DNA from: Candidatus Rokuibacteriota bacterium
Lineage (GTDB): Bacteria; Methylomirabilota; Methylomirabilia; Rokubacteriales; CSP1-6
Assembly: GCA_005887895.1 (NCBI GenBank)
Contig: VBPC01000173.1
Span: 3,006 to 67,005 of the forward strand
Length of the DNA stretch: 64,000 nucleotides
Direction: 5' to 3'
In this document: piece after piece, positions 1 to 64,000 of the stretch
Layout of the letters: each line of letters begins with the position of its first letter
Position numbering within the stretch: the first letter of the stretch is position 1
Program-made: the position numbers and the translations under genes
The notes under the pieces: model-generated
The model's input: the letters and a program-made list of their open reading frames with translations, nothing else
Databases searched by the model: none
Told to the model about the DNA's origin: nothing

Positions 1-593
1 TCGACGAGCTCGATCAGCTCGGCCTTGGCCTCGTCGACGCCGGCCACGTCGTTGAACGTGGTCTTGAGCTCCTTGCGGTCGTAGATCTTGTGCTTGCTGC
101 GCCCGAAGGAGAGCGCCTGGGTGGGCCCACCGCCGACCCGCCGCATCAGGAACATCCAGATGCCGACCATGATCCCGAGCGGGATGACCCACCCGAACAG
201 GAGGTCCTTCCAGAACGTCGTCTCGATGCGGCCGGCGAACTCGACGTGGTGCTGCTCGAGCTCGGCGACGATCCGCTGCTCGTCCACGCCGGGAATGCGC
301 GTCACCGAGAAGACGCGGACCTCCTCCTCGGAGCCCAGAAGCTGCCGGAGGCGGTCGCCCGGCATGGCCGGGGGCGGCGGCAATGCGCCGGGCTTGGCCA
401 CGCCACGGATCTCCTTCTCGGTGAGGGCGACGCGCTCGATCTTGTCGGCGCGCAGCAGGTCGAGGAACTTCGACATCGGCAGCTCGATGGTCCGCGGGGC
501 CAGCAGCCAGCTCTGGAGGAGCGACAGCAGGACGACCACGACCAGGGCATAGGCGAGCGAGAACTGGATGCGCTGGCTGAGGCGAGGCTTCAT
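1..593 (-). CDS. ftsH: ATP-dependent zinc metalloprotease FtsH, N-terminal fragment (gene runs off the window edge)
   Basis: Minus-strand translation from the ATG (plus-strand 'cat' at 591-593) reads MKPRLSQRIQFSLAYALVVVVLLSLLQSW (TM helix)...FWKDLLFGWVIPLGIMVGIWMFLMRR (TM2)...KELKTTFNDVAGVDEAKAELIELV. This is the canonical FtsH N-terminus and the start of its AAA module. It is absent from the ORF track because it is open at the window edge. Confidence 0.75.
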   Translation of the reverse strand, partial: MKPRLSQRIQFSLAYALVVVVLLSLLQSWLLAPRTIELPMSKFLDLLRADKIERVALTEKEIRGVAKPGALPPPPAMPGDRLRQLLGSEEEVRVFSVTRIPGVDEQRIVAELEQHHVEFAGRIETTFWKDLLFGWVIPLGIMVGIWMFLMRRVGGGPTQALSFGRSKHKIYDRKELKTTFNDVAGVDEAKAELIELV

Positions 594-634
594 CGAGGGC
601 CCCTCTGCTCGATGCTAGCGTCAGGGTCCGAGTG

Positions 635-689
635 TGTCAAACGTACGGGCCTCTTTCCGCTTGACACATCGAGGCGTTGGCCCTAAAAC
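635..689. promoter_or_regulatory. Candidate divergent sigma70-like promoters between ftsH and the cydA-like gene
   Basis: The plus strand carries TTGACA (661-666), a 17-nt spacer and TAAAAC (684-689), about 95 nt upstream of the ATG at 784. The minus strand carries TTGACA (635-640 on the plus-strand scale), a 17-nt spacer and TAGCAT, facing ftsH. This is a pattern match only. Confidence 0.2.
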
Positions 690-783
690 TTGCCCGGAAC
701 GCTCATGTGATTTCGCGAACAAGCTCGTCTGCGGTGAGGGAAGTCGCACGCTCGCGGGAAGTTCGCAGTCAGAGGCCGAATCG

Positions 784-2574
784 ATGAGCATCGTGACCGC
801 CGCGCGCCGGAGCGCGTACGCGGGTGTCCTGCTGGCCGCCGTCCTGACGCTCGTTTTCCTCGCCCTCCCGGCCGAGGCCCAGCAGGCCGCCGCCAGGGAG
901 CCCGCCTACCGGGCGTTCCCCCTGCTCGGCTCACGGCTGGCCGTGTGGGCCGTCGCGCAGCTGCACCTCAACTTCGCCGCGTTCATCCTCGGCGTGCCGA
1001 TCTTCGCGGTGATCATCGAGATCATCGGCTGGCGCACGCGTGACGCCCGCTACGACTGGCTGTCGCATGAGTTCGTGAAGCTGACGTTCGCGGCGTTCTC
1101 CACGACGGCGCTGCTCGGCGCGTTCCTGCTCTTCCTCTTCGTCGGCTACTACCCGAAGTTCTGGACCTACATGTCCTCTATCTTCTTCCCGACGTACTGG
1201 GTCTACGCCCTGCTGTTCTTCGCCGAGACGTTCACCGTCTACCTCTGGTACTACGGCTGGGACTGGCTGTCGGGCTCCCGCAAGTGGATCCACGTCAGCC
1301 TGGGCGTGCTGTCGAACCTCTTCGGCACCGCCATCCTCGTGGTCGCCAACTCGTGGGTCACCTTCATGATGTCGCCCTCGGGCATCGACGACTCGGGCGC
1401 GCTCAAGGGCGGCGTGTGGGCGGCCATCCACAACCCCACCTGGATCCCGATCAACATCCACCGGCTGATCGCCAACATCGTGTTCGGGGGCACCATCGCG
1501 GGGGCGTACGCGGCATTCCGCTTCCTTTCCGCCAAGACGGACGAAGAGCGGGCGCGGTACGACTGGATGGGCTACATCGGCAATTTCGTCGCGCTGTCGG
1601 CCTTCATCGTGCTGCCGTTCGCCGGCTACTACCTGGGCCGGGAGATCTACGCGTTCAACCAGACGATGGGCATCACGATGATGGGCGGCTTCATGTCGTG
1701 GCTGTGGATCATCCAGGCCATTCTCATCGGCATCCTCTTCCTCGGCTCGAACTACTACCTCTGGCTCGGCATGGAGCGCATCCCGGGCGCCGAGCGCTAT
1801 CGCAAGTACGTCCCGCCGATGCTCATCATCCTCACCGTCGGGTTCATGGTGTGGGCGACGCCGCGCTCGATGGTCGTCACCCTGGACGAGGCGCGGGCCA
1901 TGGGCGGCACCCACCATCCACTCCTCGGCTTCTTCGGCGTGATGTCGGCCAAGAACACGGTCGTGAACCTCATGATCCTCACGACGTTCCTCTCCTACAT
2001 CCTCTACCGCCGCGCGAACCGGATCTCGACGCGGTCGTGGGTGCGCACCGGGATGGCGATCCAGTGGGCGGCCTTCGCTGTGGCCGCCGTCGTCGTGGTC
2101 TTCTACGGCGTCTACGGCTACTTCGTGGAGTCGATCGTGCGCATCGGCTTCTCGGTCTACCAGGTGGTGGCGGTGCTGGCCGCCATCGTGGTGGTCATGG
2201 CCATCGACGTGCCGCTGTTCAAGGGCGCGCGCTCGACCGGCACCATCCGCTGGGGCACCATCGCGCCCCACTCGCAGTACGTGCTCATTCTCCTGGCCGT
2301 CACCTTCACGTGGCTGATGGGCCTCATGGGCTTCGCGCGCTCCGGCATCCGGCAGCACTGGCACGTGTACGGCGTCCTGCGGGACACCTCGGTGGACGCG
2401 GCGACGCCCGCCCTCGGGTACGCGGCCAACGTGATCACGTCGGTGACGCTCGTGTTCTTCGCGCTCGTCATGTTCATCTTCTGGATCGGCGGCCTGGGCG
2501 AGAAGGGCAAGGAGACGGCGCACGGGCACGCGCCGGCCCCGGTGCTGGCCGGCGGCAGCGACCAGGACGTCTAG
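784..2574 (+). CDS. Cytochrome bd-type quinol oxidase subunit I (CydA) family homologue with an extra N-terminal signal/TM segment; no cydB follows
   Basis: The start at the ATG at 784 (MSIVTAARRSAYAGVLLAAVLTLVFLALPAEA) is inferred. The segment AQLHLNFAAFILGVPIF...GYYPKFWTYM...FFAETFTVYLWYYGWDWLSGSRKWIHVSLGVLSNLFGTAILVVANSWVTFMMSP aligns by eye with CydA TM1-TM4. The putative haem-ligand His in TM1, a Glu in the FFAETF motif and the His in INIHRLIANIVFGG are conserved. Confidence 0.7.
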   Translation: MSIVTAARRSAYAGVLLAAVLTLVFLALPAEAQQAAAREPAYRAFPLLGSRLAVWAVAQLHLNFAAFILGVPIFAVIIEIIGWRTRDARYDWLSHEFVKLTFAAFSTTALLGAFLLFLFVGYYPKFWTYMSSIFFPTYWVYALLFFAETFTVYLWYYGWDWLSGSRKWIHVSLGVLSNLFGTAILVVANSWVTFMMSPSGIDDSGALKGGVWAAIHNPTWIPINIHRLIANIVFGGTIAGAYAAFRFLSAKTDEERARYDWMGYIGNFVALSAFIVLPFAGYYLGREIYAFNQTMGITMMGGFMSWLWIIQAILIGILFLGSNYYLWLGMERIPGAERYRKYVPPMLIILTVGFMVWATPRSMVVTLDEARAMGGTHHPLLGFFGVMSAKNTVVNLMILTTFLSYILYRRANRISTRSWVRTGMAIQWAAFAVAAVVVVFYGVYGYFVESIVRIGFSVYQVVAVLAAIVVVMAIDVPLFKGARSTGTIRWGTIAPHSQYVLILLAVTFTWLMGLMGFARSGIRQHWHVYGVLRDTSVDAATPALGYAANVITSVTLVFFALVMFIFWIGGLGEKGKETAHGHAPAPVLAGGSDQDV

Positions 2575-2575
2575 G

Positions 2576-3373
2576 ATGCACGTGCCCGTCGGCGTGAAGG
2601 TCGGCCTCTTCGCCGTCGCCGTGATGGGCAGCTACTCCTACTTCGCCAACTCGATCCCGCAGATCGAGTCCAAGCCGCCGCAAGAGCTGTCGCTGGAAGG
2701 CGGCAACGTCACGCCGGCCCAGCTCGTGAAAGCCGGCGAGGAGATCTTCCACACCAAGGGCACCTGCGAGATCTGCCACCGCATCGGCCAGCCGGGCACG
2801 CGGGCGCCCGACCTGGCCGGCGCCGGCGGGCGCGCCGCCAAGCGGAAGCCCGGCATGAGCGCCAAGGCCTACCTCATCGAGTCGCTGCTGCAGCCGCAGG
2901 CCTACGTCGTCGAGGGCTACCCGCCGATCATGCCGGCCGTGGACAAGCCGCCGATCGCGCTCAATCGCTCCGAAGTGTGGGCGCTGACCGCGTTCCTCGA
3001 GTCGCTCGGCGGCACCGTCGACGTGACGCTGAACGACATCCCGGCCAGCGTCGGCGCGGCGGCGGCCGGCGGCGGGGCGGCGGAGTTCAAGATTCCGGGC
3101 GATCCTCAGGCCGGCGCCCAGGTGTTCCAGGGCAAGGGCACCTGCATCGCGTGCCACAAGGCGGGCAAGATCGGCGCCTCGCCGGTCGGTCCCGACCTCT
3201 CGCAGATCGCCAAGATCCAGACGCCCGACTACATCATGGGGAAGATCCTGAATCCGGCCGGCATGGGCACAGTGGCCGGCTTTCCCAAGGGTGTCATGCC
3301 CCAGGACTTCGGCACGCGGCTGACCTCGAAGGAGTACGTCGATCTCGTCTCCTTCCTGCTCACCCTGAAATGA
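2576..3373 (+). CDS. Dihaem c-type cytochrome
   Basis: There are two CxxCH motifs (CEICH, CIACH), each followed by a distal Met-containing segment, and an N-terminal hydrophobic anchor. The gene begins 1 nt after the upstream stop. Confidence 0.8.
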   Translation: MHVPVGVKVGLFAVAVMGSYSYFANSIPQIESKPPQELSLEGGNVTPAQLVKAGEEIFHTKGTCEICHRIGQPGTRAPDLAGAGGRAAKRKPGMSAKAYLIESLLQPQAYVVEGYPPIMPAVDKPPIALNRSEVWALTAFLESLGGTVDVTLNDIPASVGAAAAGGGAAEFKIPGDPQAGAQVFQGKGTCIACHKAGKIGASPVGPDLSQIAKIQTPDYIMGKILNPAGMGTVAGFPKGVMPQDFGTRLTSKEYVDLVSFLLTLK

Positions 3374-3377
3374 GCCG

Positions 3378-4142
3378 ATGAGATTCCTCCGCTCGCGCTT
3401 CCTGCAGGCCGTCGCGATCTTCGTGCTGGCGTTCGTCGTCCTGCGCTTCGGGATCCGGCCGCCGGCGCCGTGGAGCGTCCTGTCGCTCTACATGTTCATC
3501 ATCACGCTGGCGCTCCTCATCTTCGTCTCATCCGATCGCGACTCGTGGCGCGACTTCGTGCGGCCGATCTGGCTGACGCTGACCGACCCGCGCTACCGCG
3601 GGCTGCGTTCGGTCATCGTCGTGCTGGTGCCGCTGCTGTTCGGCTACTACGCCTACACCCAGGCGGCGGCCAAGCCCCAGGGGCCGCCCGAGCTGCGCGC
3701 GGTGCACCCGGCGCCGCCCGCCTCGATCCAGTTCCGCGGCAAGGAGATCAACATCTCCGGTGTGGAGAACCCGCTGCGCAAGGACGCGGCGGCGTTCGGC
3801 AAGCACGTGGCGGCCGGCCACGACACCTACATCCGCAATTGCGTCTACTGCCACGGCGACAACCTCGACGGCAAGGGCCACTTCGCCTACGGCTTCAACC
3901 CGCCGCCGGCGAACTTCCAGGATCCCGGCACCATCGCGATGCTGCAGGAGGCCTACCTCTTCTGGCGAATCGCCAAGGGCGGCCCGGGGCTGCCGAAGGA
4001 ATCGACGCCGTGGAACTCGGTGATGCCGGCCTGGGAGGAGCGTCTCACGGAGGAGCAGATCTGGCAGGTGATCATGTTCCTGTACGATTTCACCGGCCAG
4101 CAGCCGCGCCGTTGGGAAGCGGGAGAGCATGCCTCCCACTAG
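3378..4142 (+). CDS. Membrane-anchored mono-haem class I cytochrome c
   Basis: Two N-terminal TM helices are followed by a single CVYCH haem-binding motif and a downstream Met region (NSVMPAW). Confidence 0.75.
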   Translation: MRFLRSRFLQAVAIFVLAFVVLRFGIRPPAPWSVLSLYMFIITLALLIFVSSDRDSWRDFVRPIWLTLTDPRYRGLRSVIVVLVPLLFGYYAYTQAAAKPQGPPELRAVHPAPPASIQFRGKEINISGVENPLRKDAAAFGKHVAAGHDTYIRNCVYCHGDNLDGKGHFAYGFNPPPANFQDPGTIAMLQEAYLFWRIAKGGPGLPKESTPWNSVMPAWEERLTEEQIWQVIMFLYDFTGQQPRRWEAGEHASH

Positions 4143-4158
4143 GTGGCGGGCGCCGATA

Positions 4159-5733
4159 ATGGCCCATCTGCGTCGTTGCCTTCTCGCTCCTCCCTGCGGC
4201 GTGGCCGGGCCACGCCGCAGTCGTCGCTCGTCGGCGCCTAGCATCTGGACCATTCTCGGCGCCCTACCTCGACCCGGGCTGGCACAGCTGATTTTCTGCG
4301 CGAGTGTTGCGGCCTCGCTGGCGCTCGCCGCGGACGTCGGTAATGCGTTCGCGCAAGCTGGGGATGCGAATGCGGGGAAGGCGGTTTACGAGAAGAAGTG
4401 TGCGGGGTGTCATGGTCAGAACGGCGACGGGAAGGGGCCGGCGGCGGAGCTGCTGGTGCCGGCGCCGCGGGATTTCACGCGGGGGTTGTACAAGATCCGG
4501 ACGACGGCGAGCAAGGCGCCGTCGGACCGGGACCTGTTCAAGATCATCACGGACGGCATGCCCGGGACCTCGATGCCGTCGTGGGCGGTTCTCCCGGACA
4601 AGGACCGCTGGAATCTCGTGGCATACCTGAAGACCCTGGCGCCGGAGGCGTTCAAGGAGGCGCCCAAGAAGCTCGAGCTGCCGAAGGAGGTCGCCTCCTC
4701 GGAGGCGTCGATCAAGCGCGGCAAGGAGATGTTCGAGGCGATCGAGTGCCACAAGTGCCACGGCACCGACGGGCGCGCCGATGGGCCGTCGCGGCCTGAG
4801 CTCAAGGACGAGTGGGGCCATCCGATCGCGCCGGCCAACCTCACCAAGCGCTGGACCTTCCGGGGCGGGCCGGGACGGACCGAGATCGCCACCCGGCTGG
4901 CCGCCGGCGTCCTCGGCACGCCGATGCCGACCTTCATCGACAGCGTCGAGAAGCCGGAGGACATCTGGCACCTCGCGAACTATCTCGCCTCGCTGGGCCC
5001 CGAGCGCCCGAGCTACGCCACCCTGATCACGGTCACCGCCGTCCGCGGCGACATCCCCGACGATCCCAACGCCGAGTTCTGGAAGAAGCTGACGCCGAGC
5101 GCCATCCCGCTGATGGGCCAAATCATCCAGGATCCGCGTAACTTCAATCCGTCGGTGGATCTCGTCGCCGTCCGAGCTGCCTACAACGAGCGGGACGTCG
5201 TGTTCCACCTGACGTGGGACGACCCCAGCGAGTCGAAGGGCGACGGCAAGCAGACGTTCGCCGACGCGATCTCGCTCCAGTTCCCGCCGCAGATCACCGC
5301 GTCGATCGAGCGGCCCTATTTCCTGATGGGCGACGCCAACGAAGGCGTGTACCTGTTGCGCTGGGAGCAAGGCAAGGGCGTCGGCGAGGCGACCGCCAAC
5401 GGGCCGACGAAGATCGCACCGATCGCGGGCGGCGAGGCGGGCGGCAAGGCGGTGTACGACCACGGCCAGTACCGGCTGGTGATGCGGCGCCCGCTGGCCG
5501 CCACCGGCGAGGCGCGGCCGACGTTCCGGCCGGTCGTGTTCACGCCGGTGGCGATCCAGGCCTGGGACGGCGGCGCCGGGGAGACCGGCACCAGGATGTC
5601 GCTGACGTCATGGTACTATCTGCGGCTGGAGGAACCGCAGTCGAACCGACGCTTCGTCATTCCTCCCGTCGTGGCAATCCTCACACTGGCAGCCATGGTC
5701 CTCGTCGTGCGCGCGGCGAATCGCGTCCGATGA
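4159..5733 (+). CDS. Dihaem cytochrome c fused to an EB_dh-like (DMSO-reductase gamma / ethylbenzene dehydrogenase gamma type) haem-b domain, with a C-terminal TM anchor
   Basis: The N-terminal half carries CAGCH and CHKCH. The C-terminal half (HLTWDDPSESKGDGKQTFADAISLQFPP...YFLMGDANEGVYLLRW...) resembles the Met/Lys-ligated haem-b EB_dh fold. A C-terminal hydrophobic helix (VIPPVVAILTLAAMVLVV) follows. The start is uncertain: ATG 4129, ATG 4159 or GTG 4201 are all possible. Confidence 0.6.
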   Translation: MAHLRRCLLAPPCGVAGPRRSRRSSAPSIWTILGALPRPGLAQLIFCASVAASLALAADVGNAFAQAGDANAGKAVYEKKCAGCHGQNGDGKGPAAELLVPAPRDFTRGLYKIRTTASKAPSDRDLFKIITDGMPGTSMPSWAVLPDKDRWNLVAYLKTLAPEAFKEAPKKLELPKEVASSEASIKRGKEMFEAIECHKCHGTDGRADGPSRPELKDEWGHPIAPANLTKRWTFRGGPGRTEIATRLAAGVLGTPMPTFIDSVEKPEDIWHLANYLASLGPERPSYATLITVTAVRGDIPDDPNAEFWKKLTPSAIPLMGQIIQDPRNFNPSVDLVAVRAAYNERDVVFHLTWDDPSESKGDGKQTFADAISLQFPPQITASIERPYFLMGDANEGVYLLRWEQGKGVGEATANGPTKIAPIAGGEAGGKAVYDHGQYRLVMRRPLAATGEARPTFRPVVFTPVAIQAWDGGAGETGTRMSLTSWYYLRLEEPQSNRRFVIPPVVAILTLAAMVLVVRAANRVR

Positions 5734-5789
5734 GGTCACCGATGGTCGATCACATGCTCAACTCACGCACAGCAGGAGGGGTACCGGTC

Positions 5790-6479
5790 ATGCGGAAGGT
5801 AGCGACGGCAGGCAGCGTGGCCGCGCTCGTCATCGGCGCGGCGATGTGGTGGGCAGCCTCGGTGGACGCGCAGGGCGGCGGCACCATCGAGGCTGACGTG
5901 AAGTACAACGGCGCGCCCAAGGTCGAGAAGCTCAAGGTCAACAAGGACACCGAGAAGTGCGGCACCGAGACGACGATCGAGCACGTGGTGGTGGGCTCCA
6001 ACAAGGGCCTCGCCAACGCGGTGGTCTCGGTTCCCGACGCCAAGGGGGCCACCAAGGCCAAGGGCGCGATCGACCAGCACGGCTGCCGGTTCGTGCCCCA
6101 CGTGGTCGTGATGCAGCCCGGCGAGATCGAGATCAAGAACTCCGACGACATCCTGCACAACATCCACACGTACTCGACGGCCAACCCGTCCATCAACAAG
6201 GCCCAGCCGAAGTTCAAGAAGGTGATGACGGAGAAGCTCGAGAAGCCGGAGTTCGTGAAAGTCACCTGCGACGTGCACAGCTGGATGCTCGGCTGGGTGG
6301 CGGTGGTGCCGGGCCTGGCCGCCGCGACCGACAACAACGGCGTCGCCAAGATCGAGAACGTGCCGGCCGGCAAGCACAAGGTCGAGGTGTGGCACGAGAC
6401 GCTGGGCAAGCAGGAGAAGGACGTCGACGTCAAGGCCGGGCAGGTGACCAAGGTCAGCTTCGAGCTGAAGGGCAAGTGA
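5790..6479 (+). CDS. Periplasmic cupredoxin-like (type-1 copper) protein with a C-terminal beta-sandwich domain
   Basis: An AGGAGG ribosome-binding site lies 7 nt upstream of the ATG, and a signal peptide follows. The putative Cu ligands are His in KNSDDILHNIH and Cys/His/Met in CDVHSWM (C-x2-H-x2-M). The C-terminus is CarboxypepD_reg-like (GVAKIENVPAGKHKVEVWHE). It is a paralogue of the gene at 13177-13926. Confidence 0.6.
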   Translation: MRKVATAGSVAALVIGAAMWWAASVDAQGGGTIEADVKYNGAPKVEKLKVNKDTEKCGTETTIEHVVVGSNKGLANAVVSVPDAKGATKAKGAIDQHGCRFVPHVVVMQPGEIEIKNSDDILHNIHTYSTANPSINKAQPKFKKVMTEKLEKPEFVKVTCDVHSWMLGWVAVVPGLAAATDNNGVAKIENVPAGKHKVEVWHETLGKQEKDVDVKAGQVTKVSFELKGK

Positions 6480-6512
6480 GCCGGGCCGGCGGCCGGAGAC
6501 GGGGGAACGCGC

Positions 6513-7176
6513 ATGCTTGACTGGTGGCTGCCTGAAAACGTCTCGACCTACGGGCGGGACATCGACTGGTTGTTCCACCTCATCTACTACATCACCGGGA
6601 TCACCGCGATCCTCGTGTTCGGGGCCATGATCATCTTCCTGGTGATGTACCGCGACCGTCCCGGTCGCCGGGCCCGCTACACCCACGGCAACACCACGCT
6701 GGAGATCGTCTGGACGATCGTGCCGGCGCTGATCCTCGTGATCCTGACGCTGCTGAGCGTCCCGGCGTGGTCGAAGATCAAGATGACCATGCCGGAGACG
6801 GACTTCATCGTGCAAGTGACCGCGAAGCAGTTCAACTGGCAAATCACCTATCCCGGCCCCGACGGCAAGTTCGGCACCGACGACGACAAGACGCTGCTCG
6901 ACGAGATGCACGTGGCAGGACGCGGTGCCGGGCCGCCAGATCGTGCAGTGGTTCGAGGCGACCAAGCCCGGCAAGTACGAGCTGCCGTGCGCCGAGCTGT
7001 GCGGCTTCGGCCACTCCGGCATGCGCGGCTGGATCTACGTGCACACGCCCGACGAGTACGCGAAGTGGGCGGCGGAGAACCTGACGGCCCAGGCGGCCGG
7101 CGGCGAGCAGAAGCAGGCGGACGAGGCCAAGCCGGCGGCGCCCGCCGCCAAGACGGGAGGAAAGGCCAAGCGATGA
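6513..7176 (+). pseudogene. coxB: Cytochrome c oxidase subunit II (CoxB) disrupted by an internal deletion of about 27 codons plus a frameshift
   Basis: Frame 0 (6513 to about 6911) encodes the two TM helices and ...VQVTAKQFNWQITYPGP...DDDKTLLDEMHV. The conserved continuation (PVG..V....TS.DViHsF.vP...vK) is absent. Frame +2 resumes at about 6917 with QDAVPGRQIVQWFEATKPGKYELPCAELCGFGHSGMRGWIYVHTPDEY, which contains the CuA ligands, and runs to the stop at 7176. Confidence 0.7.
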
Positions 7177-8927
7177 GCGCCACCACCGCGACGGCTCACG
7201 CGCACGTTGCACACGAGCATCACGAGCTGGGCTTCGTCCGGACGTACATCTTCTCGACCGATCACAAGATGATCGCCCGCCAGTTCCTGTTCCTGGGGCT
7301 GACGATGATGATCCTCGGCGGCCTGCTGGCGCTGATCGTGCGCTGGCAGCTGGCGTGGCCGGAGACGCCGATCCCCGGCATGGCGCACATCTTCACCGAG
7401 ACCTCGCCGCCCGGGATCATCCAGCCGCCGCAGTACAACATGGCGTTCACCATGCACGCCACGATCATGATCTTCTTCGTGATCATGCCCATCCTGGCCG
7501 GCGCCTTCGGCAACTTCTGCATCCCGCTCATGATCGGCGCCCGCGACATGGCCTTCCCGTTCCTGAACATGCTGTCGTTCTGGGTGACGGGCACGGCCGG
7601 GGTCATCATGCTGTCAGGCTTCTTCGTCGAGGGCGGCCACGCCGCCGCCGGCTGGACGTCCTACGCGCCGTTGTCGGCGGTGCCGGAGTACACCGGCGTC
7701 AACTGGGGCCAGAACATCTGGTGCATCAGCCTGTTCGTCATGGGCGTCGGCTCCATGATGGGCTCCATCAACTACATCACCACGATCATCAACATGCGGG
7801 CGCCCGGCATGCGCCTGTTCCGCATGCCGCTCGTCGTGTGGTCGCTGTTCATCACGGCCATCCTCCTGCTGCTGGCGCTGCCGGTGCTGACCTCCGGTGT
7901 GGCCATGCTGCTGTTCGACCGCACGCTCGGCACCTCGTGGTTCAAGCCGTCGGGCGGCGGCGAGCCGCTGCTGTGGCAGCACCTGTTCTGGTACTTCGGC
8001 CATCCCGAGGTCTACATCCTCATCCTGCCGGCCATGGGCATCGCCTCGGAGATCCTGCCGGTGTTCTCCCGCAAGCCGATCTTCGGCTACCACGCCATGG
8101 CGTTCTCGATGATCGGCATCGCGTTCCTGTCGTGGATCGTCTACGGCCACCACATGTTCGTGAGCGGGATGAACCCCCGGCTCGGCATGGCGTTCACGGT
8201 GAGCACGATGATCATCGCGGTGCCCTCGGCCATCAAGACCTTCAACTGGCTGGGCACCCTGTGGGGCGGCCGCATCCAGTTCAAGGTGCCGATGCTGTTC
8301 GCGCTCGGCTTCGTGTCGATGTTCGTGATCGGCGGGCTCAGCGGCATCTTCATGGCCAGCACCCCGGTCGACATCTACATCCAGGACACCTACTTCATCG
8401 TGGCCCACATCCACTACGTCGTGTTCGGCGGCTCGATCTTCGGCGCCTTCGCGGCGATCTACTTCTGGTTCCCGAAGATGTTCGGGCGGATGCTGAACCC
8501 GGTCCTCGGCCATCTCCACTTCTGGGGCACCCTGATCTTCTTCAACTGGGTGTTCTTCCCGATGCACATCATCGGCGTCGGTGGCCAGATGCGGCGGATC
8601 TACAACCCGATGCAGTACGAGTTCCTCCAGCACCAGCAGCACTGGAACGTGTTCATGACCTACGGCGCGCTGTGCCTGGGCGCCGTCCAGCTGCTGTTCG
8701 TGGTCAACTTCTTCTGGTCGCTGTTCGCCGGCCGCAAGGCGCCGATGAACCCGTGGAACTCCACGACCCTCGAATGGACGGCGCCCTCGCCGCCGCCGCA
8801 TCTCAACTGGGGCGCGACCGTGCCCACCGTCTACCGGGGGCCGTACGAGTACAGCGATCCCGAGGCGGCCGAGGACTTCCTGCCGCAGAACCAGCCGCCG
8901 GCCCGGGTCGGCGCGCGGGCTCACTGA
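7173..8927 (+). CDS. coxA: Cytochrome c oxidase subunit I (A-family haem-copper oxidase)
   Basis: The ATG overlaps the coxB stop (ATGA). The protein is 584 aa with 12 TM helices and the hallmark motifs [22 protein letters not shown] and HHMF...GGLSGI...HYV. The tail extends out to ...PARVGARAH. Confidence 0.92.
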   Translation: [584 protein letters not shown]

Positions 8928-8941
8928 CGGAGACGCCCGGG

Positions 8942-9820
8942 GTGAGGCTGGCGCATCGCCTGGCCGTGCTGACGGCCGCCGCGACCGGCGTGCTCATCGT
9001 CTTCGGCGGGCTCGTGACGAACACGGGCGCCGCCCTGGCGGTGCCCGACTGGCCGACGACGTTCGGCCACAACATGTTCCTGTTCCCACCCTCGCAGATG
9101 GTGGGCGGCGTGTTCTACGAGCACAGCCACCGCCTGCTCGGCGCCCTCGTGGGCGGACTGACGGTGGGGCTGGCGGCGATCCTCTGGCGGCGCGGCGGCC
9201 GCTGGCGCGCGCTCGCCGTCGCCGCCGCGCTCCTCGTCGTCCTCCAGGGCGTCGTCGGAGGGCTGCGGGTGGTGCTGCAGACGGAGGCGCTCGCCATGAT
9301 CCATGGTCCGCTGGCGCAGGCGTTCTTCGCGCTGACCGTCACCATCGCGCTGCTCACGTCGCCCCGGATGGCCGCGCCGGCGCTCACGGTGGATGCGACC
9401 ACGCGCCGGCTGACGCTGACCGCCGCGGCGACGGTGTATCTACAGATCGTGTTCGGCGCGCTCCTCACTCACGCCGGTTATCTCGGCCTCCACCTGGCCG
9501 GCGCGCTGGCCGTCTTCGTCCTGGTGCCGATCGTCACCGCGCGCCTGCGGCATGGCGGCGACCCGGTGGCCGCGCCGGCGGCCCGCGCCCTCCTGGCTCT
9601 GCTGGGGCTGCAGCTGCTGCTCGGCGTCGGCAGCTATCTGGTGCGCTTCTCGGCGATCTGGATCCCGGGCGGACAGCTCACGATGCTGGCGGCGCCCGTC
9701 GCGCATCGGCTGGCCGCCGGCCTCGTCCTCGCGGCCGTCGTGGTGCTGGCCGTCCGCGTGCTGGCCTCCGCGCGGCCGGCGGTGCTCGACGTTCCCGGCG
9801 TGCTCGGAGTCGTGTCATGA
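8942..9820 (+). CDS. ctaA: Haem A synthase (CtaA/COX15 family, short type-2 form)
   Basis: The GTG start is in frame with the stop at 9820. The protein has eight TM helices, the motifs DWPTTFGHNMF and YEHSHRLLG, and His in downstream helices. Confidence 0.7.
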   Translation: MRLAHRLAVLTAAATGVLIVFGGLVTNTGAALAVPDWPTTFGHNMFLFPPSQMVGGVFYEHSHRLLGALVGGLTVGLAAILWRRGGRWRALAVAAALLVVLQGVVGGLRVVLQTEALAMIHGPLAQAFFALTVTIALLTSPRMAAPALTVDATTRRLTLTAAATVYLQIVFGALLTHAGYLGLHLAGALAVFVLVPIVTARLRHGGDPVAAPAARALLALLGLQLLLGVGSYLVRFSAIWIPGGQLTMLAAPVAHRLAAGLVLAAVVVLAVRVLASARPAVLDVPGVLGVVS

Positions 9821-9938
9821 AGCCCCGCGCGTCTGGAACAGGCCACCTGCGGTTCACGCCGGCCGCGCGGACCCCGCTACGATTGAAGCCCCGCGCGCCT
9901 GGAACAGGCCACCTGCGGTTCACGCCGGCCGCGCGGAC
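9818..9938 (+). repeat. Tandem direct duplication (2 x 55 nt with one mismatch, 11-nt spacer) that exactly fills the ctaA-ctaB intergenic region
   Basis: Copy 1 at 9818-9872 is tgaagccccgcgcgTctggaacaggccacctgcggttcacgccggccgcgcggac. The spacer is cccgctacgat. Copy 2 at 9884-9938 is identical except for a single T-to-C change. Copy 1 starts at the ctaA stop codon and copy 2 ends at the ctaB ATG. Each unit contains the inverted pair ccgcgcg / cgcgcgg. Confidence 0.85.
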
Positions 9939-10841
9939 ATGACGCCGCGGGGCGAGGTCGTCGTGGCGGCGCTTGCGCGCGAGCGCGGACGCGTGGCCGG
10001 CGACCTCCTGTCGCTGACGAAGCCGCGCGTCGTCCTGATGGTGCTCGTGACGACGGTGGTCGGCTACTACGTCGGTCTGGCCGGCGCGCCCGACTACGCG
10101 CGCCTGGCGGCGCTCCTGCTCGGCACGATGCTGGCGGCCGGCGGCACGCTGGCGCTGAACCAGTACTGGGAGCGTGACGTCGACGCCCTCATGGAGCGCA
10201 CGCGCACGCGCCCGCTGCCCGAGGGACGGCTGGCCCCGCTGGAGGCGCTGCTGTTCGGCGGGGGGCTCACGGCGGCGGGGCTCGGCGTGCTGGCCCTCGG
10301 CGTCGGCTGGCTGGCCGCGCTGGTGGTGGCGGCCACGTTCGTGCTCTACATCTTCGCGTACACGCCGCTCAAGGTGCGGACGCCGTTCTGCACGCTGGTC
10401 GGCGCCGTGCCGGGTGCGCTGCCGCCGGTGGCCGGCTGGGCCGCCGCGCGCGACGACGTCGGGGTGGGCGCCTGGGTGCTGTTCGGCATCCTGTTCCTCT
10501 GGCAACTGCCCCACACGCTGGCCATCGGGCGTCTCTACCGTGACGACTATGCCCGGGCCGGCGTGCGGCTGCTGCCGGTGATCGACGCCCAGGGGCGGGC
10601 CACCGAGCGACAGATCCTCAGCGGCTGCCTGGGGCTGCTGGCGGTGAGCCTGCTGCCCACGCTGATCGGCCTGGCCGGCGGCGTCTACTTCGCGGGCGCC
10701 CTCGTCCTCGGCGCCGGGTTCGTCACGCTCGGCGCCCAGCAGGCGCTGGCGCCGTCGGCGTCGCGCGTGCGACGCGTGCTGCTGGCCTCGCTGCTCTACC
10801 TGCCGGCGCTGCTGGCGCTGCTGGCCTTCGACAAAGCATGA
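9939..10841 (+). CDS. ctaB: Protohaem IX farnesyltransferase (haem O synthase)
   Basis: The protein is 301 aa and belongs to the UbiA family, with motifs LTKPRVV, NQYWERDVDALMERTRTRPLP and LFLWQLPHTLAIG. Confidence 0.85.
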   Translation: MTPRGEVVVAALARERGRVAGDLLSLTKPRVVLMVLVTTVVGYYVGLAGAPDYARLAALLLGTMLAAGGTLALNQYWERDVDALMERTRTRPLPEGRLAPLEALLFGGGLTAAGLGVLALGVGWLAALVVAATFVLYIFAYTPLKVRTPFCTLVGAVPGALPPVAGWAAARDDVGVGAWVLFGILFLWQLPHTLAIGRLYRDDYARAGVRLLPVIDAQGRATERQILSGCLGLLAVSLLPTLIGLAGGVYFAGALVLGAGFVTLGAQQALAPSASRVRRVLLASLLYLPALLALLAFDKA

Positions 10842-10966
10842 GCATGAGCGCCGTCATGACCGACCCCGGCGACCTCGGCCAGCGCAACCGGCTCGTCCGC
10901 CGCATCCTGCTCGGCATCGTCGCCGTGCTGATCGTCGCCTCGTTCATGGTGGGGATTCGCTGGTGA
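10838..10966 (+). CDS. Small single-TM protein (42 aa) wedged between ctaB and cox3
   Basis: Its ATG overlaps the ctaB stop (ATGA). The sequence is MSMSAVMTDPGDLGQRNRLVRRILLGIVAVLIVASFMVGIRW. It is in the same frame as, and directly upstream of, the next gene, and is below the ORF-track size cut-off. Its coding status is unproven. Confidence 0.3.
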   Translation: MSMSAVMTDPGDLGQRNRLVRRILLGIVAVLIVASFMVGIRW

Positions 10967-11038
10967 CCGCCGCCGACGCCGCCCACCGGCGGCGGCGACG
11001 ACGACCGCAACGGCTCGTGGGGCCGGCCGCTCGACAAC

Positions 11039-11575
11039 GTGCGGCTGGCGATGATGTTCCTGATCGCGGGCGAGGTGATGTTCTTCGCCGCCCTCGTCTC
11101 CGGCTTCTTCGTCCTGCGGCTGGCGGCGCCGCTGTGGCCGCCGCCGCTGCAGCCGCGGCTGCCCGTGTTCGTGACCGGGCTCAACACGCTCGTCTTGCTC
11201 GGCTCGAGCATCGCCATGCTCGGCGCGACGCGCGCCGTGGGGCGCGGGGAGCGGTCGCGGGCGCTGCGCCGCCTGGCCCTCACGGCCGCGCTCGGCATCC
11301 TGTTCCTCGCCGTGCAGGGCTACGAATGGACGCGGCTGATCGAGTACGGCCTCACCACCTCGTCCGGCGCCTACGGCGGCACGTTCTACACACTGATCGG
11401 CGCGCACGCCGCCCACGTGCTGGGCGCGCTGATCTGGCTGGCCGTCACCCTGACGCTGGCCGCCCGCGGGCGTTTCCTCGACGGCCGCACCGCCGTGCTG
11501 CGAGCGTGCGCGATCTACTGGCACTTCGTCGTGGCCCTGTGGCCGGTTCTCTACGTGACGGTCTACCTGATATGA
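11039..11575 (+). CDS. Cytochrome c oxidase subunit III family protein (short, copy 1)
   Basis: A GTG start gives a 178-aa protein with motifs YEWTRLIEYGL, GTFYTLIGAHAAHVLGALIWL and YWHFVVALWPVLY. Confidence 0.7.
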   Translation: MRLAMMFLIAGEVMFFAALVSGFFVLRLAAPLWPPPLQPRLPVFVTGLNTLVLLGSSIAMLGATRAVGRGERSRALRRLALTAALGILFLAVQGYEWTRLIEYGLTTSSGAYGGTFYTLIGAHAAHVLGALIWLAVTLTLAARGRFLDGRTAVLRACAIYWHFVVALWPVLYVTVYLI

Positions 11576-11787
11576 CGCACGCGTTCGGACGAGTCCTGGC
11601 CTGTGCTTCCTGCATGTCGACCGCGTACGGCGACCAGTCGTTCACCTGGGCGTACGGCGCGCTCATCGTGGCTCCCTTCCTGGTCGCCATCGCGCTCGGC
11701 GCCGTGCTCGCCTGGAGCGCGGGGTATCGGCTGCGGTGGTGCCGCGTGACGCCGATGGCGACGCCGATCAACGAGGAGGTTTCATGA
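11572..11787 (+). CDS. Small membrane protein with an N-terminal CxxC motif (71 aa)
   Basis: The ATG overlaps the cox3 stop and the stop overlaps the next ATG (ATGA at both ends). The sequence MTHAFGRVLACASCMSTAYGDQSF... contains a hydrophobic helix (ALIVAPFLVAIALGAVLAW). Confidence 0.4.
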   Translation: MTHAFGRVLACASCMSTAYGDQSFTWAYGALIVAPFLVAIALGAVLAWSAGYRLRWCRVTPMATPINEEVS

Positions 11788-12398
11788 GTGCTGCAACCCC
11801 GCACGCAGCGGTGGAGCGCGCCGAGACCCCGCTCACGCCGGAGAGCTGGGGCAAGCTCGGGATGTGGATCTTCCTGGCCGGCGACGCCGTCGGCTTCGGC
11901 ACGCTGCTGGCGTCCTACGGCGGCATGCGCGCGACCAGCGCCGACTGGCCGAATCCCTACGCGGTGCTCGGCATCAACCTGACCGCCGCCATGACGTTCC
12001 TGCTGATCTGCTCGAGCGTCACGATGGTGAAGGCGCTCGAGTGGCTGGGCCGCGGCGACCGAGCCAAGGCCAAGATGTTCCTGTTCTTCACCGCGCTGGG
12101 CGGGGCCATCTTCGTCGGCTGCCAGGCCTATGAATGGACGCACCTGATCGAGCGTGGCCTGCACATCAACGGCAATCCCTGGGGGGCCGCGCTGTTCGGC
12201 ACCTCGTTCTTCATCGTCACCGGCTTCCACGGCCTCCACGTGACGGGCGGCGTCATCTACCTGCTGGCGATGATCGGCGTCGTGTCCCGCCGGCCCGATC
12301 CGGCGGCCAGCTACAACGCGGTCGAGATCGCCGGCCTCTACTGGCACTTCGTCGACCTCGTGTGGATCATGGTGTTCACCTTCATGTACCTCCTCTAA
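11784..12398 (+). CDS. Cytochrome c oxidase subunit III (copy 2)
   Basis: The protein is 205 aa with motifs AYEWTHLIERGL, FFIVTGFHGLHVTGGVIYL and YWHFVDLVWIMVF. Confidence 0.85.
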   Translation: MSAATPHAAVERAETPLTPESWGKLGMWIFLAGDAVGFGTLLASYGGMRATSADWPNPYAVLGINLTAAMTFLLICSSVTMVKALEWLGRGDRAKAKMFLFFTALGGAIFVGCQAYEWTHLIERGLHINGNPWGAALFGTSFFIVTGFHGLHVTGGVIYLLAMIGVVSRRPDPAASYNAVEIAGLYWHFVDLVWIMVFTFMYLL

Positions 12399-12411
12399 GG
12401 AGGCGAGATCG

Positions 12412-12750
12412 ATGGCAGCCGAGCACAAGCATCCCAACTACATGGCGATCTTCTACCTGCTGGCGGTGCTGACGGTCGGCGAGATCGCCGTCGTGTTCCT
12501 GCCGCACTACATCGGGATCAGCAAGTTCGCCGTCGGCGTGTTCCTGTGCGCCTTCGCGATCGTCAAGGCGGCGCTGGTCGCCATGTACTTCATGCACCTG
12601 AAGTTCGAGGCGCGCACGCTGGGCCTCATCGCCCTCACGCCGCTGACGATCGCCACGCTGCTGGTGTTCGTCATCCTTCCCGACGCTTCGTTCGTGGATC
12701 ACAAGACGGCGAACGTCAAGCCGGCGGCCGAAGAGCCGGCCAAGCACTGA
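12412..12750 (+). CDS. Prokaryotic cytochrome c oxidase subunit IV (caa3-type CoxD/CtaF family)
   Basis: The sequence HKHPNYMAIFYLLAVLTVGEIAVVFLP...AIVKAALVAMYFMHLKFE is the signature of the small three-helix subunit IV family. Confidence 0.75.
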   Translation: MAAEHKHPNYMAIFYLLAVLTVGEIAVVFLPHYIGISKFAVGVFLCAFAIVKAALVAMYFMHLKFEARTLGLIALTPLTIATLLVFVILPDASFVDHKTANVKPAAEEPAKH

Positions 12751-12783
12751 CAGCGGCCCCGCGGGTGGGGGAGCGCGTGGGGC

Positions 12784-13149
12784 ATGGCGGAGGACGGGCC
12801 GCTGGCGCGGGTGGTGCGCGCCGAGGGGCGGACGCTGCGGCTGCGCTGTCCGCGCTGCGGCCGCGCCCCGCTCTTCCGCGGCTGGTTCACCATGAACGTC
12901 GTCTGCGCGGTCTGCTCTCTCCGCTTCGAGCGGGCCCCCGGCTACTGGATCGGTGCCATCTACGTGAACTACGGCGTCACGGTGACGATCGCGGTGGCGG
13001 GCTACTTCCTGCTGTGGGCGCTGGCCGGCGTCGAGACCGGACAGCTCGCGCTGTGGGTGCCGTTCGTGATCGCGTTTCCGCTGTGGTTCTTCCGCTACAG
13101 CCGGGCGCTCTGGCTCGGCCTCGAGTATGCGCTGAACCCGGACCCGTAG
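12784..13149 (+). CDS. DUF983-family membrane protein (zinc-ribbon plus TM), a family typically found in oxidase operons
   Basis: The signature is CPRCGRAPLFRGWFTMNVVCAVCSLRF followed by two TM helices. Confidence 0.7.
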   Translation: MAEDGPLARVVRAEGRTLRLRCPRCGRAPLFRGWFTMNVVCAVCSLRFERAPGYWIGAIYVNYGVTVTIAVAGYFLLWALAGVETGQLALWVPFVIAFPLWFFRYSRALWLGLEYALNPDP

Positions 13150-13176
13150 GGTCCGCGACCTGAGCAAGGAGTCGGT

Positions 13177-13926
13177 GTGCTGAGAATCGTGGCGATGGTC
13201 GTGCTCGCGATGGCGCTGGCGACGCCGGCGCCGGCCTACGAGGTCGTCACCGTGCCCGACGGCGGCACCCTGGCCGGCGTGGTGAGGTTCGCCGGCCCAC
13301 CGCCGAAGCTCGACCCGCTGCCGGTGAACAAGAACCGCGACGTGTGCGGCGACGAGAAGGCCACGGAGGCGCTCATCGTCGGGCCCGACCACGGCGTGCG
13401 TGGCAGCGTCATCCTCGTGGAGGGCGTCACCCGCGGCAAGGCGCCGGCCGGGGAGGTCCTGCTCGACAACCACAAGTGCCTGTTCGTCTCCCACGTCAGC
13501 GCGACGACGACGGGCGAGCGCGCGCGGGTGAAGAACTCCGACGGCATCCTGCACAACACGCACGGCTTCCTGGCCCGGACGACGGTCTTCAACCTCGCGC
13601 TGCCGAACCGCGACCAGATGATCGACATCACCCGGCGGCTCGGCAAGCCGGGGGTGGTGCGCGTCGTGTGCGACGCGCACACCCACATGTTCGGCTGGAT
13701 CGTCGTGCACGACAGCCCCTACTTCGCCGTGAGCGACGACCACGGCGCGTTCCGCATCGAGGGCATCCCGCCCGGCAGCTACAAGGTCACGCTCTGGCAC
13801 GAGGGCTACCGGCCCCGCGGCCTCGACAAGGACGGGCGCGCGCTGTACGACGAGCCCCGCACCATCACCCGCGACGTCACGATCGCGCCGACGGCGACGG
13901 CGACGGTCGACTTCGAGCTCAAATAG
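13177..13926 (+). CDS. Periplasmic cupredoxin-like (type-1 copper) protein, paralogue of 5790-6479
   Basis: A signal peptide is followed by VKNSDGILHNTHGF and VVCDAHTHMFGW (C-x2-H-x2-M). The C-terminal beta-sandwich (FRIEGIPPGSYKVTLWHE...VDFELK) has the same architecture and conserved blocks as the upstream paralogue. Confidence 0.6.
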   Translation: MLRIVAMVVLAMALATPAPAYEVVTVPDGGTLAGVVRFAGPPPKLDPLPVNKNRDVCGDEKATEALIVGPDHGVRGSVILVEGVTRGKAPAGEVLLDNHKCLFVSHVSATTTGERARVKNSDGILHNTHGFLARTTVFNLALPNRDQMIDITRRLGKPGVVRVVCDAHTHMFGWIVVHDSPYFAVSDDHGAFRIEGIPPGSYKVTLWHEGYRPRGLDKDGRALYDEPRTITRDVTIAPTATATVDFELK

Positions 13927-13935
13927 GAGAGGCGC

Positions 13936-15846
13936 ATGTACAAGCACATCTACGTTCCGGTCGACAACTCGGACTACTCGAACCGGGCCATCGACCTGGC
14001 CGTCGAGCTGGGCCGTGCATTCGGCGCACGGCTCACGGGTTGTCACGTGTACGCCGCCCGGCTGCACGACTACCGGTTCAAGCAGATGGAGTACACGCTG
14101 CCGGAGGAGTACAAGGACGAGACGGAGCTCGAGCGCCAGCGCAAGATCCACGACTCGCTGATCGCCATGGGCCTGCAGCTGATCTCGGAGTCCTACCTCG
14201 ATGTCCTGAAGGCCCGGGCGGAGGCGGCCGGCCTCGCCTTCACGCCGAAGATGATGGACGGCAAGCACTACAAGGCGCTCATCGAGGACTGCGCGAGCGC
14301 CGACTACGACCTGGTCATCATGGGCGCCCTCGGCATGGGCGCCGTCAAGGACAGCCAGCTCGGCTCCGTGACCGAGCGCTTCGTCCGTCGAGTCACGCGC
14401 GACACGCTGGTCGTGCGCAATGCCGACGCCCTCCGCGACGCCCAGGGCGCGATCGTCGTCGGCCTCGACGGCTCCCCGCAGTCGTTCCACGGGCTCAAGC
14501 TCGGCCTGGCGCTGTCGCGGGCGCTCGGCCGGCCGGTGCGGGCCATCGCCGTGTACGATCCGTACCTCCATTACGCCATGTTCAACGGCATCGTGGGCGT
14601 CCTGAACGAGAAGGCGTCGAAGATCTTCCGGTTCAAGGAGCAGGAGCAGCTGCACGAGGAGATCATCGATACCGGATTGGCCAAGATCTACCAGTCGCAC
14701 CTCGAGATCGCTCGCAAGCTGGCCGCCGAGGACGGCGTCGACCTCGACATCACGCTGCTCGACGGCAAGTGCTTCGAGAAGATTCTGACCTTCGCCCGCA
14801 AGGAGCAGCCGTGGTTGCTCGTGCTGGGCCGGGTCGGCGTGCACTCCGAGGAGAACGAGACCGATCTCGGCTCCAACACCGACAATCTCCTGCGGCTGGC
14901 GCCCTGCAACGTCCTGCTCACCGGCGGGCGGTTCTATCCGCCGCTGGACGTCAAGGCCGAGGAGATCATCTCGTGGACCGAGGAGGCCGAGGCGCGCATG
15001 GAGCGGGTGCCGCCCCAGGTCAAGGGCGTGGCCCGCACCGCCCTGCTGCGCTACGCGATCGAGCAGGGCCATACGGTCATCACCAACAAGGTCATCGACG
15101 AGGCGATGGCCATCTTCATGCCGACCCGCATGGCGGAGACGATGCAGATCATGGCGGAGGACCTCGCGGTGGCCCAGCTGCGCAAGGACGGCCAGGCGGC
15201 GACGGCGATCTGCTCGGTGTGCGGCTACACCGTCAAGGGACCGAGCGCGGTGGTGACGTGCCCGGTGTGCTCGGCGGCCCCCGACAAGTTCCAGACGATC
15301 ACCCGGGAGGTCGTGGAGACGATCGCGGCCCAGGAAGGCGGCGTCGCCGAGGAAGAGTCGATGCCCGGCGTCGTCACCAAGTGGTCGGCCGACGCCCGCG
15401 ACGCCCTGCGCGAGGTGACCGACGGCTACCTGCGCCGGCGCGCCAAGGCCCGCATCGAGAAGTACGCGCGCTCGAAGAAGATCCCGGTCATCACCTGCCA
15501 GCTCGCGCTGCCGATGATCGAGGAGACGGTCGGCCGCGACAAGCTCGGGGCCGGCTGGGACACGCTCCTCGCCAAGACCCGGTTCGAGCCGGCCGCGGCG
15601 CCGGCGGCGGCGGCCGTGGCGCCGGCGACGAGCGCGTTCACGTGGACCGAGGACGCCGTCGCCCGGCTCAACCGGGTGCCGGCGGGGTTCATGCGGGACA
15701 TGACGCGCGAGGAAATCGAGCGCGTCGCTGCGACGAAGAACGCCACGCTCATCGATCTCGCCCTGTGCGAAGAGGGTATCGGGCACGCCCGCGAGACGAT
15801 GAACGAGGTCATCGCGGGATACGTCTCGAACAAGAAGCCGCGCTGA
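13936..15846 (+). CDS. Multi-domain protein: tandem universal-stress-protein (UspA) domains, a PCP_red domain, a CxxC...CxxC zinc ribbon, and a second PCP_red domain
   Basis: The two USP modules begin YKHIYVPVDNSDYSNRAIDLAVEL and AIVVGLDGSPQSFHGLKLGLALS. The zinc ribbon is CSVCGYTVKGPSAVVTCPVC. The two PCP_red domains (WTEEAEARMERVPPQVKGVARTALLRYAIEQGHTVIT and WTEDAVARLNRVPAGFMRDMTREEIERVAATKNATLI) match the BchB C-terminal domain motif W.peAe..L..iP.FvR......E.fA...G...it. Confidence 0.65.
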   Translation: MYKHIYVPVDNSDYSNRAIDLAVELGRAFGARLTGCHVYAARLHDYRFKQMEYTLPEEYKDETELERQRKIHDSLIAMGLQLISESYLDVLKARAEAAGLAFTPKMMDGKHYKALIEDCASADYDLVIMGALGMGAVKDSQLGSVTERFVRRVTRDTLVVRNADALRDAQGAIVVGLDGSPQSFHGLKLGLALSRALGRPVRAIAVYDPYLHYAMFNGIVGVLNEKASKIFRFKEQEQLHEEIIDTGLAKIYQSHLEIARKLAAEDGVDLDITLLDGKCFEKILTFARKEQPWLLVLGRVGVHSEENETDLGSNTDNLLRLAPCNVLLTGGRFYPPLDVKAEEIISWTEEAEARMERVPPQVKGVARTALLRYAIEQGHTVITNKVIDEAMAIFMPTRMAETMQIMAEDLAVAQLRKDGQAATAICSVCGYTVKGPSAVVTCPVCSAAPDKFQTITREVVETIAAQEGGVAEEESMPGVVTKWSADARDALREVTDGYLRRRAKARIEKYARSKKIPVITCQLALPMIEETVGRDKLGAGWDTLLAKTRFEPAAAPAAAAVAPATSAFTWTEDAVARLNRVPAGFMRDMTREEIERVAATKNATLIDLALCEEGIGHARETMNEVIAGYVSNKKPR

Positions 15847-15854
15847 GCGATGAC

Positions 15855-16002
15855 GGTTCGTGGGCGGCGGCGGGGGCGGGGTCCGGCGACCACGAGGTAG
15901 GCGGCGATGGTTGGGATGCGTGATTCCCTCGTGCCGGGTGGCTCCGTAAGCGGTTGCGGGAAACGGGTCGGCGGACCCCGCCCCCGCCGCCGCCCACGAA
16001 CC
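15855..16002. repeat. 36-nt inverted repeat (35/36 match) with a 76-nt spacer, forming a large potential stem-loop between the USP/PCP_red gene and the radical-SAM gene
   Basis: Arm 1 at 15855-15890 is ggttcgtgggcggcggcgggggcggggtccggcgac. Arm 2 at 15967-16002 is gtcggcggaccccgcccccgccgccgcccacgaacc, the reverse complement with one G/C mismatch. The loop contains a nested cacgagg / cctcgtg inverted pair. Confidence 0.85.
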
Positions 16003-16037
16003 TCCGCGCTCGCACATCTCTCCTTCGGAAGGATCCC

Positions 16038-17465
16038 GTGAGCTCGCCGGCCTCGCCTCAGGCGTCGCCGCCGGCGGCGATGTACACGGCGTATTCGGTG
16101 TCGTGGAACCTCACGCAGCGGTGCAATTTGGAGTGTGCGCATTGTTATATGTCGGCGCACGCGGGGGCCGACTCGCGGGGTGAGCTTTCGACCGACGAGT
16201 GCCGGCGCGTGATCGATGAGATTGCGCGGGTCAATCCGAACGTGTTCTTGATCCTGACCGGCGGGGAGCCGTTGCTGCGCCGGGACATCTTCGACGTCGC
16301 GGGGTACGCGTCGGGCAAGGGGTTCACGACCGTGCTCGGGACCAACGGCGTGCTGCTGCGCGAGCCGCAGGCACGGCTGATGCGCGAGCGCGGGGTGCTC
16401 GGGGCGTCCATCAGCCTCGATTCCACCGAGCGCGTGAAGCACGATGCCTTCCGGCGGCTGCCGGGGGCGTGGGACGGCGCGGTGCGGGCGACGCGCGTGC
16501 TGACCGACGCCGGCCTCGACTTCTCGCTGCACATGTCGGTGACGGACTGGAACGTGGGCGAGGTGCCGGCGATGATCGACCTCGCGAGGGAGCTGGGCGC
16601 CAAGGTGCTCAACTTCTTCTTCCTGGTGCGGACGGGCCGCGGCCGTCGGCTGACCGACATCGATCCCGACGCCTACGAACGGATCCTCACCTATCTGGCG
16701 AAGGTCCAGGGCGCCGGCGAGGGTCCGCCGGGCTTCGTGCGCCGGATGCTCGGCCTCGACCGCCGTGCCGGGGGGCCACGACACGGCCCTCCCGACGCCG
16801 CTGCAACTCCGTTCGAGGATCCGTGGTCGACGCCGGTGGGGCGCGCCGACGGGCTGCTGATCCGCGCGAAGTGCGCGCCGCACTTCCGGCGGATCCTGTG
16901 GGAGCTCAATCCGGCCTCGCCGCTGCTGCGCAACTACGCGCACGGCTCGTGCCCGGCCGGCAAGTACTACTGCCGCATCACGCCGGAGGGCGATGTGACG
17001 CCGTGCCCCTACATGCCCGTCGCCGCCGGGAACGTGAGATCGACGGCGTTCGACGAATTGTGGCGGACGGCGTCGGTCTTCGGGGACCTGCGCGAGTCGA
17101 AGCTGGGCGGCCGCTGCGGCGCCTGCGAGTTCTCCCGCGTGTGCGGCGGCTGCCGCTGCCGGGCCTACGCGGCCTCCGGCGACTACCTCGCCGAGGATCC
17201 GGCGTGCGGCTATCAGCCGGGGGCTCACGGCGGCGTCGTGATCGAGCTGCCGGCCACGCTCACCTTCGGGCTGCCCGTCGATTACGAGCTCGCCTGGGAG
17301 TCGGAGGCGCGCGAGCGCCTCGCCGCGATCCCCTCCTTCGCGCGCGGCATGGTCGTGAAAGCCGTCGAGGCGTACGCCCGCGGCCGCGGCGACCGCGTCG
17401 TCACGCGCGAGCTGCTCGCGCAGGTGCGCGGCTCGTGGGGCGGCCGATTCCGTCCGCAGGCGTGA
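16038..17465 (+). CDS. Radical SAM enzyme with SPASM auxiliary-cluster domain (NirJ/AhbD/PqqE-like) plus a C-terminal PCP_red-like domain
   Basis: A GGAAGGA ribosome-binding site lies 5 nt before the GTG at 16038; an alternative ATG is at 16080. The radical-SAM motif is CNLECAHC (CxxxCxxC), followed by the GGEPLL and GTNGVLL blocks. The SPASM cysteines are CPAGKYYCRITPEGDVTPCPYM...CGACEFSRVCGGCRCRAYAASGDYLAEDPACGY. The tail (LAWESEARERLAAIPSFARGMVVKAVEAYARGRGDRVVTREL) is a PCP_red motif. Confidence 0.75.
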   Translation: MSSPASPQASPPAAMYTAYSVSWNLTQRCNLECAHCYMSAHAGADSRGELSTDECRRVIDEIARVNPNVFLILTGGEPLLRRDIFDVAGYASGKGFTTVLGTNGVLLREPQARLMRERGVLGASISLDSTERVKHDAFRRLPGAWDGAVRATRVLTDAGLDFSLHMSVTDWNVGEVPAMIDLARELGAKVLNFFFLVRTGRGRRLTDIDPDAYERILTYLAKVQGAGEGPPGFVRRMLGLDRRAGGPRHGPPDAAATPFEDPWSTPVGRADGLLIRAKCAPHFRRILWELNPASPLLRNYAHGSCPAGKYYCRITPEGDVTPCPYMPVAAGNVRSTAFDELWRTASVFGDLRESKLGGRCGACEFSRVCGGCRCRAYAASGDYLAEDPACGYQPGAHGGVVIELPATLTFGLPVDYELAWESEARERLAAIPSFARGMVVKAVEAYARGRGDRVVTRELLAQVRGSWGGRFRPQA

Positions 17466-17884
17466 GCGCCGACGATGGCAGGTTTCGCGCGGCCGCCCGC
17501 GGCTACCTCGTGTACGGCGTCGTCTACTGGATCGGCGGCGCCTGGCTCTGGCTGCACGACGTCGGCCGGGGCTCGGCGGCCAGCGTCGGCTGGATCCTCC
17601 TCGGCGCCGTGCTCGTCGTCCTGGTGCCGTACCTGTTGCGCCGCCGCCGGCGCGCGTTCGAGCGCTACGTGCTCAGCCGGCGCGACTTCGCCCGCATCGT
17701 CGCGCTGTTGCTGGCCGTGCGCGTCCTGGCGGTCGCCCGCGTCGTGTTCCGCGCGGGTAGCGCGACGGTGGCGGCGCCGTGGGGCGGCGTCGTGAGCTAC
17801 CGTGTCGGCGGGGCCGTGTTCATCGTCGTCACGCTGACGGCGCTGGCCCTCGTGGCGCGGGCCGCCTGGGCCCGGGAGCCATGA
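17462..17884 (+). CDS. Hypothetical membrane protein (about 140 aa, 3-4 TM helices)
   Basis: The GTG overlaps the upstream stop (GTGA). Hydrophobic helices include YLVYGVVYWIGGAWLWL and WILLGAVLVVLVPYLL. It lies in the operon between the radical-SAM and Mrp genes. Confidence 0.45.
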   Translation: MSADDGRFRAAARGYLVYGVVYWIGGAWLWLHDVGRGSAASVGWILLGAVLVVLVPYLLRRRRRAFERYVLSRRDFARIVALLLAVRVLAVARVVFRAGSATVAAPWGGVVSYRVGGAVFIVVTLTALALVARAAWAREP

Positions 17885-17885
17885 G

Positions 17886-18746
17886 GTGAAGCGCTATCGG
17901 GACATCGCGGGCGACGGCGGCTCGGACATCGTCGGCCAGGTCGAGGCGCAACAGCAGCGTCTGGCCGCGCGCCTGCGCGACGTGCACGCCATCGTCGCGG
18001 TCGTGTCCGGCAAGGGCGGGGTCGGGAAGTCGTCGGTGACGGCGAACCTCGCCGGCGCCTTCGCCCGGACCGGCGCGCGCGTGGGCGTCCTCGACGCCGA
18101 CCTCAACGGTCCCAGCATGGCGACGATGCTCGGCGTCCGCGGGCGCACGCTGGTGGTGGGCGCGGCCGGCGTCGAGCCGCCGCTCGGCGCGCTCGGCATC
18201 CGCGTGATGTCGATGGACCTGCTGCTGGCCGACGATGCCACCCCGCTGACGTGGCAGGCGCCCACCCAGGCCGAGGCGTACACGTGGCGCGGCGCCATGG
18301 AGGCCAACGCGCTCCGGGAGTTCCTGGCCGACACGGCGTGGGGGGCGCTCGACGTGCTCTTCATCGACCTGCCGCCCGGGAGCGATCGTCTCGCCACGGT
18401 CGTCGGCCTGTTGCCCGCCCTGGCCGGTACCGTCGTCGTGACGATTCCCTCCGACGTCTCCCGCCTCGTCGTCCGCAAGTCGATCACCGTGGCCCAGGGC
18501 CTGAAGGCGCCCGTGCTGGGCGTGATCGACAACATGGCGGGAATGTTCCCCGGTCCCGGCGGCGAGGCACTGGCGCGCGAGGCGGGCGTGCCGTTCCTCG
18601 GATCGGTGCCGTTCGACCCCGCGCTGGCCGAGGCGGCCGACCGCGGGGAGCCGTACGTGGCGGTCGCGCCCGCCGCGCCCGCCGCGCGTGCCTTCACGGC
18701 CATCGCCGCCCGCCTCGGCCAGGCGCTCCTCGGCCCGCGCTCGTGA
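17886..18746 (+). CDS. Mrp/NBP35/ApbC-family P-loop ATPase (Fe-S cluster carrier)
   Basis: The deviant Walker A motif is VVSGKGGVGKSSVTANLA, with LDADLNGPS, DLPPGSD and IDNMAG blocks. The GTG start overlaps the upstream stop. Confidence 0.8.
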   Translation: MKRYRDIAGDGGSDIVGQVEAQQQRLAARLRDVHAIVAVVSGKGGVGKSSVTANLAGAFARTGARVGVLDADLNGPSMATMLGVRGRTLVVGAAGVEPPLGALGIRVMSMDLLLADDATPLTWQAPTQAEAYTWRGAMEANALREFLADTAWGALDVLFIDLPPGSDRLATVVGLLPALAGTVVVTIPSDVSRLVVRKSITVAQGLKAPVLGVIDNMAGMFPGPGGEALAREAGVPFLGSVPFDPALAEAADRGEPYVAVAPAAPAARAFTAIAARLGQALLGPRS

Positions 18747-19249
18747 CCGCGCGCTACTGTCTCGCTTGCGGCGCCCCGCTGGCGACGGTGAGCGAGGGCG
18801 GCCGCCGGCGCCGCCGCTGTCGGCGTTGCGGCTGGACGTTCTACGCGAACCCGGTTCCCGCCGCGGTCGCGGTGATCGTCGTCGGCGGCCGGGTCCTTCT
18901 CGGGCGTCGCGCGCGGCCGCCCTACGCGGGCACCTGGGACCTGCCGGGCGGTTTCCTCGAAGCTGGCGAGGCGCCCGAGAGAGGGCTGCGGCGCGAGCTT
19001 CGTGAGGAGATCGGCGTCGGCGTGCGCCGCGCCTCGTTGATCGGCTTCGCCACCGACCGCTACGGTCCGCGCGGCTTCGCCGTCCTCGCCATCGTCTACC
19101 GCGTGGTCCCGACCTCGAAACGCATTCGGGCCGCCGACGACGTCTCGGAGGCCCGCTGGTTCAACATCGCCGCGCCGCCCTTCAGCGAGATCGCCTTCCC
19201 GGGCCTGCGCCGCCTCCTCCGCCGCTATCTGGAGTCCCCCCACCGCTGA
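18743..19249 (+). CDS. NUDIX hydrolase with an N-terminal zinc ribbon
   Basis: The zinc ribbon is CLACGAP...CRRCGW. The Nudix box is GGFLEAGEAPERGLRRELREEIGV. The GTG start overlaps the Mrp stop. Confidence 0.75.
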   Translation: MTARYCLACGAPLATVSEGGRRRRRCRRCGWTFYANPVPAAVAVIVVGGRVLLGRRARPPYAGTWDLPGGFLEAGEAPERGLRRELREEIGVGVRRASLIGFATDRYGPRGFAVLAIVYRVVPTSKRIRAADDVSEARWFNIAAPPFSEIAFPGLRRLLRRYLESPHR

Positions 19250-19266
19250 GACACGTCGACATCCGA

Positions 19267-19285
19267 GCGGCGGCTTTGCCGCCGC
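19267..19285 (+). terminator. GC hairpin downstream of the NUDIX gene (gcggcggc-ttt-gccgccgc), candidate intrinsic terminator
   Basis: It is a perfect 8-bp stem with a 3-nt loop followed by aatcgatgttctgg. There is no clean U-tract, which is normal at this GC content. Confidence 0.3.
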
Positions 19286-19345
19286 AATCGATGTTCTGGG
19301 GGGAGGCAGCGCGAGCGCGAGCCGTCAGGCTCGCGCCGCGCGTCG

Positions 19346-19368
19346 GAAGGGGGGCGAAGCCCCCCTCC
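19346..19368. terminator. GC hairpin (ggggggc-gaa-gcccccc) between convergent genes, candidate bidirectional terminator
   Basis: It is a 7-bp perfect stem with a GAA loop and extending gga/tcc pairs. It lies 8 nt beyond the stop of the minus-strand gene at 19377. Confidence 0.3.
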
Positions 19369-19376
19369 GAGGCGAG

Positions 19377-20111
19377 CTAGGGACAGGAGACGCCGGGCGC
19401 GAGCTGGTAGTTGCTCACCTTGTAGGTCGCGACGAAATCGTCGTCCCACGACGTCAGGCGCAGCGGGCCGACCGCCGTCTCGCCGTCCCAGCCGAGCACG
19501 CGCGCGCGGGCCGCGAGCTCGCGGGCGGGGAGCCGGCCGGCGAGGTAGTCGCCGGCGGTGGCCCGGTCCATGAACACCGCGATGGTCTCGTGCACCGGGC
19601 GGCCCGACGGCGTCGCCGCGGCCTGCTTGAGCCACTCCAGGATGACGGTGAAGCCGTCGAGCGACGGGTCGGCCATCAGCCCGGGGGCCTCGCTCATGCG
19701 GCGAACCATCGGCCCGACGTAGCGGGAGAACATCCGCGACGCACGTTCCTCGATCGTGTAGGCGGCGAATTCCGGCGAGGGCTGCTGGTCGATGTAGAGG
19801 TTGATCGACAGGTAGCGGAGGTCGCCGTCGAGATGCTTCGGCTTGTAGAAGCCGATGCCGTTGCGCTTCACCTCGACCCACGGCATGCAGTGGTACACCT
19901 TGGCACTCAGATCGTGGAGGGCCGGCGCGTACCGGGCGGCGAGGCGCTTGCCCTTCTCGGAGGTGTGCTGCTCGGGCGGCAGGACGCTGTCGTCGGCGGG
20001 GGCGGCCAGGGTCGGGCCCGGCGCCGCCATGGCGAGCGTGACGAGGACGACCGCGGCCAATCCGCGGCGGAACGTCTGGGCAATCCGGTGGGCAGGTCGT
20101 GAAATGTCCAT
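19377..20111 (-). CDS. Hypothetical secreted protein (signal peptide; no recognised domain)
   Basis: The start MDISRPAHRIAQTFRRGLAAVVLVTLAMAAPGPTLAAPA is chosen for its signal-like N-terminus. The codon usage is good. Confidence 0.5.
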   Translation of the reverse strand: MDISRPAHRIAQTFRRGLAAVVLVTLAMAAPGPTLAAPADDSVLPPEQHTSEKGKRLAARYAPALHDLSAKVYHCMPWVEVKRNGIGFYKPKHLDGDLRYLSINLYIDQQPSPEFAAYTIEERASRMFSRYVGPMVRRMSEAPGLMADPSLDGFTVILEWLKQAAATPSGRPVHETIAVFMDRATAGDYLAGRLPARELAARARVLGWDGETAVGPLRLTSWDDDFVATYKVSNYQLAPGVSCP

Positions 20112-20194
20112 ATTCGCCCCTCTAAGCACAGCCAGTGCCATGCTGCGCTCTGTCTGTGATATTCGCCGCTTGGACAGCAGAGGGGGGCAGGGTC

Positions 20195-20226
20195 GGCGCC
20201 CGGATGACACGCCGGGCGCCGACTCT
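20195..20226 (-). terminator. 12-bp perfect-stem hairpin (gtcggcgcccgg-atgacacg-ccgggcgccgac) just 3' of the minus-strand lipoprotein gene
   Basis: The palindrome is read directly from the sequence. It lies about 10 nt beyond the stop codon at 20239 and has no U-tract. Confidence 0.3.
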
Positions 20227-20238
20227 GTCACACCGATG

Positions 20239-20496
20239 TCAGCGCTCCAGGATGGCCTCCTGGCCGACGGTGATGGGCTTGCCCCACCAGCCCTGATCAC
20301 GGGCCAGGGCGATGTCCTGACGCGTCACGCGGGGGGTGCCGCCTTCCTTGTTCCGGGTCGAGAAAAAGAAATGGTCCCCGGAGGCGAAGTGGGTGGGGTG
20401 CTCCTTCCACGTCGCCCATTCGTCACTCGTCGCGCAGCCCGCGAGCACGAGCAGCACGCTTGCCCCAAGCAGGAATTTCCAGTGGTCGATGCGCAT
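20239..20496 (-). CDS. Small lipoprotein (about 85 aa)
   Basis: The sequence MRIDHWKFLLGASVLLVLAGCATSDEW... contains an LAGC lipobox. Confidence 0.5.
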   Translation of the reverse strand: MRIDHWKFLLGASVLLVLAGCATSDEWATWKEHPTHFASGDHFFFSTRNKEGGTPRVTRQDIALARDQGWWGKPITVGQEAILER

Positions 20497-20641
20497 AGCG
20501 GTCATCCTCCAGAAGAGGGTCGTCTTTGCCCCCGATCCATCGCTGCCGAACCGGTGCAGCCACATGCTACCTGCGGCTCCGCGGTCTTTCAACCGTGGTA
20601 GACTCCGATGAAATCGGGCACGCGGAGATCGCACCACGCCA

Positions 20642-21523
20642 ATGAACCCGCTCACGATCCATGCGCAGCCGCAAGGCCTGCGCCGCCCGGTGCTGATCAC
20701 GGCCTTCAGCGGCTGGAACGACGCGGCCGAGGCGGCCACCACCGCCGCGCGCTACCTGGCCACCACGTTCCACGCGGAGAAATTCGCCGAGATCGACCCC
20801 GAGGAGTTCTATCACTTCGGGCTCACCCGGCCGTACGTGCGGTTCAAGGCGGGGTCCGAGACCGAGCGTGAGATCGTGTGGCCGGCCACCGAGTTCTCGG
20901 TGGCACGCGCGCCCGAGCTGTCGCGCGACCTCGTCATCGCCGTGGCCGGCGAGCCGCATCTCAAGTGGCGGACCTACTGCGCGAGCGTGCTCGAGCTGGC
21001 CCAGCGCTGCGAGGTGACGCTCGTGCTCACGCTCGGCGCGCTGCTGGCGGAGGTGCCGCACACGCGCCCGGTGCGCGTGGCGGGCGGCGCCTCTGATCCC
21101 GAGCTGGCCGCGCAGCTCGGCGTGCGGCCGACGCGCTACGAGGGCCCGACCGGCATCGTCGGCGTGCTCAACACCGTCTGCCGCGAGCAGGGCCTGGCGA
21201 CGGCCAGCGTGTGGGCGAACGTCCCGCACTACATCTCCGGCATCGAGAATCCGAAGGCCGCGCTCGCCCTCGTGCAGCGCGTGCTCACGCTGCTCAACGT
21301 CGAGGCTGACCTCACCGATCTCGAGGACGCCACCCGGCAATTCGAGCAGAACCTCGCCGAGATCGTCGCGCAGAACGCCAAGATCAAGGCCTACGTCGCC
21401 AAGCTCGAATCACGCGATGCCGCCGAGGCGGCCGAGGCCGAGCCGGCCGGTAGCGACCTGCCGCCGGCCTCCGAGCTCGTCGAGGAGATCGAGCAGTTCC
21501 TGCGGCAGCAACGTCCGGAGTGA
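20642..21523 (+). CDS. PAC2-family protein (proteasome-assembly-chaperone-like / ATP-grasp-like)
   Basis: The sequence LRRPVLITAFSGWNDAAEAATTAARYL...YEGPTGIVGVLNTVC is the PAC2-family pattern. Confidence 0.6.
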   Translation: MNPLTIHAQPQGLRRPVLITAFSGWNDAAEAATTAARYLATTFHAEKFAEIDPEEFYHFGLTRPYVRFKAGSETEREIVWPATEFSVARAPELSRDLVIAVAGEPHLKWRTYCASVLELAQRCEVTLVLTLGALLAEVPHTRPVRVAGGASDPELAAQLGVRPTRYEGPTGIVGVLNTVCREQGLATASVWANVPHYISGIENPKAALALVQRVLTLLNVEADLTDLEDATRQFEQNLAEIVAQNAKIKAYVAKLESRDAAEAAEAEPAGSDLPPASELVEEIEQFLRQQRPE

Positions 21524-22401
21524 CGCGCGGAGCACGTTTCACCGCGGCGGCCGTCGCCGCCCTGCTCCTCGCCGCTCCGGTCGCCGCGCCCGCCACCGAA
21601 CGCCTTCGCGTCAGCTGGCACCCCAAGCGTCCGCACCCGGGCGACGTCGCCTGGGTGCACGTCGCCGGCGCCGGCGAGGCCGCCGCGATCGAGGGGTCTC
21701 TCGGGCCGCGCTCGCTCACGTTCTTTCCCTACGCGGGGGGCCAGGCCGCCGTGGTCGGGATCGATCTCGAGACGAAGCCGGGCGCCCTGCCCTGGCGGCT
21801 GGCCGTGCTCGAGTCGGGCCTCGAGCCGCATAGCCTCGGTGGCCGCCTCACCGTCCACGAGCGTGCCTTCGCCGTCCAGCGCCTCACGCTGCCCCCTGGA
21901 ATGGTCGACCCGGATCCGGAGACGGAGCGGCGGGCGATGGCCGAAGGCGAGCGGCTGGCGACCCTGTACCGGACGATCACGCCGGCGCGGTTGTGGCGCG
22001 GTGGGTTCGTCCGCCCCGTGGCCGGCCGCGAGCCCGCCACGGGCTTCGGCGCGCGGCGGGTCATCAACGGCCAGCCACGCTCACCGCACAGCGGTGCCGA
22101 CTACGCCGCGCCGCGTGGCACGCCGGTGGTGGCCGTCAACAGCGGCCGCGTGGCCCTCGTGGGCGACTTCTTCTTCCCGGGCCGGCTGGTCGCACTGGAC
22201 CACGGCCTCGGCGTCTACACCCTCTACTTCCACCTCGATTCCGTCGCGGTCGTCGACGGCGAGATGGTCGAGCGCGGTCAGGTCCTGGGCACGGTCGGCT
22301 CCACCGGACGGGCGACCGGACCACACCTGCACTTCGGCGCAGTCGTCGGCACCGCTCGCGTGGACCCCGCGGCCCTGCTGAAGCTCGATCTGCGCGAGTA
22401 G
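21520..22401 (+). CDS. M23-family metallopeptidase (secreted)
   Basis: A signal peptide is followed by HSGADYAAPRGTPVVAVNSGRV and GSTGRATGPHLHFGAVV (the HxxxD and HxH motifs). Confidence 0.8.
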   Translation: MTRGARFTAAAVAALLLAAPVAAPATERLRVSWHPKRPHPGDVAWVHVAGAGEAAAIEGSLGPRSLTFFPYAGGQAAVVGIDLETKPGALPWRLAVLESGLEPHSLGGRLTVHERAFAVQRLTLPPGMVDPDPETERRAMAEGERLATLYRTITPARLWRGGFVRPVAGREPATGFGARRVINGQPRSPHSGADYAAPRGTPVVAVNSGRVALVGDFFFPGRLVALDHGLGVYTLYFHLDSVAVVDGEMVERGQVLGTVGSTGRATGPHLHFGAVVGTARVDPAALLKLDLRE

Positions 22402-22491
22402 GGGACTCGACCGCCGGTTGGAGATGGGGGCTCCGGGATGGCCCCCAACCCCCGAGGACGGCTCGGAGCGCCGCGGGGCGCTCCTCGAGCG

Positions 22492-22725
22492 TCAGCGCCG
22501 GCGGGCCCCCTTCCGCTTGCCGCCCGCGCGCGCCTTCGCCCGCTTCTTGCCACCCCGGCTCTTCGTCCGGCTCTTGCCGCGGGCCTTGGCCGAGCCAGTG
22601 CGCTTGGCCTTCGCCTTCCGCTTCGGCTTGGCCGTGGCGCGACGCTTCGCCGGCGACGGCGTGGAGTCCATACCCATCGGGTCGGACGGCATCTGCGAGC
22701 TCATCCCTTCCATCGGTCGTTCCAT
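22492..22725 (-). CDS. Lys/Arg/Ala-rich basic protein (histone H1-like / Hc1-like low-complexity tail)
   Basis: The C-terminal two-thirds reads PAKRRATAKPKRKAKAKRTGSAKARGKSRTKSRGGKKRAKARAGGKRKGARRR. The start is uncertain (MERPMEG at 22725, or later Met codons). Confidence 0.4.
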   Translation of the reverse strand: MERPMEGMSSQMPSDPMGMDSTPSPAKRRATAKPKRKAKAKRTGSAKARGKSRTKSRGGKKRAKARAGGKRKGARRR

Positions 22726-22762
22726 CGTCTCCTCCGCGGGGGCGCTCGACGTGTCTGCTGCC

Positions 22763-23833
22763 TTACGGTGCACGCGGCGCGCGAGCGGCGCAAGAGGGAT
22801 TTTCGATGCGCGCCACGATCCGCGCGCGGCGGCGCGCCGCGGTGCCCGCCAGCGCCTGATTCGACCACGCGGCGAGCGTCGTGCGCGCGAGGATGGCGCG
22901 GACCGCCGCGCGCGACACCTTCACCGGCGGCGCCGCTGCCAGCGGATTGGGGTGGGCGGCCAGCATCTCCAGCGTCGCCTGGCCGATCACCAGCGGCCAC
23001 GCGCAGGCCAGGCGCATGCGCCATTCGCGCCGCGGGACGGCCAGCGTATAGCGCCAGGCGGCGTCGTAATGGCCGAGCGCCACGTCGAGCAAGCGGTCGA
23101 GCAGGGGGCGGGCCCGCGCGGCGCCGGCCGGCTCGAGCAGGTCGGCGGGGCCCAGGCCCAGCACCGCCAGCTCGCGGGCCGGCAGGTAGCAGCGTCCATG
23201 GGCGAGGTCGGCGGGCACGTCGCGCAGCACGTTGGTGTACTGCAGCGCCTTGCCGAAGCGCACGCCCATCGCCCGCATCGTCGTCGGCTCCCAGCACGCC
23301 AGGCGCGGACGGTGAGCCATGTGGACGTCGGTCCAGAACTCGCCGACGCAGCCGGCCACCAGGTACGTGTAGCGGTCGAGCTCCTCCAGCGTGGCGAGTG
23401 CCGCCAGACCGCCGGCGTCGTCGCCGGGAAAGCGGCCGAGGTCGAATAGCATCCCATCGGTCAGCGTCGTCAACACGGAGCGCACGCGCTCGCGGTCCGC
23501 GTCCGGCAGCCGGGCGAGACGCGCGAGGACCGCGTCGAGGCGCTCGAGCAGGCGCCGCTCGGCGACCTGCGTCTGGTGTGGCCCGCAGGCGCGGGCCACG
23601 GCGGCGACGTCGCCCGGCTCGCCGGCATAGCGCCGCCGCAGCGTCTCCAGATGGCGGATGCGCTCCGGCCGGGCGATCAGTCGCGTGTCGGCGACGGTGT
23701 CGGCGGCCCGGGCCAGCAGGTAGCCGAGCCCGAGCGGCTCACGGAGCGGAGCGGGCAGGATGGCGAGCGAGAGATAGAAGCTTCGGCTGACCTGCCGGAG
23801 CAGGTCCCCGAGGAGCTCGTCACTCGTAGTCAA
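22763..23833 (-). CDS. Squalene/phytoene synthase family protein (HpnC/HpnD-like)
   Basis: The family blocks are VSRSFYLSLAILP, YLVAGCVGEFWTDV and ALQYTNVLRDVPADLAHGRCYLP, the last being the second Asp-rich and flap region. Confidence 0.7.
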   Translation of the reverse strand: MTTSDELLGDLLRQVSRSFYLSLAILPAPLREPLGLGYLLARAADTVADTRLIARPERIRHLETLRRRYAGEPGDVAAVARACGPHQTQVAERRLLERLDAVLARLARLPDADRERVRSVLTTLTDGMLFDLGRFPGDDAGGLAALATLEELDRYTYLVAGCVGEFWTDVHMAHRPRLACWEPTTMRAMGVRFGKALQYTNVLRDVPADLAHGRCYLPARELAVLGLGPADLLEPAGAARARPLLDRLLDVALGHYDAAWRYTLAVPRREWRMRLACAWPLVIGQATLEMLAAHPNPLAAAPPVKVSRAAVRAILARTTLAAWSNQALAGTAARRRARIVARIENPSCAARAPRAP

Positions 23834-24122
23834 ACGGACGCTTGGGCGGGTCCGGCGAGTCCTTGGCCTTCTTGAGGCCTTCCTGGAACTTGCGGTCGAG
23901 CACCTTGCCCTTCTGCGACTCGGCCTGCATCTGGTCGCGGAAGCGCTGCTCCCGCTCGGCCGACTTGCTGCGCAGCACGTCGAATGCGGCGCCGAGGTCG
24001 TCGACCGTGCGCTTCGGGGGCGGAGGTTCGTGCGCCACCACGGCGGCCAGATCCGGGTCGATGGTCAGCTTGGCCTGGCAGCACGGACACGCGACGACGA
24101 TCGACTTGGGCGGGGCCGACAT
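23820..24122 (-). CDS. Small CPCC zinc-ribbon protein with a charged C-terminal tail
   Basis: The N-terminus is MSAPPKSIVVACPCCQAKLTIDPD, followed by a K/E/R-rich tail. It overlaps the downstream gene by 14 nt. Confidence 0.4.
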   Translation of the reverse strand: MSAPPKSIVVACPCCQAKLTIDPDLAAVVAHEPPPPKRTVDDLGAAFDVLRSKSAEREQRFRDQMQAESQKGKVLDRKFQEGLKKAKDSPDPPKRPFDYE

Positions 24123-24179
24123 GGCGCCACGCTAGCAAGCGCATCGGAAAGGGTCAAGAGCAGGCTAGAATCGGCGTCG

Positions 24180-25094
24180 ATGGCCGACCTCAGCAACGAG
24201 TTCTCCTGGTCGCGCAGCCGTGACGCGACGTTTCAGGACTGCCGGCGCAAGTACTACCTGCACTACTACGGCGCCTGGGGCGGCTGGGCGGCCGACGCCG
24301 CCGCCGACGTCCGGCTCCTCTATATCCTCAAGCAGCTCGCCTCGCGCCAGATGTGGGCCGGCCGCGTGGTCCACGACGCGATCGAGATGGCCCTGCACGT
24401 CTACCAGCAGGGCCGCGACGTTCCCGTCGAGCCCTTCGTGGCCGACGTCATCGAACGCATGCGCGGGGAGTGGCGCAGCTCGCGGGCCGGCCGCTACCGC
24501 GACAGCCCCAAGACGCTGGCGCTCTTCGAGCACGAGTACGCGGTCGATCTGAAGCCCGAGGTCTGGCAGGCGCTCAGCCGCAACGTGAGCACGTGCCTGC
24601 GCAACTTCTTCCGCCTGCCGCTGCTGGCCGAGGTCCGCAAGACCGCGCCCGAGCACTGGTCGATCGAGCACTGGTCGAAGGTCTTCGACTTCGAGGGGAC
24701 GCCGGTGTGGAGCGCGCCGGACTTCGGCTTCTGGAACGACGCCGGCCGGCTCACGCTGGTGGACTGGAAGACCGGCGCCAGCGACGCCGACGCCACCGCG
24801 TTCCAGCTCGGCTGTTACGCGCTCTACGCGCGCGAGGTCCTCGGGGTGCCGGCCGCCCAGGTGGTGCTGCTGGAGGTCAACCTGCGCGAGCCGACCGTGA
24901 CGCCGCTGGCCTGGGACGACGCGCGGCTGGAGGCCATTCGCGAGCAGCTGCGCCTGTCCATCCGCTCGATGCGCGCCTACCTCGCCGAGCCCGCCGCGAA
25001 CGTCGCGCGCCGGGAGGACTTCGAGCGGACCGAAGAGCTGCGGATCTGCCGCTGGTGCAACTTCCGCCGCGTGTGCCGGCCGGAGCTGGTGTGA
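24180..25094 (+). CDS. PD-(D/E)xK nuclease with Cas4/AddB-type four-Cys cluster (stand-alone Cas4-like protein)
   Basis: The N-terminal Cys is in FQDCRRKYYLHYY. The nuclease core is LTLVDWKTG and VLLEVN. The C-terminal cysteines are CRWCNFRRVC. This N-Cys plus three-C-terminal-Cys spacing is typical of Cas4/RecB-family Fe-S nuclease domains. Confidence 0.6.
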   Translation: MADLSNEFSWSRSRDATFQDCRRKYYLHYYGAWGGWAADAAADVRLLYILKQLASRQMWAGRVVHDAIEMALHVYQQGRDVPVEPFVADVIERMRGEWRSSRAGRYRDSPKTLALFEHEYAVDLKPEVWQALSRNVSTCLRNFFRLPLLAEVRKTAPEHWSIEHWSKVFDFEGTPVWSAPDFGFWNDAGRLTLVDWKTGASDADATAFQLGCYALYAREVLGVPAAQVVLLEVNLREPTVTPLAWDDARLEAIREQLRLSIRSMRAYLAEPAANVARREDFERTEELRICRWCNFRRVCRPELV

Positions 25095-25116
25095 CGCGGG
25101 ACGGGCGGCTCCGGCG

Positions 25117-25416
25117 ATGAGCCTCGACTTTCTGGTGACGTCGCTGATCGTCTTCGGATCGCTCTTGCACACGAGCGCGTTCGCCTTCCTGCCCCAGTTC
25201 GTGAGCGCCGACGAGCCACATCCGCTGGCCCGCATGTTCGAGCTGAGCACCGTGTTCATGCTGCTGACGTTCGACGTCTTCGTCGGCTACTGGGCTCTTC
25301 GCCGCTCGATTCGCACGCGCGTGATCTCGCGTCCGCGGGTGTTGACGTGGATGCGCCGGGCGTTCGCCGGCGCGTTCGTCGCGCTCGGCGCCAGGCTCGC
25401 GCTCGCCGACCGCTGA
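25117..25416 (+). CDS. Small hypothetical membrane protein (2-3 TM helices)
   Basis: The sequence is hydrophobic throughout (MSLDFLVTSLIVFGSLLHTSAFAFLPQF...). Confidence 0.35.
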   Translation: MSLDFLVTSLIVFGSLLHTSAFAFLPQFVSADEPHPLARMFELSTVFMLLTFDVFVGYWALRRSIRTRVISRPRVLTWMRRAFAGAFVALGARLALADR

Positions 25417-25426
25417 CGATCCCCGC

Positions 25427-26683
25427 TCAGACCATCACGCCGACCGGCGGACCGCCCGGCGTCCAGCCGGGAAAGAGCGGCGCGGTCGCCGGCAGGCCGA
25501 GGTGTCGCGTCGTGACCTCGTGGAACAGCGCGCGAAAGTCGGTGGTGACCGCCAGGTCGCGGCCCTCGAAGCGCTGCTCGGGGGCGAGGCCGGGCCACCG
25601 CCCATGGACGCGGCCGCCGCGCACAGCCCCGCCGAGCACCAGCATCGCGGTCGCGTGACCGTGATCGGTTCCGCGGTTGCCGTTCTCGGCCACCGTCCGG
25701 CCGAACTCCGACATCGTGAGCACCACCACGTCGCTCAGTCGATCGCCCAGGTCGCGCGCGAAGGCGGCGAGGCCGCCGCCCAGCTCGCGCAGGCGATTGG
25801 CGAGCTGTCCCTGCTCGCCGCCCTGGCCGACGTGCGTGTCCCAGCCGTCGACGTCGACGAAGCCGATCCGAAGTCCGACGTCGGCGCGGATGAGCTGCGC
25901 CACCTGGCGCAGGGCCTCGCCGAAGCGGCCGCGCGGATAGTCGGCGCCGTTGGCTGGCGCCAGCTGCGCCGCGCCGGCGCTCTTCAGCAGCTTCACGGCC
26001 TCGAAGGTCGCGCGGCCGGCGCCGTGCAGCAGGTCGTGCACACCGTCGTCGTAGAGCGACTCGAAGCCCCGGCGCGCCCGCGAGGTCTCGGCGCCCGCCC
26101 GCACGTCGAAGCGCTCGAGCGAGCTCAGGGCGAGGGCGCCGGCGTCGCCGCGCAGGCTGCGCGGCAACCGCGGCCCCACCGCGACGGCCCGAAACGGCGT
26201 CGCCCGCTCGGTCGGGAGCGCGCCGGCAGCGCGGCCGAGCCAGCCGTCGGGGATGCTTTTCACGCCGGGCGTCCCGCTCTCCATGTAGTCCTGGGCGTCG
26301 AAGTGCGAGCGCGTCGTGCTGGGCGAGCCGCAGGCGTGCACGAGGGCCAGCGCCCGCGCCGTCCACAACGGCTCCAGCGCGGCCAGCGCCGGATGGAGCG
26401 CGAAGAAGCCGTCGAGATCGACGGCGCCGCGCGCCTCGCCCGCGCGCGGGCGGGCGATCGCGATGCTGGAGCGCGCGCCGTAGTATGCCGGGTCGCCGTG
26501 CGGCACCACCATGCTGAGCCCGTCGACGGCGCCGCGCTGGAAGATGGCCACCAGCACCTTGCCGCGCGCGTCGGCCGCGGCGGCGGCGCGGGCCAGGAAC
26601 CGTGGCGGGGCCGCCACGGCGGCCAGCGCGCAGGCGCCGCTCTTCAGGAGCGCGCGTCGGGTCAGCAGCGCGGTCGCTCGCAT
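25427..26683 (-). CDS. DUF1501-family protein (Tat-exported, sulfatase/alkaline-phosphatase-like fold)
   Basis: The N-terminus MRATALLTRRALLKSGACALAAV is a twin-arginine signal. The blocks VHACGSPSTTRSHFDAQDYME and GTDHGHATAMLVLGGAVRGG are DUF1501 hallmarks. Confidence 0.75.
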   Translation of the reverse strand: MRATALLTRRALLKSGACALAAVAAPPRFLARAAAAADARGKVLVAIFQRGAVDGLSMVVPHGDPAYYGARSSIAIARPRAGEARGAVDLDGFFALHPALAALEPLWTARALALVHACGSPSTTRSHFDAQDYMESGTPGVKSIPDGWLGRAAGALPTERATPFRAVAVGPRLPRSLRGDAGALALSSLERFDVRAGAETSRARRGFESLYDDGVHDLLHGAGRATFEAVKLLKSAGAAQLAPANGADYPRGRFGEALRQVAQLIRADVGLRIGFVDVDGWDTHVGQGGEQGQLANRLRELGGGLAAFARDLGDRLSDVVVLTMSEFGRTVAENGNRGTDHGHATAMLVLGGAVRGGRVHGRWPGLAPEQRFEGRDLAVTTDFRALFHEVTTRHLGLPATAPLFPGWTPGGPPVGVMV

Positions 26684-26694
26684 CGGCCGTCCTC

Positions 26695-28341
26695 CTAGCG
26701 TCGCTGGAATTCCGGGGAGCCGAGGACGAGCGCCGCCATTTTGGCGACGTCGGTGTCGGCGGGCCCGCGGTGGTCGGGTGCCAGGCGCGTGACCGGGGGC
26801 GCCGCGCGCTGCGCGCTCAACACGTCCCGCGTGGCGGAGGTGGCGCGCCCGTGGAGGAGCGAGGCCAGCAGCCGCTCGAGCGCGACGTCGGGCGACCGGC
26901 GATCGGCGTCGCTCACGAGGCCGGCCACGTCGACCCGCACGCCGGCCACCCGGCCTTCGGCGAGCGCGAGCGCGAAGTTCATCCGGGCCAGCAGCGCGCC
27001 GGGATTGACCCACGCCTCCGCGCGGTCTGGATGTCCGGTCGGCGGCTGCGCCTCGTAGAGCCCCTCGCCGATCTCCGCCGAGGCGCGCGCGAGGGCTGCC
27101 GCGCCTCGCGCGTCGAGGCTGGCGCCGAGCGCGCGGGCGGCGCTCGCCACGAACTCCGACGGCTTCTTGATCTTGGCGTCGGCGGTCGCGGGAGCGAGGA
27201 ACTCCGGGGCCGCGAAGACCACCCGCAGCATCGCCCGGATGTCGCCGCCGGAGGCGCGATAGGCCGCCGCCACGCGCTCGACGAGCGCCGGCGGGGGATC
27301 GTCGGCCACGAAGCGGCGCACCAGCTTGCCGGCCACGAAGCGGGCGGTCGCCGGGTGCCGGGCCAGCAGCTCGAGCACCTCGTCGCCGTCGCGCTGGCCG
27401 CCTGCGCGCACCGGCCGATCCAGCACGAGCTTGTCACCGCCGTCGTGCATCGCCGGGCGAAAGGCGAAGCGCGCCTCCTGACGCGGCCGGTCGATGGTCC
27501 ACCCGCTGAAGGCGCGCGCCACCTCGGTGACGTCGGCCTGCGTGTAGCCGCCGTCGACGCCCAGCGTGTGAAGCTCCATCAGCTCGCGGGCGTAGTTCTC
27601 GTTGAGCCCGGCCCGCCGACCGGCGTTGGGGCCGGCGCGCACGGTGAAGCCCGGACGCGTGCTCAGCCAGTTGTCGAGGTAGAAGAGCATGGCCGGGTGC
27701 TGGGCGGTCGCCCGTAGCAGGTCGGGGAAGCGGCCGAGCGCGTGGGGACGGATGACGTCGCGCTCGTAGGCCGTCAGATACCAGCGCAGCTCGCCCTTGC
27801 CCGCGAAGACGTTGAAGTGGTTGAACCAGAAGTCGACCATCACCTCCTGCAGCTGCCGCTCGCTCGTCACCGCCCGCAGCATCTTCGCGGCCTGCAGCTC
27901 GCCCACGATCCGGAACGGTCGCTTGTCCGTCCGGAGCTCGCGCATCTCGTTGCGGGTCATCTCGCCGCTGGCGAGCTTGCGCCGGGTTTCTGCGTCAGGG
28001 CGCGGGTACTCGCGCTGCAGGTCGCCGATCGACATCGTCAGCGTGGGGAGCGTGGCGAGGGCGCGCTCGGTCACCGCATCGTCGATTCGTTCGGGGTCCA
28101 GCTGACGCTCGAGCCAGGCGGCGAGGCCGATGGCCTTCACCTGCTCGACGTCGCCCGGCCGCGGCCCGTACGTCACCCGCTGCAGGACGTGCAGCACGCG
28201 TTCATCGATCGACGACGACGGCGTGGAGGCGGCCTGCACCGTTGCCACCCGGGTCGTGGCAACCGGCTCGTCTCGCAGTGCGCAGCTGCACGAGGCGACC
28301 GCGGCGAGCCCGACGACGACGGCCAGCCGGGCGCGCCTCAT
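26695..28341 (-). CDS. DUF1800-family protein (usual partner of DUF1501)
   Basis: The blocks VMVDFWFNHFNVF, MLFYLDNWLS and NENYARELMELHTLG match DUF1800. Confidence 0.75.
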   Translation of the reverse strand: MRRARLAVVVGLAAVASCSCALRDEPVATTRVATVQAASTPSSSIDERVLHVLQRVTYGPRPGDVEQVKAIGLAAWLERQLDPERIDDAVTERALATLPTLTMSIGDLQREYPRPDAETRRKLASGEMTRNEMRELRTDKRPFRIVGELQAAKMLRAVTSERQLQEVMVDFWFNHFNVFAGKGELRWYLTAYERDVIRPHALGRFPDLLRATAQHPAMLFYLDNWLSTRPGFTVRAGPNAGRRAGLNENYARELMELHTLGVDGGYTQADVTEVARAFSGWTIDRPRQEARFAFRPAMHDGGDKLVLDRPVRAGGQRDGDEVLELLARHPATARFVAGKLVRRFVADDPPPALVERVAAAYRASGGDIRAMLRVVFAAPEFLAPATADAKIKKPSEFVASAARALGASLDARGAAALARASAEIGEGLYEAQPPTGHPDRAEAWVNPGALLARMNFALALAEGRVAGVRVDVAGLVSDADRRSPDVALERLLASLLHGRATSATRDVLSAQRAAPPVTRLAPDHRGPADTDVAKMAALVLGSPEFQRR

Positions 28342-28997
28342 CGCGGCGCCTCCTCGCCGCGACGCTCGCGGCGCAGCTGCTGGCGCTGCTCGGGCGTCAG
28401 CTGGCGCGGGCGCTGGCGCTCCGCCGGCGTCATGTGCTGGCGGAACCGCTGGCGCTCCTCGGGGGTCATCTGCTGGCGCACCTGCTCACGGGCGTGTGCG
28501 CGCTCCTCCGGCGTCATGCGCTGCCAGCGCTGATAGTTCTCCATCACCCGCTGGCGCTCTTGCGGCGGGAGGCTCTGGAACTGGCGATAGCGCTCGAGGA
28601 TCCGCTCACGCCGCTCGGGCGGCAGCCGCTGGAAGCGGTCGTAGGCGCGCTGCAGCTCCTGGCGTCGGGCCTCCGGCAGCTCGTTCCAGCGCTGGAAGTC
28701 CTCGAGAATCCGCTGGCGCTCGGTCGGCGGCAGCCCGCGGAAGCGCTGGAAGTTGTGCCGCGCGGTCTGCCGCTCCTGCGGGGAGAGCGCGCGCCACTGG
28801 CGATAGTTCTCGAGGATGCGCTGGCGCTCCTCGGGCGGCAGCCGGCGCCAGCGCTCGAGATTGCGCTCGACGACGGCCCGCTCGTCGGGCGACAGGTTGT
28901 CGAGCCCCGGCGGCGTCTGGCCCCATGCCACCTCGAGGAGGCCGCCGGCCAGCAGCGCCGCCGCCGTGAGCGCGATGGGAAGCCAGCGGCGCATCAT
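28338..28997 (-). CDS. Secreted repeat protein of the DUF3106-like type (about 22-aa repeats with conserved W/R and the PP-ERQR core)
   Basis: After a signal peptide come more than seven repeats of LPPEERQRILENYRQWRALSPQERQ and related units such as RFRGLPPTERQRILEDFQRW. Confidence 0.55.
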   Translation of the reverse strand: MMRRWLPIALTAAALLAGGLLEVAWGQTPPGLDNLSPDERAVVERNLERWRRLPPEERQRILENYRQWRALSPQERQTARHNFQRFRGLPPTERQRILEDFQRWNELPEARRQELQRAYDRFQRLPPERRERILERYRQFQSLPPQERQRVMENYQRWQRMTPEERAHAREQVRQQMTPEERQRFRQHMTPAERQRPRQLTPEQRQQLRRERRGEEAPR

Positions 28998-29287
28998 CGC
29001 GCGGGCCCCTGGCCGGTGACTGCCGGTGCCGGCGGTGGTGGCGGTGGCGGCATCGACTCCGCCGCTGGTCGGGCTTCGAGCATTCGCATCATCTCGAGCA
29101 GTCGCCAGCGCTCGACGACGCTCATGCGTCGCATGAGATCGCGCTCCTGTGGCTTCGTCTCGGCCAGCAGATCGAGATCGAGCAGGAGCTGCGCGTCCGG
29201 CGGGGCCTCCGGCTCGGCCGCGGCGGCCGCGCGCGCTCCGGCGAGGGCGACGAGAACGACGGCTGCCAGCGCCAGGCCACGACGCAC
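28994..29287 (-). CDS. Small secreted Pro-rich protein
   Basis: A signal peptide (MRRGLALAAVVLVALAGARAAAA) is followed by ...RWRLLEMMRMLEARPAAESMPPPPPPPAP. Confidence 0.4.
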   Translation of the reverse strand: MRRGLALAAVVLVALAGARAAAAAEPEAPPDAQLLLDLDLLAETKPQERDLMRRMSVVERWRLLEMMRMLEARPAAESMPPPPPPPAPAVTGQGPAR

Positions 29288-29288
29288 G

Positions 29289-29747
29289 TCAGCGCGCTCC
29301 GCCGAGCCGATCGAGCTGGCGGATCGCGTCCAGGTCCTCGAGCATGTCGAGCCGCTCGACGATCTGATATTGCTGCAGCAGCGGCAGCCGAGCGCCGAGG
29401 ACCGTCTCCTCCATCGTCACGACGTCGCTGGGCGTCCGCGGCAAGCCGTGCACGGCGAACACGATCAGGGCCGTCGCGAAGCCCGCCGCCAGCACGGTCG
29501 GCACCGGCCGCCGCCACCACGCCCGGCGCGACGCGGCCACTCGCGCCCGCAGCTCGGCCTGGTAGCGCCCCCAGTCGAGCGGCGGCGGCGCGGGCGCGCC
29601 GGCCACCAGCGCCTCCAGCACGACGCGGCTCTCGTCGGCCGCGCGCCGGCACGCCGAACAGCCGTCGACATGGGCGGCCACCCGCGCGCGCTCGGCCGGC
29701 GGCAGGTCGCCGCGGACGAACGCGATCAGCTCGCTCTCAGGATGCAT
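29289..29747 (-). CDS. Zinc-dependent anti-sigma factor (ZAS-type)
   Basis: It carries the HxxxCxxC motif HVDGCSAC, a single TM helix (TVLAAGFATALIVFAV) and a periplasmic tail. It overlaps the upstream sigma-factor gene by 11 nt. Confidence 0.7.
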   Translation of the reverse strand: MHPESELIAFVRGDLPPAERARVAAHVDGCSACRRAADESRVVLEALVAGAPAPPPLDWGRYQAELRARVAASRRAWWRRPVPTVLAAGFATALIVFAVHGLPRTPSDVVTMEETVLGARLPLLQQYQIVERLDMLEDLDAIRQLDRLGGAR

Positions 29748-30378
29748 CGCTCTGGCCTCGCCCCATCGTCTTGCGCAGCGCGCTCACCGCGCGATGCAGG
29801 TGCACGCGCACCGTCGCCTCCGAGCATGCCAGCACCTGCGCGATCTCGCTCGTCGCCAGGTCTTCCTGCACGTGCAGCAGCAGCGCCGCCCGCTGCTGCG
29901 GCGAGAGCCGCTCCACCTCGCGCCAGACCTGCGCCATCAGCCGCTCACGCCCGAGCAGGTCGGCCGGATCGGCCGTGGCCCCTGGCTGCCGCTCGAGGAG
30001 GCCGCCGCGCTCGGGATCCTCGCCCTCGTCCCTGACCGTGAACCGCTGCCACCAGCGGCCGCGTCGCCGGTGATCCAGGCAGAGGTTGACCAGGATCCGA
30101 TAGAACCAGGTGGAGAACTTCGCCTCGCCGCGGAAGCTCGCGGCCGTCCGATACACGCGGAGAAACGCTTCCTGCGAGAGGTCGCGGGCGTCCTCGGCGT
30201 CGCGCAGCAGCGACCAGGCCAGCCGGTACGCGCGCCCCTGGTGCCGGGCGACCAGCACGTCGAAGGCCGCCTCGTCTCGGGCCGCGACCCGCGCCAGCAG
30301 CGTTTCATCCGATGTCTCCTGGGTCAACGCGACCTCTGTCGTCAACCATCCCATTCCTCGCTCGCCGGCAGCAAGCAT
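29737..30378 (-). CDS. ECF (sigma-70 family group 4) RNA polymerase sigma factor
   Basis: Region 2 is DLSQEAFLRVYRT...FSTWFYRILVNLCLDHRR. Region 4 is LSPQQRAALLLHVQEDLATSEIAQVLACSEATVRVHLHRA. Confidence 0.85.
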   Translation of the reverse strand: MLAAGERGMGWLTTEVALTQETSDETLLARVAARDEAAFDVLVARHQGRAYRLAWSLLRDAEDARDLSQEAFLRVYRTAASFRGEAKFSTWFYRILVNLCLDHRRRGRWWQRFTVRDEGEDPERGGLLERQPGATADPADLLGRERLMAQVWREVERLSPQQRAALLLHVQEDLATSEIAQVLACSEATVRVHLHRAVSALRKTMGRGQSDAS

Positions 30379-30425
30379 CCCGACCCAGGACCGGCCGGGC
30401 CGGCCTGGGTCGGGCGAGCTGCCGC

Positions 30426-30824
30426 TTACGAGCCGTCGCGCCGGTCCTCGCGCACGTCGCGCCGGTCGTGCCGGAGATCGCGCCGATCCTGGCGCACGTC
30501 GCGCACGTCACCGCGCCGGTCGGCGCGGTCCGCGCGGAGATCCTGGCGATCGCGGCGGATCTCCTGCCGCTCCGCCTGGGCGCCGGCGGTGTCGCCCTGG
30601 CGAACATCCCCCCGCAGCTCGCGGCGGTCCTGGCGCAGATCGCGCCGGTCCTGACGGATGTCACGCGTGTCCCGGCGGACGTCGCGCCGGTCCTGACGGA
30701 CGTCCCGCCGATCGTGGCGGATGTCCTGGCGGTCGCGGTGCACGTCCTCCGCGAGCGCCGGGGTCGCGGCCAGCGCCGCGAGCAGGCTCGTCGTGATCAC
30801 CATCCCTGTCAGCTTCATGTCCAT
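30426..30824 (-). CDS. Secreted highly charged heptad-repeat protein ((D/E)RRD(V/L/I)RQ repeats)
   Basis: A GAGGAG ribosome-binding site precedes the ATG. A signal peptide (MDMKLTGMVITTSLLAALAATPALA) is followed by more than 12 near-perfect 7-aa repeats, RQDRRDVRQDRRDVRRDTRDIRQDRRDLRQDRRELR.... The underlying DNA has 21-nt periodicity. Confidence 0.55.
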   Translation of the reverse strand: MDMKLTGMVITTSLLAALAATPALAEDVHRDRQDIRHDRRDVRQDRRDVRRDTRDIRQDRRDLRQDRRELRGDVRQGDTAGAQAERQEIRRDRQDLRADRADRRGDVRDVRQDRRDLRHDRRDVREDRRDGS

Positions 30825-30939
30825 TCTCCTCAACGAGAGCGATATGGACTGCTTGCTCGATAGGACGCGCGCCCCGACAGCCCCGTTTACCCCAAATGCC
30901 GCACCGCGCCGTGACACACACCGATACCGACATAGAGAC

Positions 30940-31092
30940 GCGCCACGGCTTCGCCGGGGGCGCGCCGAACGTGGGGGATTTGGGGGCCATGTCGGGGCCC
31001 CGCACGACGTCAACCATTCCAGAGAAGCGCCACGGCTCCGCCGGGGCGCTGCGAAGGTTTGGGGGCTTGGGGGCCATGTCGGGGCCCCCATC
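30940..31092. repeat. Two tandem REP-like direct repeats (about 68 nt, roughly 88% identical, 87-nt period) in the intergenic region
   Basis: Copy A is agacgcgccacggcttcgccgggggcgcgccgaacgtgggggatttgggggccatgtcggggcccc. Copy B is agaagcgccacggctccgccggggcgctgcgaaggtttgggggcttgggggccatgtcggggcccc. Each contains the hairpin ggggcc-atgtcg-ggcccc. Confidence 0.75.
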
Positions 31093-31095
31093 TAA

Positions 31096-32268
31096 TCAAT
31101 CGAGAACCACCAGCCCGCGATGCGAGCGATTGAGGCCGTGAGCGCCGGTGCGCGTGACGAGCACCGTATCCTTCACGTTGAGACCGACCTCGCCGGCCAC
31201 GTAGTATGGCGTCTCCACGCGCAGCACCATCCCCATCTCGAGCGCGCCGCCGTCGGGCGCCAGGCGCGGCGGCTCGGCGGGCTCGAGCCCGATGCCGTAG
31301 CCGACGTGGTGACGGGCGAAGCGGGGGAGCCCGGCCTTGCGGGTGGCCGTGATGGCGGCCTCGAACACGGCGGCGCCGGTGACGCCGGGTCGCACGGTGT
31401 CCAGCGCGGCCTCGAGCCCCGCGTGGATCGCGTCGAACGTCGCCTGCTGCGACGCGGACGGCTCGCCCATCACGGCCATGCGGGCCACGTCCGAGTGATA
31501 GCCCTTCACGACGCAGCCGAGGTCGAAGCGCACGAGCTCGCCGGCGCGCAGCGGGCGGTCGGTGGGCCACGGCGCCGGCACCGCCGAGCCGGCGCCGAAC
31601 GCGACGATCGTGCAGTACGGCGTCGCGCCCTGGGCGATGACCTCGCGCTCGAACGCCTCGGCGGCCTCGCGCTCGGTGACCCCCGGGCTCAGCAGCGCGA
31701 GCACCACGTTGATCGCCTCCTCGGCGACGTGGAGCGCGCGCTGCAGGCAGTCGATCTCGTACGGTCCCTTGACGAGCCGCGCCGCGGCCAGCGTCGCCGA
31801 CCCGGGCACGACGCTCACGCCTTTCAGTCGCTCGCGCACGGCCGCCGCCGTCGCGGCCGGCAGCCCGGCGTCGTCGAGACCGACACGGCCGCCGGCGACG
31901 CCCAGCAAGCCCAGGGCGGCGGCCAGCGCGTCGGCGCCGCTCGCAATCGGCTCGGCGACGAGCCGGCTCAGCCGCCGCGCCGCCTCGCTCCGCGCGCCGG
32001 CCGCGTCGAGATGGAATCGTCCGTGGCAGAGGACGTGGCCGACCTCGACGTTGCCCTCGACGACGGCGGCGGCGTCGAGCGTCGGCACGACCAGCGCGGT
32101 GCTGGCGCGGGTCACGACCGCGTAATACTCCTGCGCCGGATAGACGCTCCGCGCGAGGCTGCGAAAGCCGGTGAGGTAGGCGACGTTGGCCGGCGACGCC
32201 GCCACCAGCGCGTCGAGCCCCTCGCGCTCCAGGGCTTCGGCGAGCCGCTCGGCTTGGTGCGGGTACAT
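31096..32268 (-). CDS. M24-family metallopeptidase (Xaa-Pro aminopeptidase / creatinase-like)
   Basis: The N-terminal creatinase-like domain is followed by the pita-bread catalytic domain, with blocks VRFDLGCVVKGYHSDVARM and HHVGYGIGLEPAEPP. Its start overlaps the SDR stop (TGATG). Confidence 0.75.
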   Translation of the reverse strand: MYPHQAERLAEALEREGLDALVAASPANVAYLTGFRSLARSVYPAQEYYAVVTRASTALVVPTLDAAAVVEGNVEVGHVLCHGRFHLDAAGARSEAARRLSRLVAEPIASGADALAAALGLLGVAGGRVGLDDAGLPAATAAAVRERLKGVSVVPGSATLAAARLVKGPYEIDCLQRALHVAEEAINVVLALLSPGVTEREAAEAFEREVIAQGATPYCTIVAFGAGSAVPAPWPTDRPLRAGELVRFDLGCVVKGYHSDVARMAVMGEPSASQQATFDAIHAGLEAALDTVRPGVTGAAVFEAAITATRKAGLPRFARHHVGYGIGLEPAEPPRLAPDGGALEMGMVLRVETPYYVAGEVGLNVKDTVLVTRTGAHGLNRSHRGLVVLD

Positions 32269-32960
32269 CAGATCATCAGCAGCGTGCCGGTCACGTAGCC
32301 CGCGCTCTCGGCGGCGAGCGAGGCGACGGCGTCGGCGACGGCGGTGACGGGCACCCACGTCTTGGGGTCGGCGTTCGACATGGCGGCGCGATTGGCGGGC
32401 GTGTCCATCGTGCTGGGCAGCACGGCATTGACCGTGATGCCGTGCGGCTTCACCTCCTGGGAGAGCGCCTGGGCCAGGGCGATCACGCCGGCCTTGGCGA
32501 CCGTGTAGGCGATGAAGCCGCCCGCCGGCGGAACCACCGCGCGCGAGGCGATCATCACGACGCGGCCGGCGCCGGCGGCGATCATGTGCGGCAGCGTCGC
32601 GCGCGCGGCCGTGAACGCCGTCGTCAGGTTGAGCGCGAGCATGGTATCCCAGGTGGCGCGATCGGTCTCGACGAGACGGCCGCCGGCGAAGCCGCCCACC
32701 CCGGTGACCAGGACGTCGAGGCGCCGGTGGCGCTCGACCAGCGCCGCGGTCAGTCGCGCCATGGCGGCCTCATCGCTCACGTCGCAGCGCTCCAGGGTCA
32801 GGCGCGCGCGCGCGGCGGCGTCCACCGAGGCCTGCAGCCGCTCGCGCTCGCTCTCCACGATCCACGGCACACAGACGGCGGCGCCGTCGGCGAGGAAGCG
32901 GTGGACGACCGCCTGGCCGAGCGCGCCGCTGCCGCCAGTGACGAGGGCCACGCGGGCCAC
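32268..32960 (-). CDS. SDR-family short-chain dehydrogenase/reductase
   Basis: The NAD(P)-binding motif is ALVTGGSGALGQAV. The catalytic YxxxK is YTVAKAGV, with a conserved NAVLP block. Confidence 0.8.
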   Translation of the reverse strand: MARVALVTGGSGALGQAVVHRFLADGAAVCVPWIVESERERLQASVDAAARARLTLERCDVSDEAAMARLTAALVERHRRLDVLVTGVGGFAGGRLVETDRATWDTMLALNLTTAFTAARATLPHMIAAGAGRVVMIASRAVVPPAGGFIAYTVAKAGVIALAQALSQEVKPHGITVNAVLPSTMDTPANRAAMSNADPKTWVPVTAVADAVASLAAESAGYVTGTLLMI

Positions 32961-32962
32961 GG

Positions 32963-33874
32963 CTACTCGGGCCCCGCCGGCGCCATCATGATCGCCGACC
33001 GCTGGATCTCGTCGTAGCGGACCTTCGACACGTCGAAGTCTTCGAGGTTCTCGCGCAGCTTCTTGAAGGTCTGCTCGAACGACGGCAGCGTCTTGCGCGC
33101 GCGCGTCAGGGGCGTGGTGCGCGCCAGCAGGTAGTTCTTCACGTAGGGATGGTTGATGCCGCGCTTCTTGACCCTGGCGACGACCTGGGCCAGCACCTCG
33201 TCGGCCGCCCGCACCATCTCCGCACGCTCGGTGCGGTCCACGAGGCCGCGGCGCAGCCCGCCCTTGAGGAATTTGTCCACCCGGCGGAGGATCGGCGCGA
33301 AGGCGCCTCCGGCGAAGCGCTTGTTCTGCTCGTAGAGCAGGCCCAGCGTGACGAAGTGGGCCGACTCGAACTGCAGCGCCCAGTCGTCCTCGGTGGAACT
33401 GGGCTGCTGCTCGGCCAGCGCCCGGTACATCCGGATGACCTCCAGCGACTTCTCCTTGAGGTTGTGCGCCTTCTCGGTGTTCAGCGGCAGCACCTGGAAC
33501 GCGACCTCCGGCTCCGGCACCAGGATCGCCGGAACGTAGTCGGCCTTCAGCTTGTCGAGCGCGGTCCGGCGATGGTTTCCGTTCGGCGTCCAGTAGACCC
33601 CCGCCTCCGGCGAAACGACGAGGATGGGGTCTACGAAGCGGTCGATCCGCTTGACCGCCTCGGTGAGCCGCTTGACGTGCGTCGGCGAGACGTCGCGCTG
33701 GTAGGGGCTGGCGACGACCTTCGCGCGGGGGAGCAGGACGAAGAGCTGCCAGTGCTCGCCGATCGGCTCCTGGTAGACCGCCAGCACGTGGCCGCCGTCG
33801 CGCTCGACCTGCTCGACCAGCGCGCGCGCGGCCTTGGAAGGCTCCCGGGCCGGGTACACCGCAAAGTCCGCCAT
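32963..33874 (-). CDS. ParB-like nuclease-domain protein (ParB/Srx superfamily, about 300 aa)
   Basis: The sequence VKRLTEAVKRIDRFVDPILVVSPEAGVYWTPNGNHRRTALDKL is the ParB N-terminal-like core, with a GNHRR variant of the DGQHR/GxxR motif. Confidence 0.5.
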   Translation of the reverse strand: MADFAVYPAREPSKAARALVEQVERDGGHVLAVYQEPIGEHWQLFVLLPRAKVVASPYQRDVSPTHVKRLTEAVKRIDRFVDPILVVSPEAGVYWTPNGNHRRTALDKLKADYVPAILVPEPEVAFQVLPLNTEKAHNLKEKSLEVIRMYRALAEQQPSSTEDDWALQFESAHFVTLGLLYEQNKRFAGGAFAPILRRVDKFLKGGLRRGLVDRTERAEMVRAADEVLAQVVARVKKRGINHPYVKNYLLARTTPLTRARKTLPSFEQTFKKLRENLEDFDVSKVRYDEIQRSAIMMAPAGPE

Positions 33875-33884
33875 GGCCCTGATC

Positions 33885-34877
33885 CTACGCCGGACTCGCC
33901 GTCACCGGCGCCACCCGTCGCCCGACGAGGCGGCGGGCGCCGCCGGCGATCCCGGCCGGCAGGAAGATGATGAAGACGATCAGCAGGACGCCGTAGATCG
34001 TCTCGGCCATGCCGAGGAACTTCAGGCCGAAGGCGATGCGCAAGCCCTCGGACAGGGCCGTGGTCAGCGCGGTGCCGATCAGCGGACCGAGCAGCGAGTA
34101 CATTCCGCCCAGCACGACGGCGAAGACGATCTTCAGCGAGACGCCGATGCCCGACAGCGTGTCGGGGTTCACGTAGGTGATGTACTGCGCGTAGAGCGCG
34201 CCGCCGAAGGCGGTGAGCGCGGCCGACGCGACGGTGATGCCGAGCTTGAAGCGGGTGACGTGGATGCCGACGGAGGCGGCGGCCGTCTCGTCCTCGCCGA
34301 TCGCCTCCAGCGCCGCGCGCGCCATCGAGCGGTCCACGCGGTGCCAGATCCAGAGGCCGGCCAGCCAGACGAGCAGCGCCGCGTAGTAGAAGACGCGCTT
34401 GTCGGCGAACTGGACCGCCAGCAGGGAGTCGCCGCCGGCGGTCTTCAGGGTGAGGCCGAGCGAGCCATCGGTGCAGTCGCGCTCGGCGATGATGAGCAGC
34501 CGCACGACCTCGCCGACGGCGAGGGTCACGAGGCCGAAGTAGTGACCGACCACGCGAAACCGGAAGCAGGGATAGCCGAGCACCAGCGCCACCAGCACGG
34601 CCAGCCCCACGCCGGCCGGCCCGCCCAGCCACGGCGTGAGCCGGAAGTGGTTCCAGAGCAGCACGGTGGTGTAGGCGCCGACGCCGAGAAACGCGCCGTG
34701 GCCGAGGGAGACGAGGCCGAAGCGGCCCATCAGCGACCACGCGCTGCCGATGAAGGCCCAGATGAAGATCTGGATCGCGACGTGCAGGACGTACTGGCGC
34801 ATGCCGCCCATGGGCACGAACGGCGCGCCGACGAGCGCGGCGATCGCCAGCGCGGCGGCCAGGCGGGGGCCGCTCAT
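33885..34877 (-). CDS. livM: Branched-chain amino acid ABC transporter permease (LivM-type)
   Basis: The protein has 8-9 TM helices and the block GHGAFLGVGAYTTVLL. Its start overlaps the livH stop (ATGA). Confidence 0.8.
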   Translation of the reverse strand: MSGPRLAAALAIAALVGAPFVPMGGMRQYVLHVAIQIFIWAFIGSAWSLMGRFGLVSLGHGAFLGVGAYTTVLLWNHFRLTPWLGGPAGVGLAVLVALVLGYPCFRFRVVGHYFGLVTLAVGEVVRLLIIAERDCTDGSLGLTLKTAGGDSLLAVQFADKRVFYYAALLVWLAGLWIWHRVDRSMARAALEAIGEDETAAASVGIHVTRFKLGITVASAALTAFGGALYAQYITYVNPDTLSGIGVSLKIVFAVVLGGMYSLLGPLIGTALTTALSEGLRIAFGLKFLGMAETIYGVLLIVFIIFLPAGIAGGARRLVGRRVAPVTASPA

Positions 34878-35737
34878 TCGCGCCTGGCCAGGATGCCGCC
34901 CGGCCGCGCGAACATCACGACGATGAACACCACGAAGGCGATGACGTAGCCCATCTCGGTGGAGAACATCACGCCCCCGATGGCGATGATCTCGCTCATC
35001 ACGAACGAGGCCACGAAGGCGCCGACCATGTTGCCGAGCCCGCCCAGCACGCAGATCATGAACGTGAGCGGTCCGAACTGGCCGCCGAAGAACGGGTGGA
35101 CCGAGTACTGGAACGACAGCAGCGTGGCGGCGAGGCCGGCCATCGCGCCGCCGACGGCCGAGGTGACGACGTAGACGCGCTGGGGGTTGGCGCCCATGAG
35201 CGCCATCGCGTCCCGGTCCTGGGAGACCGCGCGGATCGCGGTGCCGATGTACGTGTGGCGCAGGAAGAGGTAGAGGGCCAGCATGGCCAGGATCGAGATC
35301 GCGAAGGGGATGACCCGCGTGAACGGCAGGAAGATGCCGCCGATCTCCACGCTGGGCAGGCTCAGCCGCACCGACCGGTGGTCGGTCGTCCACAGGAACG
35401 TCGCGAACGACTGCAGGAAGAAGAGCAGCCCGCCGGTGGCCAGCAGCTGGTTGATCGGCGCGCTGGTCAGGATCGGCGAGATGATCAGCAGGTGCACCGC
35501 GATGCCGAGCAGGGCGCCGACCACGAGCGTGGCCGGCCCGGCCACCCACACCGACCAGCCGTGCCCCTGCACCATGAAGTAGAAGGCGTACATCGCCAGC
35601 ATGACGAGGTCGACGTAGGCGATCCACACGATGTCGAGCACGCCGAAGATCAGGTTGAGGCCGAGCGCGAGGACGGCGAGGACGCCGCCCAGCAGGATGC
35701 CGTTGATGGCGGCCTCGACGAGGAAGATCGGATCCAT
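34874..35737 (-). CDS. livH: Branched-chain amino acid ABC transporter permease (LivH-type)
   Basis: The blocks are MDPIFLVEAAINGILLGGVLAVLALGLNLIFGVL and YIGTAIRAVSQDRDAMALMG. Confidence 0.8.
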   Translation of the reverse strand: MDPIFLVEAAINGILLGGVLAVLALGLNLIFGVLDIVWIAYVDLVMLAMYAFYFMVQGHGWSVWVAGPATLVVGALLGIAVHLLIISPILTSAPINQLLATGGLLFFLQSFATFLWTTDHRSVRLSLPSVEIGGIFLPFTRVIPFAISILAMLALYLFLRHTYIGTAIRAVSQDRDAMALMGANPQRVYVVTSAVGGAMAGLAATLLSFQYSVHPFFGGQFGPLTFMICVLGGLGNMVGAFVASFVMSEIIAIGGVMFSTEMGYVIAFVVFIVVMFARPGGILARRE

Positions 35738-36441
35738 CAGAGGCCCATGTACGCCTTGCGCACGAAATCCTGCTCGCTCAGCAACTCGGCGCGTCCCTCC
35801 ATGCGGATGCGCCCGACCTCCAGCAGGTAGGCGCGGTCGACGAGCTTCAGCACCTGACGGACGTTCTGCTCGACGACGAGGATCGTGTAGCCCTCCGCAC
35901 GGACGCGCCGGATGAGGTCGAACAGGCGGAACACCATGACCGGGGCCAGGCCCATGGACGGCTCGTCCAGCAGGATCAGCTTGGGCCGCGACATGAGCGC
36001 GCGGCCGATCGCGAGCATCTGCTGCTCGCCGCCCGAGAGGCTGCCGGCCCGCTGCGCGCGGCGCTCGGCGAGGACCGGAAAGAGCCCGTAGACTCGCTCG
36101 AGGCTCTGGCGATACGCGCGGCGGGCCGGCGGCAGGAAGGCGCCCATCTTGAGGTTCTCGGCGACGGTGAGGCCGGGGAAGATCCGGCGGCCCTCGGGAA
36201 CGTGGGCGATGCCGTGGGCCACGATCTGATGGGCCCGCCGGCCCGTGAGCGGCGTTCCCTCGAAGACGAGCTCACCGCCGCGCGACGGCACGAGTCCCGA
36301 GATGACCCGCATCAGCGTCGTCTTGCCGGCGCCGTTCGGCCCGACCACGGCGACCGCCTCGCCGGCGGCGACTGTCAGGCTGACGTCCCACAACGCGGTG
36401 AACGCGCCGTACCCCGCCGTGACCCGACGGACCTCGAGCAT
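35737..36441 (-). CDS. livF: ABC transporter ATP-binding protein (LivF-type)
   Basis: Walker A is GPNGAGKTT, the ABC signature is LSGGEQQMLAIGRAL, and Walker B is LILLDEPS. Confidence 0.85.
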   Translation of the reverse strand: MLEVRRVTAGYGAFTALWDVSLTVAAGEAVAVVGPNGAGKTTLMRVISGLVPSRGGELVFEGTPLTGRRAHQIVAHGIAHVPEGRRIFPGLTVAENLKMGAFLPPARRAYRQSLERVYGLFPVLAERRAQRAGSLSGGEQQMLAIGRALMSRPKLILLDEPSMGLAPVMVFRLFDLIRRVRAEGYTILVVEQNVRQVLKLVDRAYLLEVGRIRMEGRAELLSEQDFVRKAYMGL

Positions 36442-37172
36442 CAGGCCAGGACGAGCTTCTCGCCGAGGTACGCCTCGATCACGCGCGGATCCTCCGCGAC
36501 CTGGCGCGGCACGCCCTCGGCGATCTTCTCGCCGTGATCGAGGACGACGATGCGATCGACCACGCGCATGAGCATGGCCATGATGTGCTCGACCCAGACG
36601 ATCGTGATCCGGTACTGGTCGCGCACGCGCTTGAGCATCTCGGCGGCGTCGTGCATCTCGGCGGGATCGAGGCCGCCGAGGCTCTCGTCGGCCAGCAGCA
36701 GCCGGGGGCCGGTGGCGAGCGCGCGGGCCAGCTCCAGCTTCTTGAGGCCCCCGGCGCCGAGCAGTGTCGTGGACGCGGCGCCGTCGGTCGGCAGCCCCAC
36801 CAGCTCGAGGATCTCGCGCGCCCGCGCGCGGGCGGCCGCCTCGCTGGAGCGCTTCGCCGCCCCGTAGTGCGCCGCGACCGCGACGTTGTCCAGGATCGAG
36901 AGCTTGCGGAACGGCCGCGGGATCTGGAACGTCCGCGCCACGCCGTGGTGGCAGATCGCGTCGGGCGTCAGCCCGGCCAGCTCCTCGTCGCGGAAGCGGA
37001 TCGAGCCCGAGGTCGGCACCAGCGCTCCCGACACGCAATTGAACAGCGTCGTCTTGCCCGAGCCGTTCGGCCCGATCAGCCCGAGAATCTCCCTCTCGCG
37101 CACCTCGAACGACACGCCGTTGAGCGCCATGAAGCCGCCGAACTGCTTCGTCAGGCCGGTGACAGTGAGCAC
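36441..37172 (-). CDS. livG: ABC transporter ATP-binding protein (LivG-type)
   Basis: Walker A is GPNGSGKTT, the signature variant is LGGLKKLELARAL, and Walker B is LLLADESL. Confidence 0.85.
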   Translation of the reverse strand: MLTVTGLTKQFGGFMALNGVSFEVREREILGLIGPNGSGKTTLFNCVSGALVPTSGSIRFRDEELAGLTPDAICHHGVARTFQIPRPFRKLSILDNVAVAAHYGAAKRSSEAAARARAREILELVGLPTDGAASTTLLGAGGLKKLELARALATGPRLLLADESLGGLDPAEMHDAAEMLKRVRDQYRITIVWVEHIMAMLMRVVDRIVVLDHGEKIAEGVPRQVAEDPRVIEAYLGEKLVLA

Positions 37173-37222
37173 GGGACCGATCGGCGCCCGAGCGTGGCGC
37201 TCCGGCGGCGACGTCTCCTAAC

Positions 37223-38548
37223 TCAGCGCGCGGCCCAGGGCGAGGAAGGTGGCAGCAGCACCGGCGGATTGCCCAGGCTGGCGACCACCGGTGGATAGAC
37301 GTGCTTCAGGCCGCCCTCGACGACCTGGAAGACGGCGGCGATCGCGCGCAGGTTCTGCCCCGCCATCGGATGCCCGGGCGGCTGGAACTTCACGCCGTAG
37401 CCCTGCAGCGTCCCGCCTTCCGGAATGTCCGTCTCGCGCGCGGCGGCCGCGAGGGCGTCGGCCGAGAAGCCGCCGTGCTTCTGGATGGCCCGCGGCAGCA
37501 CGTCGTTCAGGAGGATCCACATGTTGTTGAAGCCCATCGAGACGTGCGGCGCGATCTGGGCGGCCGGGATGTTCGGCTCGAAGGCCTTGTAGCGCTTGAG
37601 CATCTCCTGCGTGAGGTCCGCCACGCCCGGCCGCAGCTTCTTGGGATCGATCAGCTGAGCCGCGGGCGGATCGACCGTGTGGAAGCCCTCCACGTCGGGG
37701 CCGAAGGCTTCCTTGAGCTTGTCGAGCTGACTGTGACCGGCGCCATGGCCGATGTAGATCTTCACGCGGAGCCCCTGCTCGCGGGCCTGGCGGAGGAAGA
37801 GCGAGATGTCCGGGGCGTAGCCGGTGTGGAGCAGCACGTCGGGCCGGGCGGCCCGCAGCTTCGTCACGAGGGAGGAGAGATCGGGCGACTGGATCGAGAA
37901 GCCCTCCTTCAGCACGATCTGCATGCCCTGCTTCTTCGCCTCCGCCTCGTTGGCGGCGGCGACGCCGGTCCCATAGGGACCGTCCTCGTGGATGATGGCG
38001 ACGCGGACGTCCCGGGGCGCCTTCTTCAGCTTCTCCTGGGAGTAATGCGCCACGTACTGGACAGAATTCTCGCCGAAGAGGCTGCCGTTCGGCTGCGGGC
38101 GGAACGTGTACTGGAGGTTGCGGTCCTTGAGCACGGCGTCGGCGATGGCGGTGGTGATCCACAGGAACTTCTTCTGCTTGTCCACCTTCTCGGCCAGCGG
38201 CACCGCGTGGGCCGAGGAATAGATGCCGGCCAGGATGTCGACCTTCTCGGCGTTCAGCAACCGCTCGGCCTCGTTGATGGCCACCTCGGCCTTCGACTGG
38301 CCGTCGGCGTCGACCTGGACGATCTTGTACTTGCCGAGCACCCCGCCCTTCTCGTTGACGTAATCGATCAGCATCTTGGCGCCGCGCCAGCAGTTGAGCG
38401 AGCCGCCGGCCGCGAACGCGCCGGTGTGATCGAAGAGCACCCCGATCTTGATCGTCTGTCCCTGCGCCGCCGCCGGTCGCGTGCCGGACGCGCCGACGGC
38501 CACGGCGAGCAGCAGCACGAGCAGCAGGGCGACGCGGGTGGACTTCAC
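37223..38548 (-). CDS. ABC transporter substrate-binding protein (LivK/Leu-Ile-Val-binding family, periplasmic)
   Basis: A GAGGAGG ribosome-binding site precedes the GTG start. A signal peptide is followed by the type-I periplasmic binding fold (IKIGVLFDHTGAFAAGGS...). Confidence 0.75.
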   Translation of the reverse strand: MKSTRVALLLVLLLAVAVGASGTRPAAAQGQTIKIGVLFDHTGAFAAGGSLNCWRGAKMLIDYVNEKGGVLGKYKIVQVDADGQSKAEVAINEAERLLNAEKVDILAGIYSSAHAVPLAEKVDKQKKFLWITTAIADAVLKDRNLQYTFRPQPNGSLFGENSVQYVAHYSQEKLKKAPRDVRVAIIHEDGPYGTGVAAANEAEAKKQGMQIVLKEGFSIQSPDLSSLVTKLRAARPDVLLHTGYAPDISLFLRQAREQGLRVKIYIGHGAGHSQLDKLKEAFGPDVEGFHTVDPPAAQLIDPKKLRPGVADLTQEMLKRYKAFEPNIPAAQIAPHVSMGFNNMWILLNDVLPRAIQKHGGFSADALAAAARETDIPEGGTLQGYGVKFQPPGHPMAGQNLRAIAAVFQVVEGGLKHVYPPVVASLGNPPVLLPPSSPWAAR

Positions 38549-38589
38549 GACGACCTCCTCGGCGGGACGTGGACTGCAGGGTATCACAG

Positions 38590-39192
38590 TCACCGGTGGC
38601 GGCGCGCCAGCACCATCCACTCGCGACCCTGGCGGGCGCGCGCCGAGCGCAGCGGCGGGAACGCACGCTCCAGGCGAAAGGCCGGCGCGAACAACCGGCG
38701 GATCTCGGACGCCGACACCGTGAACGGCGGCCCCGCGGTCTGCGCCCGCAGCGGGAAGAAGCAGGCGAGCAGCCAGCCGCCCGGCCGCAGGATGGCGGCC
38801 ATCGTCCGCACGTAGTCGGCGCGGCGCGCGGGATCGATCGCGCAGAAGCACGTGTACTCCCACACGCCGTCGAAGGCGTGGGCGTGGTCGAGCGCCAGCG
38901 TGAAGACGTCGCGCTGCTCGAACGCGACGTCGACGCCCTCGCGCCGGGCCAGCGCGCGCGCGGCCGTCACCGCGGCCGTCGAGAAGTCGAAGCCGGTGAC
39001 GTCGTAACCGTGCGCGGCCAGGAACCGCGCGTCGTGGCCGCGGCCGCAGCCCGGCACCGCGACGCGGCCGCGGGCCGGCGGCGTGGTCTCGACGAAATCC
39101 ACGAGCGGAGGCGCCGCGCGGCCGAGCTCCCAGCCGTCGCCGCCGGTGGCGTAGAGCCGCTCCCAGAACTCCGGCGTGCTCACACGGGCCAT
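38590..39192 (-). CDS. SAM-dependent methyltransferase (TPMT / tellurite-methyltransferase-like)
   Basis: The N-terminus PEFWERLYATGGDGWELG and the SAM motif I block VAVPGCGRGHDARFLA match this family. Confidence 0.55.
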   Translation of the reverse strand: MARVSTPEFWERLYATGGDGWELGRAAPPLVDFVETTPPARGRVAVPGCGRGHDARFLAAHGYDVTGFDFSTAAVTAARALARREGVDVAFEQRDVFTLALDHAHAFDGVWEYTCFCAIDPARRADYVRTMAAILRPGGWLLACFFPLRAQTAGPPFTVSASEIRRLFAPAFRLERAFPPLRSARARQGREWMVLARRHR

Positions 39193-39836
39193 GCGAAGCC
39201 CTGGAAATCCGTGATGGCGCGCTCGGCGCCGGCGCCGACCAGCTCGCGGCCGGTGTGGGCGGTGGTCACGCCGATGACGCGCATGCCGGCGTTGCGAGCG
39301 GCGTGGACGCCCACCAGCGAGTCCTCGAACACGAGACACGTGCGCGGCGGCAGCGCGATCCCGGCCGCCGCCTTCAGATAGACCTCCGGGTTCGGCTTGC
39401 CCCACTGCACGTCCTCGGCGGTGACGATCGTCCCGAAGTGTTGCCGCAGGCCGACCTCGCCCAGGAGCACCTCGGCGTCGCGCCGTGACGCCGAGGTCGC
39501 CACTGCCCGCGGCACGTCCAGCCGCACGAGGACCTCGACGAAGGCCGGCGCGCCGGGGATCGCCACCATGCCGCGGGCGGTCAGCTGCGTGTAGAGCTCG
39601 CGCTTGCGCGCGGCGAGCGCCACCGCCTCCTCGCGGGCGACCGCGCGGCCGAGCAGGAGCGGCACCGCCTCCTCGGCCGGGCGGCCGATGGTGAGGCGCC
39701 AGTAGTCCGGCGGCGGCTCGACGCCCATGTCGCCGAGCAGGAGGCGCCAGGCGTCGCGATGGTGGGCGCCGGAATCGATCAGGACGCCATCCATGTCGAA
39801 GATGACGCCCCGCGCGTCGGCGGCGCGAACGCTCAC
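39180..39836 (-). CDS. HAD-superfamily hydrolase (subfamily IA, beta-phosphoglucomutase-like)
   Basis: Motif I is IFDMDGVLIDS, motif II is ATSASRRD, and motif III/IV is GKPNPEVY...FEDSLVGVHAARNAGM. Confidence 0.75.
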   Translation of the reverse strand: MSVRAADARGVIFDMDGVLIDSGAHHRDAWRLLLGDMGVEPPPDYWRLTIGRPAEEAVPLLLGRAVAREEAVALAARKRELYTQLTARGMVAIPGAPAFVEVLVRLDVPRAVATSASRRDAEVLLGEVGLRQHFGTIVTAEDVQWGKPNPEVYLKAAAGIALPPRTCLVFEDSLVGVHAARNAGMRVIGVTTAHTGRELVGAGAERAITDFQGFAWPV

Positions 39837-40465
39837 GACCGGAGGCGATAGAGCGGCGCGAGCATCCGGAAGGTTTCCAGCGCGGCGCTGCGATACTGCG
39901 CCTCGGTCCAGCGGGCCGCCTCGTCGGCCGGGACGGCGCGGCCCAGGACGAGCTGGCCGTCGCGCGTGCGCATCAGCTCGTCGGCCAGCCCGGCCAGCTG
40001 GTCGGGCGTGAGATCGGCCAGCGGTGTCGCCGGCGCCTCGTCGTGCTCGTTCTTGAACCAGGCCAGCCCGCGCACCCGTCGGAGCACCGGCCCGAGCTTG
40101 CCGGCGCTGCGCTTCCAGGCGCTCGCCCAGCGCTTCTTGTCGGCGTGCTCGGGCCCGACCTCGAAGAGGAAGCGCACGCAGTGACGCGATACCGCCACCT
40201 TGAAGTGGCCGTGCTTCTTGTAGCCGCGCGTGTCGGGGCCAAAGGCCACCCACGTGTCGTCGGGCGCGTTCACCGTGCGGCGGGCGTGCCTGGCGACGTG
40301 GGCGAAGCTGGGCCCGCCGGTGGCGCGGCTCACGCCGGGCGCCAGGCTGTGGCCCAGCGCCTCCAGCTTGGGCCGGATGCGGCCGCGGATCTCCGTCATG
40401 CGCGGCTGGAAGCCCTTCACGTCGAACACCCTGAAGTCTCCGGCGTTGAACGCGGCAGCGGGCAT
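39833..40465 (-). CDS. Hypothetical protein (DUF1054/YktB-like, low confidence)
   Basis: The protein is 211 aa and has the His/Arg-rich blocks FAHVARHARRTV and GYKKHGHFKV. The family assignment rests on memory of the pattern only. Confidence 0.35.
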   Translation of the reverse strand: MPAAAFNAGDFRVFDVKGFQPRMTEIRGRIRPKLEALGHSLAPGVSRATGGPSFAHVARHARRTVNAPDDTWVAFGPDTRGYKKHGHFKVAVSRHCVRFLFEVGPEHADKKRWASAWKRSAGKLGPVLRRVRGLAWFKNEHDEAPATPLADLTPDQLAGLADELMRTRDGQLVLGRAVPADEAARWTEAQYRSAALETFRMLAPLYRLRS

Positions 40466-40490
40466 CGGCGTCTCCCTGGTGGCGTCGCTG

Positions 40491-41954
40491 TTACAGGTCG
40501 TCGAGGGGGAAGATCGGCCGCCGCACGTGCGCGAACGGGAACCGTCCCAGATTGGAAGAAGACAGCCCGGGCGCGTCGACCTCGAGGATCGCGCGGGCGA
40601 TCGGCTCGAACGCGGCACGGTAGTGCACGGAGGATTTCACCACCAGGAGCTTCTCGGCGGCGGGATCGATGCCGACGAAGCGGATCATCTCGGGGTCGAG
40701 CGTCTGCCACCGGTGGGAGATGAGGATGATCTTGACGTCGTTGACGTCGAGCACGGCGGTCGTCCCCAGCCGGCCCTCCAGCCCGCGGCACATCGGTCCC
40801 TTGTGGACGAAGCGACCGTCGGAGAGCGTGCGGACACGGCCGGTCACGGCCAGCGGCGCACCGTGACGCGGATCGATCCGGCCGCCGACCGCGAGGCTCA
40901 CGGTGGCGCCGACGCCGGCGTCGGCGCACGCGCGCGCGGCCGGCGGATCCCACAGGCACGCCACCGTCGCGCTGCGGGCGCCCACCCGCAGCAGCTCTCT
41001 CAGGATGCCGGTGGTGTCACCGGCGGCGCCGCCGCCGGTGTTGTCGGCGATATCGGCCAGCACGACCGGCCGGCCGTCGAGGGCCAGCGCCCGCGCGACC
41101 GCGTCCTTCACCGACAGCGCGGTGTGCAGGAACTCGCGGCGCAGCGCCCACGCCGCTTCGGCCAGCTCGTCGGCCAGTGCGTCGGCCAGCGCCTGGTCGC
41201 GATCGGTCGCCACGTAGATCGACAGTCCGGCGTCGTGGATGTCGGCCAGCGGGAACCCGGCGAACACCGAGATCGAGATCACGCCCGGCCGCCGCTCCAT
41301 CGTGTCGGCCAGATCGTAGAGCCGGCGCATCGGGCCCCGCGCGGTGGCCTGGCCCGCGATGGGCGGCAGCATCGGCGGCTGGCGGAAGGCGACGGTGGGC
41401 CGCAGGCGCCCGCCGGCCACGTCGGCCAGCCGCAGGGCCGCCTCGCGCCCGCGCGCGTCCATGTCGACGTGCGGATAGGTCTTGTAGCCGTGCAGCAGCG
41501 TGGCCGTCTCGACCATCGTGCGCGTGACGTTGGCGTGGAAATCGAGCGTGACCGCGATCGGCACCGATCCCACTGCGCCGCGCACGGCCTGCAGCAGGTC
41601 GCCCTCGCCGTCGTCGATGCCCTCGACCACCATCGCGCCGTGCAGGTCGAGCAGGACGCCGTCGAGCGGTCCCGCCGCGCGCAGGTCGGCCAGCAGCCGC
41701 TCGCGCGTCTCGGCGTAGAAGCTCTTGAGCACGCGGCCGGCCGGCGAGGCGGCCGCGGCCAGCGAGGGCACCAGGGTGACGCCGCGGGCGGCGGCGCCGT
41801 CGATCATCCCGCCCAGACAGGTGCCGGTGTCGCGGTAGGCTTCGAGGATCTCGCCGCCGTAGCGCAGGTCGCGCGCCTCGAACTGGCCACGATCGGTGGA
41901 GATGGGGCTGAACGTGTTGGTCTCATGCGAGACCATCGCGACGAAGAACCGCAC
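40491..41954 (-). CDS. M81-family metallopeptidase (MlrC microcystinase-like; DUF1485/DUF1446)
   Basis: The blocks are MRFFVAMVSHETNTFSP, LDLHGAMVVEG and IVLADIADNTGGGAAGDTTGIL. Confidence 0.7.
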   Translation of the reverse strand: MRFFVAMVSHETNTFSPISTDRGQFEARDLRYGGEILEAYRDTGTCLGGMIDGAAARGVTLVPSLAAAASPAGRVLKSFYAETRERLLADLRAAGPLDGVLLDLHGAMVVEGIDDGEGDLLQAVRGAVGSVPIAVTLDFHANVTRTMVETATLLHGYKTYPHVDMDARGREAALRLADVAGGRLRPTVAFRQPPMLPPIAGQATARGPMRRLYDLADTMERRPGVISISVFAGFPLADIHDAGLSIYVATDRDQALADALADELAEAAWALRREFLHTALSVKDAVARALALDGRPVVLADIADNTGGGAAGDTTGILRELLRVGARSATVACLWDPPAARACADAGVGATVSLAVGGRIDPRHGAPLAVTGRVRTLSDGRFVHKGPMCRGLEGRLGTTAVLDVNDVKIILISHRWQTLDPEMIRFVGIDPAAEKLLVVKSSVHYRAAFEPIARAILEVDAPGLSSSNLGRFPFAHVRRPIFPLDDL

Positions 41955-42046
41955 CCTGCCTCCTGACGCGCTCGACGCAGCTTCCCGGCGCCGCCGGCGG
42001 AGATAGTGTAAATGGTCGAGTCAGCCTGTTCAACGAGGAGGAGGTC

Positions 42047-42424
42047 ATGAGCGAGGGATCGTGCTTCCACAACCTGCGCGAGGGCGGCATCGTGCGCCAG
42101 CTGGCGGCCGGGGTGACCGCCCGCGTGTTCCCCGGCGTCAACGCCATGCTCTCGGTCGTCACCCTCGAGCCGCACTCGGTGTCGCCGCTGCACGCGCATC
42201 CCAACGAGCAGTGGGGCGTGTGTCTCGAGGGTGAGTGGGTACGGATCCAGGACGGCGTCGAGCATCACGTCAAGGCCGGCGACTTCTGGCAGACGCCGCC
42301 GAACGTCCCCCACGGCGGGCGCACGCTCGACTCTCGCTGCGTCGTGCTCGATATCTTCGCGCCGCCGCGCGAGGAATATCGCCAGGCCGGCAGCGGCCTC
42401 GGCTCCGCGACGCTCGCGCGCTGA
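42047..42424 (+). CDS. Cupin-domain protein
   Basis: A GAGGAGGAGG ribosome-binding site lies upstream. The cupin motifs are PHSVSPLHAHPNEQWGVCLEG and VPHGG. Confidence 0.7.
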   Translation: MSEGSCFHNLREGGIVRQLAAGVTARVFPGVNAMLSVVTLEPHSVSPLHAHPNEQWGVCLEGEWVRIQDGVEHHVKAGDFWQTPPNVPHGGRTLDSRCVVLDIFAPPREEYRQAGSGLGSATLAR

Positions 42425-42617
42425 TGCCGCGTCCTCGTCGCGCCGGCGCCTCGCGCGCCGGCCGCCGTCACCAGGCGGCGCCCCGCTGGCCCGGGCGGCG
42501 AGCCGGCCCGTCCTGGTCCGCAGTCCGCACCGTCCTCGCGTCGGGTCGTGTTGACCGGCGCTCGGCCGCGTGGTCCTGCCCGACGGGTATTTCGTGGCGG
42601 GGTGTTACAATCGCGGC

Positions 42618-43583
42618 GTGAATTCCGGGACGCGATCGGTCTTTGTCGTGACGGGTGGGGCGGGGTTCATCGGGTCGCATGTCGTCGAGCGGCTGTTGCG
42701 TGATCAGCCGGGGGCGACGGTACGGGTGCTCGACGATTTCTCGACCGGTAGCGAGGCGAACCTGCCGTTTGCGGCCGCCGCCGGGAACCGGCTGGAGATC
42801 GTGCGCGGCGACATCCGGGATCTCGACACGGTGGAGCGGGTGGCGACGGGGGCGTCGGTGATCTTTCATCAGGCGGCGCTGCGGTCGGTGCCGCGGTCGG
42901 TGGACGATCCGCTCGGCACGAACGCGCGGAACGTGACGGGCACGCTGCACGTGCTCGAGGCGGCGCGGCGCCAGCGCGTGCGGCGCGTGGTGTACGCGTC
43001 GTCGTCGTCGGTGTACGGCGACCGGCCGGAGCTGCCCAAGCGCGAGGACCAGCCGCCGGCGCCGATCTCGCCCTACGCGGTCTCCAAGGCGGCCGGCGAG
43101 CAATACGCCCGGGTGTGGACGCAGCTCTACGGCGTCGAGACGGTGGGCCTCCGCTACTTCAACGTCTTCGGACCGCGGCAGGACCCCGCCTCCGAGTACG
43201 CCGCCGTCATCCCGCGCTTCATCCTGTGGGCGCTGCACGGCACGCCGCTCGAGGTGCACGGCGACGGCGAGCAGTCGCGCGACTTCACCTACATCGACAA
43301 CGTGGTCGACGCCAACCTGGCCGCGGCGAGCGCGCCGGCCGCCGCCGGCGAGGCCTTCAACGTCGGCTGCGGCAATCGCGTGAGCCTGCTGGAGATCATC
43401 GGGCGGCTGGAGAAGATTCTCGGCCATCCCGTGGCACGGCGGCACACGCCGGCCCGGGCGGGCGACGTGCCGCACACCCAGGCCGACGTGAGCAAGGCCG
43501 AGAAGCTGATGGGCTACGTGCCGCAGGTCGACTTCGACGAAGGCTTCCGGCGGACGGTCGACTACTTCAGGAGGAGCGCATGA
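42618..43583 (+). CDS. NAD-dependent epimerase/dehydratase (UDP-GlcNAc/Glc 4-epimerase-like)
   Basis: The cofactor motif is VFVVTGGAGFIGSHVV, and the catalytic pair is SSSSVYG...YAVSKAAGE (YxxxK). A GTG at 42618 is the inferred start; the ORF-track GTG at 42570 would add an atypical 16-aa extension. Confidence 0.8.
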   Translation: MNSGTRSVFVVTGGAGFIGSHVVERLLRDQPGATVRVLDDFSTGSEANLPFAAAAGNRLEIVRGDIRDLDTVERVATGASVIFHQAALRSVPRSVDDPLGTNARNVTGTLHVLEAARRQRVRRVVYASSSSVYGDRPELPKREDQPPAPISPYAVSKAAGEQYARVWTQLYGVETVGLRYFNVFGPRQDPASEYAAVIPRFILWALHGTPLEVHGDGEQSRDFTYIDNVVDANLAAASAPAAAGEAFNVGCGNRVSLLEIIGRLEKILGHPVARRHTPARAGDVPHTQADVSKAEKLMGYVPQVDFDEGFRRTVDYFRRSA

Positions 43584-44986
43584 CGCGCCGAGCGCTGCTC
43601 GCGATGCTGGGCGCGGCGCTGGTGGCGGTGGCCGGCGGCGCCGGGGCCGACGCCCAGGGTCCGCCGAACCTCGTCGTCCAGGTGTCGACCGAGCCGCCCG
43701 GCCTCGACCTCACCGCGACGCCGGCCTCGGCCACCGCCGGGGTCGTTCTCTACAACATCCAGGAGTGCCTGCTGAAGGTCGATCGACACGGCAAGCTCGT
43801 GCCGTGGCTGGCCGAGCGGTGGCACACCGCGGACAACCGCAACTACACGTTCTTCCTCCGGCGCGGTGTGCGCTTCCACAACGGCCGCGAGCTCAAGGCC
43901 GCCGACGTGAAGTACGTGTTCGAGCGGGCGCTGAACCCGGAGACCAAGCATCCCTACGCGAAGGACTACGAGGCGATCGGCGACATCATCGTCAAGGACG
44001 ACTACACCGTCACCTTCACGCTCAAGAGCGTCAACGCCAACTTCCTGCAGAACATCGCGCGTCAGGGCTCGGTGATCTATCCGCGCGACAAGGACTACTA
44101 CGTCAAGGGGCTGCCGAAGCTCGATCGCGTCACCTTCCGCTTCATCACCGATCCCAACGCGATCCAGGCCGCCCTGAAGGCCGGCGACATCGACGCCTCG
44201 CTGTTCGGGCTCGGGGCCGAGCACGTGCAGGACTTGCAGAAGGACCCGCGGTTCACGGTCATCGTGGGCGACACCACCAACGACGTCATCCTCGCCATGA
44301 ACAACTCGCGCAAGCCCTACCGCGACGTGCGCGTGCGGCGGGCGATGACGTACGCGATCAACAAGCCGGACGTCCTCAAGGGCGCCATGTTCGGCATGGG
44401 CAAGATCCTCGGCACCAACGTCGATCCGCTCAATCCCTACTACGTCGACCTCTCGAACGCGATGCCCTACGATCCCGCCCGGGCCAGGAAGCTGCTGGCC
44501 GAGGCCGGCTACCCGAACGGGTTCGAATCCGTCCTCCGGGTCTCGCCCCAGTACCAGTACACGGTGCGTTCGGGTGAGGTGATCGTCGACAACCTGCGCA
44601 AGGTCGGCGTCAATGTGAAGATCGAGCAGATCGAGTGGGCGCAGTGGCTCGCCCGCGTCTTCCGCGAGGCCGACTACGACCTCACGATCATCGGACACGC
44701 CGAGGCGTGGGACATCAAGAACTACGCGAACCCGAAGTACTACTTCCGCTACGACAGCCCGAAGTTCCAGGAGCTCTTCACGAAGTCCGAGGAGACCGTG
44801 GACGACGCCAGGCGCCGCGACCTCTACGTGCAGATGCAGAAGCTGCTGGTGGAGGAGGCGCCGGCGGTGTGGCTCTACATGCACCCCCGCCTGGCGGTGG
44901 CCAAGAAGGGCGTGCAGGGCCTCTGGAAGGACCTGCCCGTTCCGGCCGCCGACCTCTCCGAGGTCTCGTGGACGCCGGCCAAGTAA
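43580..44986 (+). CDS. ABC transporter substrate-binding protein, family 5 (peptide/nickel)
   Basis: A signal peptide (MTRRALLAMLGAALVAVAGG) is followed by the SBP_bac_5 fold. Its ATG overlaps the upstream stop. Confidence 0.8.
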   Translation: MTRRALLAMLGAALVAVAGGAGADAQGPPNLVVQVSTEPPGLDLTATPASATAGVVLYNIQECLLKVDRHGKLVPWLAERWHTADNRNYTFFLRRGVRFHNGRELKAADVKYVFERALNPETKHPYAKDYEAIGDIIVKDDYTVTFTLKSVNANFLQNIARQGSVIYPRDKDYYVKGLPKLDRVTFRFITDPNAIQAALKAGDIDASLFGLGAEHVQDLQKDPRFTVIVGDTTNDVILAMNNSRKPYRDVRVRRAMTYAINKPDVLKGAMFGMGKILGTNVDPLNPYYVDLSNAMPYDPARARKLLAEAGYPNGFESVLRVSPQYQYTVRSGEVIVDNLRKVGVNVKIEQIEWAQWLARVFREADYDLTIIGHAEAWDIKNYANPKYYFRYDSPKFQELFTKSEETVDDARRRDLYVQMQKLLVEEAPAVWLYMHPRLAVAKKGVQGLWKDLPVPAADLSEVSWTPAK

Positions 44987-45000
44987 GCCTCGCCTAGCGC

Positions 45001-45945
45001 GTGCGCGGTTACGCCGCCCGGCGGGTCGCGGCGCTCGCCGTCACCCTCCTCTTCGTCTCGGCGCTGGTGTTCGTGGTCGTGCGCGTGCTGCCCGGCGATC
45101 CGGTGGCCGTCATCATGGGCACCGAGGGCGGCCGCGAGGCCGGCGACCGCCTGCGCCGGGCGATGGGCCTCGACCGGCCGCTGCCGCTGCAATACCTGAC
45201 CTGGGTCGCCGGCGCGCTGCGCGGCGATCTGGGGCGCTCGATCCAGTACGACGTGCCCGTCGGCGCGCTCATCCTCTCCCGCCTGCCGGTGACGCTGCCG
45301 CTGACCCTCCTGGCCGCCGCCTTCATGGTGCTGGCCGCGCTGCCGCTCGGCCTCTACGCCGCCACCCGCCATCGGCGCGCCGGGGACTACGCGGCCATGA
45401 TCGTGTCGCAGATCGGCATCTCGGTCCCGCAGTTCTGGTCGGGCCTGCTGCTCATCCTCTTCTTCTCGGTGCGGCTCGGCTGGGTGCGCTCGGGCGGCTT
45501 CGACGGCTGGTCGGCCGGCGTCGGACCGGCCCTCCGCTCGCTGCTGCTGCCGGCGGTCGCGCTCGGGTTCTTCCAGGCCGCGGTGCTGGTGCGGGCCACG
45601 CGCTCGGCCGTGCTCGACGTGCTGCGGGAGGACTATGTGCGCACCGCGCGCGCCAAGGGCGTGAGCGAGCCGCGCGTGCTGGCCCGGCACACGCTCCGCA
45701 ACGCGCTGATCCCGATCGTGACCGTGGCCGGCATCCAGCTCGGGCAGCTCGTGGCGGGCTCGATCGTGCTGGAGTCGGTGTTCGCGCTGCCGGGCCTCGG
45801 TCGCCTGGCCCTCGGCGCGATCACCGCGCGCGACCTGCCGGTGGTGCAGGGGGTCGCACTGTTCGTGGCCTCCGTCATCGTCGTCATCAACTTCGCGGTC
45901 GACCTGGCCTACGGCCTCCTCGACCCGCGAATCCGGTACGAGTAG
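45001..45945 (+). CDS. ABC transporter permease (DppB/OppB-type)
   Basis: The protein has six TM helices and the EAA-like block RTARAKGVSEPRVLARHTLRNALIP. Confidence 0.8.
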   Translation: MRGYAARRVAALAVTLLFVSALVFVVVRVLPGDPVAVIMGTEGGREAGDRLRRAMGLDRPLPLQYLTWVAGALRGDLGRSIQYDVPVGALILSRLPVTLPLTLLAAAFMVLAALPLGLYAATRHRRAGDYAAMIVSQIGISVPQFWSGLLLILFFSVRLGWVRSGGFDGWSAGVGPALRSLLLPAVALGFFQAAVLVRATRSAVLDVLREDYVRTARAKGVSEPRVLARHTLRNALIPIVTVAGIQLGQLVAGSIVLESVFALPGLGRLALGAITARDLPVVQGVALFVASVIVVINFAVDLAYGLLDPRIRYE

Positions 45946-45946
45946 G

Positions 45947-46768
45947 GTGGCCCGCCGGCGGCCGCTGCGCCACCTCACCTTCACGCTCGGCGCTCTCATC
46001 ACGATCGCGCTGCTCGCCACCGCCGGCCTCAGCCTGCTCTACACACCGGCCGATCCGCTGGCGATGTCGATCGGTGGCCGGCTGCAGGGGCCCTCCGGTG
46101 TCCATCCGTTCGGGACCGATCAGTTCGGCCGCGACATCCTGTCGCGCGTCATGACCGGCGCCGTCACCTCGATCGCCGTCGGCGTGATCGCCGTCGGCAT
46201 CGGCGCCGGCGTCGGGGTGGTGCTCGGCCTCCTGAGCGGCTACGTCGGCGGCTGGCTCGACGAGTGGCTGATGCGGCTGGTCGACGCCGTGCAGGGGTTT
46301 CCGGCCATTCTCTCCGCGCTGCTGTTCACCGCGGTGTTCTCGCCGGGCATGGTCGTCAGCATGGTCGCGATCGGCATCGCCTTCGTCCCCGCCTTCGCCC
46401 GACTCGCCCGCGGCTCGGTGCTCGAGCTGCGCGAGCGCGAGTTCGTGGTGGCCGCGCGCGCGCTCGGCGGCCGCGACGCGCGGCTGCTGCTGCGTCACAT
46501 CCTGCCGAACTCGCTGCCGCCGCTCATCGTGCAGGCCACCACCAGCTTTCCCGTGGCGATCCTGGCCGAGGCGGCGCTAGCGTATCTGGGTCTGGGAACG
46601 CAGCCGCCGTATCCGTCGTGGGGGCTCATGCTGAAGGAGGCGCAGAATTTCCTGTCGCTCAATCCGTGGTTCGCCGTCTTTCCGGGCGGGGCCATCGCCC
46701 TCACCGTGCTTGGTCTGAACCTTCTGGGCGACGGCCTGCGCGACCTGCTGGACCCGAAGACCGCTTGA
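45947..46768 (+). CDS. ABC transporter permease (DppC/OppC-type)
   Basis: The EAA block is FVVAARALGGRDARLLLRHILPN. Confidence 0.8.
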   Translation: MARRRPLRHLTFTLGALITIALLATAGLSLLYTPADPLAMSIGGRLQGPSGVHPFGTDQFGRDILSRVMTGAVTSIAVGVIAVGIGAGVGVVLGLLSGYVGGWLDEWLMRLVDAVQGFPAILSALLFTAVFSPGMVVSMVAIGIAFVPAFARLARGSVLELREREFVVAARALGGRDARLLLRHILPNSLPPLIVQATTSFPVAILAEAALAYLGLGTQPPYPSWGLMLKEAQNFLSLNPWFAVFPGGAIALTVLGLNLLGDGLRDLLDPKTA

Positions 46769-46780
46769 GCATCCTTATTT

Positions 46781-46816
46781 GACAATTGTGCAAAGGTACC
46801 TTTATCGTATCGGTTG
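46781..46816 (+). promoter_or_regulatory. AT-rich island with a TTGACA box about 100 nt upstream of yjbQ (candidate promoter)
   Basis: The stretch tttgacaattgtgcaaaggtacctttatcgtatcgg is the lowest-GC patch in this part of the window. TTGACA is followed 17-19 nt later by TTATCG/TATCGT. Confidence 0.25.
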
Positions 46817-46886
46817 GCCTCGGCGCTGGCACGCCGGCTTGAACATCGCTGGCGAATCTGACGGGCGCCTCGGAGAATGCACGGAC

Positions 46887-47315
46887 ATGAAGGTCTTCAG
46901 TACGTCGTTGACGCTGTCGACGGAGGAGCGTACCGAGGTCTCGGACATCACCAAGCTCATCCGTGAGGTGGTTCAGCAGTTCCCGGTGGCGAACGGCATC
47001 GCGCTCATCAATACGCTCCACACGACCTGCGCGCTCTTCATCAACGAGTTTCAGAGCGCGTTGATCGACGATCTCAAGGGGCTCATCGAGCGGCTGGTGC
47101 CGGAGCGGGGCGGCTACCGTCACGATGACCCGCGCTTCTCCGACTGTGAGCGGGGCAACGCCCACGCCCACCTGCGGGCCGCGCTGCTCGGTCGCAACCT
47201 CGCCGTCGGGCTCGTGAACGGCGAGCTGTCGCTGGGGCGGTTCCAGTCGGTGATCTTCGCGGAGCTCGACGGGCCGCGAAAACGAGAGATCACCGTCCAG
47301 ATCCTCGGAGAATAG
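46887..47315 (+). CDS. YjbQ/UPF0047-family protein (secondary thiamine-phosphate synthase-like)
   Basis: The sequence MKVFSTSLTLSTEERTEVSDITKLI...IALINTLHTTCALFINE...RGNAHAHLRAALLG matches this family. Confidence 0.7.
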   Translation: MKVFSTSLTLSTEERTEVSDITKLIREVVQQFPVANGIALINTLHTTCALFINEFQSALIDDLKGLIERLVPERGGYRHDDPRFSDCERGNAHAHLRAALLGRNLAVGLVNGELSLGRFQSVIFAELDGPRKREITVQILGE

Positions 47316-47460
47316 CGGCCCTCCGTCCGACCTGCGTCCCTCCCGCCGCCTCTCGGCGCGCCGGGCGCGGCGCATCAAGGATTTGACCGGCCCCCACCCG
47401 CTGTGCTGCTAGAATTCGTGTTCAGGTGTTGAACATGCCCGGCGCTCCCGCGCCCCGTCG

Positions 47461-49167
47461 ATGACCGCTCTCGTTGCTCCCCACGGCGGGCGCCTCGTCG
47501 ACCTGCAGGTGGCCGCCGCCGAGGCGACGGCGCTGCGGGCGGAGGCCGCCCGCTTGCCCTCGCTGCAGCTCTCCGATCGCGCGGTGTGCGACCTCGAGCT
47601 GCTCGCCTCGGGCGGCTTCTCGCCGCTCGAGCGCTTCATGTCGCGCGCCGATCACGACCGGGTGGTCGGCGAGATGCGGCTGGCCGGGGGCGCGCTGTTT
47701 CCGATCCCGGTGACGCTGCCGGTCGAGCCCGGCGCCGCCGGCCTGCGACTCGACGGGCGCGTCGCGCTGCGCGACAGCCGCAACGACCTGCTCGCCGTGA
47801 TGACGGTCGAGGAGATTTACGAGTGGGACTGGCGGCCGGTCGCTGGCGAGGTGTTCGGCACGCTCGACGCCCGGCATCCCCTGGTGGCCGAGATGCAGCG
47901 CTGGGGCCGCCTCAACGTTTCGGGGCGGCTGCAGCAGCTGCAGCCGCCGGCCCGCCACGACTTCCGCGACCTGCGCCTCACGCCCGCCGAGACCCGCGCC
48001 CGGCTGGCCGCCCTCGGCCGCGCCAACGTCGTCGCATTCCAGACGCGCAACCCGCTGCACCGCGTGCACGAGGAGCTGACCAAGCGTGCCGTCGCCGGCG
48101 CGGACGGCGTGCTGCTGCTGCACCCGTCGGTCGGTATGACGAAGCCCGGCGACGTCGATCACTACACGCGCGTGCGCGGCTACAAGGCGCTGGCCGAGAA
48201 GTACTACGAGAGCGACCGGATCGTGCTGGCGCTGCTGCCGCTGGCCATGCGCATGGCGGGCCCGCGCGAAGCCCTCTGGCACGCCCTCATCCGGCGCAAT
48301 CACGGCGCCAACCACTTCATCGTGGGCCGCGACCACGCGAGCCCCGGCGTCGACTCCGCCGGCCGGCCGTTCTACGGTCCCTACGACGCCCAGGAGCTCG
48401 TGGCCAAGCATCGCGACGAGCTCGGCGTCCGGATGGTGCCGTTCAGCGAGCTGGTGTACCTGCCCGACGAGGATCGCTACGAGGAGATCTCGCGCGTCAG
48501 CGCCGCCACGCGCACCGCCTCGATCTCCGGCACCCAGGTGCGCGAGCAGTACCTGAACCAGGGCCGCCCGCTGCCGGCGTGGTTCACGCGGCCGGAGGTC
48601 GCCGAGATCCTCGCCGAGACGTACCCGCCGCGCCACCGCCAGGGCGTCTGCGTCTGGTTCACCGGCCTCAGCGGCAGCGGCAAGTCCACGACTGCCGACG
48701 CCCTCACGGTGCTGCTGCTCGAGTGCGGCCGCCAGGTCACGTTGCTCGACGGCGACGTCGTCCGCACGCACCTGTCCAAGGGCCTGGGCTTCAGCCGCGA
48801 GGATCGCGACACGAACATCCGCCGCATCGGCTTCGTCGCCGCCGAGATCGTGCGCCACGGCGGCCTGGCCCTGTGCGCCGCCGTCAGCCCCTACCGGGCG
48901 ACCCGCGACGAGTGCCGCGCGATGGTCGGCGCCGACCGCTTCGTCGAGGTCTTCGTCGACACCCCGCTCGACGTGTGCGAGGCGCGTGACAGCAAGGGCC
49001 TCTACGCCAAGGCGCGGCGCGGCGAGCTGCGCGGCTTCACCGGCATCGACGATCCGTACGAGGCGCCGGCGGCGGCCGAGTTGACGCTGGACACTGTGAG
49101 CCACTCGGTGGCCGACAACGCCCGCCGCGTCCTCGACGAGCTCCGCCGGCGCGGCTTCGTGCGCTGA
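47461..49167 (+). CDS. Bifunctional sulfate adenylyltransferase (ATP sulfurylase) / adenylylsulfate kinase
   Basis: The N-terminal domain carries the ATP-sulfurylase blocks [17 protein letters not shown] and GRDHASPG. The C-terminal domain carries the APS-kinase P-loop [16 protein letters not shown]. Confidence 0.85.
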
Positions 49168-49171
49168 CCGG

Positions 49172-49798
49172 ATGGACCGTCACGACGCCCGCCAGCTGGA
49201 GATCCTGACCGCGATCGGTGAGGGCCGGCCGCTCAGCCAGCGCGCGCTGGCCGAGCGGGTGGGGATCGCGCTCGGTCTCGTGAACCTCTACCTGCGCCGG
49301 CTCAGCCGCAAGGGCTACGTGAAGATCACCGAGTTCCCCACCAAGCCCGCCGCGCGCAAGCGGCTGCGGTATCTGCTGACGGCCAAGGGCCTGACCGAGA
49401 AGAGCCGGCTCACCTACGAGCACATGCTCTACTCGCTGCACCTCTTCCGCCGCACGCGGGAGACGCTGCGGGCGTCGCTGGCGCTCATGGCCGGGCGGGG
49501 CATGAAGCGCGTGGCGCTCTACGGTCCCGGCGAGGCGGCCGAGCTGGCCTACCTCACGCTGAAGGAGTTCGGGCTGGAGCCGATCGGCGTCTTCGCGCCC
49601 ACCGCCGGCGGCGAGTTCCTCGGCTTTCCCGTGCAGGCTGCCGCCGCGCTGCGGCCCGAGGACCTGGACGCCGTGATCGTGGCGACATTCGACCGGCCGC
49701 AGGTGGAAGTCGCCGCGCTCGTGCGCCAGGGCATCCCGGCCGCCAAGTGCCTGACGCTGCGGCGGCTGACGCCGGCCGCGAACGGGAACGGCGCGTGA
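49172..49798 (+). CDS. Winged-helix transcriptional regulator (MarR-like N-terminus) with a C-terminal Rossmann-like domain
   Basis: The HTH is LSQRALAERVGIALGLVNLYLRRLSRKGYV. The C-terminal block is KRVALYGPGEAAELAYLTLKEFGLEPIGVF. Confidence 0.5.
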   Translation: MDRHDARQLEILTAIGEGRPLSQRALAERVGIALGLVNLYLRRLSRKGYVKITEFPTKPAARKRLRYLLTAKGLTEKSRLTYEHMLYSLHLFRRTRETLRASLALMAGRGMKRVALYGPGEAAELAYLTLKEFGLEPIGVFAPTAGGEFLGFPVQAAAALRPEDLDAVIVATFDRPQVEVAALVRQGIPAAKCLTLRRLTPAANGNGA

Positions 49799-51642
49799 GC
49801 CGCTTCGCCGACGCGCGCCGCCTCGCGCGGCTGCTGCGCCGCTACGTGGCGCCGTACTGGCCGGCGCTGGGAGTGCTGCTGCTGACCAGCGCGCTGGCCA
49901 CCGGGCTGGCCGCGCTGTTGCCCGTCGTCATGGCGCCGATCCTCGACCTGGCGCTGGGCGGCGCCCGGCCGACGCCGGCCGGCGGTGTGGGGCTGGGTGG
50001 CCTGAGCCTGACCAATCTCGGCGGCGCGGTGCTCGGGTGGCTCGGCGCCTCCGCGGTCGACGATCGCTTCCGCGCCATCGCGCTGCTCTGCCTGGCCTAC
50101 GTCGCCGTGGGCCTCGTCAAGGGCTGGCTCGACTTCGGCAACTACCTGCTGGCGTTGTGGCTGCGCGTGCGCGCGGCCAGCGCGCTGCAGGCCGATCTCT
50201 TCCGCCATCTGCTGACGATGTCGATGAGCTTCTTCACGCGTCACCGCTCGGCCGAGCTCGTCTCGCGGCTGTCCACCGACACGCGCTCCGCCACCGCGGG
50301 CCTGGAGACGATCGTCTGCACGGTCTTCAGCGCGCCACTGCTCATCGCGTTCTACGCCTACCTGCTGGCGCGGACGAATCCACGCCTGGTCGGAGCCGCC
50401 CTCGCCGCCGCGGTGCTGCACTATGCGGTCACGCGGGGCATCCGCGGGCCCGTGCGTCGGTTCGCGACCGACCAGTTCTCGGTGCTGGCCGAGGTGGCCT
50501 CGCGCTTCCAGGAGGCGCTCGTCAACGTCCGCACGGTGAAGTCGTTCGCGGCGGAGACGTTCGAGCTCCGGCGGCTGGGCGCCACGCTGCGCGAGGTGCT
50601 GCGGGTCAACGTGAAGTTCGGCGTGTACAAGCACATCGAGGAGCCGGCGCGCGCCGTCGTCAACTACGTCGTGGAGGCCGGGCTGATCCTCCTGGCGGCG
50701 TGGGAGCTCCTGGCCGGACGTCTCACCGCGCCGGCGTTCTTCCTCTTCCTTTATGTGGGCCGCGCCGTCATGGTCCAGATCGGCCTCCTGGCCGGCGCCT
50801 ACACGGCCATGCAGGGCATCCTGGCGGCCACCAGCCGGGTGGACGAGCTGTTCGCCGAGCGCCCGGCCGTGCCCGACGGCGCGGAGACGATCGACGCGTT
50901 CCGCGACCGCATCGCGCTGCGCGACGTCACCTTCCGCTACGGCGACGGCGAGCCGGTGCTCTGGCGGGTGACCCTCGACGTCCGCAAGGGCGAGGTGGTG
51001 GCGGTGGTGGGGCCGAGCGGCGTCGGCAAGTCGACGCTGGTCGACCTCGTGCTGCGCCTGTACGATCCCACCGCCGGCGTGATCACCATCGACGGGCGCG
51101 ACCTCCGGTCGCTGCGGCAGCACGCCTATCGCCGACTCTTCGGCGTCGTCGCCCAGGAGCCGCTGCTGTTCAACACGACGATCCGCGACAACATCGCCTA
51201 CGGTCGCGACGACGTGGCCGAGGCCGAGATCGTGCGCGCCGCCCGCGTGGCCAACGCGCACGACTTCGTCGTGGAGTTCCCGGACGGCTACGACACGGTG
51301 GTGGGCGATCGCGGCATCCGCCTGTCCGGCGGCCAGCGCCAGCGGATCGCCATCGCGCGGGCGGTGGTCGGCAGCCCGCCCATCCTCATCCTCGACGAGG
51401 CGACGAGCTCGCTCGACAGCGAGTCGGAGCGCCTGGTGCGCCAGGCGATCGAGCAGGTCGTGCAGGGGGCCACGTCGATCGTCATCGCGCACCGGCTGTC
51501 GACGGTGCTGCACGCCGACACGATCGTGGTCCTCAACCGGGGCGGGGTGGAGGCGGTCGGGCGCCACGCGCAACTGCTGGAGACGAGCGAGACCTACGGC
51601 AGCCTGTACCGGCTGCAGTTCAGCGAGGCCGGCGCGGTATGA
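49795..51642 (+). CDS. ABC exporter, fused permease-ATPase (MsbA/lipid-A-flippase-like)
   Basis: A six-TM domain is followed by Walker A GPSGVGKST, the signature LSGGQRQRIAIARA and Walker B ILILDEATS. The GTG start overlaps the upstream stop. Confidence 0.8.
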   Translation: MSRFADARRLARLLRRYVAPYWPALGVLLLTSALATGLAALLPVVMAPILDLALGGARPTPAGGVGLGGLSLTNLGGAVLGWLGASAVDDRFRAIALLCLAYVAVGLVKGWLDFGNYLLALWLRVRAASALQADLFRHLLTMSMSFFTRHRSAELVSRLSTDTRSATAGLETIVCTVFSAPLLIAFYAYLLARTNPRLVGAALAAAVLHYAVTRGIRGPVRRFATDQFSVLAEVASRFQEALVNVRTVKSFAAETFELRRLGATLREVLRVNVKFGVYKHIEEPARAVVNYVVEAGLILLAAWELLAGRLTAPAFFLFLYVGRAVMVQIGLLAGAYTAMQGILAATSRVDELFAERPAVPDGAETIDAFRDRIALRDVTFRYGDGEPVLWRVTLDVRKGEVVAVVGPSGVGKSTLVDLVLRLYDPTAGVITIDGRDLRSLRQHAYRRLFGVVAQEPLLFNTTIRDNIAYGRDDVAEAEIVRAARVANAHDFVVEFPDGYDTVVGDRGIRLSGGQRQRIAIARAVVGSPPILILDEATSSLDSESERLVRQAIEQVVQGATSIVIAHRLSTVLHADTIVVLNRGGVEAVGRHAQLLETSETYGSLYRLQFSEAGAV

Positions 51643-52661
51643 GCAGGCCGGCGCGACAGGGGAGGGCGACCGTGGGCGGTGTCCAGGGCGTCGTGAACTG
51701 GGCGGAGGCGTCGGTGCTGGTGACCGGCGGCACCGGCTCGTTCGGCAACAAGTTCGTGGAGATCATGCTCGAGAAATACCACCCGCGCCGCCTGGTGGTG
51801 TTCAGCCGCGACGAGCTCAAGCAGTCGGAGATGATGGGGCGCTTCAAGGATCCCAGCCTGCGCTTCTTCGTGGGCGACGTGCGCGACAAGGAGCGGCTGG
51901 AGCGCGCGATGCACGGCGTCGACGTCGTGATCCACGCCGCCGCCCTCAAGCAGATCCCCTCCTGCGAGTACAACCCCTTCGAGGCGATCCAGACCAACGT
52001 CATCGGGGTCAAGAACGTCATCGACGCGGCGATCGACCAGGGCGTGCCGCGGGTGATGGCCATCAGCACCGACAAGGCCGTCAACCCGATCAACCTCTAC
52101 GGGGCCACCAAGCTCTGCGCCGAGAAGCTGGTCGTGCAGGGCAACGCCTACGGCCACCCGCGTTCCACGATCTTCAGCGTGGTGCGCTACGGCAACGTCA
52201 TCGGCAGCCGGGGCAGCGTCATCCCGCTCTTCGCCGAGCAGAAGCGCACCGGCACGGTGACGGTGACCGACCCCGACATGACGCGCTTCTGGATCCGGCT
52301 CGAGGACGGCGTCGCCTTCGCGATCCGGTGCATCGAGCGGATGCGGGGCGGCGAGATCTTCGTGCCCAAGATCCCCAGCATGCGCATCCTCGACCTCGTG
52401 CAGGCGGTGGCGCCCGGCTGCCGGGTGGACGTCATCGGCATCCGGCCCGGCGAGAAGCTGCACGAGATCCTGATCTCCGAGGACGAGAGCCGCCAGGCCG
52501 TCGAGTTCGACGACATGTTCGTGGTGGAGCCCATCTATCCCTCGTGGCCGTTTCCCGCCTGGGAAGGCGGGAAGCGGCCCGGCGCCGGCTTCCGCTACTC
52601 GAGCGACACGAATCAGTGGTGGCTCAGCGGTGCCGAGATGCAGGACCTGGCCCGTGGCTGA
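51639..52661 (+). CDS. pseB: UDP-N-acetylglucosamine 4,6-dehydratase (inverting), PseB/FlaA1 family
   Basis: The blocks are VLVTGGTGSFGNKFV, YGATKLCAEK (YxxxK) and the PseB-typical HAAALKQIPSCEYNPFEAIQTNVIGVKNVIDAAI. Confidence 0.85.
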   Translation: MSRPARQGRATVGGVQGVVNWAEASVLVTGGTGSFGNKFVEIMLEKYHPRRLVVFSRDELKQSEMMGRFKDPSLRFFVGDVRDKERLERAMHGVDVVIHAAALKQIPSCEYNPFEAIQTNVIGVKNVIDAAIDQGVPRVMAISTDKAVNPINLYGATKLCAEKLVVQGNAYGHPRSTIFSVVRYGNVIGSRGSVIPLFAEQKRTGTVTVTDPDMTRFWIRLEDGVAFAIRCIERMRGGEIFVPKIPSMRILDLVQAVAPGCRVDVIGIRPGEKLHEILISEDESRQAVEFDDMFVVEPIYPSWPFPAWEGGKRPGAGFRYSSDTNQWWLSGAEMQDLARG

Positions 52662-53743
52662 TCCGCTGGCCCTGCACGGCGGCCGGCCCGTCCGGAGCGC
52701 GTTGCTGCCGTACGGCCGCCACCTCGTCGACGCCGCCGACGTGCAGGCCGTGGTGGCGACGCTGCGCGACGGGCTCATCACGACCGGCCCCGCGGTGGCG
52801 GACTTCGAGCGCGCGTTCGCCGCCGCGGTGGGGGCGCGCCACGCGGTGGCCGTCAGCTCGGGGACCGCGGCGCTGCACACGGCCGTGTTCGCCGCCGGCC
52901 TCGGGCCCGGCGACGAAGCCGTCACCACGCCGCTGACGTTCGTGGCGACGTCAAACGCCGTCCTCTACCAGGGCGCCCGGCCGGTCTTCGCCGACGTGCG
53001 CCCGGACACCCTCACGCTCGACCCGGCCGCCGCCGCCGCCGCGCTCACGCCGCGCACGCGCGCGCTGATGCCCGTGCACTTCGCCGGCCAGGCGTGCGAC
53101 CTGGACGCGTGGGAGCGCCTGGCCCGCGCCCGCGGTCTCGTGCTGATCCAGGACGCCGCCCACGCGCTCGGCGCCGAGGTGGGCGGCCGTCGCGTCGGCG
53201 GCGGGGAGGGCCTCACCGTCTTCAGTCTCCATCCGGTCAAGCACATCACGACCGGCGAGGGCGGCGTGGTGACGACCGACGACGCCGGCCTGGCCGAGCG
53301 GATGCAGCGCTTTCGCAACCACGGCCTGGCGACGGATGCCGGCACGCGCGACGCCCACGGGCGCCTCTGGTCGGAGATGGTGGACCTCGGCTACAACTAC
53401 CGGCAAGGACGTGCCCGGCTTCACGCTGCCCCAGGTCGTGCCCGACGCCCGGCACGCCTGGCATATCTTTCCGGTGCTGGTGGAGTCGCAGCGGCTGTCC
53501 GCCGATCGCGCCACGGTCTACGCCGCGCTGCGCGCCGAGAACATCGGCGTCACGCTGCACTACGTGCCGGCCTACTGGCATCCCTACTACGCCGCGCGCG
53601 GCTACACGCGAGGGCTCTGTCCCGTCGCCGAGGACGGCGCCGAGCGGCTGCTCACGCTGCCGATCTTTCCGGGCATGACCGACCAGGACGTGGCCGACGT
53701 CATCCACGCGGTGCGGAAGGTCGCGGAGCACTACCAGCGATGA
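52654..53743 (+). pseudogene. pseC: DegT/DnrJ/EryC1-family aminotransferase (PseC-like) disrupted by an internal deletion of about 30 codons plus a frameshift
   Basis: Frame 1 encodes the N-terminal two-thirds up to ...RLWSEMVDLGYNYR (cgg at about 53401) and then runs into out-of-frame Arg/Ala-rich sequence. The conserved continuation (MTDIQAALGLSQL...RRR.IA..Y...L) is missing. Frame +2 resumes immediately with KDVPGFTLPQVVPDARHAWHIFPVLVESQR...HYVPAYWHPYY...VIHAVRKVAEHYQR and ends at the stop at 53743. Confidence 0.7.
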
Positions 53744-54735
53744 CCGCGCTGCGCGTGGCGTTCCTCACCGATGCCGGCGGCGACGCCGGGCTGGGCCACT
53801 TCAAGCGCTGCGTTGCCCTCGCGCGGGCGCTGGGGGCGCGTGGCGCGCGCGTCGACGTCCTCGTGAGCGGGGCGCTGGAGGCCGGGCTGGCGGCCGTCGC
53901 GGCCGATGTCACCCCTCGGCCGCTGGCCTGGTGGGGCGCGCCGGGACGCGTGCTCGACGCGCTGGTCGGCCGCGGCGTCGACGTCGTCGTCGTCGACTCG
54001 TACCACGCCGATGCCGCGCTGCTGACCGCGCTGCGCCGCGCGGCGCTCGTCGTCGCCATCGACGATCTCGCCGATCGCGCGGTGCCCGCCGACGTCGTGA
54101 TCAACGGCGCCTGGCACGCCGAGCGGCTCGCCTATCGCGTGCCCGCCGAGGCGGTGACGCTGCTCGGGGCGCGCTACGCGCTGCTCGACCCCGCCTTCGC
54201 GGCGACGCCGTCACCGCGCGCGCGCGACGGCGTCGCGCGCGTGCTCGTGACGCTGGGTGGCGCCACGCCGGCCGCCCAGACGGCCGCGGCGACGGCGGCC
54301 GTACGCTCGGCGCTGCCCGACGCGACGGTCGACGTGGTCGGGGGTCTCGTGCCGGGGGCGTCGGCGCCGGTGCACGGCGTGACGCTCCACGGGGCGGTGC
54401 CGAGCCTGCGCCCCCTGCTCACCGGCGCCGATCTCGCCGTGACCGCAGCCGGCATGACGCTCTACGAGTGCCTGGCGGCGGCCACACCGACCGTCGCCGT
54501 CTGCCTGGCCGACAACCAGCGTCCGAACATCGAGCACCTCGGCGCCGCCGGCCTGGTCGTGCCGGCCGACTTCGCGACGCTGACCGCGACGGTCGCCCGC
54601 GTGGCCGCGGATCGCTCGCTGCGCGGCCGCCTGGCCGCCGACGGCCGGCACGCGATCGACGGTCGCGGGGCCGGGCGTGTCGCCGACGAGATCGTACGGC
54701 TCGCCGCCACGCGCACTACCGCCAGGAGCAGCTGA
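53740..54735 (+). CDS. pseG: PseG-like UDP-sugar hydrolase (GT28 C-terminal-domain fold)
   Basis: The blocks are RVAFLTDAGGDAGLGHFKRCVALARAL and the C-terminal AVTAAGMTLYECLAAATPTVAV. The ATG overlaps the pseC stop. Confidence 0.65.
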   Translation: MTALRVAFLTDAGGDAGLGHFKRCVALARALGARGARVDVLVSGALEAGLAAVAADVTPRPLAWWGAPGRVLDALVGRGVDVVVVDSYHADAALLTALRRAALVVAIDDLADRAVPADVVINGAWHAERLAYRVPAEAVTLLGARYALLDPAFAATPSPRARDGVARVLVTLGGATPAAQTAAATAAVRSALPDATVDVVGGLVPGASAPVHGVTLHGAVPSLRPLLTGADLAVTAAGMTLYECLAAATPTVAVCLADNQRPNIEHLGAAGLVVPADFATLTATVARVAADRSLRGRLAADGRHAIDGRGAGRVADEIVRLAATRTTARSS

Positions 54736-56069
54736 TGCGTGTGGCGTTTCTCATCAGGCGCGATAACCATTACCGCTTGCTGGGGCCGGTCATCGACCGG
54801 GCGCTCGCGCGCGGCTGGGACGTCGAATGCTGGAAGGCGGCCGACGAGGGTTTCAAGGGCGACCGGGCGCTCGAGCGGCGCGATGCGGGTCCGGCCTTCC
54901 GCTCGGGTCGACCATGCCTGCGCGAGTTCGGGGTCGACGGGCTCGCCCGGCTCGTCGCCGACACCAGCCCGGACGTCGCGATCACGCTCTACCGCGCGCC
55001 CGGGATCGCGCGCGAGGGCCGCGTCCGCTGGCTCGCCCTGCAATACACGCTCAACATCGGCGACCTCGTGGACGGCGATGGCACCACGCCGTTCGACGCG
55101 ATCGGCGTGCACAGCGAGCACTGGCGGACCCTGGCCGCCGACTCGCTGCGCATGCTCGACGAGACGCGCGGCCGGGCTCCCGGGCCGGTGGACGACCGGG
55201 CGGTGGCGGCGACGCTGCGCCACCGTGGCGTCGTCGTCGGCTTCCCCGAAATGGACGGGTTCCACCTGACCGACGCGGCCGCCGTGCGGGCGACGCTCGG
55301 ACTGGAGGCGACGCGGCCCGTCGTCCTGTATTGCCCGTTCCCCTTCCTCAGCAACCCGCGCACCTTCTGGACCAGGAATATCTACGGGCCGTTCCAGGCC
55401 AACCCGTACACGGCGAAGATCGCGCACCGGATGCATCGCGCCGACCGCTTGATCGATCGCGCCGGCCGGCTGCGCCAGCGACTGGCCGTCCGGCTGCCGG
55501 CCGGGCGTCGATATGCTCGGGACGTCGCCAACGGCTGGGACGACCGGGGCGTGGTGCAGGCCGTGCGCGCCTTCTGCGACGCCAACGGCGCCGCACTCAT
55601 CGTCAAGGCCCGCGCGAAGGATCCGGTGGCGTCCTATCTCAGAACGGTGGCGGATCACGTACGCTACGACAGCACCGATTATCCGGCGACGATCCTGGAG
55701 CTGATGAGCATCGCCTCGCTGTGCGTGCATTTCTTCAGCACGGTGGCCTACGAAGCGGCCTATGCCGGGGTGCCGTCCGTCTGCGTGACCGCCGACGCGG
55801 ACGACCTGGGCTTCTCGCCGACCCTCCGGGCGTCGTTCCTCTCGACGGCGTCCGGGAGCAGCTTCAATTTCCCAGGGGTGACGTACCCCGTCAGCGTCGC
55901 GGCGCTGGTCGCCGACCTCCCGCGGCGTCGGCTCGGGGATTTTCCGCTCGAGCCGGCCGCGCGCGCCCAGTACCTCGAGAAATTCGTCGGCCGCGACGAC
56001 GGCAAGGCCTCCGACCGCCTGCTCGACGTCGCGGCCTCCCTCGTCGAGGGCGAGGGAGCCGTGCGATGA
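54735..56069 (+). CDS. Hypothetical GT-B-fold-like protein (TagF/CDP-glycerol glycerophosphotransferase-like or candidate nonulosonic-acid transferase)
   Basis: The protein is 444 aa. The C-terminal blocks IVKARAKDP and ELMSIASLCVHFFSTVAYEAAYAGVPSV resemble the nucleotide-sugar-binding half of GT-B/TagF-like enzymes. There is no firm family match from sequence inspection alone. Confidence 0.35.
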   Translation: MRVAFLIRRDNHYRLLGPVIDRALARGWDVECWKAADEGFKGDRALERRDAGPAFRSGRPCLREFGVDGLARLVADTSPDVAITLYRAPGIAREGRVRWLALQYTLNIGDLVDGDGTTPFDAIGVHSEHWRTLAADSLRMLDETRGRAPGPVDDRAVAATLRHRGVVVGFPEMDGFHLTDAAAVRATLGLEATRPVVLYCPFPFLSNPRTFWTRNIYGPFQANPYTAKIAHRMHRADRLIDRAGRLRQRLAVRLPAGRRYARDVANGWDDRGVVQAVRAFCDANGAALIVKARAKDPVASYLRTVADHVRYDSTDYPATILELMSIASLCVHFFSTVAYEAAYAGVPSVCVTADADDLGFSPTLRASFLSTASGSSFNFPGVTYPVSVAALVADLPRRRLGDFPLEPAARAQYLEKFVGRDDGKASDRLLDVAASLVEGEGAVR

Positions 56070-57127
56070 GACTGCGCGTCGGCCAGCGATGGATCGGCGA
56101 CGGCGAACCGTGCTACGTCATTGCCGAGGCGGGCTCGAATCACAACGGCAGCCTGGAGACGGCGCTGGCGCTCATCGACGTGGCCGCCGAGGCCGGCGCC
56201 GACGCGGTGAAGTTCCAGGGCTTCCGCGCGCGCACGCTCTACCCGCGCAGCGCCGGCACGTCCGACTACCTCGGCGACCCGCGCTCGATCTACGAGATCA
56301 TCGAGGCGATGGAGCTGTCGCCGGCGTGGCTGCCCGTGCTGGCCGCCCACTGCGCCCGGCGCGCCATCCACTTCCTCTGCACACCGTTCGACGAGGAGTG
56401 GGTGGAGCTTCTCGATCCGCACGTGCCGGCCTTCAAGCTGGCCTCGTACGAGCTGAGCCACCTGCCGCTGGCGCGGGCGGTGCTGGCCAAGCGCAAGCCC
56501 GTCTTCGCGTCGACCGGCGCGCACACGATCGACGAGGTCCGCCCGCTGCTCGACGTCGCGCGCGAGGTCGGCAACGATCGGCTCGTCGTCCTGCAGTGCA
56601 CGGCCGCCTATCCGACCCCGCCCGACGCGGTGAACGCCCGCGCGATCGTGACGCTGCGCGGGGCCACCGGGCATCTCGTCGGCCTCTCGGACCATTCCCG
56701 GGATCCGATCATCGCGCCGGTCGTCGCCGTGGCGCTGGGCGCCTGCGTGATCGAGAAGCATTTCACGCTGAGCAACCGGATGCCCGGTCCCGATCAGAAG
56801 TTCGCCGTCGAGCCCGACGAGCTGAAGCGGCTGGTGCAGGCGGTCCGTCAGACCGAGGCGGTGCTCGGCACTGGCGACAAGAAGGTGCTCCCCGTGGAGG
56901 GCGAGCTCCGTCGGTTCGCGCTCCGCTCGGTCTTTGCCCTGCGTGCGATCAAGACCGGCGAGGCGTTCTCGGCCGACAACGTGCGGGTCTTGCGCAACGG
57001 CGTGAACGCGCCCGGGCTGCCGCCCGCCGCGTACGGACGCCTGCTCGGGCGGGTGGCGACGCGGGACATCGCGGCCGAGGCGCCCATCACGACGGCGATG
57101 GTGGAGGATGGCGCTGAGCTGGCGTAG
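56066..57127 (+). CDS. pseI: Pseudaminic acid synthase (NeuB family)
   Basis: The blocks are CYVIAEAGSNHNGSLETALALIDVAAEAGADAVKFQ, a TIM barrel, and a C-terminal SAF domain (FALRAIKTGEAFSADNVRVLR). Confidence 0.85.
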   Translation: MRLRVGQRWIGDGEPCYVIAEAGSNHNGSLETALALIDVAAEAGADAVKFQGFRARTLYPRSAGTSDYLGDPRSIYEIIEAMELSPAWLPVLAAHCARRAIHFLCTPFDEEWVELLDPHVPAFKLASYELSHLPLARAVLAKRKPVFASTGAHTIDEVRPLLDVAREVGNDRLVVLQCTAAYPTPPDAVNARAIVTLRGATGHLVGLSDHSRDPIIAPVVAVALGACVIEKHFTLSNRMPGPDQKFAVEPDELKRLVQAVRQTEAVLGTGDKKVLPVEGELRRFALRSVFALRAIKTGEAFSADNVRVLRNGVNAPGLPPAAYGRLLGRVATRDIAAEAPITTAMVEDGAELA

Positions 57128-57584
57128 CGCGCGGATGGACGACGCCGTGCTGCTGTGGCGATGGGCCAACGATGCCGAGACGCGGCGCCGTTCGTTCAAC
57201 CCGGCGCCGATCCCGTACGCCGACCATCTCGCCTGGCTCGACGCGCGCCTGGCCTCCGACGCGACGCGCCTGTGGATCGTCAGCGACGAGCTCGGCCCGG
57301 TAGGACAGGTACGCGCCGACCTGGCGGACGGCGTGGCGGAGATCAGTCTCGCCGTGGCCCCCGAGCGCCGCGGGCAGGGCCTGGGCAGCGCGATGCTGCG
57401 GCAGGCACCGGGCTCGGTCGGCGCGGCGTGGGGCGACGTTCGGCTGCGCGCCCGGGTTTTCGCCGACAACGCGCCATCGCTGCGGATGTTCAGGCGCTGC
57501 GGCTTCCGCGAGGTCGACACGCACGAGGCGGCCGGCGCCGAGGTGATCGTGTTCGAGCTGGCCGGCGACCGCCGGCAACGGTAG
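57108..57584 (+). CDS. pseH: GNAT N-acetyltransferase, PseH-like
   Basis: The acetyl-CoA motif is RRGQGLGSAMLRQA and the gene sits between pseI and the rest of the pse cluster. It overlaps the pseI end by 20 nt. Confidence 0.65.
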   Translation: MALSWRSARMDDAVLLWRWANDAETRRRSFNPAPIPYADHLAWLDARLASDATRLWIVSDELGPVGQVRADLADGVAEISLAVAPERRGQGLGSAMLRQAPGSVGAAWGDVRLRARVFADNAPSLRMFRRCGFREVDTHEAAGAEVIVFELAGDRRQR

Positions 57585-57594
57585 GAGACGCCCG

Positions 57595-58596
57595 ATGCGA
57601 TTCGTCGTCTTCGGCGCCGGCTCGATCGGACTGCGCCACCTCCGCAACGCCCGCGCGCTCGGCCACGCCATTGCCGGGGTGTTCGATCCCGATCCCGGCC
57701 GCCTGGCGGCCGCCGCGGCGCTGGCCGGCGCCGGCGCGCTCGTGACCGGTGACGAGACGGCGGCGCTGGCCCTCACCGCCGACGCCGCGCTCGTGTGCTC
57801 GCCGACGCACCGCCACGTCGAGCAGGCGCGGGCGGCGGTGGCGCGCGGCTGGCACGTGCTGGTCGAGAAGCCGCTCTCGCACGCGCTCGACGGCACCGCG
57901 GCGCTGGTGGCCGAGACCGCCGCCGCCCGCCGGACCGTGCTGGTCGGCTGCAATCTTCGATTCCTGCCGAGCCTGATGCTCGTCAAGCGCCTGGTCGACG
58001 AGGGCCGCGTCGGCACGCCGCTGTCAGCCCGCGCGGAGTGCGGCTACTATCTGCCGTACTGGCGCCCCCAGACCGACTATCGCCGTGGCTACGGCGCCCG
58101 GCGGGCGATGGGCGGCGGGATCATTCTCGACGCCATTCACGAGCTGGATTACCTGCGCTGGCTGCTGGGCGACCCGCGCGAGGTGTTTTGCTACGCGGGC
58201 AAGGTCTCCAGCCTCGAGATCGACACCGAGGACAACGCCGATCTCCTGCTGCGCTTCGATTACGGCGCGGTCGCCAACGTGCACCTCGACTACCTGCAGC
58301 GGACCTATCGCCGCTCGTGCGAGGTGATCGGCGAGGACGGCGTCATCGTGTGGGACTACATCGCGCAGACGGTGCGCGTGTACGGCAAGGAGGAGCGGCG
58401 GCTGGAGGTCTTCGAGGAGTCGATCAACACCGATCGCAACGCCATGTTCGTCGAGGAGCTGCGGCACTTCGTGGCGTGCGCCGAGACCGGCGCCCCGCCG
58501 ACGCTGGACGCCGCCGGCGGCCGTCGCGTGCTGGAGATCGCGCTGGCCGCCAAGGCGTCGGCCGCCGAGGGGCGGGCGGTGAGGCTCGATCGATGA
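57595..58596 (+). CDS. Gfo/Idh/MocA-family NAD(P)-dependent oxidoreductase
   Basis: The N-terminal Rossmann block is MRFVVFGAGSIGLRHLRN, with the blocks VLVEKPLS and GGGIILDAIHELDYLRWLLG. Confidence 0.8.
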   Translation: MRFVVFGAGSIGLRHLRNARALGHAIAGVFDPDPGRLAAAAALAGAGALVTGDETAALALTADAALVCSPTHRHVEQARAAVARGWHVLVEKPLSHALDGTAALVAETAAARRTVLVGCNLRFLPSLMLVKRLVDEGRVGTPLSARAECGYYLPYWRPQTDYRRGYGARRAMGGGIILDAIHELDYLRWLLGDPREVFCYAGKVSSLEIDTEDNADLLLRFDYGAVANVHLDYLQRTYRRSCEVIGEDGVIVWDYIAQTVRVYGKEERRLEVFEESINTDRNAMFVEELRHFVACAETGAPPTLDAAGGRRVLEIALAAKASAAEGRAVRLDR

Positions 58597-60668
58597 TCGC
58601 CGCCATCGTCCAGGCGCGCCTGGGCTCGACGCGACTGCCCGGCAAGACGCTGATGGACGTGGCCGGCCGCCCGCTGCTCGGCCATCTCGTGGAGCGCACG
58701 CGCCGCATCCCGGGCCTGGACGCCGTCGTCCTCGCGACGACCGGGCGTCCCGCCGACCGCGCGCTCGCCGACTTCGCCGGCGCCTACGGACTGCCGGTGT
58801 ACGCCGGCAGCGAAGAGGACGTGCTCGATCGCTTCTACCAGGCGGCGCGCCGGTTCGGCGTGTCGGTCGTCGTCCGCGTGACCCCTGACTGTCCGCTCCT
58901 CGACCCCGCCGTCGCCGGCCTCGTGCTGCGGCGCTTCCTCGACGCCGCCGGGGAGCTCGATTACGCCAGCAACACCCAGCCGCCGACGTTTCCCGACGGC
59001 CAGGACACCGAGGTCTTCTCGGCGGCGGCGCTGGCCCGGGCCTGGCGCGAGGCGCGCCTGCCCTCCGAGCGCGAGCACGTCACGCCGTACATCTGGAAGC
59101 ATCCCGACCGCTTCCGTCTCGCCAACGTCCGCCACGCCGAGGACCTGTCGCGGATGCGCTGGACGGTGGACGAGGCGGCCGATCTCGAGTTCGTCCGTCG
59201 CGTCTTCGCCCGCCTCGGCGCCGACCGGCCGTTCGGCATGGGCGAGGTGCTGGACCTGCTGCGCCGCGAGCCGGCGCTGCTCGACATCAATCGCTCGCTC
59301 ACGCGCAACGACGGCTACGCCAGGTCCGTGCGGGCCGACGGCGCGCTGAGCGGCCATCCGGGAGAGTCAGGCATGGAGACGCCGCGCCCGCTCGCGCGCT
59401 CCGAGGAGTACTTCGCGCGCGCCGAAAAAGTCATCCCGTCCTGCACGCAGACGTTCAGCAAGGGCCACACGCAGCTCGTCCGCGGGGTGGCGCCGCTGTT
59501 CCTCCAGCGTGCCGACGGCAGCCACGTGTGGGACGTCGACGGCAACGAGTACATCGACTATCCGCTGGCGCTCGGCCCGATCGTGCTCGGCCACAACGAT
59601 CCCGACGTGACCGCCGCCGTCCGCGCCCAGCTCGCCGACGGGGTGGCCTTCTCGCTGCCGCATCCGCTCGAGGTCGAGGTGTCGGAGCTGCTGACCGAGG
59701 TCATCCCGTGCGCGGCGATGGTGCGTTTCGGCAAGAACGGCCCCGACGCCACCGCCGGCGCCGTGCGGGTGGCCCGTGCCTACACCGGGCGCGAGCGCAT
59801 CGCCGCCTGCGGCTACCACGGCTGGCAGGACTGGTACATCGGCGCCACGACGCGCCACCGCGGCGTGCCGGCGGCCGTGCGCGAGCTGACGCAGCTCTTC
59901 GCCTACAACGACCTCGCGTCGCTCCGGAAGATCTTCGACGACCATCCCGGCCAGATCGCCGCCGTGATCATGGAGCCGGTGGGCGTCGTGGAGCCGGTCG
60001 GCAGCTTCCTGCAGGACGTGGCGGCGCTGGCCCGCGCCAACGGCGCCGTGCTGATCTACGACGAGGTGGTGACGAGCTTCCGCGTCGCCCTCGGCGGTGC
60101 TCAGGCGCACTACCGCGTCACGCCGGACCTGGCGTGCATCGGCAAGGCCATGGCCAACGGCTATCCGGTGTCGGCAGTGGTCGGCCGCCGCGACCTGATG
60201 CAGGTCTTCGACGAGATCTTCTTCTCGTTCACGTTCGGCGGCGAGGCCCTCTCGCTGGCTGCCGCCCGGGCCACCATCACCAAGATCCGCGACACCGACG
60301 TCATCCCGCACCTGTGGCGCCAGGGCCGGCGACTCCAGGACGGTTACAACGCGCTGGCCGCCGAGGCCGGCGTGGCCGAGATCACGCGCTGCATCGGGCT
60401 GCCACCGCGCACGGTGCTGACCTTCGCGGATCGCCGGGGCGTCGAGTCGCTCGCCCTCAAGAGTCTCTTCCAGCAGGAGGTGGTCCGCCGCGGCATCCTC
60501 AATACCGGCGGCTTCAATCTCTGCGCCCGTCACAGCGACGGCGACGTCGCCCGCACGCTGGAGGCGTGTCGCGCGGCGCTGGCGGTGCTGGCGGCGGCCG
60601 TGGCCGCCGACGACGTCGAGGCGCGGCTGCAGGGGCCGGCGATCCAGCCGGTGTTCCGTCGTGCCTGA
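58593..60668 (+). CDS. Bifunctional fusion: CMP-nonulosonate / acylneuraminate cytidylyltransferase (SpsF/PseF-like) N-domain plus class-III (GSA-aminomutase/HemL-like) PLP aminotransferase C-domain
   Basis: It is a single uninterrupted 692-aa frame. The N-terminal part (MIAAIVQARLGSTRLPGKTLMDVAGRPLLGHLVERT...VRVTPDCPLLDP) is the CTP_transf_3 family. The C-terminal part (FSLPHPLEVEVSELL..., GTFGGEALSLAAARAT, and the PLP lysine region CIGKAMANGYPVSAVVG) is class-III aminotransferase. Confidence 0.7.
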   Translation: MIAAIVQARLGSTRLPGKTLMDVAGRPLLGHLVERTRRIPGLDAVVLATTGRPADRALADFAGAYGLPVYAGSEEDVLDRFYQAARRFGVSVVVRVTPDCPLLDPAVAGLVLRRFLDAAGELDYASNTQPPTFPDGQDTEVFSAAALARAWREARLPSEREHVTPYIWKHPDRFRLANVRHAEDLSRMRWTVDEAADLEFVRRVFARLGADRPFGMGEVLDLLRREPALLDINRSLTRNDGYARSVRADGALSGHPGESGMETPRPLARSEEYFARAEKVIPSCTQTFSKGHTQLVRGVAPLFLQRADGSHVWDVDGNEYIDYPLALGPIVLGHNDPDVTAAVRAQLADGVAFSLPHPLEVEVSELLTEVIPCAAMVRFGKNGPDATAGAVRVARAYTGRERIAACGYHGWQDWYIGATTRHRGVPAAVRELTQLFAYNDLASLRKIFDDHPGQIAAVIMEPVGVVEPVGSFLQDVAALARANGAVLIYDEVVTSFRVALGGAQAHYRVTPDLACIGKAMANGYPVSAVVGRRDLMQVFDEIFFSFTFGGEALSLAAARATITKIRDTDVIPHLWRQGRRLQDGYNALAAEAGVAEITRCIGLPPRTVLTFADRRGVESLALKSLFQQEVVRRGILNTGGFNLCARHSDGDVARTLEACRAALAVLAAAVAADDVEARLQGPAIQPVFRRA

Positions 60669-61449
60669 GATCCGCACGCTCGACGTGAAGGCGGCGCTCA
60701 CCGAGTACTACACGACGTACTACCGCCACACGCTCGGCATCCCCGGCTGGCGCGATCTCGTCGCTGTCCGCCTGGATGACGCGGCCTACGAAGGCCAGCG
60801 CCTCGTGGCGCTGGAACGCGCCGTCGGCCCCATCCGCGGCCGGCGGCTCCTCAACGTGGGCTGCGGCACCGGCGGCTTCAACGTGCTGGCCGAGAACGCC
60901 GGTGCCGAGGTGTGGGGCATCGACGAGTCGCCGGCCGCCGTGGCGATCGCCCAGGCGCGCATGCGCCGCGGCGAGCGCGCGCTCCAAGCGATGGCCGAGA
61001 CGCTGCCGTTCCCCGACGCGAGCTTCGATCTCGTGTACTGCTACGCCGCCATCGAGCACGTCGAGGACGCGCGACGCTCGCTGCGTGAGATGGTCCGCGT
61101 GATGCGCCCCGACGCGCGGCTCTACCTGCACACCAACAACCGCTGGAGCTGCTTCGAGGGCCACTACAAGGTCTTCTGGCTGCCGTGGCTGCCGGCCGCG
61201 CTGGCCAGGCGCTATCTCGCCGCCCGCGGCCGGCCCACGGCATACCTCGCGACACTGCGACCGCTGTCGCGCCGGCAGTGCCTCGGCCTGCTCGACGCGG
61301 CGGGTGGCCGCGTGCTGCGCGACGTCGACCTCGGCTACGGCCGGCCGGTCGGCGGCCCGCTCTGGCCGTTCGTGCGTCTGTATTATCGGCTCTTCGGCGT
61401 GACGCCGTACATCGAGTTCCTCGCCGCCCGGCGGGAGGCACGCGCATGA
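60661..61449 (+). CDS. Class I SAM-dependent methyltransferase
   Basis: Motif I is LLNVGCGTGGFNVLAENAGAEVWGIDES and motif II is DLVYCYAAIEHVED. Confidence 0.75.
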   Translation: MPEIRTLDVKAALTEYYTTYYRHTLGIPGWRDLVAVRLDDAAYEGQRLVALERAVGPIRGRRLLNVGCGTGGFNVLAENAGAEVWGIDESPAAVAIAQARMRRGERALQAMAETLPFPDASFDLVYCYAAIEHVEDARRSLREMVRVMRPDARLYLHTNNRWSCFEGHYKVFWLPWLPAALARRYLAARGRPTAYLATLRPLSRRQCLGLLDAAGGRVLRDVDLGYGRPVGGPLWPFVRLYYRLFGVTPYIEFLAARREARA

Positions 61450-62222
61450 CGTGGCGCGATCTGATCTGCCGGCGACGCAAGCAGGCGCTCGAGCGGCTCG
61501 GCAGCAACCGGGGATGGTTCCGCGAGCTCTCCGCGTATTACCGCGGCCTCACCATGCAAGAGTTCTGGGTCCGCTACGCGATCCTCCGCATGGAGGCCGC
61601 CAAGCTGTGGGATCGCAAGCCGCGGGAAGGCGAGGCCGACTACCGTTCGTTCTTCGCCGAGACGGACTACTTCGTCCTGCGCCAGATGTACTACCACCGC
61701 AACAGCTGCTTTCACTGGGTCGGTGACGCCCTGCGCCGGGCGGGGGAGGAGGGCGACGTCTGCGAATATGGCTGCGGCGTGGCGCCGGTGACGGCGTGGC
61801 TGCGCCCGCGCTTCCCGCGCTGGCGCTTCACGATCGTGGATCTGCCGGCGCCGGCGCTGGAGTTCGCGCGGTGGCGGTTCCGCGAGGCCGGCAACGTCGA
61901 GGCGCGGGAGCCGGGCTTCGGCCGCGACCTGCCGCTCGTGCGTGCCTACGACGTCATCATGTGCCTGGAGGTGCTCGAGCACGTCGTCAATCCGCTCGAG
62001 GTCGTGCGTCACCTGGTCGAGCACCTGAAGCCGGGCGGCCGGCTGCTGTTGAACTTCTCCGACGACCCCGGCCGCGAGAACCTCGTGGAAAGCGCCGCCG
62101 AACGCGCGGCCACCGTCACCTACCTCGATACCCACCTCGTCGGGGAGGTCACGCTGGGGCCGCAGGAGCTGTACGCCCGTTACGTCAAGCCGTCTTCGAA
62201 GGAGGCCCGCCGAGCCCGATGA
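61446..62222 (+). CDS. Class I SAM-dependent methyltransferase (second, distinct)
   Basis: The blocks are VCEYGCGVAPVTAWL and YDVIMCLEVLEHVVNP. The ATG overlaps the upstream stop. Confidence 0.65.
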   Translation: MTWRDLICRRRKQALERLGSNRGWFRELSAYYRGLTMQEFWVRYAILRMEAAKLWDRKPREGEADYRSFFAETDYFVLRQMYYHRNSCFHWVGDALRRAGEEGDVCEYGCGVAPVTAWLRPRFPRWRFTIVDLPAPALEFARWRFREAGNVEAREPGFGRDLPLVRAYDVIMCLEVLEHVVNPLEVVRHLVEHLKPGGRLLLNFSDDPGRENLVESAAERAATVTYLDTHLVGEVTLGPQELYARYVKPSSKEARRAR

Positions 62223-63274
62223 ACATCCTGGTGACCGGAGGCGCCGGCTTCATCGGCTCGCACGTCGCCGAGGCGTACGCACGCCAGGGCGATCGCGTCG
62301 TCGTCGTCGACAATCTCTCGCGGGCGCAGCTGCTGCACGCCTCGCCGCGCACCGCCGAGTTCACGTGGAACCTCCTCGCCAAGACGCCGAATGTCAGCTG
62401 CGTCCGGGGAGACGTGCGCGACGCCGCGCTGATCGCCGACATCGTCCGCGACGTGGACGCCATCGTGCACACCGCGGGGCAGACGGCGGTGACGACGTCG
62501 CTCACCGATCCCGTGGCCGACTTCGAGACGAACGTCGTGGGGACCTTCCGCGTGCTGGAGGCGGCCCGGGCGGCCGGCCGGGCGATCCCCGTCGTCTTCA
62601 CGTCGACCAACAAGGTGTACGGCGAGAACGTCAACGCGCTCGGCGTGCGCGAGGCCGGCGCCCGCTACGTGTTCACGTCGGGCCACGAGGACGGCGTGCC
62701 CGAGACGCTGTCGGTCGATCACACCAAGCACACGCCCTACGGCGCCTCCAAGCTCGCCGCCGACCTCTACGTGCAGGAATACGGGCGGCTCTACGGTCTG
62801 CCGACGGCCGTCTTCCGCATGAGCTGCATCTGCGGCCGGCGCCAGTTCGGCGTGGAGGACCAGGGCTGGGTCGCCCACTTCGTGATCTCCGCGCTGCTCG
62901 GCCGCCCGCTGACGATCTACGGCGACGGCAAGCAGGTGCGCGACGTGCTCTTCGTCGACGATCTGGTCGAGGCCATGCAGGCCTTCATCGCGCGGCCGGC
63001 CGCCGGCGGCCTGGTCTGCAACGTGGGGGGCGGCCCGCGCTTGACGCTCTCGCTCCTCGAGCTGCTGGACTTCCTCGAGCGCGAGACGGGCCGGCGGCCG
63101 CCGGTTCGGTTCGCCGACTGGCGGGCGTCCGACCAGCGCGTCTACGTCTCCGACGTGCGCCGCGCCGCCGACGTCCTCGGCTGGCGGCCGCGCACGTCGC
63201 CCGCCGATGCCGTGCGCGCCATGCTCGCCTGGGTCGCCGACCACCGCGAGCTCTTCCAGGAGTCGGTGTCCTGA
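62219..63274 (+). CDS. NAD-dependent sugar-nucleotide epimerase/dehydratase (CDP-paratose/tyvelose 2-epimerase-like)
   Basis: The blocks are ILVTGGAGFIGSHVAEAY and YGASKLAADLYVQEY (YxxxK). Confidence 0.8.
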   Translation: MNILVTGGAGFIGSHVAEAYARQGDRVVVVDNLSRAQLLHASPRTAEFTWNLLAKTPNVSCVRGDVRDAALIADIVRDVDAIVHTAGQTAVTTSLTDPVADFETNVVGTFRVLEAARAAGRAIPVVFTSTNKVYGENVNALGVREAGARYVFTSGHEDGVPETLSVDHTKHTPYGASKLAADLYVQEYGRLYGLPTAVFRMSCICGRRQFGVEDQGWVAHFVISALLGRPLTIYGDGKQVRDVLFVDDLVEAMQAFIARPAAGGLVCNVGGGPRLTLSLLELLDFLERETGRRPPVRFADWRASDQRVYVSDVRRAADVLGWRPRTSPADAVRAMLAWVADHRELFQESVS

Positions 63275-64000
63275 AGGTCGGGCTGTTGATCCCGTCGTTC
63301 CTGCCGGTGCTCGGCGGCGCCGAGATCGGCGCGCTCGAGCTGGCGAAGCGCCTGACCGCCCGCGGCCACGCGGTGGCGGTGGCCACGCCGCAGCTGGATC
63401 CCGCGTGGCCGCGCCACCAGACGCTCGACGGCGTCGACGTCCATCGCTATCCGGTGGTCGCGGCCGGCGGCCGCGGGCGGACGGCGAACATCGTCGTCGC
63501 GTCGCTCCGGCACCTCGGATCTCTGTGGCGACGGCTCGCCCCCGACGTCATCAATCAGCACTATCTGCTGCCGACCGGGGTCGCCGGCCAGTGGTGGGCG
63601 GGGCGCCTCGGCATCCCGACGGTGACCACGCTGATCGGCATGGACGTCTGGGACCCGCACTACCGTCCGGCCGCGCCGTGGCGCGCGCTCATGCGACGCG
63701 CGATCCGTCGCACGCAGGCGGTGACGTGCATCTCGTCGTTCGTGGCCGACGTCGTGCGCCGCGAGTATCCGCCGGGCCCCGGCGTGCCGTGCCGGGTCGT
63801 GCCGTACGGGGTGGACGTGAAGACGTTCCGGCCGGGGCCGACGGCGATGCGACAACGCTACGGCCTGACGGCCGCCGACCGGATCGTCCTCACTGTGCAG
63901 CGGCTCTATCCGCGCAAGGGGGTGGCGACGTTTCTCGAGGCCGCCGCCCTCGTCGTTCGCGAGGCGCCCGACGCGCGCTTCGTGATCGTCGGCGACGGGC
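63271..64000 (+). CDS. GT4-family glycosyltransferase, N-terminal part (runs off the window end)
   Basis: The sequence KVGLLIPSFLPVLGGAEIGALELAKRLTARGHAVAVATPQ and the later ...LTVQRLYPRKGVATFLEAAALV are typical GT4 blocks. The start codon is ambiguous: there is no in-frame ATG or GTG near the upstream stop, and CTG 63271 or TTG 63283 are possible. Confidence 0.6.
   Translation, partial: MKVGLLIPSFLPVLGGAEIGALELAKRLTARGHAVAVATPQLDPAWPRHQTLDGVDVHRYPVVAAGGRGRTANIVVASLRHLGSLWRRLAPDVINQHYLLPTGVAGQWWAGRLGIPTVTTLIGMDVWDPHYRPAAPWRALMRRAIRRTQAVTCISSFVADVVRREYPPGPGVPCRVVPYGVDVKTFRPGPTAMRQRYGLTAADRIVLTVQRLYPRKGVATFLEAAALVVREAPDARFVIVGDG

Follow-up and report, generated by a model that had tools for sequence, protein, structure and literature searches.

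Oxygen-independent heme synthesis is only partly understood. The radical-SAM heme b synthase AhbD (TIGR04545), known from Methanosarcina barkeri and Desulfovibrio vulgaris, is found alone, without the other Ahb enzymes, in organisms with the coproporphyrin pathway, where it has been proposed to act as an O2-independent coproheme decarboxylase (PMC13564367). Replacement of ChdC by AhbD in many bacteria is thus proposed but not shown, and the electron acceptor of AhbD is unknown (PMC10114771). The PCP_red domain (PF08369) is described as the C-terminal module of BchB/ChlB, a subunit of protochlorophyllide reductase (DPOR), and from the stand-alone structures 2kru and 2l09. It maps to BchB residues 472-521 and may include a C-terminal helix of BchB that is reported to cover the substrate cavity in DPOR (PMC4071322). 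Tandem universal stress proteins (USPs), such as TTHA0350 from Thermus, Rv2623 from Mycobacterium and UspE from E. coli, consist of two domains, and 3ab8 is an ATP-bound representative. Finally, rubrerythrin and nigerythrin carry a C-terminal rubredoxin-like domain (PF21349).

Parts of all these systems come together in a gene pair from a Rokubacteria genome, located in a stretch of 64,000 nucleotides (hereafter, the window). The pair encodes a protein denoted here USP-PCP_red and a radical-SAM enzyme of the AhbD family, and probably contributes to the production or delivery of heme at low oxygen. The USP-PCP_red protein itself could well be a non-catalytic, putative nucleotide-binding partner of the enzyme in a module for O2-independent terminal heme synthesis or heme handling, a proposal that we hold with even confidence. 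No paper or solved structure describing the USP-PCP_red architecture was found in searches on PCP_red/PF08369, on USP with radical SAM and oxidase, and on bd-like oxidase with radical SAM, in agreement with an earlier note on this DNA, whose author did not know the architecture from any characterized protein.

Domain architecture of the USP-PCP_red family

The open reading frame 13936-15846 (plus strand) encodes 636 amino acids without interruption, is preceded by a ribosome-binding site, GGAGAGG, located 6-7 nt upstream, and has a GC3 of 0.95, which is typical of real genes in this window of 70% GC; it is a real gene. The following features are identified:

13936..15846, plus strand: USP-PCP_red protein, 636 aa (ORF; Pfam; exact database match NCBI TMQ21238.1, "universal stress protein UspA")
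13936..14418, plus strand: USP domain 1, aa 1-161 (Pfam on the segment, E 2e-23, 83.8 bits)
14449..14934, plus strand: USP domain 2, aa ~172-333 (Pfam on the segment, E 2e-15, 57.8 bits; alignments A1 and A2)
14968..15108, plus strand: PCP_red repeat 1, aa 345-391 (Pfam segment 346-389, E 1.6e-11, 44.5 bits; own HMM; consensus)
15205..15294, plus strand: rubredoxin-like knuckle C426-x2-C429-x12-C442-x2-C445 (Pfam RUBY_RBDX, 427-454; Foldseek matches to rubrerythrins)
15376..15519, plus strand: PCP_red repeat 2, aa 481-528 (Pfam segment 483-522, E 2.7e-07; own HMM)
15637..15780, plus strand: PCP_red repeat 3, aa 568-615 (Pfam segment 570-612, E 1.7e-10, 41.2 bits; own HMM)

A Pfam search with the whole protein detects Usp in two stretches (E 5e-39), PCP_red in three (E 4.4e-26, 91.1 bits against a cutoff of 32.5) and RUBY_RBDX (E 1.6e-08), in the order USP-USP-PCP_red-rubredoxin knuckle-PCP_red-PCP_red. 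All domain types listed in the earlier note, namely two USP domains and a zinc ribbon between PCP_red copies, are confirmed by Pfam, but there are three PCP_red copies, not two. Scanned alone, repeat 2 scores 30.9 bits, just below the gathering score of 32.5, and is still among the three whole-protein stretches.

The N-terminal half of the AlphaFold model matches the tandem USPs 3ab8 and 3cis (Foldseek E 6e-16), and the two-domain fold of these proteins corresponds to the N-terminal 335 residues (TM-score to target of 0.85 against 3ab8_B). The G-2x-G-9x-G-S ATP motif of tandem USPs is also present in USP1, as G130-x2-G133-x9-G143-S144, with glycines invariant among 48 diverse homologs (alignment A2); USP2 carries a variant with a 10-residue spacer, G298-x2-G301-x10-G312-S. 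With two domains and this motif, the protein would qualify as a tandem USP of the ATP-binding type, nucleotide binding being a prediction from sequence and model. Unlike typical tandem USPs, however, it has long helical inserts, very well conserved, in each USP domain (the USP2 insert, YDPYLHY...FRFKEQEQLHEEIIDTGL, is highly conserved in alignments A1 and A2), possesses a PCP_red/rubredoxin tail of 300 residues, and is tied to one enzyme family rather than to general stress.

In the AlphaFold model, the C-terminal repeats superimpose on the solved PCP_red domain 2kru with an rmsd of 0.9 A over 50 columns and on ChlB (2ynm_D) with an rmsd of 1.2 A over 47 columns. They share the Pfam family, the fold and the motif W-T-x-E-A...R-V-P-x-F-V-R...E..A with the C-terminal domain of BchB/ChlB and with 2kru and 2l09. 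Unlike in BchB/ChlB, neither this protein nor its neighbors include the nitrogenase-like Oxidored_nitro body, and PCP_red occurs as repeats that are joined to USP, radical-SAM, zinc-ribbon or membrane modules. Identity with the DPOR subunit itself was rejected given a TIGR01278 score of 54.6 bits, against a cutoff of 490.35, for a match confined to profile positions 458-509.

The knuckle (RUBY_RBDX segment 427-454, E 3.8e-10, 39.5 bits against a cutoff of 26.5) includes four cysteines, C426, C429, C442 and C445, that are invariant among homologs of the same architecture (alignment A1). Its C-x2-C-x12-C-x2-C spacing, profile match and structure resemble the C-terminal domain of rubrerythrin and nigerythrin, but the diiron four-helix bundle of those proteins is missing, and the knuckle is inserted between PCP_red repeats, in some lineages only. 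A rubrerythrin identity was likewise dismissed: matches to the rubrerythrin and nigerythrin models are confined to the C-terminal 50-66 residues of these models, with 20-21 bits against cutoffs of 200-340.

Proteins combining a tandem USP with 0-6 copies of PCP_red form at least 353 clusters at 50% identity (E<1e-30) in more than 592 species genomes, including Rokubacteria, Methylomirabilis, Poribacteria, Planctomycetota, Chloroflexota, Bipolaricaulia, Gallionellaceae and Thiothrix; these numbers contradict the view, expressed in the earlier note, that PCP_red is rare outside nitrogenase-like systems. That note also raised the possibility of an architecture that is widespread and already annotated with a known function: it is widespread, but the sole label on all named family members is "universal stress protein". 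Repeat 1 is the copy kept in nearly all members with any PCP_red. Only part of the family has the CxxC...CxxC knuckle, which is missing from the entire Gallionellaceae-type clade; because it is lineage-specific, the suggested role of a redox sensor fails as a family-wide function. PCP_red is also found on small zinc-ribbon or membrane-anchored proteins encoded in the same loci (the latter in L083).

The partner enzyme and conservation of the pair

The next gene, which the earlier note correctly described as a radical-SAM enzyme with its own PCP_red domain, is

16080..17465, plus strand: AhbD-like radical-SAM/SPASM enzyme (Pfam Radical_SAM, SPASM and PCP_red; likely start ATG at 16080)

Its C-terminal PCP_red (nt 17295-17429, E 1.3e-12 in Pfam) and the three copies in the USP-PCP_red protein bring the number of these domains across the two adjoining genes to four. 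The enzyme contains the cysteine motif C15-x3-C19-x2-C22 and 10 further cysteines. The NCBIfam models detect it with 307.8 bits (TIGR04545, AhbD) and 302.2 bits (TIGR04055, NirJ2), both below the cutoff of 500. Among six partner enzymes from different phyla, the top match is always AhbD or NirJ2, at 275-332 bits; the orthologs from five other lineages score 275-321 bits with TIGR04545, and AhbD is the best or second-best match every time. These five relatives match the whole AhbD/NirJ2 profile, whereas the match of the window enzyme is split in two by a lineage-specific insertion.

As judged by these profile matches, the partner enzymes belong to the AhbD/NirJ2 clade, and they have the CxxxCxxC motif and the SPASM auxiliary-cluster cysteines in common with AhbD and NirJ2. 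They differ from these in scores that stay under the 500-bit equivalog cutoff, in 1-3 additional PCP_red domains at the C terminus, which are missing from the 339-position AhbD model, and in their pairing with a USP-PCP_red gene, with no AhbA, AhbB or AhbC genes nearby. Given 308 bits against the curated cutoff of 500, the substrate could differ from that of AhbD.

SPASM enzymes are often peptide maturases, and several small PCP_red proteins flank the enzyme, so that a RiPP-like system in which it modifies the PCP_red proteins themselves might be envisaged. However, these proteins are long, folded and conserved (2kru-like), the enzyme carries the domain itself, and no leader or core peptide pattern is seen; since, in addition, the peptide-maturase SPASM models score far below the AhbD and NirJ models for the partner enzymes, this reading is rejected as highly improbable.

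No more than 3 kb separates the radical-SAM gene from the USP-PCP_red gene in 62 of the 64 Rokubacteria loci, in all 60 loci of a second clade (metagenome loci, whose Gallionella-like members have relatives named Gallionella, Thiothrix and Nitrosomonadales) and in 4 of 6 other lineages. In total, the genes are paired in 126 of the 130 loci that were informative, which represent at least six lineages, with Poribacteria, Methylomirabilis and Planctomycetota left out of the count. The two genes often overlap (e.g., 10001/10008 in L081 and 11608/11611 in L082). This conservation and the presence of PCP_red on both proteins support the original suggestion of a dedicated partner of the radical-SAM enzyme. 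In Poribacteria, the enzyme is encoded 5-8 kb from the USP-PCP_red gene, and in the Methylomirabilis and Planctomycetota loci it is not found within 10 kb.

The loci of the latter two groups and some others, where the enzyme is not encoded nearby, are compatible with an alternative under which the protein is a hypoxia or stress regulator, that is, a nucleotide-sensing USP that controls the nearby respiratory complexes or their expression, with PCP_red as a mere interaction tag not involved in tetrapyrrole chemistry. The tandem USP fold with its conserved ATP motif fits such a role, and in Nitrospira marina USPs encoded beside clusters of respiratory genes rank with the most strongly induced proteins when O2 is low (PMC8115632). 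Nevertheless, near-obligate adjacency to a single PCP_red-bearing enzyme family (122 of 124 loci in the two clades) is unexpected for a general regulator, and the 1-6 PCP_red repeats, together with the extra small PCP_red proteins, point to a structural or handling role; thus, we regard a regulatory function as rather unlikely.

Respiratory and heme-related gene context

The other genes around the pair in the window are:

634..5733, plus strand: OR-N-type cytochrome bd-like (CydA-like) protein and three cytochromes c, the last with an EB_dh heme domain (Pfam; neighborhoods)
6513..12750, plus strand: heme-copper oxidase cluster with a COX2-COX1 fusion, a CtaA-like gene (assigned by motif only), CtaB heme O synthase, two COX3 and COX4 (Pfam; synteny)
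13177..13926, plus strand: secreted protein with a cupredoxin-like motif and CarboxypepD_reg (motif VVCDAHTHM) (Pfam; sequence motifs)
17480..17884, plus strand: small predicted membrane protein with ~3 TM helices, start codon uncertain (hydropathy; no Pfam match)
17886..18746, plus strand: Mrp/ApbC-type Fe-S cluster carrier ATPase (Pfam ParA/NUBPL, 218.7 bits; NCBIfam MrpORP and ApbC matches below their cutoffs)

The secreted protein has a paralog at 5733-6476, and according to the locus census proteins of this type recur directly upstream of USP-PCP_red in other phyla. The Mrp ATPase gene lies within 6 kb in 58 of 59 Rokubacteria loci. An apparent Mrp-PCP_red fusion in L077 proved to be overlapping six-frame ORFs; according to Pfam and a re-check, Mrp and the small PCP_red gene behind it are separate. 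Around the genes, no RNA element, promoter or terminator is detected above chance.

The pair is embedded in respiratory clusters, with an aa3-type oxidase in the window and OR-N cytochrome bd-like and cbb3 oxidases elsewhere. The bd-like/cytochrome c module accompanies it in most lineages: outside Rokubacteria, the bd-like gene lies within 10 kb in 19 of 27 and in 5 of 6 loci, and in the window it is located 11.4 kb upstream. Members of this OR-N family are biochemically uncharacterized (bioRxiv 10.1101/2021.01.16.426971). This association, along with the sub-cutoff AhbD scores of all orthologs, which mark a distinct subfamily, could indicate a maturase for a modified heme or a new cofactor of the OR-N bd-like oxidases, with an AhbD-like enzyme of different side-chain chemistry and USP-PCP_red as its scaffold. 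We find this quite improbable because some of the pairs (the L148-L167 group and L071) lack a bd-like gene in the flanks that were retrieved, the oxidase nearest to it in Rokubacteria is of the aa3 type with a CtaA-like gene and CtaB, and the adjacency to HemY described below fits ordinary heme synthesis.

In the second clade, the enzyme gene is followed by a HemY-family gene in 32 of 40 loci, as it is in L083 and L084 (TIGR00562, protoporphyrinogen/coproporphyrinogen oxidase family, 247 bits against a cutoff of 97.85). The corresponding count in Rokubacteria is 0 of 38, and CtaB, CtaA-like and COX genes adjoin the pair there instead. Neither ferrochelatase nor ChdC is found among the common neighbors of the pair, and no further heme-biosynthesis genes are found elsewhere in the window.

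Radical-SAM-like heme chaperones such as HemW provide a precedent for yet another reading, in which the pair receives finished heme and inserts it into membrane oxidases (bd-like, aa3, cbb3 or Nar-like) with no part in synthesis. The consistent co-location with heme proteins (bd-like CydA, EB_dh and DOMON heme domains, COX and cbb3) and the existence of membrane-anchored PCP_red proteins (L083) agree with insertion, but the enzyme retains the full set of CxxxCxxC and SPASM cysteines and is closest to the catalytic AhbD, and the HemY neighbor points to biosynthesis, so that a pure chaperone appears unlikely.

Predicted role in heme supply

If the enzyme is a tetrapyrrole propionate decarboxylase of the AhbD family, as its profile similarity suggests, the preferred model of a heme-synthesis module can be outlined as follows. 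The enzyme would decarboxylate coproheme to heme b, or coproporphyrinogen to protoporphyrinogen, independently of O2, in a module that sits beside the respiratory enzymes that consume heme. The Mrp/ApbC-type ATPase, a possible cluster supplier, would load the [4Fe-4S] clusters of the enzyme. Through the shared PCP_red module, the two proteins of the pair may bind each other or the same tetrapyrrole, and the USP tandem may couple heme chemistry to nucleotide or energy status under hypoxia. Where present, the knuckle, as a putative Fe(Cys)4 site, could relay the electron that AhbD-type reactions must discard.

In a more elaborate version, which we consider doubtful, PCP_red would be a tetrapyrrole-handling or docking module that brings HemY, the AhbD-like enzyme, a USP hub and the zinc-ribbon and membrane-anchored adaptors together in one dedicated complex for heme synthesis. 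In it, USP-PCP_red would be an ATP-gated scaffold or shuttle that transfers coproheme or heme between this enzyme and oxidases in the membrane, in particular the OR-N bd-like ones. If this were the case, terminal heme biosynthesis would gain a new component in abundant soil and iron-oxidizing bacteria.

The AhbD-family identity of the enzyme, its probable link to heme synthesis and the oxidase clusters were not part of the earlier note. Conserved across several phyla beside an AhbD-like enzyme, the USP-PCP_red protein is a concrete, testable candidate for the missing electron acceptor or helper component of AhbD; the pair offers a first functional context for PF08369 outside protochlorophyllide reductase and flags thousands of database entries labeled "universal stress protein" as something more specific. 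The proposed role would also link heme supply to the OR-N bd-like oxidases found in microaerophiles; examples are Rokubacteria, a very abundant group in soil, and the iron-oxidizing Gallionellaceae.

A Rosetta-stone search among long family members yields only one informative fusion, P0180, in which a PNPOx_N-like domain is joined to USP-USP-PCP_red; this domain is homologous to the product of a stand-alone gene that follows USP-PCP_red in L081. The remaining long members may be frameshifted assemblies.

Domain architecture and spread of the USP-PCP_red protein

The protein encoded at 13936-15846 (hereafter, the USP-PCP_red protein) combines universal stress (Usp) domains with PCP_red (PF08369), the C-terminal domain of BchB/ChlB. 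Its ORF has a ribosome-binding site (GGAGAGG) and a codon-position GC that matches the real genes of the window (~70% GC), and its product is identical to TMQ21238.1 (“universal stress protein UspA” at NCBI, from a Candidatus Rokuibacteriota MAG). A Pfam search with the whole protein identifies Usp twice, PCP_red in three stretches and a single rubredoxin knuckle of the rubrerythrin type (Rbx); these were placed by scanning protein segments one at a time.

The gene pair and the domains of its first product
13936-15846, +, USP-PCP_red gene, uninterrupted ORF, 636 aa
aa 1-161, first Usp domain
aa ~172-333, second Usp domain
aa 346-389, first PCP_red
aa 427-454, rubredoxin knuckle
aa 483-522, second PCP_red
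aa 570-612, third PCP_red
16080-17465, +, radical-SAM gene (Pfam Radical_SAM, SPASM and PCP_red), probable start ATG at 16080

The second PCP_red alone scores 30.9 bits, slightly below the cutoff of 32.5, and is among the three stretches that jointly reach 91 bits, so that the domain order is USP-USP-PCP_red-Rbx-PCP_red-PCP_red. Thus, the architecture read in the earlier note is recovered by Pfam, except that its count of two PCP_red copies was one short. The motif of the first Usp domain, G130-x2-G133-x9-G143-S, has glycines invariant across 48 diverse homologs, and the second domain carries a variant with a 10-residue spacer; the four knuckle cysteines are invariant in homologs that share the architecture.

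The full-length AlphaFold model (mean pLDDT 80.8) resembles in its N-terminal half tandem universal stress proteins, among them Rv2623, with a TM to target of 0.85 for ATP-bound TTHA0350 (3ab8_B); the tandem Usp domains probably bind nucleotide. A model of residues 336-636 (pLDDT 81.9) matches 2kru, a stand-alone PCP_red domain of solved structure (0.9 A over 50 columns), as well as 2l09, the ChlB C-terminus in 2ynm_D (1.2 A over 47 columns) and rubrerythrin rubredoxin domains. By sequence, PCP_red aligns with residues 472-521 of the 525 of BchB, in which a C-terminal helix, not necessarily the PCP_red segment, covers the Pchlide cavity (PMC4071322).

The architecture is widespread, not rare, given that relatives are encoded in more than 592 species-level genomes, mostly of Rokubacteria/Methylomirabilota, and that exhaustively searching the representatives at 50% identity yields 353 clusters at E<1e-30 in many lineages. 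These include Methylomirabilis (60% identity), Planctomycetota (58%), Poribacteria (54-56%), Bipolaricaulia, Chloroflexota and a large clade of Gallionella, Gallionellales, Sideroxyarcus, Nitrosomonadales and Thiothrix; soil metagenomes contain very many close homologs (85-100% identity) of the same architecture. No functional annotation of this architecture was found among the database names, all of which are variants of “universal stress protein”; the family is uncharacterized and mis-annotated. According to an HMM built on the repeats, the representatives contain tandem Usp domains followed by 0-6 PCP_red copies, and only a subset has the CxxC...CxxC knuckle. Because the knuckle is lineage-specific, the role of redox sensor suggested in the earlier note does not extend to the family.

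A conserved pair with an AhbD-like radical-SAM enzyme

The following gene encodes, as had been read from the sequence, a radical-SAM enzyme with its own PCP_red. Own HMMs were run over all 167 fetched loci (L-numbers below), with proximity set at 3 kb, and place the enzyme near the USP-PCP_red gene in 62/64 loci of Rokubacteria, 60/60 metagenome loci of a second clade (relatives of its Gallionella-like members are named Gallionella, Thiothrix and Nitrosomonadales), 4/6 miscellaneous lineages and 0/6 loci of Poribacteria, Methylomirabilis and Planctomycetota; the Poribacteria loci have it 5-8 kb downstream. These statistics strongly support the proposal of a dedicated partner. Among distant relatives (40-43% identity) examined on their own contigs, a Radical_SAM-SPASM-PCP_red gene directly adjoins USP-PCP_red in L081 and L082 (both overlapping), L083/L084 and L086 (Bipolaricaulia), and is absent from the vicinity in L085 and L087.

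The spacer between the two genes is G+C-rich in the window (15847-16079, 233 nt), with no Rfam family, promoter or terminator detected, and ranges among Rokubacteria from a few to several hundred nt. An in-frame TTG upstream of 16080 would add a proline-rich extension to the enzyme.

The window enzyme contains the motif C15-x3-C19-x2-C22 and ten more cysteines. It matches TIGR04545 (AhbD heme b synthase, 307.8 bits) and TIGR04055 (NirJ2, 302.2 bits) in two stretches that flank a lineage-specific insertion; five orthologs from other lineages score 275-332 bits across the full profile length, and all six are under the 500-bit equivalog cutoff. SPASM peptide-maturase models score far lower on the window enzyme, and a RiPP-like system is unlikely. 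The enzymes form a distinct AhbD-like subfamily, marked by the PCP_red tail (one or three copies across loci) and the USP-PCP_red neighbor. In 32/40 second-clade loci, the order is USP-PCP_red, radical-SAM-PCP_red, HemY; in L083, the gene after the enzyme belongs to the protoporphyrinogen/coproporphyrinogen oxidase family (TIGR00562, 247 bits, cutoff 97.85).

AhbD is found in coproporphyrin-pathway organisms without other Ahb enzymes, where it has been proposed to be an oxygen-independent coproheme decarboxylase (PMC13564367); the AhbD-type reaction requires an electron acceptor that is not yet identified (PMC10114771). The best-supported interpretation is that the USP-PCP_red protein is conserved as the non-catalytic partner of a radical-SAM tetrapyrrole decarboxylase of the AhbD family, and the family would represent a previously undescribed form of the AhbD-type heme synthase system. 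The PCP_red domain common to both proteins would be the likely physical link, through docking or binding of the same tetrapyrrole, and the Cys4 knuckle, where present, could take the electron released by decarboxylation.

PCP_red repeat number varies on both partners in the Gallionella-type clade of L098, where the enzyme (12132-14219, 695 aa) has three copies and the USP protein five. In L128 (15021-19005), a PAS sensor histidine kinase and a sigma-54 response regulator, possible regulators of the Gallionellaceae-type cluster, are encoded directly downstream of HemY; they occupy similar positions in L088, L099 and L101.

Respiratory and accessory neighbors

In the window and other loci, the pair is surrounded by respiratory genes for heme proteins. 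The conserved order in Rokubacteria is cytochromes c, COX2-COX1, CtaA-like, CtaB, two COX3, COX4, DUF983, CarboxypepD_reg-like, USP-PCP_red, radical-SAM-PCP_red, Mrp; the aa3-type oxidase of the window is accompanied by CtaB and a CtaA-like gene. At other loci, the neighbors include cbb3 oxidase, arsenite-oxidase-like, Nar/EBDH-like molybdoenzyme and bc-type complexes. The pair, interpreted as a decarboxylase with its partner, would serve the respiratory oxidases of microaerophiles as an oxygen-independent module of terminal heme synthesis or heme handling; one rival reading is a HemW-like heme insertion system. A hypoxia-responsive regulatory USP is another rival, with which the low-O2-induced USPs beside respiratory clusters of Nitrospira marina compare (PMC8115632).

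Respiratory genes at the start of the window
634-5733, module of a CydA-like gene and, after it, three cytochrome c genes, the third of which includes a fused EB_dh heme domain
634-2574, CydA-like (cytochrome bd-like) protein, 646 aa, with roughly 12-14 TM helices predicted

In 19/27 second-clade and 5/6 miscellaneous loci, a CydA-like gene is present no more than 10 kb away. These proteins are consistent with the uncharacterized OR-N family described by Murali et al.; that paper mentions no radical-SAM or USP neighbor (bioRxiv 10.1101/2021.01.16.426971). A maturase of modified heme in OR-N oxidases is a further rival. The module is also found near the pair elsewhere, as in Bipolaricaulia and Gallionellaceae-type loci.

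The Mrp/ApbC Fe-S carrier ATPase, which could load clusters, is encoded near the pair in 58/59 Rokubacteria loci, in Methylomirabilis, Poribacteria and Bipolaricaulia, and in only 1/27 second-clade loci. Some pair loci encode an extra PCP_red protein, with either a zinc ribbon (38% identity between Poribacteria and Bipolaricaulia) or a membrane domain.

Small proteins ending in PCP_red
L078, 16799-17326
L086, 8317-8709
L083, 2056-2613
L085, 9164-9808 (-)

Among these, an N-terminal zinc ribbon (MKFLCxEC...CxxC) is present in one, a four-helix membrane domain in one and two PCP_red copies in another; they adjoin the Mrp or radical-SAM gene. Directly after USP-PCP_red, L081 encodes a 219-aa protein (11242-11901) with a faint match to PNPOx_N, a split-barrel, FMN- or heme-binding fold, and 47% identity to the N-terminal domain of the family protein P0180, a natural fusion with USP-USP-PCP_red.

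In an unbiased Pfam census of the 104 other, unlabelled neighbors, pooled, ferrochelatase and ChdC were not among the recurrent families. HEAT/PBS-lyase-like repeat proteins of ~800 aa account for 5/104, UbiE for 2/104 and Peptidase_U32, to which the O2-independent ubiquinone hydroxylases UbiU/UbiV belong, for 2/104.

In the window, heme-copper oxidase subunits II (TM domain) and I are apparently fused in one 804-aa ORF (6513-8927), and the CtaA/COX15-like gene (8930-9820), which has no NCBIfam match, is identified by an EHSHR-type motif alone. Two paralogous secreted or anchored proteins (5733-6476 and 13177-13926) have a C-terminal CarboxypepD_reg domain and a cupredoxin-like H...C...H..M pattern (e.g., HKCLFVSH, LHNTH, VVCDAHTHM), and are possible copper-based electron carriers serving the oxidases; in other phyla, numerous loci encode a homolog of one immediately before USP-PCP_red. 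Unrelated window genes encode a PAC2-family protein (20642-21523), squalene/phytoene synthase (22763-23833), fused ATP sulfurylase/APS kinase (47461-49167), DUF1800/DUF3106 proteins, peptide and branched-chain amino-acid ABC transport systems and an M81/MlrC peptidase.

Follow-up and report, generated by a model that had tools for sequence, protein, structure and literature searches.

Background

Fe-coproporphyrin III is converted to heme b by AhbD and by the unrelated enzyme ChdC. The protoporphyrin-dependent pathway is usual in Gamma- and Betaproteobacteria, and in the coproporphyrin-dependent route HemY-family enzymes have a further role as coproporphyrinogen oxidases. The hemN gene sits beside high-affinity oxidase genes in the cco/fix clusters of Proteobacteria. 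AhbD has been found in organisms of the coproporphyrin-dependent pathway without the other Ahb enzymes, where it may decarboxylate coproheme with no need for oxygen (PMC13564367). The C-terminal end of BchB has been reported to cover the protochlorophyllide pocket. Cytochrome bd-like oxidase families without quinol-binding sites have been described with no mention of a radical-SAM partner (10.1101/2021.01.16.426971).

Genomic features of the locus

The window, a stretch of 64,000 nucleotides from a Rokubacteria/Methylomirabilota MAG, contained the following genes.

619..2574, + strand: cytochrome bd-like oxidase subunit I homologue (PF01654, 66.8 bits)
2447..5733, + strand: two genes for cytochrome c, plus a cytochrome c/EB_dh (heme b) gene (Pfam)
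8936-9820: ctaA (COX15-CtaA, 55 bits)
9552-10841: ctaB (UbiA match)
13177..13926, + strand: CarboxypepD_reg-domain protein (Pfam)
13936..15846, + strand: Usp-PCP_red partner, 636 aa (Pfam)
16038..17465, + strand: radical-SAM/SPASM/PCP_red enzyme, 475 aa (Pfam and NCBIfam scans)
17462..17884, + strand: small membrane protein, 140 aa, with three strongly hydrophobic stretches
17886..18746, + strand: Mrp/NUBPL-like P-loop ATPase (PF10609, 218.7 bits)
18743..19249, + strand: NUDIX hydrolase with an N-terminal zinc ribbon (PF00293, 75.3 bits)

The radical-SAM, membrane, Mrp-like and NUDIX genes, all on the + strand, were coding-like in composition (GC3 0.89-0.96, GC2 at most 0.60), and none of the antisense ORFs overlapping them had coding-like composition. 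The radical-SAM gene starts with GTG at 16038, preceded by a Shine-Dalgarno-like GGAAGGA, with an alternative ATG at 16081. GTGA overlaps were read in the sequence at 17462-17465 (enzyme and membrane genes) and 18743-18746 (Mrp-like and NUDIX genes), and a single nucleotide lies between the membrane and Mrp-like genes. The membrane protein (17462-17884) had no match in Pfam. The four genes listed by the first-pass annotation are confirmed, at the coordinates it gave. Their placement as an operon immediately downstream of ctaA/ctaB was incorrect, as five genes (two COX3, COX4_pro, DUF983 and CarboxypepD_reg), followed by the Usp-PCP_red gene, intervene. The recurrent cytochrome bd-like oxidase module (619-5733) had also been missed; its cytochrome c/EB_dh stretch (2447-5733) gave a DMSO_red_II_gam match of 97.9 bits. 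No heme b biosynthesis gene was present among the window ORFs scanned.

Domain architecture and family placement of the enzyme

The radical-SAM enzyme carried three domains and one insertion.

16107..16583, + strand: Radical_SAM core, residues 24-182 (PF04055, 72.9 bits)
16722..16817, + strand: core-SPASM insertion, residues 229-260, gapped in all non-Rokubacteria homologues
16950..17126, + strand: SPASM domain, residues 305-363 (PF13186, 34.9 bits)
17295..17429, + strand: PCP_red domain, residues 420-464 (PF08369, 48.1 bits; cut-off 32.5)

Alignment A1 showed that C29, C33 and C36 (CX3CX2C) are invariant, as are C279, C305, C323, C360, C363, C369, C372 and C390, and that the SPASM region holds conserved cysteines for auxiliary Fe-S clusters. 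In the AF2 model of the enzyme (pLDDT 83), the PCP_red tail is predicted to form three helices at 422-467, and the insertion at residues 229-260, found in Rokubacteria-type proteins only, is predicted to be disordered (pLDDT below 50).

The top NCBIfam matches were AhbD (TIGR04545, 308 bits) and NirJ2 (TIGR04055, 302 bits), with much lower scores even for the best-matching peptide and cofactor maturases, namely mycofactocin maturase (150 bits), WgkB (124 bits), PqqE (120 bits) and AlbA (90 bits). The AhbD/NirJ resemblance claimed in the first-pass annotation is upheld by these scores, which lie far above those of the peptide maturases. Two distant tail-bearing members that were also scanned scored slightly higher for NirJ2 than for AhbD. 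Membership in AhbD or NirJ2/NirJ was rejected, since both scores fell under the curated cut-offs (500 for the AhbD equivalog; 500 and 515 for TIGR04055 and TIGR04051, NirJ2/NirJ) and the enzyme belongs to a separate tree clade.

In the alignment, AhbD-like and NirJ2 representatives shared 39-42% identity with the enzyme, and every cluster cysteine was kept. The neighbour-joining tree placed all 24 full-length PCP_red-tailed proteins in one clade of 29 tips, apart from the NirJ2 and AhbD-like representatives, with the NirJ2 representative P0174 in another clade. Taken together, the sequence evidence supports an AhbD/NirJ2-like enzyme and not a peptide maturase. In nearly all members of the clade the C-terminus bears one to three PCP_red domains, and the family spans many bacterial phyla, including strict anaerobes (anammox) and organisms of oxic-anoxic interfaces, with Gamma- and Betaproteobacteria among the carriers. 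One Brocadiaceae MAG annotation names a member "nirJ 3". The clade is separate, widespread and uncharacterised. The earlier statement that the PCP_red tail is without precedent on such radical-SAM enzymes holds for the literature but not for sequence databases, where the tailed architecture is common.

The Usp-PCP_red partner

The protein encoded upstream of the enzyme contained two Usp domains (134.5 bits), three PCP_red stretches (91.1 bits) and a rubredoxin-like ribbon with four cysteines (RUBY_RBDX, 34.3 bits) in Pfam, together with a likely ATP-binding motif. Among the neighbours of the enzyme, its gene is conserved best. Of 60 close loci, 49 have it next to the enzyme gene; a Usp or Usp-PCP_red gene adjoins the enzyme gene, or lies one gene further off, in 10 distant lineages (L081, L084-L087 and L090-L094, with Nitrospinota, Nitrosomonadales, Dehalococcoidia and Deltaproteobacteria MAGs among them), and a Usp gene occurs in 15 of the 16 metagenome loci with a tailed enzyme and a flank of at least 8 kb. 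The enzyme was present without Usp or oxidase genes in the Entotheonella loci and L063. Small stand-alone PCP_red proteins were found in L084, L085, L087 and L069.

One PCP_red domain of the partner aligned weakly to BchB/ChlB chains (last ~50 residues) and to 2KRU, and in BchB the domain maps to the C-terminal end. Judged by sequence, the PCP_red tail of the enzyme is a homologue of the very C-terminal end of BchB/ChlB, a subunit of DPOR.

Proposed function

A gene for a HemY-family porphyrinogen oxidase lies directly downstream of the enzyme orthologue in at least three subclades: in L086 (TIGR00562, 246 bits; cut-off 98), L094 (231 bits), L089 (partial gene), L095, L097-L100 and L144. The reading frames in this enzyme-then-HemY order overlap or nearly touch. 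The tetrapyrrole-related role put forward in the first-pass annotation gains real support from this adjacency and not from the ctaA/ctaB neighbourhood on which it had been based.

The reading that we prefer, to which we give about an even chance, is that the AhbD/NirJ2-kind enzyme and its Usp-PCP_red partner carry out an O2-independent conversion of propionate to vinyl, most likely of Fe-coproporphyrin III to heme b. SAM would be cleaved at the CX3CX2C cluster to give a 5'-deoxyadenosyl radical, which would strip a coproporphyrin-type tetrapyrrole of a hydrogen on one propionate side chain; the electron would exit through the SPASM auxiliary clusters as propionate becomes vinyl, and Fe-coproporphyrin III, the most likely substrate, would yield heme b without oxygen. 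The enzyme would act together with the upstream double-Usp, PCP_red-bearing protein, which probably gates or scaffolds the step. By analogy with BchB, the PCP_red domain may hold the tetrapyrrole, hand it over or dock the enzyme to the Usp partner; the pocket-covering helix of BchB may lie within or outside the 45-residue PCP_red region. The siting near bd-like and aa3 oxidases would couple O2-independent heme supply to assembly of the respiratory chain at low O2, a regulation by O2 that we infer. If this is true, heme synthesis is completed at scarce oxygen by a PCP_red-tailed, AhbD-like clade beside respiratory oxidases.

Several observations weigh against this reading. A housekeeping heme synthase would not need so close a tie to one bd-like oxidase subfamily, the enzyme misses the AhbD cut-off and falls in neither the AhbD-like nor the NirJ2 group, and the Entotheonella loci and L063 have the enzyme with neither Usp nor an oxidase. 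No ferrochelatase gene was found next to the pair, and the window ORFs scanned include no gene of heme b biosynthesis.

Conserved neighbourhood and alternative explanations

Long metagenome loci (flank of at least 8 kb) were compared between 16 tailed enzymes and 13 tail-less AhbD/NirJ2-like controls. The bd-like oxidase, Mrp and CarboxypepD_reg genes each occurred in 7 of the 16 tailed loci and HemY in 5, while Usp, bd-like oxidase, Mrp and HemY genes were each found in 0/13 tail-less loci. The bd-like subunit I of the window was 36-58% identical, over more than 430 aa, to homologues in L081, L085, L087, L091, L093 and L094; identity across this orthologous subfamily is 30-58%. In these six distant lineages the bd-like gene lies less than 10 kb from the enzyme/Usp pair, and it is directly adjacent in L081 and L085. 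The cytochrome c/EB_dh genes were 28-40% identical to orthologues in L081, L085, L090, L091 and L094, and CarboxypepD_reg orthologues in L085, L087 and L090 were 30-37% identical.

The pair could instead be a maturation system for the bd-like oxidase and its cytochrome c/EB_dh partners, supplying a modified heme or inserting heme rather than making heme b for the whole cell. The proximity of one orthologous bd-like subfamily to the pair, both in the window and in six distant lineages, its occurrence in tailed loci against none of the controls, and the recurrence of assembly-type genes nearby (SCO1 in L091 and L093, DUF420 in L084, CopD in L087) all speak for this explanation. We nevertheless consider it rather unlikely: in about half of the long tailed loci a bd-like gene is not within reach, the oxidase is absent from the Nitrospinota, Deltaproteobacteria and Entotheonella contexts, anammox carriers are strict anaerobes, and the HemY adjacency points to a general pathway.

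The enzyme may also be a coproporphyrinogen III dehydrogenase, a HemN analogue whose product, protoporphyrinogen IX, would be oxidised by the downstream HemY-family enzyme. The enzyme-then-HemY gene order matches the step order of the protoporphyrin-dependent pathway, several carriers are Gamma- or Betaproteobacteria, and BchB, the PCP_red homologue, belongs to an enzyme with an iron-free tetrapyrrole substrate. However, the adjacency does not separate the two heme routes because the HemY family serves both, and HemY is found in a minority of loci. The characterised close relatives AhbD, AhbC and NirJ, moreover, all use iron tetrapyrroles (PMC13564367), and this explanation is judged unlikely.

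A protein-modifying SPASM maturase, comparable to anSME and the RiPP maturases, would take the PCP_red partner or an oxidase subunit as its substrate, with PCP_red for recognition or docking. The search of solved structures placed the fold nearest PqqE, SkfB, SuiB and anSME, and the repetition of PCP_red in the enzyme, the Usp partner and small stand-alone proteins resembles an enzyme-substrate or docking pair. The fold matches are generic, however, because no AhbD or NirJ structure was among the solved structures searched, and in sequence every peptide maturase is far more distant than the tetrapyrrole enzymes. The enzyme has no PqqD-like recognition domain, and the conserved junctions are too tight to house a conserved small precursor gene. 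The maturase explanation also leaves the HemY adjacency unexplained, and we regard it as very improbable.

The genes downstream of the enzyme were also compared across loci. The membrane gene adjoins the enzyme in 66 of 75 close loci, with tblastn matches in Rokubacteria-type loci only. The Mrp-like protein of the window has no cysteine, and its deletion of the CxxC loop is common to 54 of 62 orthologues; the motif is retained in eight basal orthologues and in the distant proteins of L084 and L087. Its scores were 208 for MrpORP (NF041136) against a cut-off of 450, and 150 for ApbC against 348. The role of Fe-S cluster delivery ATPase assigned to it earlier is not supported, since loss of the CxxC loop, lineage-wide, rules it out as a canonical Fe-S carrier. 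Among 58 close loci, the NUDIX gene follows Mrp in 26, sits at another position in 6 and is missing from 26, and it was absent from all distant contexts surveyed. With fewer than half of these loci carrying it after Mrp, it is a variable passenger and not part of the core.

That the four genes form an operon in which Mrp gives Fe-S clusters to the enzyme and a nucleotide by-product or a cofactor is processed by NUDIX, with a heme link through ctaA/ctaB, is the least credible explanation: the junctions overlap or nearly touch and the window, L084 and L087 all have an Mrp-like gene with the module, but the Mrp-like protein is cysteine-free, ctaA and ctaB are missing from most distant contexts, and the nearly universal Usp partner, overlooked in the first-pass annotation, is left out. 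As a conserved unit the set is largely refuted by the variable NUDIX gene and the Rokubacteria-type membrane gene.

Comparison with known systems

AhbD (TIGR04545) is the best-scoring curated family and shares the radical-SAM core, the SPASM domain and the conserved cluster cysteines, and, as for AhbD in some organisms (PMC13564367), other Ahb genes are not nearby. The enzyme differs in its PCP_red tail, of which relatives have up to three, and in its separate clade; tail-less AhbD/NirJ2-like genes lack its Usp-PCP_red partner and its oxidase and HemY neighbours. NirJ2/NirJ (heme d1) is the second-best family, but the scores are below the cut-offs and neither nirS nor any other nir gene was found in the window ORFs scanned or in the surveyed contexts.

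The Mrp/ApbC/NUBPL proteins, including Desulfovibrio MrpORP, share the P-loop family PF10609 and the deviant Walker A motif GKGGVGKS with the window protein. Their CxxC loop holds a bridging cluster, whereas the window protein is cysteine-free and below both equivalog cut-offs.

The hemN genes of cco/fix clusters resemble the locus in placing an O2-independent late-heme radical-SAM gene near low-O2 terminal oxidase genes. HemN comes from another radical-SAM family, one without SPASM, the oxidase beside the present enzyme is bd-like or aa3 and not cbb3, and to our knowledge HemN has no Usp-PCP_red partner. The PCP_red domain of BchB/ChlB (PF08369; PDB 3AEK, 2YNM and 2KRU) is homologous by score (48-91 bits), and its parent protein binds a tetrapyrrole. 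There it is carried on a nitrogenase-like subunit, whereas here it is fused to radical-SAM and Usp proteins, occurs in tandem copies and forms stand-alone proteins.

Gene content of the locus and domains of the enzyme

The radical-SAM gene at 16038 and the three genes behind it, which the first-pass annotation had read as a candidate cofactor-maturation operon, were all confirmed as genes. GC3 was 0.89-0.96 in all four, in a window with a G+C content of ~71%; long antisense ORFs were not coding-like, and GTGA overlaps were read in the sequence at 17462 and 18743. A promoter and terminator scan of 12300-20500 showed nothing above shuffle expectation.

Table. Genes of the locus (window positions)
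619-5733: cytochrome bd-like module (homologue of CydA, a pair of cytochromes c, and an EB_dh heme b domain joined to a further cytochrome c)
13936-15846, + strand: Usp partner (two Usp domains, three PCP_red domains, rubredoxin-like ribbon)
16038-17465, + strand: radical-SAM/SPASM/PCP_red enzyme, 475 aa
17462-17884, + strand: membrane protein, 140 aa
17886-18746, + strand: Mrp/NUBPL-type ATPase (PF10609, 218.7 bits)
18743-19249, + strand: NUDIX protein with zinc ribbon (PF00293, 75.3 bits)

Pfam analysis of the enzyme showed Radical_SAM (PF04055, 72.9 bits), SPASM (PF13186, 34.9 bits) and PCP_red domains, all above threshold. The PCP_red match (PF08369) covered residues 420-464 with 48.1 bits against a gathering threshold of 32.5, and this C-terminal tail is the equivalent of the last ~50 residues of BchB/ChlB. 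When the enzyme was aligned with 15 relatives that bear the tail and with four AhbD/NirJ2-like proteins, the radical-SAM CX3CX2C cysteines (C29, C33 and C36) proved invariant, as did the cysteines around SPASM for two auxiliary [4Fe-4S] clusters (C279, C305, C323, C360, C363, C369, C372 and C390). The AF2 model was confident (pLDDT 83, pTM 0.77), with low confidence in an insertion at residues 229-260 and in the linker preceding the three-helix PCP_red domain. The insertion (16722-16817) is Pro/Gly/Arg-rich, lies between the radical-SAM core and SPASM, occurred in Rokubacteria-type proteins only and is predicted to be disordered. Foldseek of the model returned generic SPASM and twitch enzymes only, and no close relative emerged when solved structures were searched by sequence, PqqE scoring highest (76 bits). 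The identical database record is named 'MAG: radical SAM protein [Candidatus Rokuibacteriota bacterium]'.

Family assignment and phylogenetic analysis

On NCBIfam, the enzyme matched AhbD (TIGR04545, 308.1 bits, cut-off 500), NirJ2 (302.5 bits, cut-off 500), the radical-SAM/SPASM family TIGR04053 (253.6 bits, cut-off 395), NirJ (193.5 bits, cut-off 515) and AhbC (177 bits), in that order, and all top matches fell short of their curated cut-offs. Two distant tail-bearing members scored 278 and 315 bits for AhbD, also below 500. The Pfam families of nirS, nirF and nirDLGH were absent from the scanned window ORFs and from 12 surveyed distant contexts.

More than 120 clusters (at least 79% identity) had the same radical-SAM/SPASM/PCP_red architecture. 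Among 1.84 billion cluster representatives searched, the top matches at 40-50% identity, 38 of the best 150, also carried one to three PCP_red domains. A neighbour-joining tree of 114 representatives, which carried no bootstrap or other support values and included no experimentally characterised AhbD sequence, placed all full-length tail-bearing proteins (24/24) in one clade of 29 tips. Outside it were a true NirJ2 (P0174, 533 bits) and two AhbD-like representatives (P0169 and P0162, ~405 bits). The AhbD/NirJ likeness first proposed was narrowed by this tree, in which the tail-bearing proteins form a clade of their own, apart from the AhbD-like and NirJ2 representatives. Judged by sequence, the tail-bearing enzymes are a distinct family and not a one-off.

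Named members belonged to Planctomycetota, Nitrospinota, Nitrosomonadales, Dehalococcoidia, Deltaproteobacteria, Nitrospirota, anammox bacteria (Brocadia and Loosdrechtia) and Thiolapillus, and were annotated at source as 'radical SAM protein', 'AdoMet-dependent heme synthase' and, once, 'nirJ 3'. In full-text literature searches, no paper linked radical-SAM enzymes to the PCP_red tail or to bd-like oxidases, and a search on AhbD in anammox bacteria found nothing relevant.

Conserved gene neighbourhood

Three sets of loci were compared: 80 loci of close relatives, mostly Rokubacteria/Methylomirabilota MAGs; 12 distant contexts, whose enzymes share 40-50% identity with that of the window; and a control from a profile scan of metagenome contigs, with 42 loci whose match covered the tail and 29 tail-less AhbD/NirJ2-like loci.

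Table. Neighbours of the enzyme gene in close and control loci (denominators for close loci are the loci that could be judged; control loci were classed by how far the match extended along the query, and only those with 8 kb or more of flank are counted)
Close loci, Usp-PCP_red gene adjacent upstream: 49/60
Close loci, membrane gene adjacent: 66/75
Close loci, Mrp-like gene within 2.5 kb: 58/66
Close loci, NUDIX gene directly after Mrp: 26/58
Control, Usp partner: tail-bearing 15/16, tail-less 0/13
Control, bd-like oxidase: tail-bearing 7/16, tail-less 0/13
Control, Mrp-like: tail-bearing 7/16, tail-less 0/13
Control, CarboxypepD_reg: tail-bearing 7/16, tail-less 0/13
Control, HemY: tail-bearing 5/16, tail-less 0/13

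A Usp or Usp-PCP_red gene was adjacent or one gene off in 10 of the 12 distant contexts (L081, L084, L085, L086, L087, L090, L091, L092, L093 and L094), and Mrp-like genes recurred in L084 and L087. The tail-bearing clade thus has a specific neighbourhood of Usp, bd-like, Mrp, CarboxypepD_reg and HemY genes. These conserved neighbours are shown, as are the anatomy of the enzyme and its clade.

The three PCP_red copies of the Usp partner matched PF08369 with 91.1 bits, and its first Usp domain carried the pattern GALGMGAVKDSQLGS. Usp proteins bind ATP through the motif G-x2-G-x9-G-S/T, which this pattern fits. The Usp-PCP_red family was very large, with annotated members in Sedimenticola hydrogenitrophicus, Ca. 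Endoriftia persephone, Thiolapillus, Gallionella and Sideroxyarcus, and small PCP_red-only proteins recurred in L084, L085, L087 and the Entotheonella loci. Since the Usp partner is annotated in at least one cultured, named species (S. hydrogenitrophicus) and both proteins in Thiolapillus sp., genetics and biochemistry look feasible. One Nitrospira paper on bd-like oxidases described only Usp proteins rising at low oxygen, beside up-regulated clusters; a second made no mention of Usp.

Other arrangements were also seen. A large HEAT-repeat protein (PBS-lyase-type HEAT matches) preceded the Usp-PCP_red gene in L085 (6722-8812) and L097 (4326-6722); in L097 a CarboxypepD_reg protein sat between the two, while in L085 the HEAT gene directly abutted Usp and the CarboxypepD_reg gene lay several kb further upstream. 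Four Entotheonella loci (L069, L071, L073 and L076) and L063 had a tail-bearing enzyme (~70% identical) with no Usp, Mrp or oxidase gene nearby. In Entotheonella, the enzyme had an acetyl-CoA-synthetase-like gene on one side and, on the other, a gene for a 138-aa protein that matched PCP_red weakly; that of L063 followed F420 ligase and F420-dependent oxidoreductase genes. DUF1800 and MlrC-type metallopeptidase genes occurred in the window (26695-28485 and 40491-42020, both on the minus strand) and less than 10 kb from the enzyme in unrelated lineages (L069 13845-16478, DUF1800 with DUF1501; L091 2539-4062), a recurrence that may be coincidental.

Oxidase genes

PF01654 matched the CydA homologue of the window over residues 105-347 only, with the cytochrome c and EB_dh genes following. 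Over more than 430 residues, the bd-like proteins of the window and the distant loci shared 30-58% identity and therefore form one subfamily. Genes for bd-like subunit I, cytochrome c and cytochrome c/EB_dh lay within 10 kb in six of the 12 distant contexts, and the module directly adjoined in L081 and L085. The modules of these two loci, which belong to other phyla, are orthologous to that at 619-5733 and stand beside Nxr-like and arsenite-oxidase-like molybdoenzymes. Nitrite oxidisers, Rokubacteria and bacteria that oxidise sulfur and iron, with their relatives, carry oxidases of this bd-like kind. The association would suit a cofactor system devoted to the bd-like oxidase, a reading that we regard as unlikely. 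The classification of bd-type oxidases that names families without a quinol site (10.1101/2021.01.16.426971) mentions no radical-SAM partner.

Assembly-type genes were found near the pair of Usp partner and enzyme, namely DUF420 (L084 6377-7057), to which the oxidase assembly factor CtaM belongs, SCO1/SenC (L091 4159-4683; L093 4293-4964) and CopD (L087 18039-18542). Between ctaB and the Usp-enzyme module, at 10967-13149, the window had two tandem COX3 genes, then COX4_pro and DUF983; L087 had two COX3 and COX4_pro in the same order. The gene for cytochrome oxidase subunit II, ctaC (6513-7250), lacked 80 nt at ~6914 relative to its orthologues in L001 and L003. The deletion takes out PVNKIVHVNLRSQDVIHSFFVPQFRMK, with a histidine that ligates copper, and causes a frameshift. 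At nt 6988 the CuA motif CAELCGFGHSGM is in a different frame. Either the gene is a pseudogene or the MAG was misassembled here. A role for the enzyme as an oxygen-independent substitute for heme A synthase was rejected, because ctaA is present at 8936-9820.

Tetrapyrrole link

The gene after the enzyme in L086 belonged to the protoporphyrinogen-oxidase family (TIGR00562, 246 bits; cut-off 98). In L094 a HemY-family gene (231 bits) overlapped the enzyme stop codon, and the same arrangement was present in L089, L095, L097-L100 and L144. HemY-family enzymes oxidise coproporphyrinogen or protoporphyrinogen in the two oxygen-using heme routes. A 2026 review (PMC13564367) describes AhbD in organisms of the coproporphyrin-dependent route that have no other Ahb enzymes, where it may serve as coproheme decarboxylase without requiring oxygen. 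This precedent and the HemY adjacency are the strongest support for the heme idea. The first-pass annotation had also pointed to the position beside ctaA and ctaB, which are in the window yet missing from most distant contexts and are not the source of this support.

An AhbD-type conversion of propionates to vinyls, most likely of coproheme to heme b, has about an even chance of being correct. The same chemistry acting on coproporphyrinogen III and feeding HemY would also account for the adjacent HemY genes; we consider coproporphyrinogen III an improbable substrate. A protein-modifying maturase would share the SPASM architecture and is very unlikely. The best peptide and cofactor maturases (mycofactocin maturase, WgkB and PqqE) scored just 120-150 bits, the cut-offs of PqqE (119.5 against 381) and AlbA (89.7 against 850) were missed, and Pfam found no PqqD-like recognition domain in the enzyme. 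Nor do the conserved junctions with Usp, bd-like oxidase and HemY have space for a conserved small precursor gene. Identity as a RiPP or peptide maturase was rejected on these grounds.

Mrp-like ATPase and NUDIX protein

The deviant Walker A motif GKGGVGKS was present in the Mrp-like protein, which scored below the equivalog cut-offs of MrpORP (207.7 against 450) and ApbC (150.5 against 348). It contained no cysteine, and the CxxC loop was deleted ('IDNMAGMFPGPGGE'). Among 62 Mrp-like orthologues (window and L001-L079), 54 had lost the loop and eight basal ones retained the motif; distant orthologues in L084 and L087 also retained it, as 'ENM..Y.CxxC'. The initial assignment as an Mrp/ApbC Fe-S carrier fits at the level of family, but a canonical carrier role was rejected for the window protein and is unlikely in this lineage. 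Conservation of the gene position despite the loss of CxxC suggests a role without need of a bridging Fe-S cluster.

The NUDIX protein matched the Nudix box GX5EX7REUXEEXGU with GFLEAGEAPERGLRRELREEIGV. It was a variable passenger rather than a core component, because its gene came directly after Mrp in just 26 of the 58 judged close loci. The four-gene operon as first proposed is a highly improbable functional unit.

Proposed function and comparison with known systems

From these neighbours and family scores we infer the substrate, product and domain roles of the enzyme. By chemistry of the AhbD type, it would oxidatively decarboxylate the propionates of a tetrapyrrole to vinyls, most probably turning coproheme into heme b. 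The PCP_red domains may retain the tetrapyrrole or pass it on, or they may be docking sites between enzyme and Usp partner. Through placement by oxidase genes, the supply of heme without oxygen would be tied to assembly of the respiratory chain. More speculatively, and with a rather low probability, Usp-PCP_red and the enzyme might be a dedicated tetrapyrrole machine, with PCP_red a portable porphyrin-binding or handover domain, making or installing the (possibly modified) heme of bd-like oxidases.

Many bacteria must make heme at little or no oxygen, and the last-step enzymes are not assigned in all lineages. Groups of ecological importance have the pair: nitrite oxidisers (Nitrospinota), anammox bacteria, Rokubacteria, and oxidisers of sulfur and iron, animal symbionts among them. 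Should the enzyme be a heme synthase of the AhbD type, it would close a pathway gap there and give PCP_red its first function outside chlorophyll synthesis. If it instead serves bd-like oxidases, it would offer a direct experimental handle on their cofactors and respiratory role.

Compared with known systems, the enzyme shares with AhbD the CX3CX2C radical-SAM core and the SPASM domain with auxiliary-cluster cysteines, but differs in falling under the equivalog cut-off and in its separate clade. It differs from NirJ and NirJ2 in falling under both cut-offs and in having no nir gene neighbours in the scanned ORFs. The Mrp-like protein shares the P-loop and deviant Walker A of Mrp/ApbC/NUBPL carriers, but not their CxxC. 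In several Proteobacteria, hemN lies beside cbb3 oxidase genes, and by analogy this may be a functional precedent for the placement of the enzyme beside oxidase genes.

Follow-up and report, generated by a model that had tools for sequence, protein, structure and literature searches.

An ECF sigma factor operon of Rokubacteria that may place an exported DUF1800/DUF1501 pair under envelope-signal control

Is the DUF1800/DUF1501 gene pair of a soil bacterium of the Rokubacteria group (Rokubacteria/Methylomirabilota genome) part of an envelope module controlled by the ECF sigma factor encoded upstream of it, as the initial annotation of the locus had proposed? We addressed this question in a window of 64,000 nucleotides, the whole stretch of DNA that was analyzed. 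The outcome supports that overall interpretation, and we favor, with a probability of about 60%, a seven-gene ECF sigma operon running on the minus strand from approximately 30890 to 25427, in which a regulatory module is joined to the DUF1800/DUF1501 pair and acts by the mechanism set out below. The annotation had made its proposal depend on two points, the lack of a terminator or promoter between the anti-sigma and DUF genes and the sigma linkage of the pair in relatives, and both came out in its favor.

The ORF list and Pfam searches showed that positions 25427-30378 are packed full by six consecutive minus-strand ORFs, with no spare room, encoding in order an ECF sigma factor, a zf-HC2 anti-sigma factor, a 97-aa secreted protein, a DUF3106 protein, a DUF1800 protein and a DUF1501 protein with a Tat signal. 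Seven genes had been assigned to this interval, but the seventh co-directional gene (gene 1, encoding an RD-repeat protein) lies just outside it at 30426-30824, separated from the sigma gene by a strong hairpin (30380-30413). The same six gene calls were made by independent gene callers on four metagenome contigs identical to the window. Reading the junctions directly in the sequence, we found an 11-nt overlap between the sigma and anti-sigma genes, a 1-nt gap before the 97-aa gene, ATGA overlaps at both ends of the DUF3106 gene (with the 97-aa gene and with DUF1800) and an 11-nt gap between DUF1800 and DUF1501. The co-directional arrangement with gaps of 12 nt or less was thus borne out, all junctions being either overlaps or gaps no wider than 11 nt, and the pair is physically coupled to the anti-sigma gene by continuous junctions. 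Scans of the operon body by consensus found neither a terminator-like nor a sigma-70-like site there, hence no such motif between the anti-sigma and DUF genes, and no further AAC-N15-18-CGTC motif was found within it. Export signals are present on all five non-regulatory products (RD-repeat, 97-aa, DUF3106, DUF1800 and DUF1501), which fits an envelope module.

A search for the same synteny elsewhere covered the Rokubacteria-type loci L001-L003, L008-L011 and L094-L097, the last four being identical to the window. The gene order was kept in every one of these loci, with DUF1800 proteins 63-100% identical. The junction pattern of the window's called genes recurs in L001-L003 and L094-L097, where the called DUF3106 and DUF1800 genes overlap by 4 nt; the phmmer ORF matches of these two genes touch or overlap in L010 and L011, and about 30 nt separate them in L009. 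The pair is therefore sigma-linked in all Rokubacteria-type loci examined, and it is also sigma-linked in 10 Acidobacteriota loci described below.

The sigma gene (29737..30354, minus strand, with the ORF extending to 30378) encodes an ECF (group 4) sigma factor recognized by Pfam Sigma70_r2 (3e-18) and Sigma70_r4_2 (8e-15) and by the NCBIfam sigma70-ECF model (4.9e-30), while no cutoff of an NCBIfam equivalog model was reached (best 138 bits, cutoff 204). Comparison across loci indicates that translation likely starts at ATG 30354 or at a conserved TTG at 30327 with an AGAGG ribosome-binding site. The next gene (29289..29747, minus strand) encodes a single-pass anti-sigma factor, as judged from Pfam zf-HC2 (4.5e-9), hydropathy and the orthologue alignment. 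Its N-terminal zf-HC2 domain contains an H26-x3-C30-x2-C33 motif, conserved among the aligned orthologues, and is followed by a membrane helix (residues 80-103) and an acidic periplasmic tail of 50 aa (pI 4.6) with the conserved motif LLQxYQVVERLDxLEDLD. This anti-sigma factor had been described as zinc-sensing; the conserved residues point to a probable zinc site rather than to sensing, and in most zinc-finger anti-sigma (ZAS) factors zinc is structural. Where zf-HC2 and DUF3106 seem to be fused, the proteins look like chimeras produced by assembly or gene calling.

Three secreted, highly charged proteins accompany this regulatory pair. Gene 1 (30426..30824, minus strand) encodes a signal peptide followed by Arg/Asp heptad repeats (RQDRRDx), 132 aa in all or 130 aa if the second ATG (30818) is the start, with a mature part of pI 11.2. 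It matches no Pfam or NCBIfam family. Its own family comprises 950 cluster representatives at E<=1e-3, and orthologues of about 49 to over 190 aa stand directly before the sigma gene in every Rokubacteria-type locus that covers this region. The 97-aa protein (28994..29287, minus strand; pI 4.8), for which no Pfam or NCBIfam family was found, combines a signal peptide, an acidic Leu-rich helix (DAQLLLDLDLL...ERWRLLE) and a Pro-rich tail; its gene is kept in L001, L002, L009, L010 and L011 and absent from L003. In the DUF3106 protein (28338..28997, minus strand; Pfam PF11304, 1.4e-33), about 11 helical Arg/Glu-rich repeats (L-P-P-E-E-R-Q-R...W) come after a signal peptide, and the mature part has a pI of 11.4 and a net charge of +14. 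Of the two secreted repeat proteins reported between 25427 and 30378, DUF3106 stands and the 97-aa protein, which has no repeats, does not. An acidic Leu-rich motif is common to the 97-aa protein and the anti-sigma tail and could bind a basic partner; any roles for the three charged proteins are guesses from charge and position.

The last two genes encode the DUF pair. The DUF1800 protein (26695..28341, minus strand, 548 aa; Pfam PF08811, 3e-141) carries an L-x-G-C lipobox whose Cys18 is at least 90% conserved among 30 orthologues, and is predicted to be a lipoprotein in the Rokubacteria-type lineage. Its AlphaFold model is mostly helical (pLDDT 70, pTM 0.76), no neighbour was found in the PDB by sequence or by fold, and the motifs FWxNHFN and NENYxRELMELHT are kept across phyla. 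The DUF1501 protein (25427..26683, minus strand, 418 aa; Pfam PF07394, 3e-38) has the Tat signal that had been noted for it, a twin-arginine TRRALLK sequence in which R9 and R10 are invariant. Residues D54, S126 (RSHF), D282/H284 and D340/H341/H343 are at least 97% conserved. No solved structure is related to the protein at the sequence level; the top Foldseek matches in the PDB were PbgA/YejM, sulfatases, LtaS, EptC and alkaline phosphatases (E about 2e-3, probability up to 0.97), obtained with a mediocre predicted model (pLDDT 64) that is poor around the predicted active-site loops. DUF1501 is probably a two-metal hydrolase with the alkaline-phosphatase-superfamily fold, as judged from the conserved residues and this model. 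The earlier label "sulfatase-like" is apt at the superfamily level but not for a true sulfatase, the formylglycine motif Cys/Ser-x-Pro-x-Arg being absent.

A conserved ECF-type promoter motif, P1 (GTAAAC-N17-CGTC, 30864..30890, minus strand), was found about 40 nt upstream of gene 1. The initial annotation had called for a promoter prediction upstream of 30378; the motif exists, but in front of the additional gene rather than directly before the sigma gene. It is the sole ECF-type promoter match within the 64-kb window, its extended consensus being GTAAACGa...CGTCcAAt. The motif is kept in 7/7 Rokubacteria-type loci that include the upstream region, and it stands out in the otherwise divergent intergenic DNA of L001, L002, L003, L008, L010 and L011. 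We infer its pairing with the operon's own sigma factor from motif type and position only. Between gene 1 and the sigma gene, a GC-rich inverted repeat (30380..30413, minus strand; fold energy -41.1 kcal/mol, z = -4.5) forms a hairpin with no U-tract. Hairpins of unlike sequence occupy the equivalent place in L009 (z = -3.2) and L011 (z = -1.95, less clearly above background), a U-run directly follows the hairpin in L002 and L008, and a fold scan of this region found none in L003 and L010. The window hairpin is possibly an attenuator, a partial terminator or an RNA-stability element. A putative second promoter, P2 (TTGCTG-N18-GATGGT preceded by TG, 30345..30374, minus strand), is part of a block, CTTG(C/A)..N17-18..TGnGATGGT / CAAGGT / TAAGGT, that holds a fixed position before the sigma start in 7/8 Rokubacteria-type loci; it falls below the threshold of the consensus promoter scan and is tentatively assigned as housekeeping-type. 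The conserved P1 and the sigma linkage of the pair support the claim of sigma control. The hairpin (with a U-run in two lineages) and the conserved P2-like box, however, allow basal, sigma-independent transcription of sigma through DUF1501 and could weaken the word "dedicated".

Both halves of the operon also occur apart. Sigma/anti-sigma/DUF3106 modules with no DUF pair were found in Acidobacteriota, Gammaproteobacteria and other phyla (L004, L006, L089/90, L091, L092, L093), and DUF3106 directly follows sigma and anti-sigma in 7/8 independent contexts from at least four phyla, with no other conserved cargo. These stand-alone modules share the gene order and families of the window, including a small gene in the slot of the 97-aa gene in L004 and L093, but end after DUF3106, and none carries DUF1800/DUF1501 or an RD-repeat gene. 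L004 also has the P1 motif, 114 nt upstream of sigma with no gene between, which argues for ancestral autoregulation. Conversely, the pair occurs without DUF3106 in 77 loci of other phyla. There the 360 nt ahead of DUF1800 show a four-fold enrichment of AAC-N16-17-CGTC, a motif set a priori, and TTCAACC-N15-GCGTCTAA scores at least 13 in 13/77 loci against 0/1431 background windows. In 10 Acidobacteriota loci, mostly Pyrinomonadaceae, a co-directional ECF sigma and zf-HC2 anti-sigma gene lie 1.5-5 kb upstream, and all ten carry an ECF-type promoter motif directly before DUF1800; in Gemmatimonadota, GT(A/T)AAC- or ATTAAC-N16-CGTC(C/T)A precedes DUF1800 in 4/4 loci. Neither a sigma gene nor the motif was detected in about 60 of the 77 loci. 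The Pyrinomonadaceae order (ECF sigma, zf-HC2 anti-sigma, variable gene, M28 peptidase, ECF-type promoter, DUF1800-DUF1501) resembles the window in the sigma and zinc-finger anti-sigma genes near the pair and in the AAC/CGTC promoter. It differs in that the sigma factor is very divergent, N-terminally extended and undetected by phmmer with the window's sigma, the anti-sigma is about 400 aa long, DUF3106 is lacking, distances of 1.5-5 kb separate the genes and a promoter of its own precedes DUF1800. The DUF1800 motif was looked for upstream of the neighbouring sigma gene and not found, which leaves this sigma as a candidate regulator.

Several known systems resemble parts of this arrangement. 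The sigmaW promoter of Bacillus subtilis, TGAAAC-N16-CGTA, is of the AAC(-35)/CGT(-10) type, like P1. As in sigmaW-RsiW, the sigma factor has two domains and shares its transcript with a single-pass anti-sigma factor bearing an N-terminal H-x3-C-x2-C motif, and autoregulation with release by regulated proteolysis is the likely logic; here, however, the periplasmic part is only about 50 aa with its own acidic motif, and three secreted charged proteins and an enzyme pair are added. In Escherichia coli rpoE-rseABC the gene right behind that of the anti-sigma likewise encodes a periplasmic accessory protein, RseB, whose slot is taken here by DUF3106 and the 97-aa protein. Our anti-sigma, however, belongs to a type other than RseA, no relation of DUF3106 to RseB was detectable, and the effector genes are in cis. 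PhoD-type enzymes, Tat-exported metal-dependent hydrolases, offer a functional analogy to DUF1501 in their twin-arginine export to the envelope, DUF1501 having conserved Asp/His metal-type ligands and a Ser at the nucleophile position; DUF1501 differs in its obligatory partner gene DUF1800 and in being unrelated by sequence to solved structures. Bacterial chitin-synthase islands also contain DUF1800-DUF1501 pairs (PMC5122149), and in Planctomycetes and Verrucomicrobia DUF1501 has PSCyt/PSD1 partners (PMC3542564). These share with our pair a Tat-signal DUF1501 and a large exported partner, but the Rokubacteria pair is fused to a presumed regulator and has no chitin synthase or cytochrome-type partner.

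In the mechanism that we favor, translational coupling ties together two widespread units: the exported pair and a module made up of the ECF sigma, the single-pass zf-HC2 anti-sigma, the small secreted protein and DUF3106. At rest, sigma would be held at the membrane by the cytoplasmic zinc-finger domain of the anti-sigma factor. An envelope signal would be read through the short acidic periplasmic tail, possibly with participation of two very basic proteins, DUF3106 and the RD-repeat product, and of the acidic 97-aa one, leading to anti-sigma inactivation or proteolysis. Free sigma would bring RNA polymerase to the GTAAACGa-N16-18-CGTCcAAt site in front of the RD-repeat gene, raising expression of the whole operon, sigma included, and hence of the output pair. 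This pair would be a DUF1800 lipoprotein and DUF1501, a Tat-exported alkaline-phosphatase-superfamily hydrolase with two metals and a Ser nucleophile, whose substrate may be an envelope or extracellular phospho- or sulfo-ester.

The part assigned to the small proteins is the most debatable. DUF3106, the 97-aa and the RD-repeat protein may instead be outputs, charged periplasmic protectants of a chaperone-like or polyanion-binding kind, with the anti-sigma sensing alone. We hold this to be possible, if not the better bet: all three are secreted and highly charged, RD-repeat length varies about four-fold through repeat expansion, a kind of variation typical of non-enzymatic bulk proteins, the RD gene comes first behind P1 and is probably the most highly expressed, and the 97-aa gene is dispensable in L003. 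The position of DUF3106 right after sigma/anti-sigma is, however, usual for accessory regulators such as RseB, and the shared acidic motif could bind a basic partner. That P1 mainly serves the RD-repeat gene, with the hairpin terminating and sigma through DUF1501 read chiefly from a constitutive P2, so that the pair is made together with the regulators but is not truly sigma-inducible, appears unlikely. The strength and recurrence of the hairpins in most lineages and the fixed position of the P2 box speak for it, but the hairpin lacks a U-tract in the window and is missing altogether from L003 and L010, the box fails the consensus scan, L004 has its P1-type motif directly before sigma, and DUF1800 in other phyla has its own ECF-type promoter.

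We regard as improbable that the anti-sigma is an RsrA-type thiol/redox sensor, the operon answering cytoplasmic oxidative stress through the Cys pair instead of an envelope signal. The conserved H-x3-C-x2-C motif and a weak NCBIfam RsrA match (E 4e-4, far below cutoff) suggest it; RsrA, however, is soluble, while this anti-sigma contains a membrane helix and keeps a conserved tail in the periplasm, the usual role of zinc in its family is structural, and every co-transcribed product is exported. That two functionally unrelated units merely came to lie side by side, by chance or recently, is already disfavored and very hard to credit: both halves are independent in many genomes, but their joining with start/stop overlap persists down to 63% identity in several independent samples, and ECF-type promoters or ECF sigma genes recur beside the pair in two other phyla.

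The preferred reading, a sigma-controlled operon ending in the output pair, would place a widespread enzyme pair behind a stress-type sigma factor. That the pair is repeatedly found behind sigma-factor-type promoters in other phyla as well offers a practical way to study it.

Six ORFs occupy 25427-30378 on the minus strand, according to ORF calls and Pfam/NCBIfam assignments, in a region of about 73% G+C. Their products are an ECF sigma factor whose only domains are sigma-2 and sigma-4, an anti-sigma factor of the zf-HC2 type, a 97-aa protein without family, a DUF3106 protein (E 1.4e-33), a DUF1800 protein (E 3e-141, full-length match) and a DUF1501 protein (E 3e-38). Direct reading of the junctions gave an 11-nt overlap, a 1-nt gap, two ATGA overlaps and an 11-nt gap that holds a GGAGGA ribosome-binding site before DUF1501, and the same gene calls were made by gene callers on identical contigs from four other metagenome samples. 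Since families and junctions were borne out in this way, the description of an ECF sigma/anti-sigma operon extending into DUF1800 and DUF1501 in the initial annotation was right in substance, except that the interval contains six genes and not seven. A further co-directional ORF of 132 aa, the RD-repeat gene (30426-30824, minus strand), lies immediately upstream of the sigma gene.

At the other end of the operon lies a convergent 99-aa hydrophobic ORF (25117-25416, plus strand); just 10 nt separate its end from the DUF1501 stop codon and leave no room for a terminator. This ORF has no Pfam family and was called as a gene on the four identical metagenome contigs; a response-regulator/PilZ gene takes its place in L002, one of the Rokubacteria-type loci that we compared. 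The region is flanked by a PD-(D/E)XK nuclease gene (24030-25094, plus strand), a squalene/phytoene synthase-like gene (22763-23833, minus strand), an M24 peptidase/creatinase-like gene (31096-32358, minus strand) and a short-chain dehydrogenase gene (32268-32960, minus strand), all of them syntenic with L001, L002 and the metagenome contigs L094-L097. Because the more distant loci L003 and L010 lack the M24 gene, it probably lies outside the unit. An Rfam scan of 24500-32500 returned no match.

The sigma factor carries Sigma70_r2 (42-109) and Sigma70_r4_2 (150-201) in a protein of 196-205 aa, which is the domain composition of an ECF (group 4) sigma factor, and it scores 104 bits against NCBIfam TIGR02937 (cutoff 42.9). 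The zf-HC2 gene that overlaps its end directly downstream is in the position of a cognate anti-sigma gene. The N-terminal domain of the anti-sigma factor (Pfam PF13490, 4.5e-9) contains an H-x3-C-x2-C motif (H26, C30, C33) that is kept in all alignable orthologues. It is followed by a single membrane helix (80-103) and a 50-aa acidic tail (pI 4.6) with the conserved motif LLQxYQVVERLDxLEDLD. This membrane topology differs from that of RsrA, which is a soluble redox sensor. The main text of the ECF reclassification paper does not mention DUF3106, DUF1800 or DUF1501.

A promoter had been expected upstream of 30378. A conserved ECF-type motif was indeed found, but it is located upstream of the RD-repeat gene: P1, GTAAAC-N17-CGTC, at 30864-30890 on the minus strand, about 40 nt before that gene. 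The motif occurs once in the 64-kb window, and no further AAC-N15-18-CGTC site was found on the minus strand within the operon body. Its consensus, GTAAACGa-N16-18-CGTCcAAt, is kept at the same place in all seven Rokubacteria-type loci with upstream DNA, where the surrounding DNA is otherwise divergent between loci. An AAC in the -35 and a CGT in the -10 element are typical of ECF promoters such as those of sigmaW, sigmaX and sigmaM of B. subtilis; P1 has this pattern of autoregulatory ECF promoters, and its recognition by the sigma factor of the operon is predicted from the motif. Two tandem copies (30934-31001 and 31021-31088, 79% identical) of a REP-like intergenic element of approximately 68-87 nt with the core GGGGCCCCGACATGGCCCCCAA sit between the M24 gene and P1. 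The core has one more, weaker match 8.5 kb away (22427-22448), with no matches expected by chance, and related copies are present at the same place in L001.

The spacer between the RD-repeat and sigma genes contains a GC-rich hairpin at 30380-30413 with 17-bp arms (fold energy -41 kcal/mol, z = -4.5). Hairpins of unrelated sequence occupy this spacer in L009 and, less clearly above background (z = -1.95), in L011; a U-run follows the hairpin in L002 and L008, and no hairpin was found in the spacer of L003 and L010. A short block just downstream of the hairpin, TTGCTG-N18-TGgGATGGT (P2, 30345-30374), keeps its position among relatives and may act as a weak promoter of the housekeeping type; a consensus promoter scan did not call it. 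Comparison with related loci favours a sigma start codon at TTG 30327 or ATG 30354 over the one at 30378.

Three of the secreted products are small and highly charged. The RD-repeat protein consists of a signal peptide and a mature part made almost wholly of RQDRRD(V/I/L) heptads (Arg 35%, Asp 24%, pI 11.2), with no match in Pfam or NCBIfam. Its length varies about four-fold between lineages, from around 49 aa in L003 to more than 190 aa in L009, by gain or loss of RQDRR(D/E)x heptads (L003:~6098-6280, L009:3-570, L011:4493-5015), and the gene is duplicated in L009. In a phmmer search 950 cluster representatives passed E<=1e-3 and 133 passed E<=1e-10; most are 100-250 aa long, and the biased composition may inflate the numbers. 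The mature 97-aa protein is acidic (pI 4.8) and has a Leu/Asp-rich helix that resembles the motif of the anti-sigma tail; its gene is missing in L003. The DUF3106 protein belongs to PF11304 (115.9 bits, cutoff 24.3), and its mature form is extremely basic (pI 11.4, +14, 45 Arg), with about eleven L-P-P-E-E-R-Q-R...W repeats.

The LTPEQRQQ-like motifs of DUF3106 recall the CpxP/Spy/ZraP proteins. The window protein did not match the LTXXQ and Metal_resist models even at E<=10, a DUF3106 profile search of the PDB returned no Spy, CpxP or ZraP chain, and the sole signal of this kind was a sub-threshold Metal_resist match (21.4 bits, cutoff 29.2) in the database protein P0175. Such a relationship is not supported by these profile searches, which leave the motifs as a resemblance only. 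Apparent fusions in P0147, P0175 and two other database proteins, P0136 and P0140 (zf-HC2 with DUF3106, DUF3106 with DUF1800, DUF3106 with Sigma70_r2), would have linked these families as Rosetta-stone proteins; we rejected them as evidence because their sequences read as chimeras of neighbouring genes arising by deletion, frameshift or run-on. In a Deltaproteobacteria MAG (L005:5325-7852) a DUF3106 gene without an adjacent sigma gene comes after two genes, one M50/PDZ (RseP-like site-2 protease) and one FHA; the CxxC pair is missing from what appears to be a zf-HC2 N-terminus of its product, and this part looks like a run-on from upstream.

Among the matches listed, the DUF1800 and DUF1501 sequences nearest to those of the window belong to metagenomes and MAGs with the label Methylomirabilota, NC10 or Rokuibacteriota. 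Comparison with other genomes, as proposed in the initial annotation, recovered one shared gene order, RD-repeat, sigma, zf-HC2 anti-sigma, (small protein), DUF3106, DUF1800 and DUF1501, in every Rokubacteria-type locus (L001, L002, L003, L008, L009, L010 and L011, together with L094-L097, which are identical to the window). DUF1800 identity across these loci ranges from 63% to 100%, and the 4-nt overlap of DUF3106 and DUF1800 is present wherever genes were called (L001-L003, L094-L097).

The regulatory half of the operon also exists by itself. In L004, L006 and L089-L093, which include Terriglobales (L089/L090), Acidoferrales (L091) and Gammaproteobacteria (L092 and L093), DUF3106 directly follows ECF sigma and anti-sigma genes, sometimes with a small gene between, and nothing like DUF1800 or DUF1501 comes after it. 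L004 has the P1 motif 114 nt upstream of its sigma gene, which argues for the motif as a property of this sigma lineage and for autoregulation as the ancestral state. Neither P1 nor the motif of Pyrinomonadaceae described below was found upstream of the sigma gene in L006, L089, L091, L092 and L093. In the Acidobacteriota-type loci L006 (~5655-5690) and L091 (~1220-1255) the pattern (G/C)xAACTT-N14-GGTT(C/G)AATC, a loose one with only two examples, lies upstream of sigma; it may be the counterpart of P1 as autoregulatory promoter, its -10 element ending in AATC like that of Rokubacteria.

The DUF1800-DUF1501 pair is in turn found apart from this module. When one genome per GTDB species was scanned with a DUF1800 alignment, 80 loci were obtained, of which 3 were Rokubacteria-type with the full operon; the other 77 belong to Acidobacteriota, Gemmatimonadota, Dormibacterota, Binatia and Elusimicrobia, and most of them have the pair, with DUF3106 in none (0/77). 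A single-query phmmer search with the window sigma found no co-directional sigma gene upstream of DUF1800 in the 77 loci, an absence explained by the low sensitivity of that search. When the flanking ORFs were clustered, recurrent neighbours upstream of DUF1800 emerged, and an iterated HMM and Pfam scan identified divergent ECF sigma/zf-HC2 pairs among them in 10 Acidobacteriota loci, mostly Pyrinomonadaceae (L021, L024, L026, L028, L037, L039, L044, L048, L057 and L085; e.g. L057:2571-8710), co-directional with and 1.5-5 kb upstream of DUF1800. These sigma factors are N-terminally extended (Sigma70_r2, r4_2 and Sigma70_ECF) and the anti-sigma factors are about 400 aa long. Between these regulators and DUF1800 lie one gene that varies (coding for a zinc-ribbon membrane protein or an AMP-binding enzyme) and then an M28/fn3 peptidase gene. 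The pair is thus sigma-linked in all Rokubacteria-type and 10 Acidobacteriota loci, which answers the concern raised with the operon proposal that such pairs might never be sigma-linked in relatives.

The DNA before DUF1800 in the non-Rokubacteria loci points the same way. The motif AAC-N16-17-CGTC, set a priori, has 20 sites in the 27.6 kb made up by the 360 nt that precede each DUF1800 gene and 356 in the remaining 1934 kb of those loci, a four-fold enrichment before DUF1800. With an extended motif, TTCAACC-N15-GCGTCTAA, 13 of the 77 loci reach a score of 13 of 14 or more, against 0 of 1431 background windows, figures that are somewhat optimistic because the motif was defined from the same data, a bias from which the a priori motif is free. 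The extended motif lies 60-190 nt before DUF1800 in all ten sigma-bearing Acidobacteriota loci and was not found upstream of their own sigma genes. All four Gemmatimonadota loci (L019:61-86, L046:~1622, L051:~6933, L076:~6870) have GT(A/T)AAC- or ATTAAC-N16-CGTC(C/T)A, closely resembling P1, 60-130 nt before DUF1800, with no sigma gene within 7 kb of it. Neither sigma gene nor motif was seen in about 60 of the 77 loci.

Both proteins of the pair belong to large families, with at least 8000 matches each in our searches. The DUF1800 protein matches PF08811 over its full length (471.8 bits, profile positions 1-419 of 419). Within the Rokubacteria lineage it has a lipobox with the consensus L-x-G-C, in which Cys18 is at least 90% conserved; 13 of 84 relatives from other phyla have one. 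The motifs FWxNHFN, PAM..LDN, GxNENYxRELMELHT, H299 and KxKxPxE are shared across phyla. Its AlphaFold model (pLDDT 70, pTM 0.76) consists chiefly of helices beside a small sheet and had no significant Foldseek neighbour in the PDB (best E-value 0.67), and a profile search of PDB sequences found nothing.

The DUF1501 protein (PF07394, 132.3 bits, cutoff 27) carries the twin-arginine signal TRRALLK with invariant R9 and R10, as anticipated by the initial annotation, and 63 of 68 relatives have the RR motif. Across the 68 sequences D54, R125-S126-H127-F128, W281-D282-x-H284 and T339-D340-H341-G342-H343 are at least 97% conserved. These residues resemble the metal ligands and nucleophile by which two-metal enzymes of the alkaline phosphatase superfamily are recognised, with the conserved Ser of R-S-H-F as candidate nucleophile. 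The top Foldseek PDB matches (PbgA/YejM, sulfatases, LtaS, EptC and alkaline phosphatases) all belong to this superfamily but are weak (E ~2e-3, TM 0.3-0.38, model pLDDT 64, pTM 0.74). The earlier label of DUF1501 as sulfatase-like does not hold in the sense of a type I (formylglycine) sulfatase: the Cys/Ser-x-Pro-x-Arg motif is absent from the window protein and, in the family, occurs at scattered, unconserved positions in 11 of 68 sequences. No function or solved structure was reported for DUF1800 or DUF1501 in the literature and PDB searched, and the literature search, including by Pfam accession, found no functional study of DUF1800, DUF1501, DUF3106 or DUF3619.

In all, the operon is most likely a classical ECF switch driving charged secreted proteins and an enzyme pair. 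The sigma factor would be held by the membrane anti-sigma factor until an envelope signal frees it to act on its own promoter P1, which would drive one mRNA for the three small charged secreted proteins and the DUF1800/DUF1501 pair. On the sequence level co-transcription and envelope targeting are well supported, and we strongly infer that P1 would depend on this sigma factor. The hairpin and the possible P2 suggest that control is graded and not all-or-none. We hypothesize that the basic DUF3106 and RD-repeat proteins and the acidic anti-sigma tail and 97-aa protein form a regulatory relay, and that the chemistry of the pair is that of a phospho- or sulfo-ester hydrolase.

Taken jointly, and with a probability of roughly one in five, ECF sigma factors of several phyla would have the pair as a general output. 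It would have been taken up on at least two independent occasions, in Rokubacteria by fusion into the sigma operon and in Pyrinomonadaceae by placement in cis behind a promoter of its own; in Gemmatimonadota an ECF-type promoter is present without a sigma gene nearby. The pair would act in the periplasm as a metallo-hydrolase of two proteins which, under stress, remodels or scavenges a phospho- or sulfo-ester of the envelope or outside the cell. The Rokubacteria signal would pass through a charge-based periplasmic relay not described before, in which basic DUF3106 and RD-repeat proteins bind acidic, Leu-rich motifs, both on the anti-sigma tail and on the 97-aa protein as a decoy.

An ECF sigma factor with a zinc-finger anti-sigma factor and neighbouring cargo is a well-known kind of system, so that the gain is incremental and not conceptual, and the DUF1800-DUF1501 pairing is likewise known. 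According to the searchable literature, three points are new: the pair is fused in Rokubacteria with a regulatory module of the DUF3106 type, the promoter is conserved, and ECF control of the pair apparently recurs in two further phyla. This places the pair, from two large and widespread families, behind ECF-type promoters in three phyla, and brings a long-standing 'domain of unknown function' problem within easier reach without solving it. The physical fusion to sigma and anti-sigma genes offers an experimental handle, as sigma over-expression or anti-sigma deletion could switch the pair on. The three highly charged secreted proteins are flagged as candidate periplasmic signalling accessories, and the P1 motif lets the regulon of an uncultivated soil lineage be predicted.
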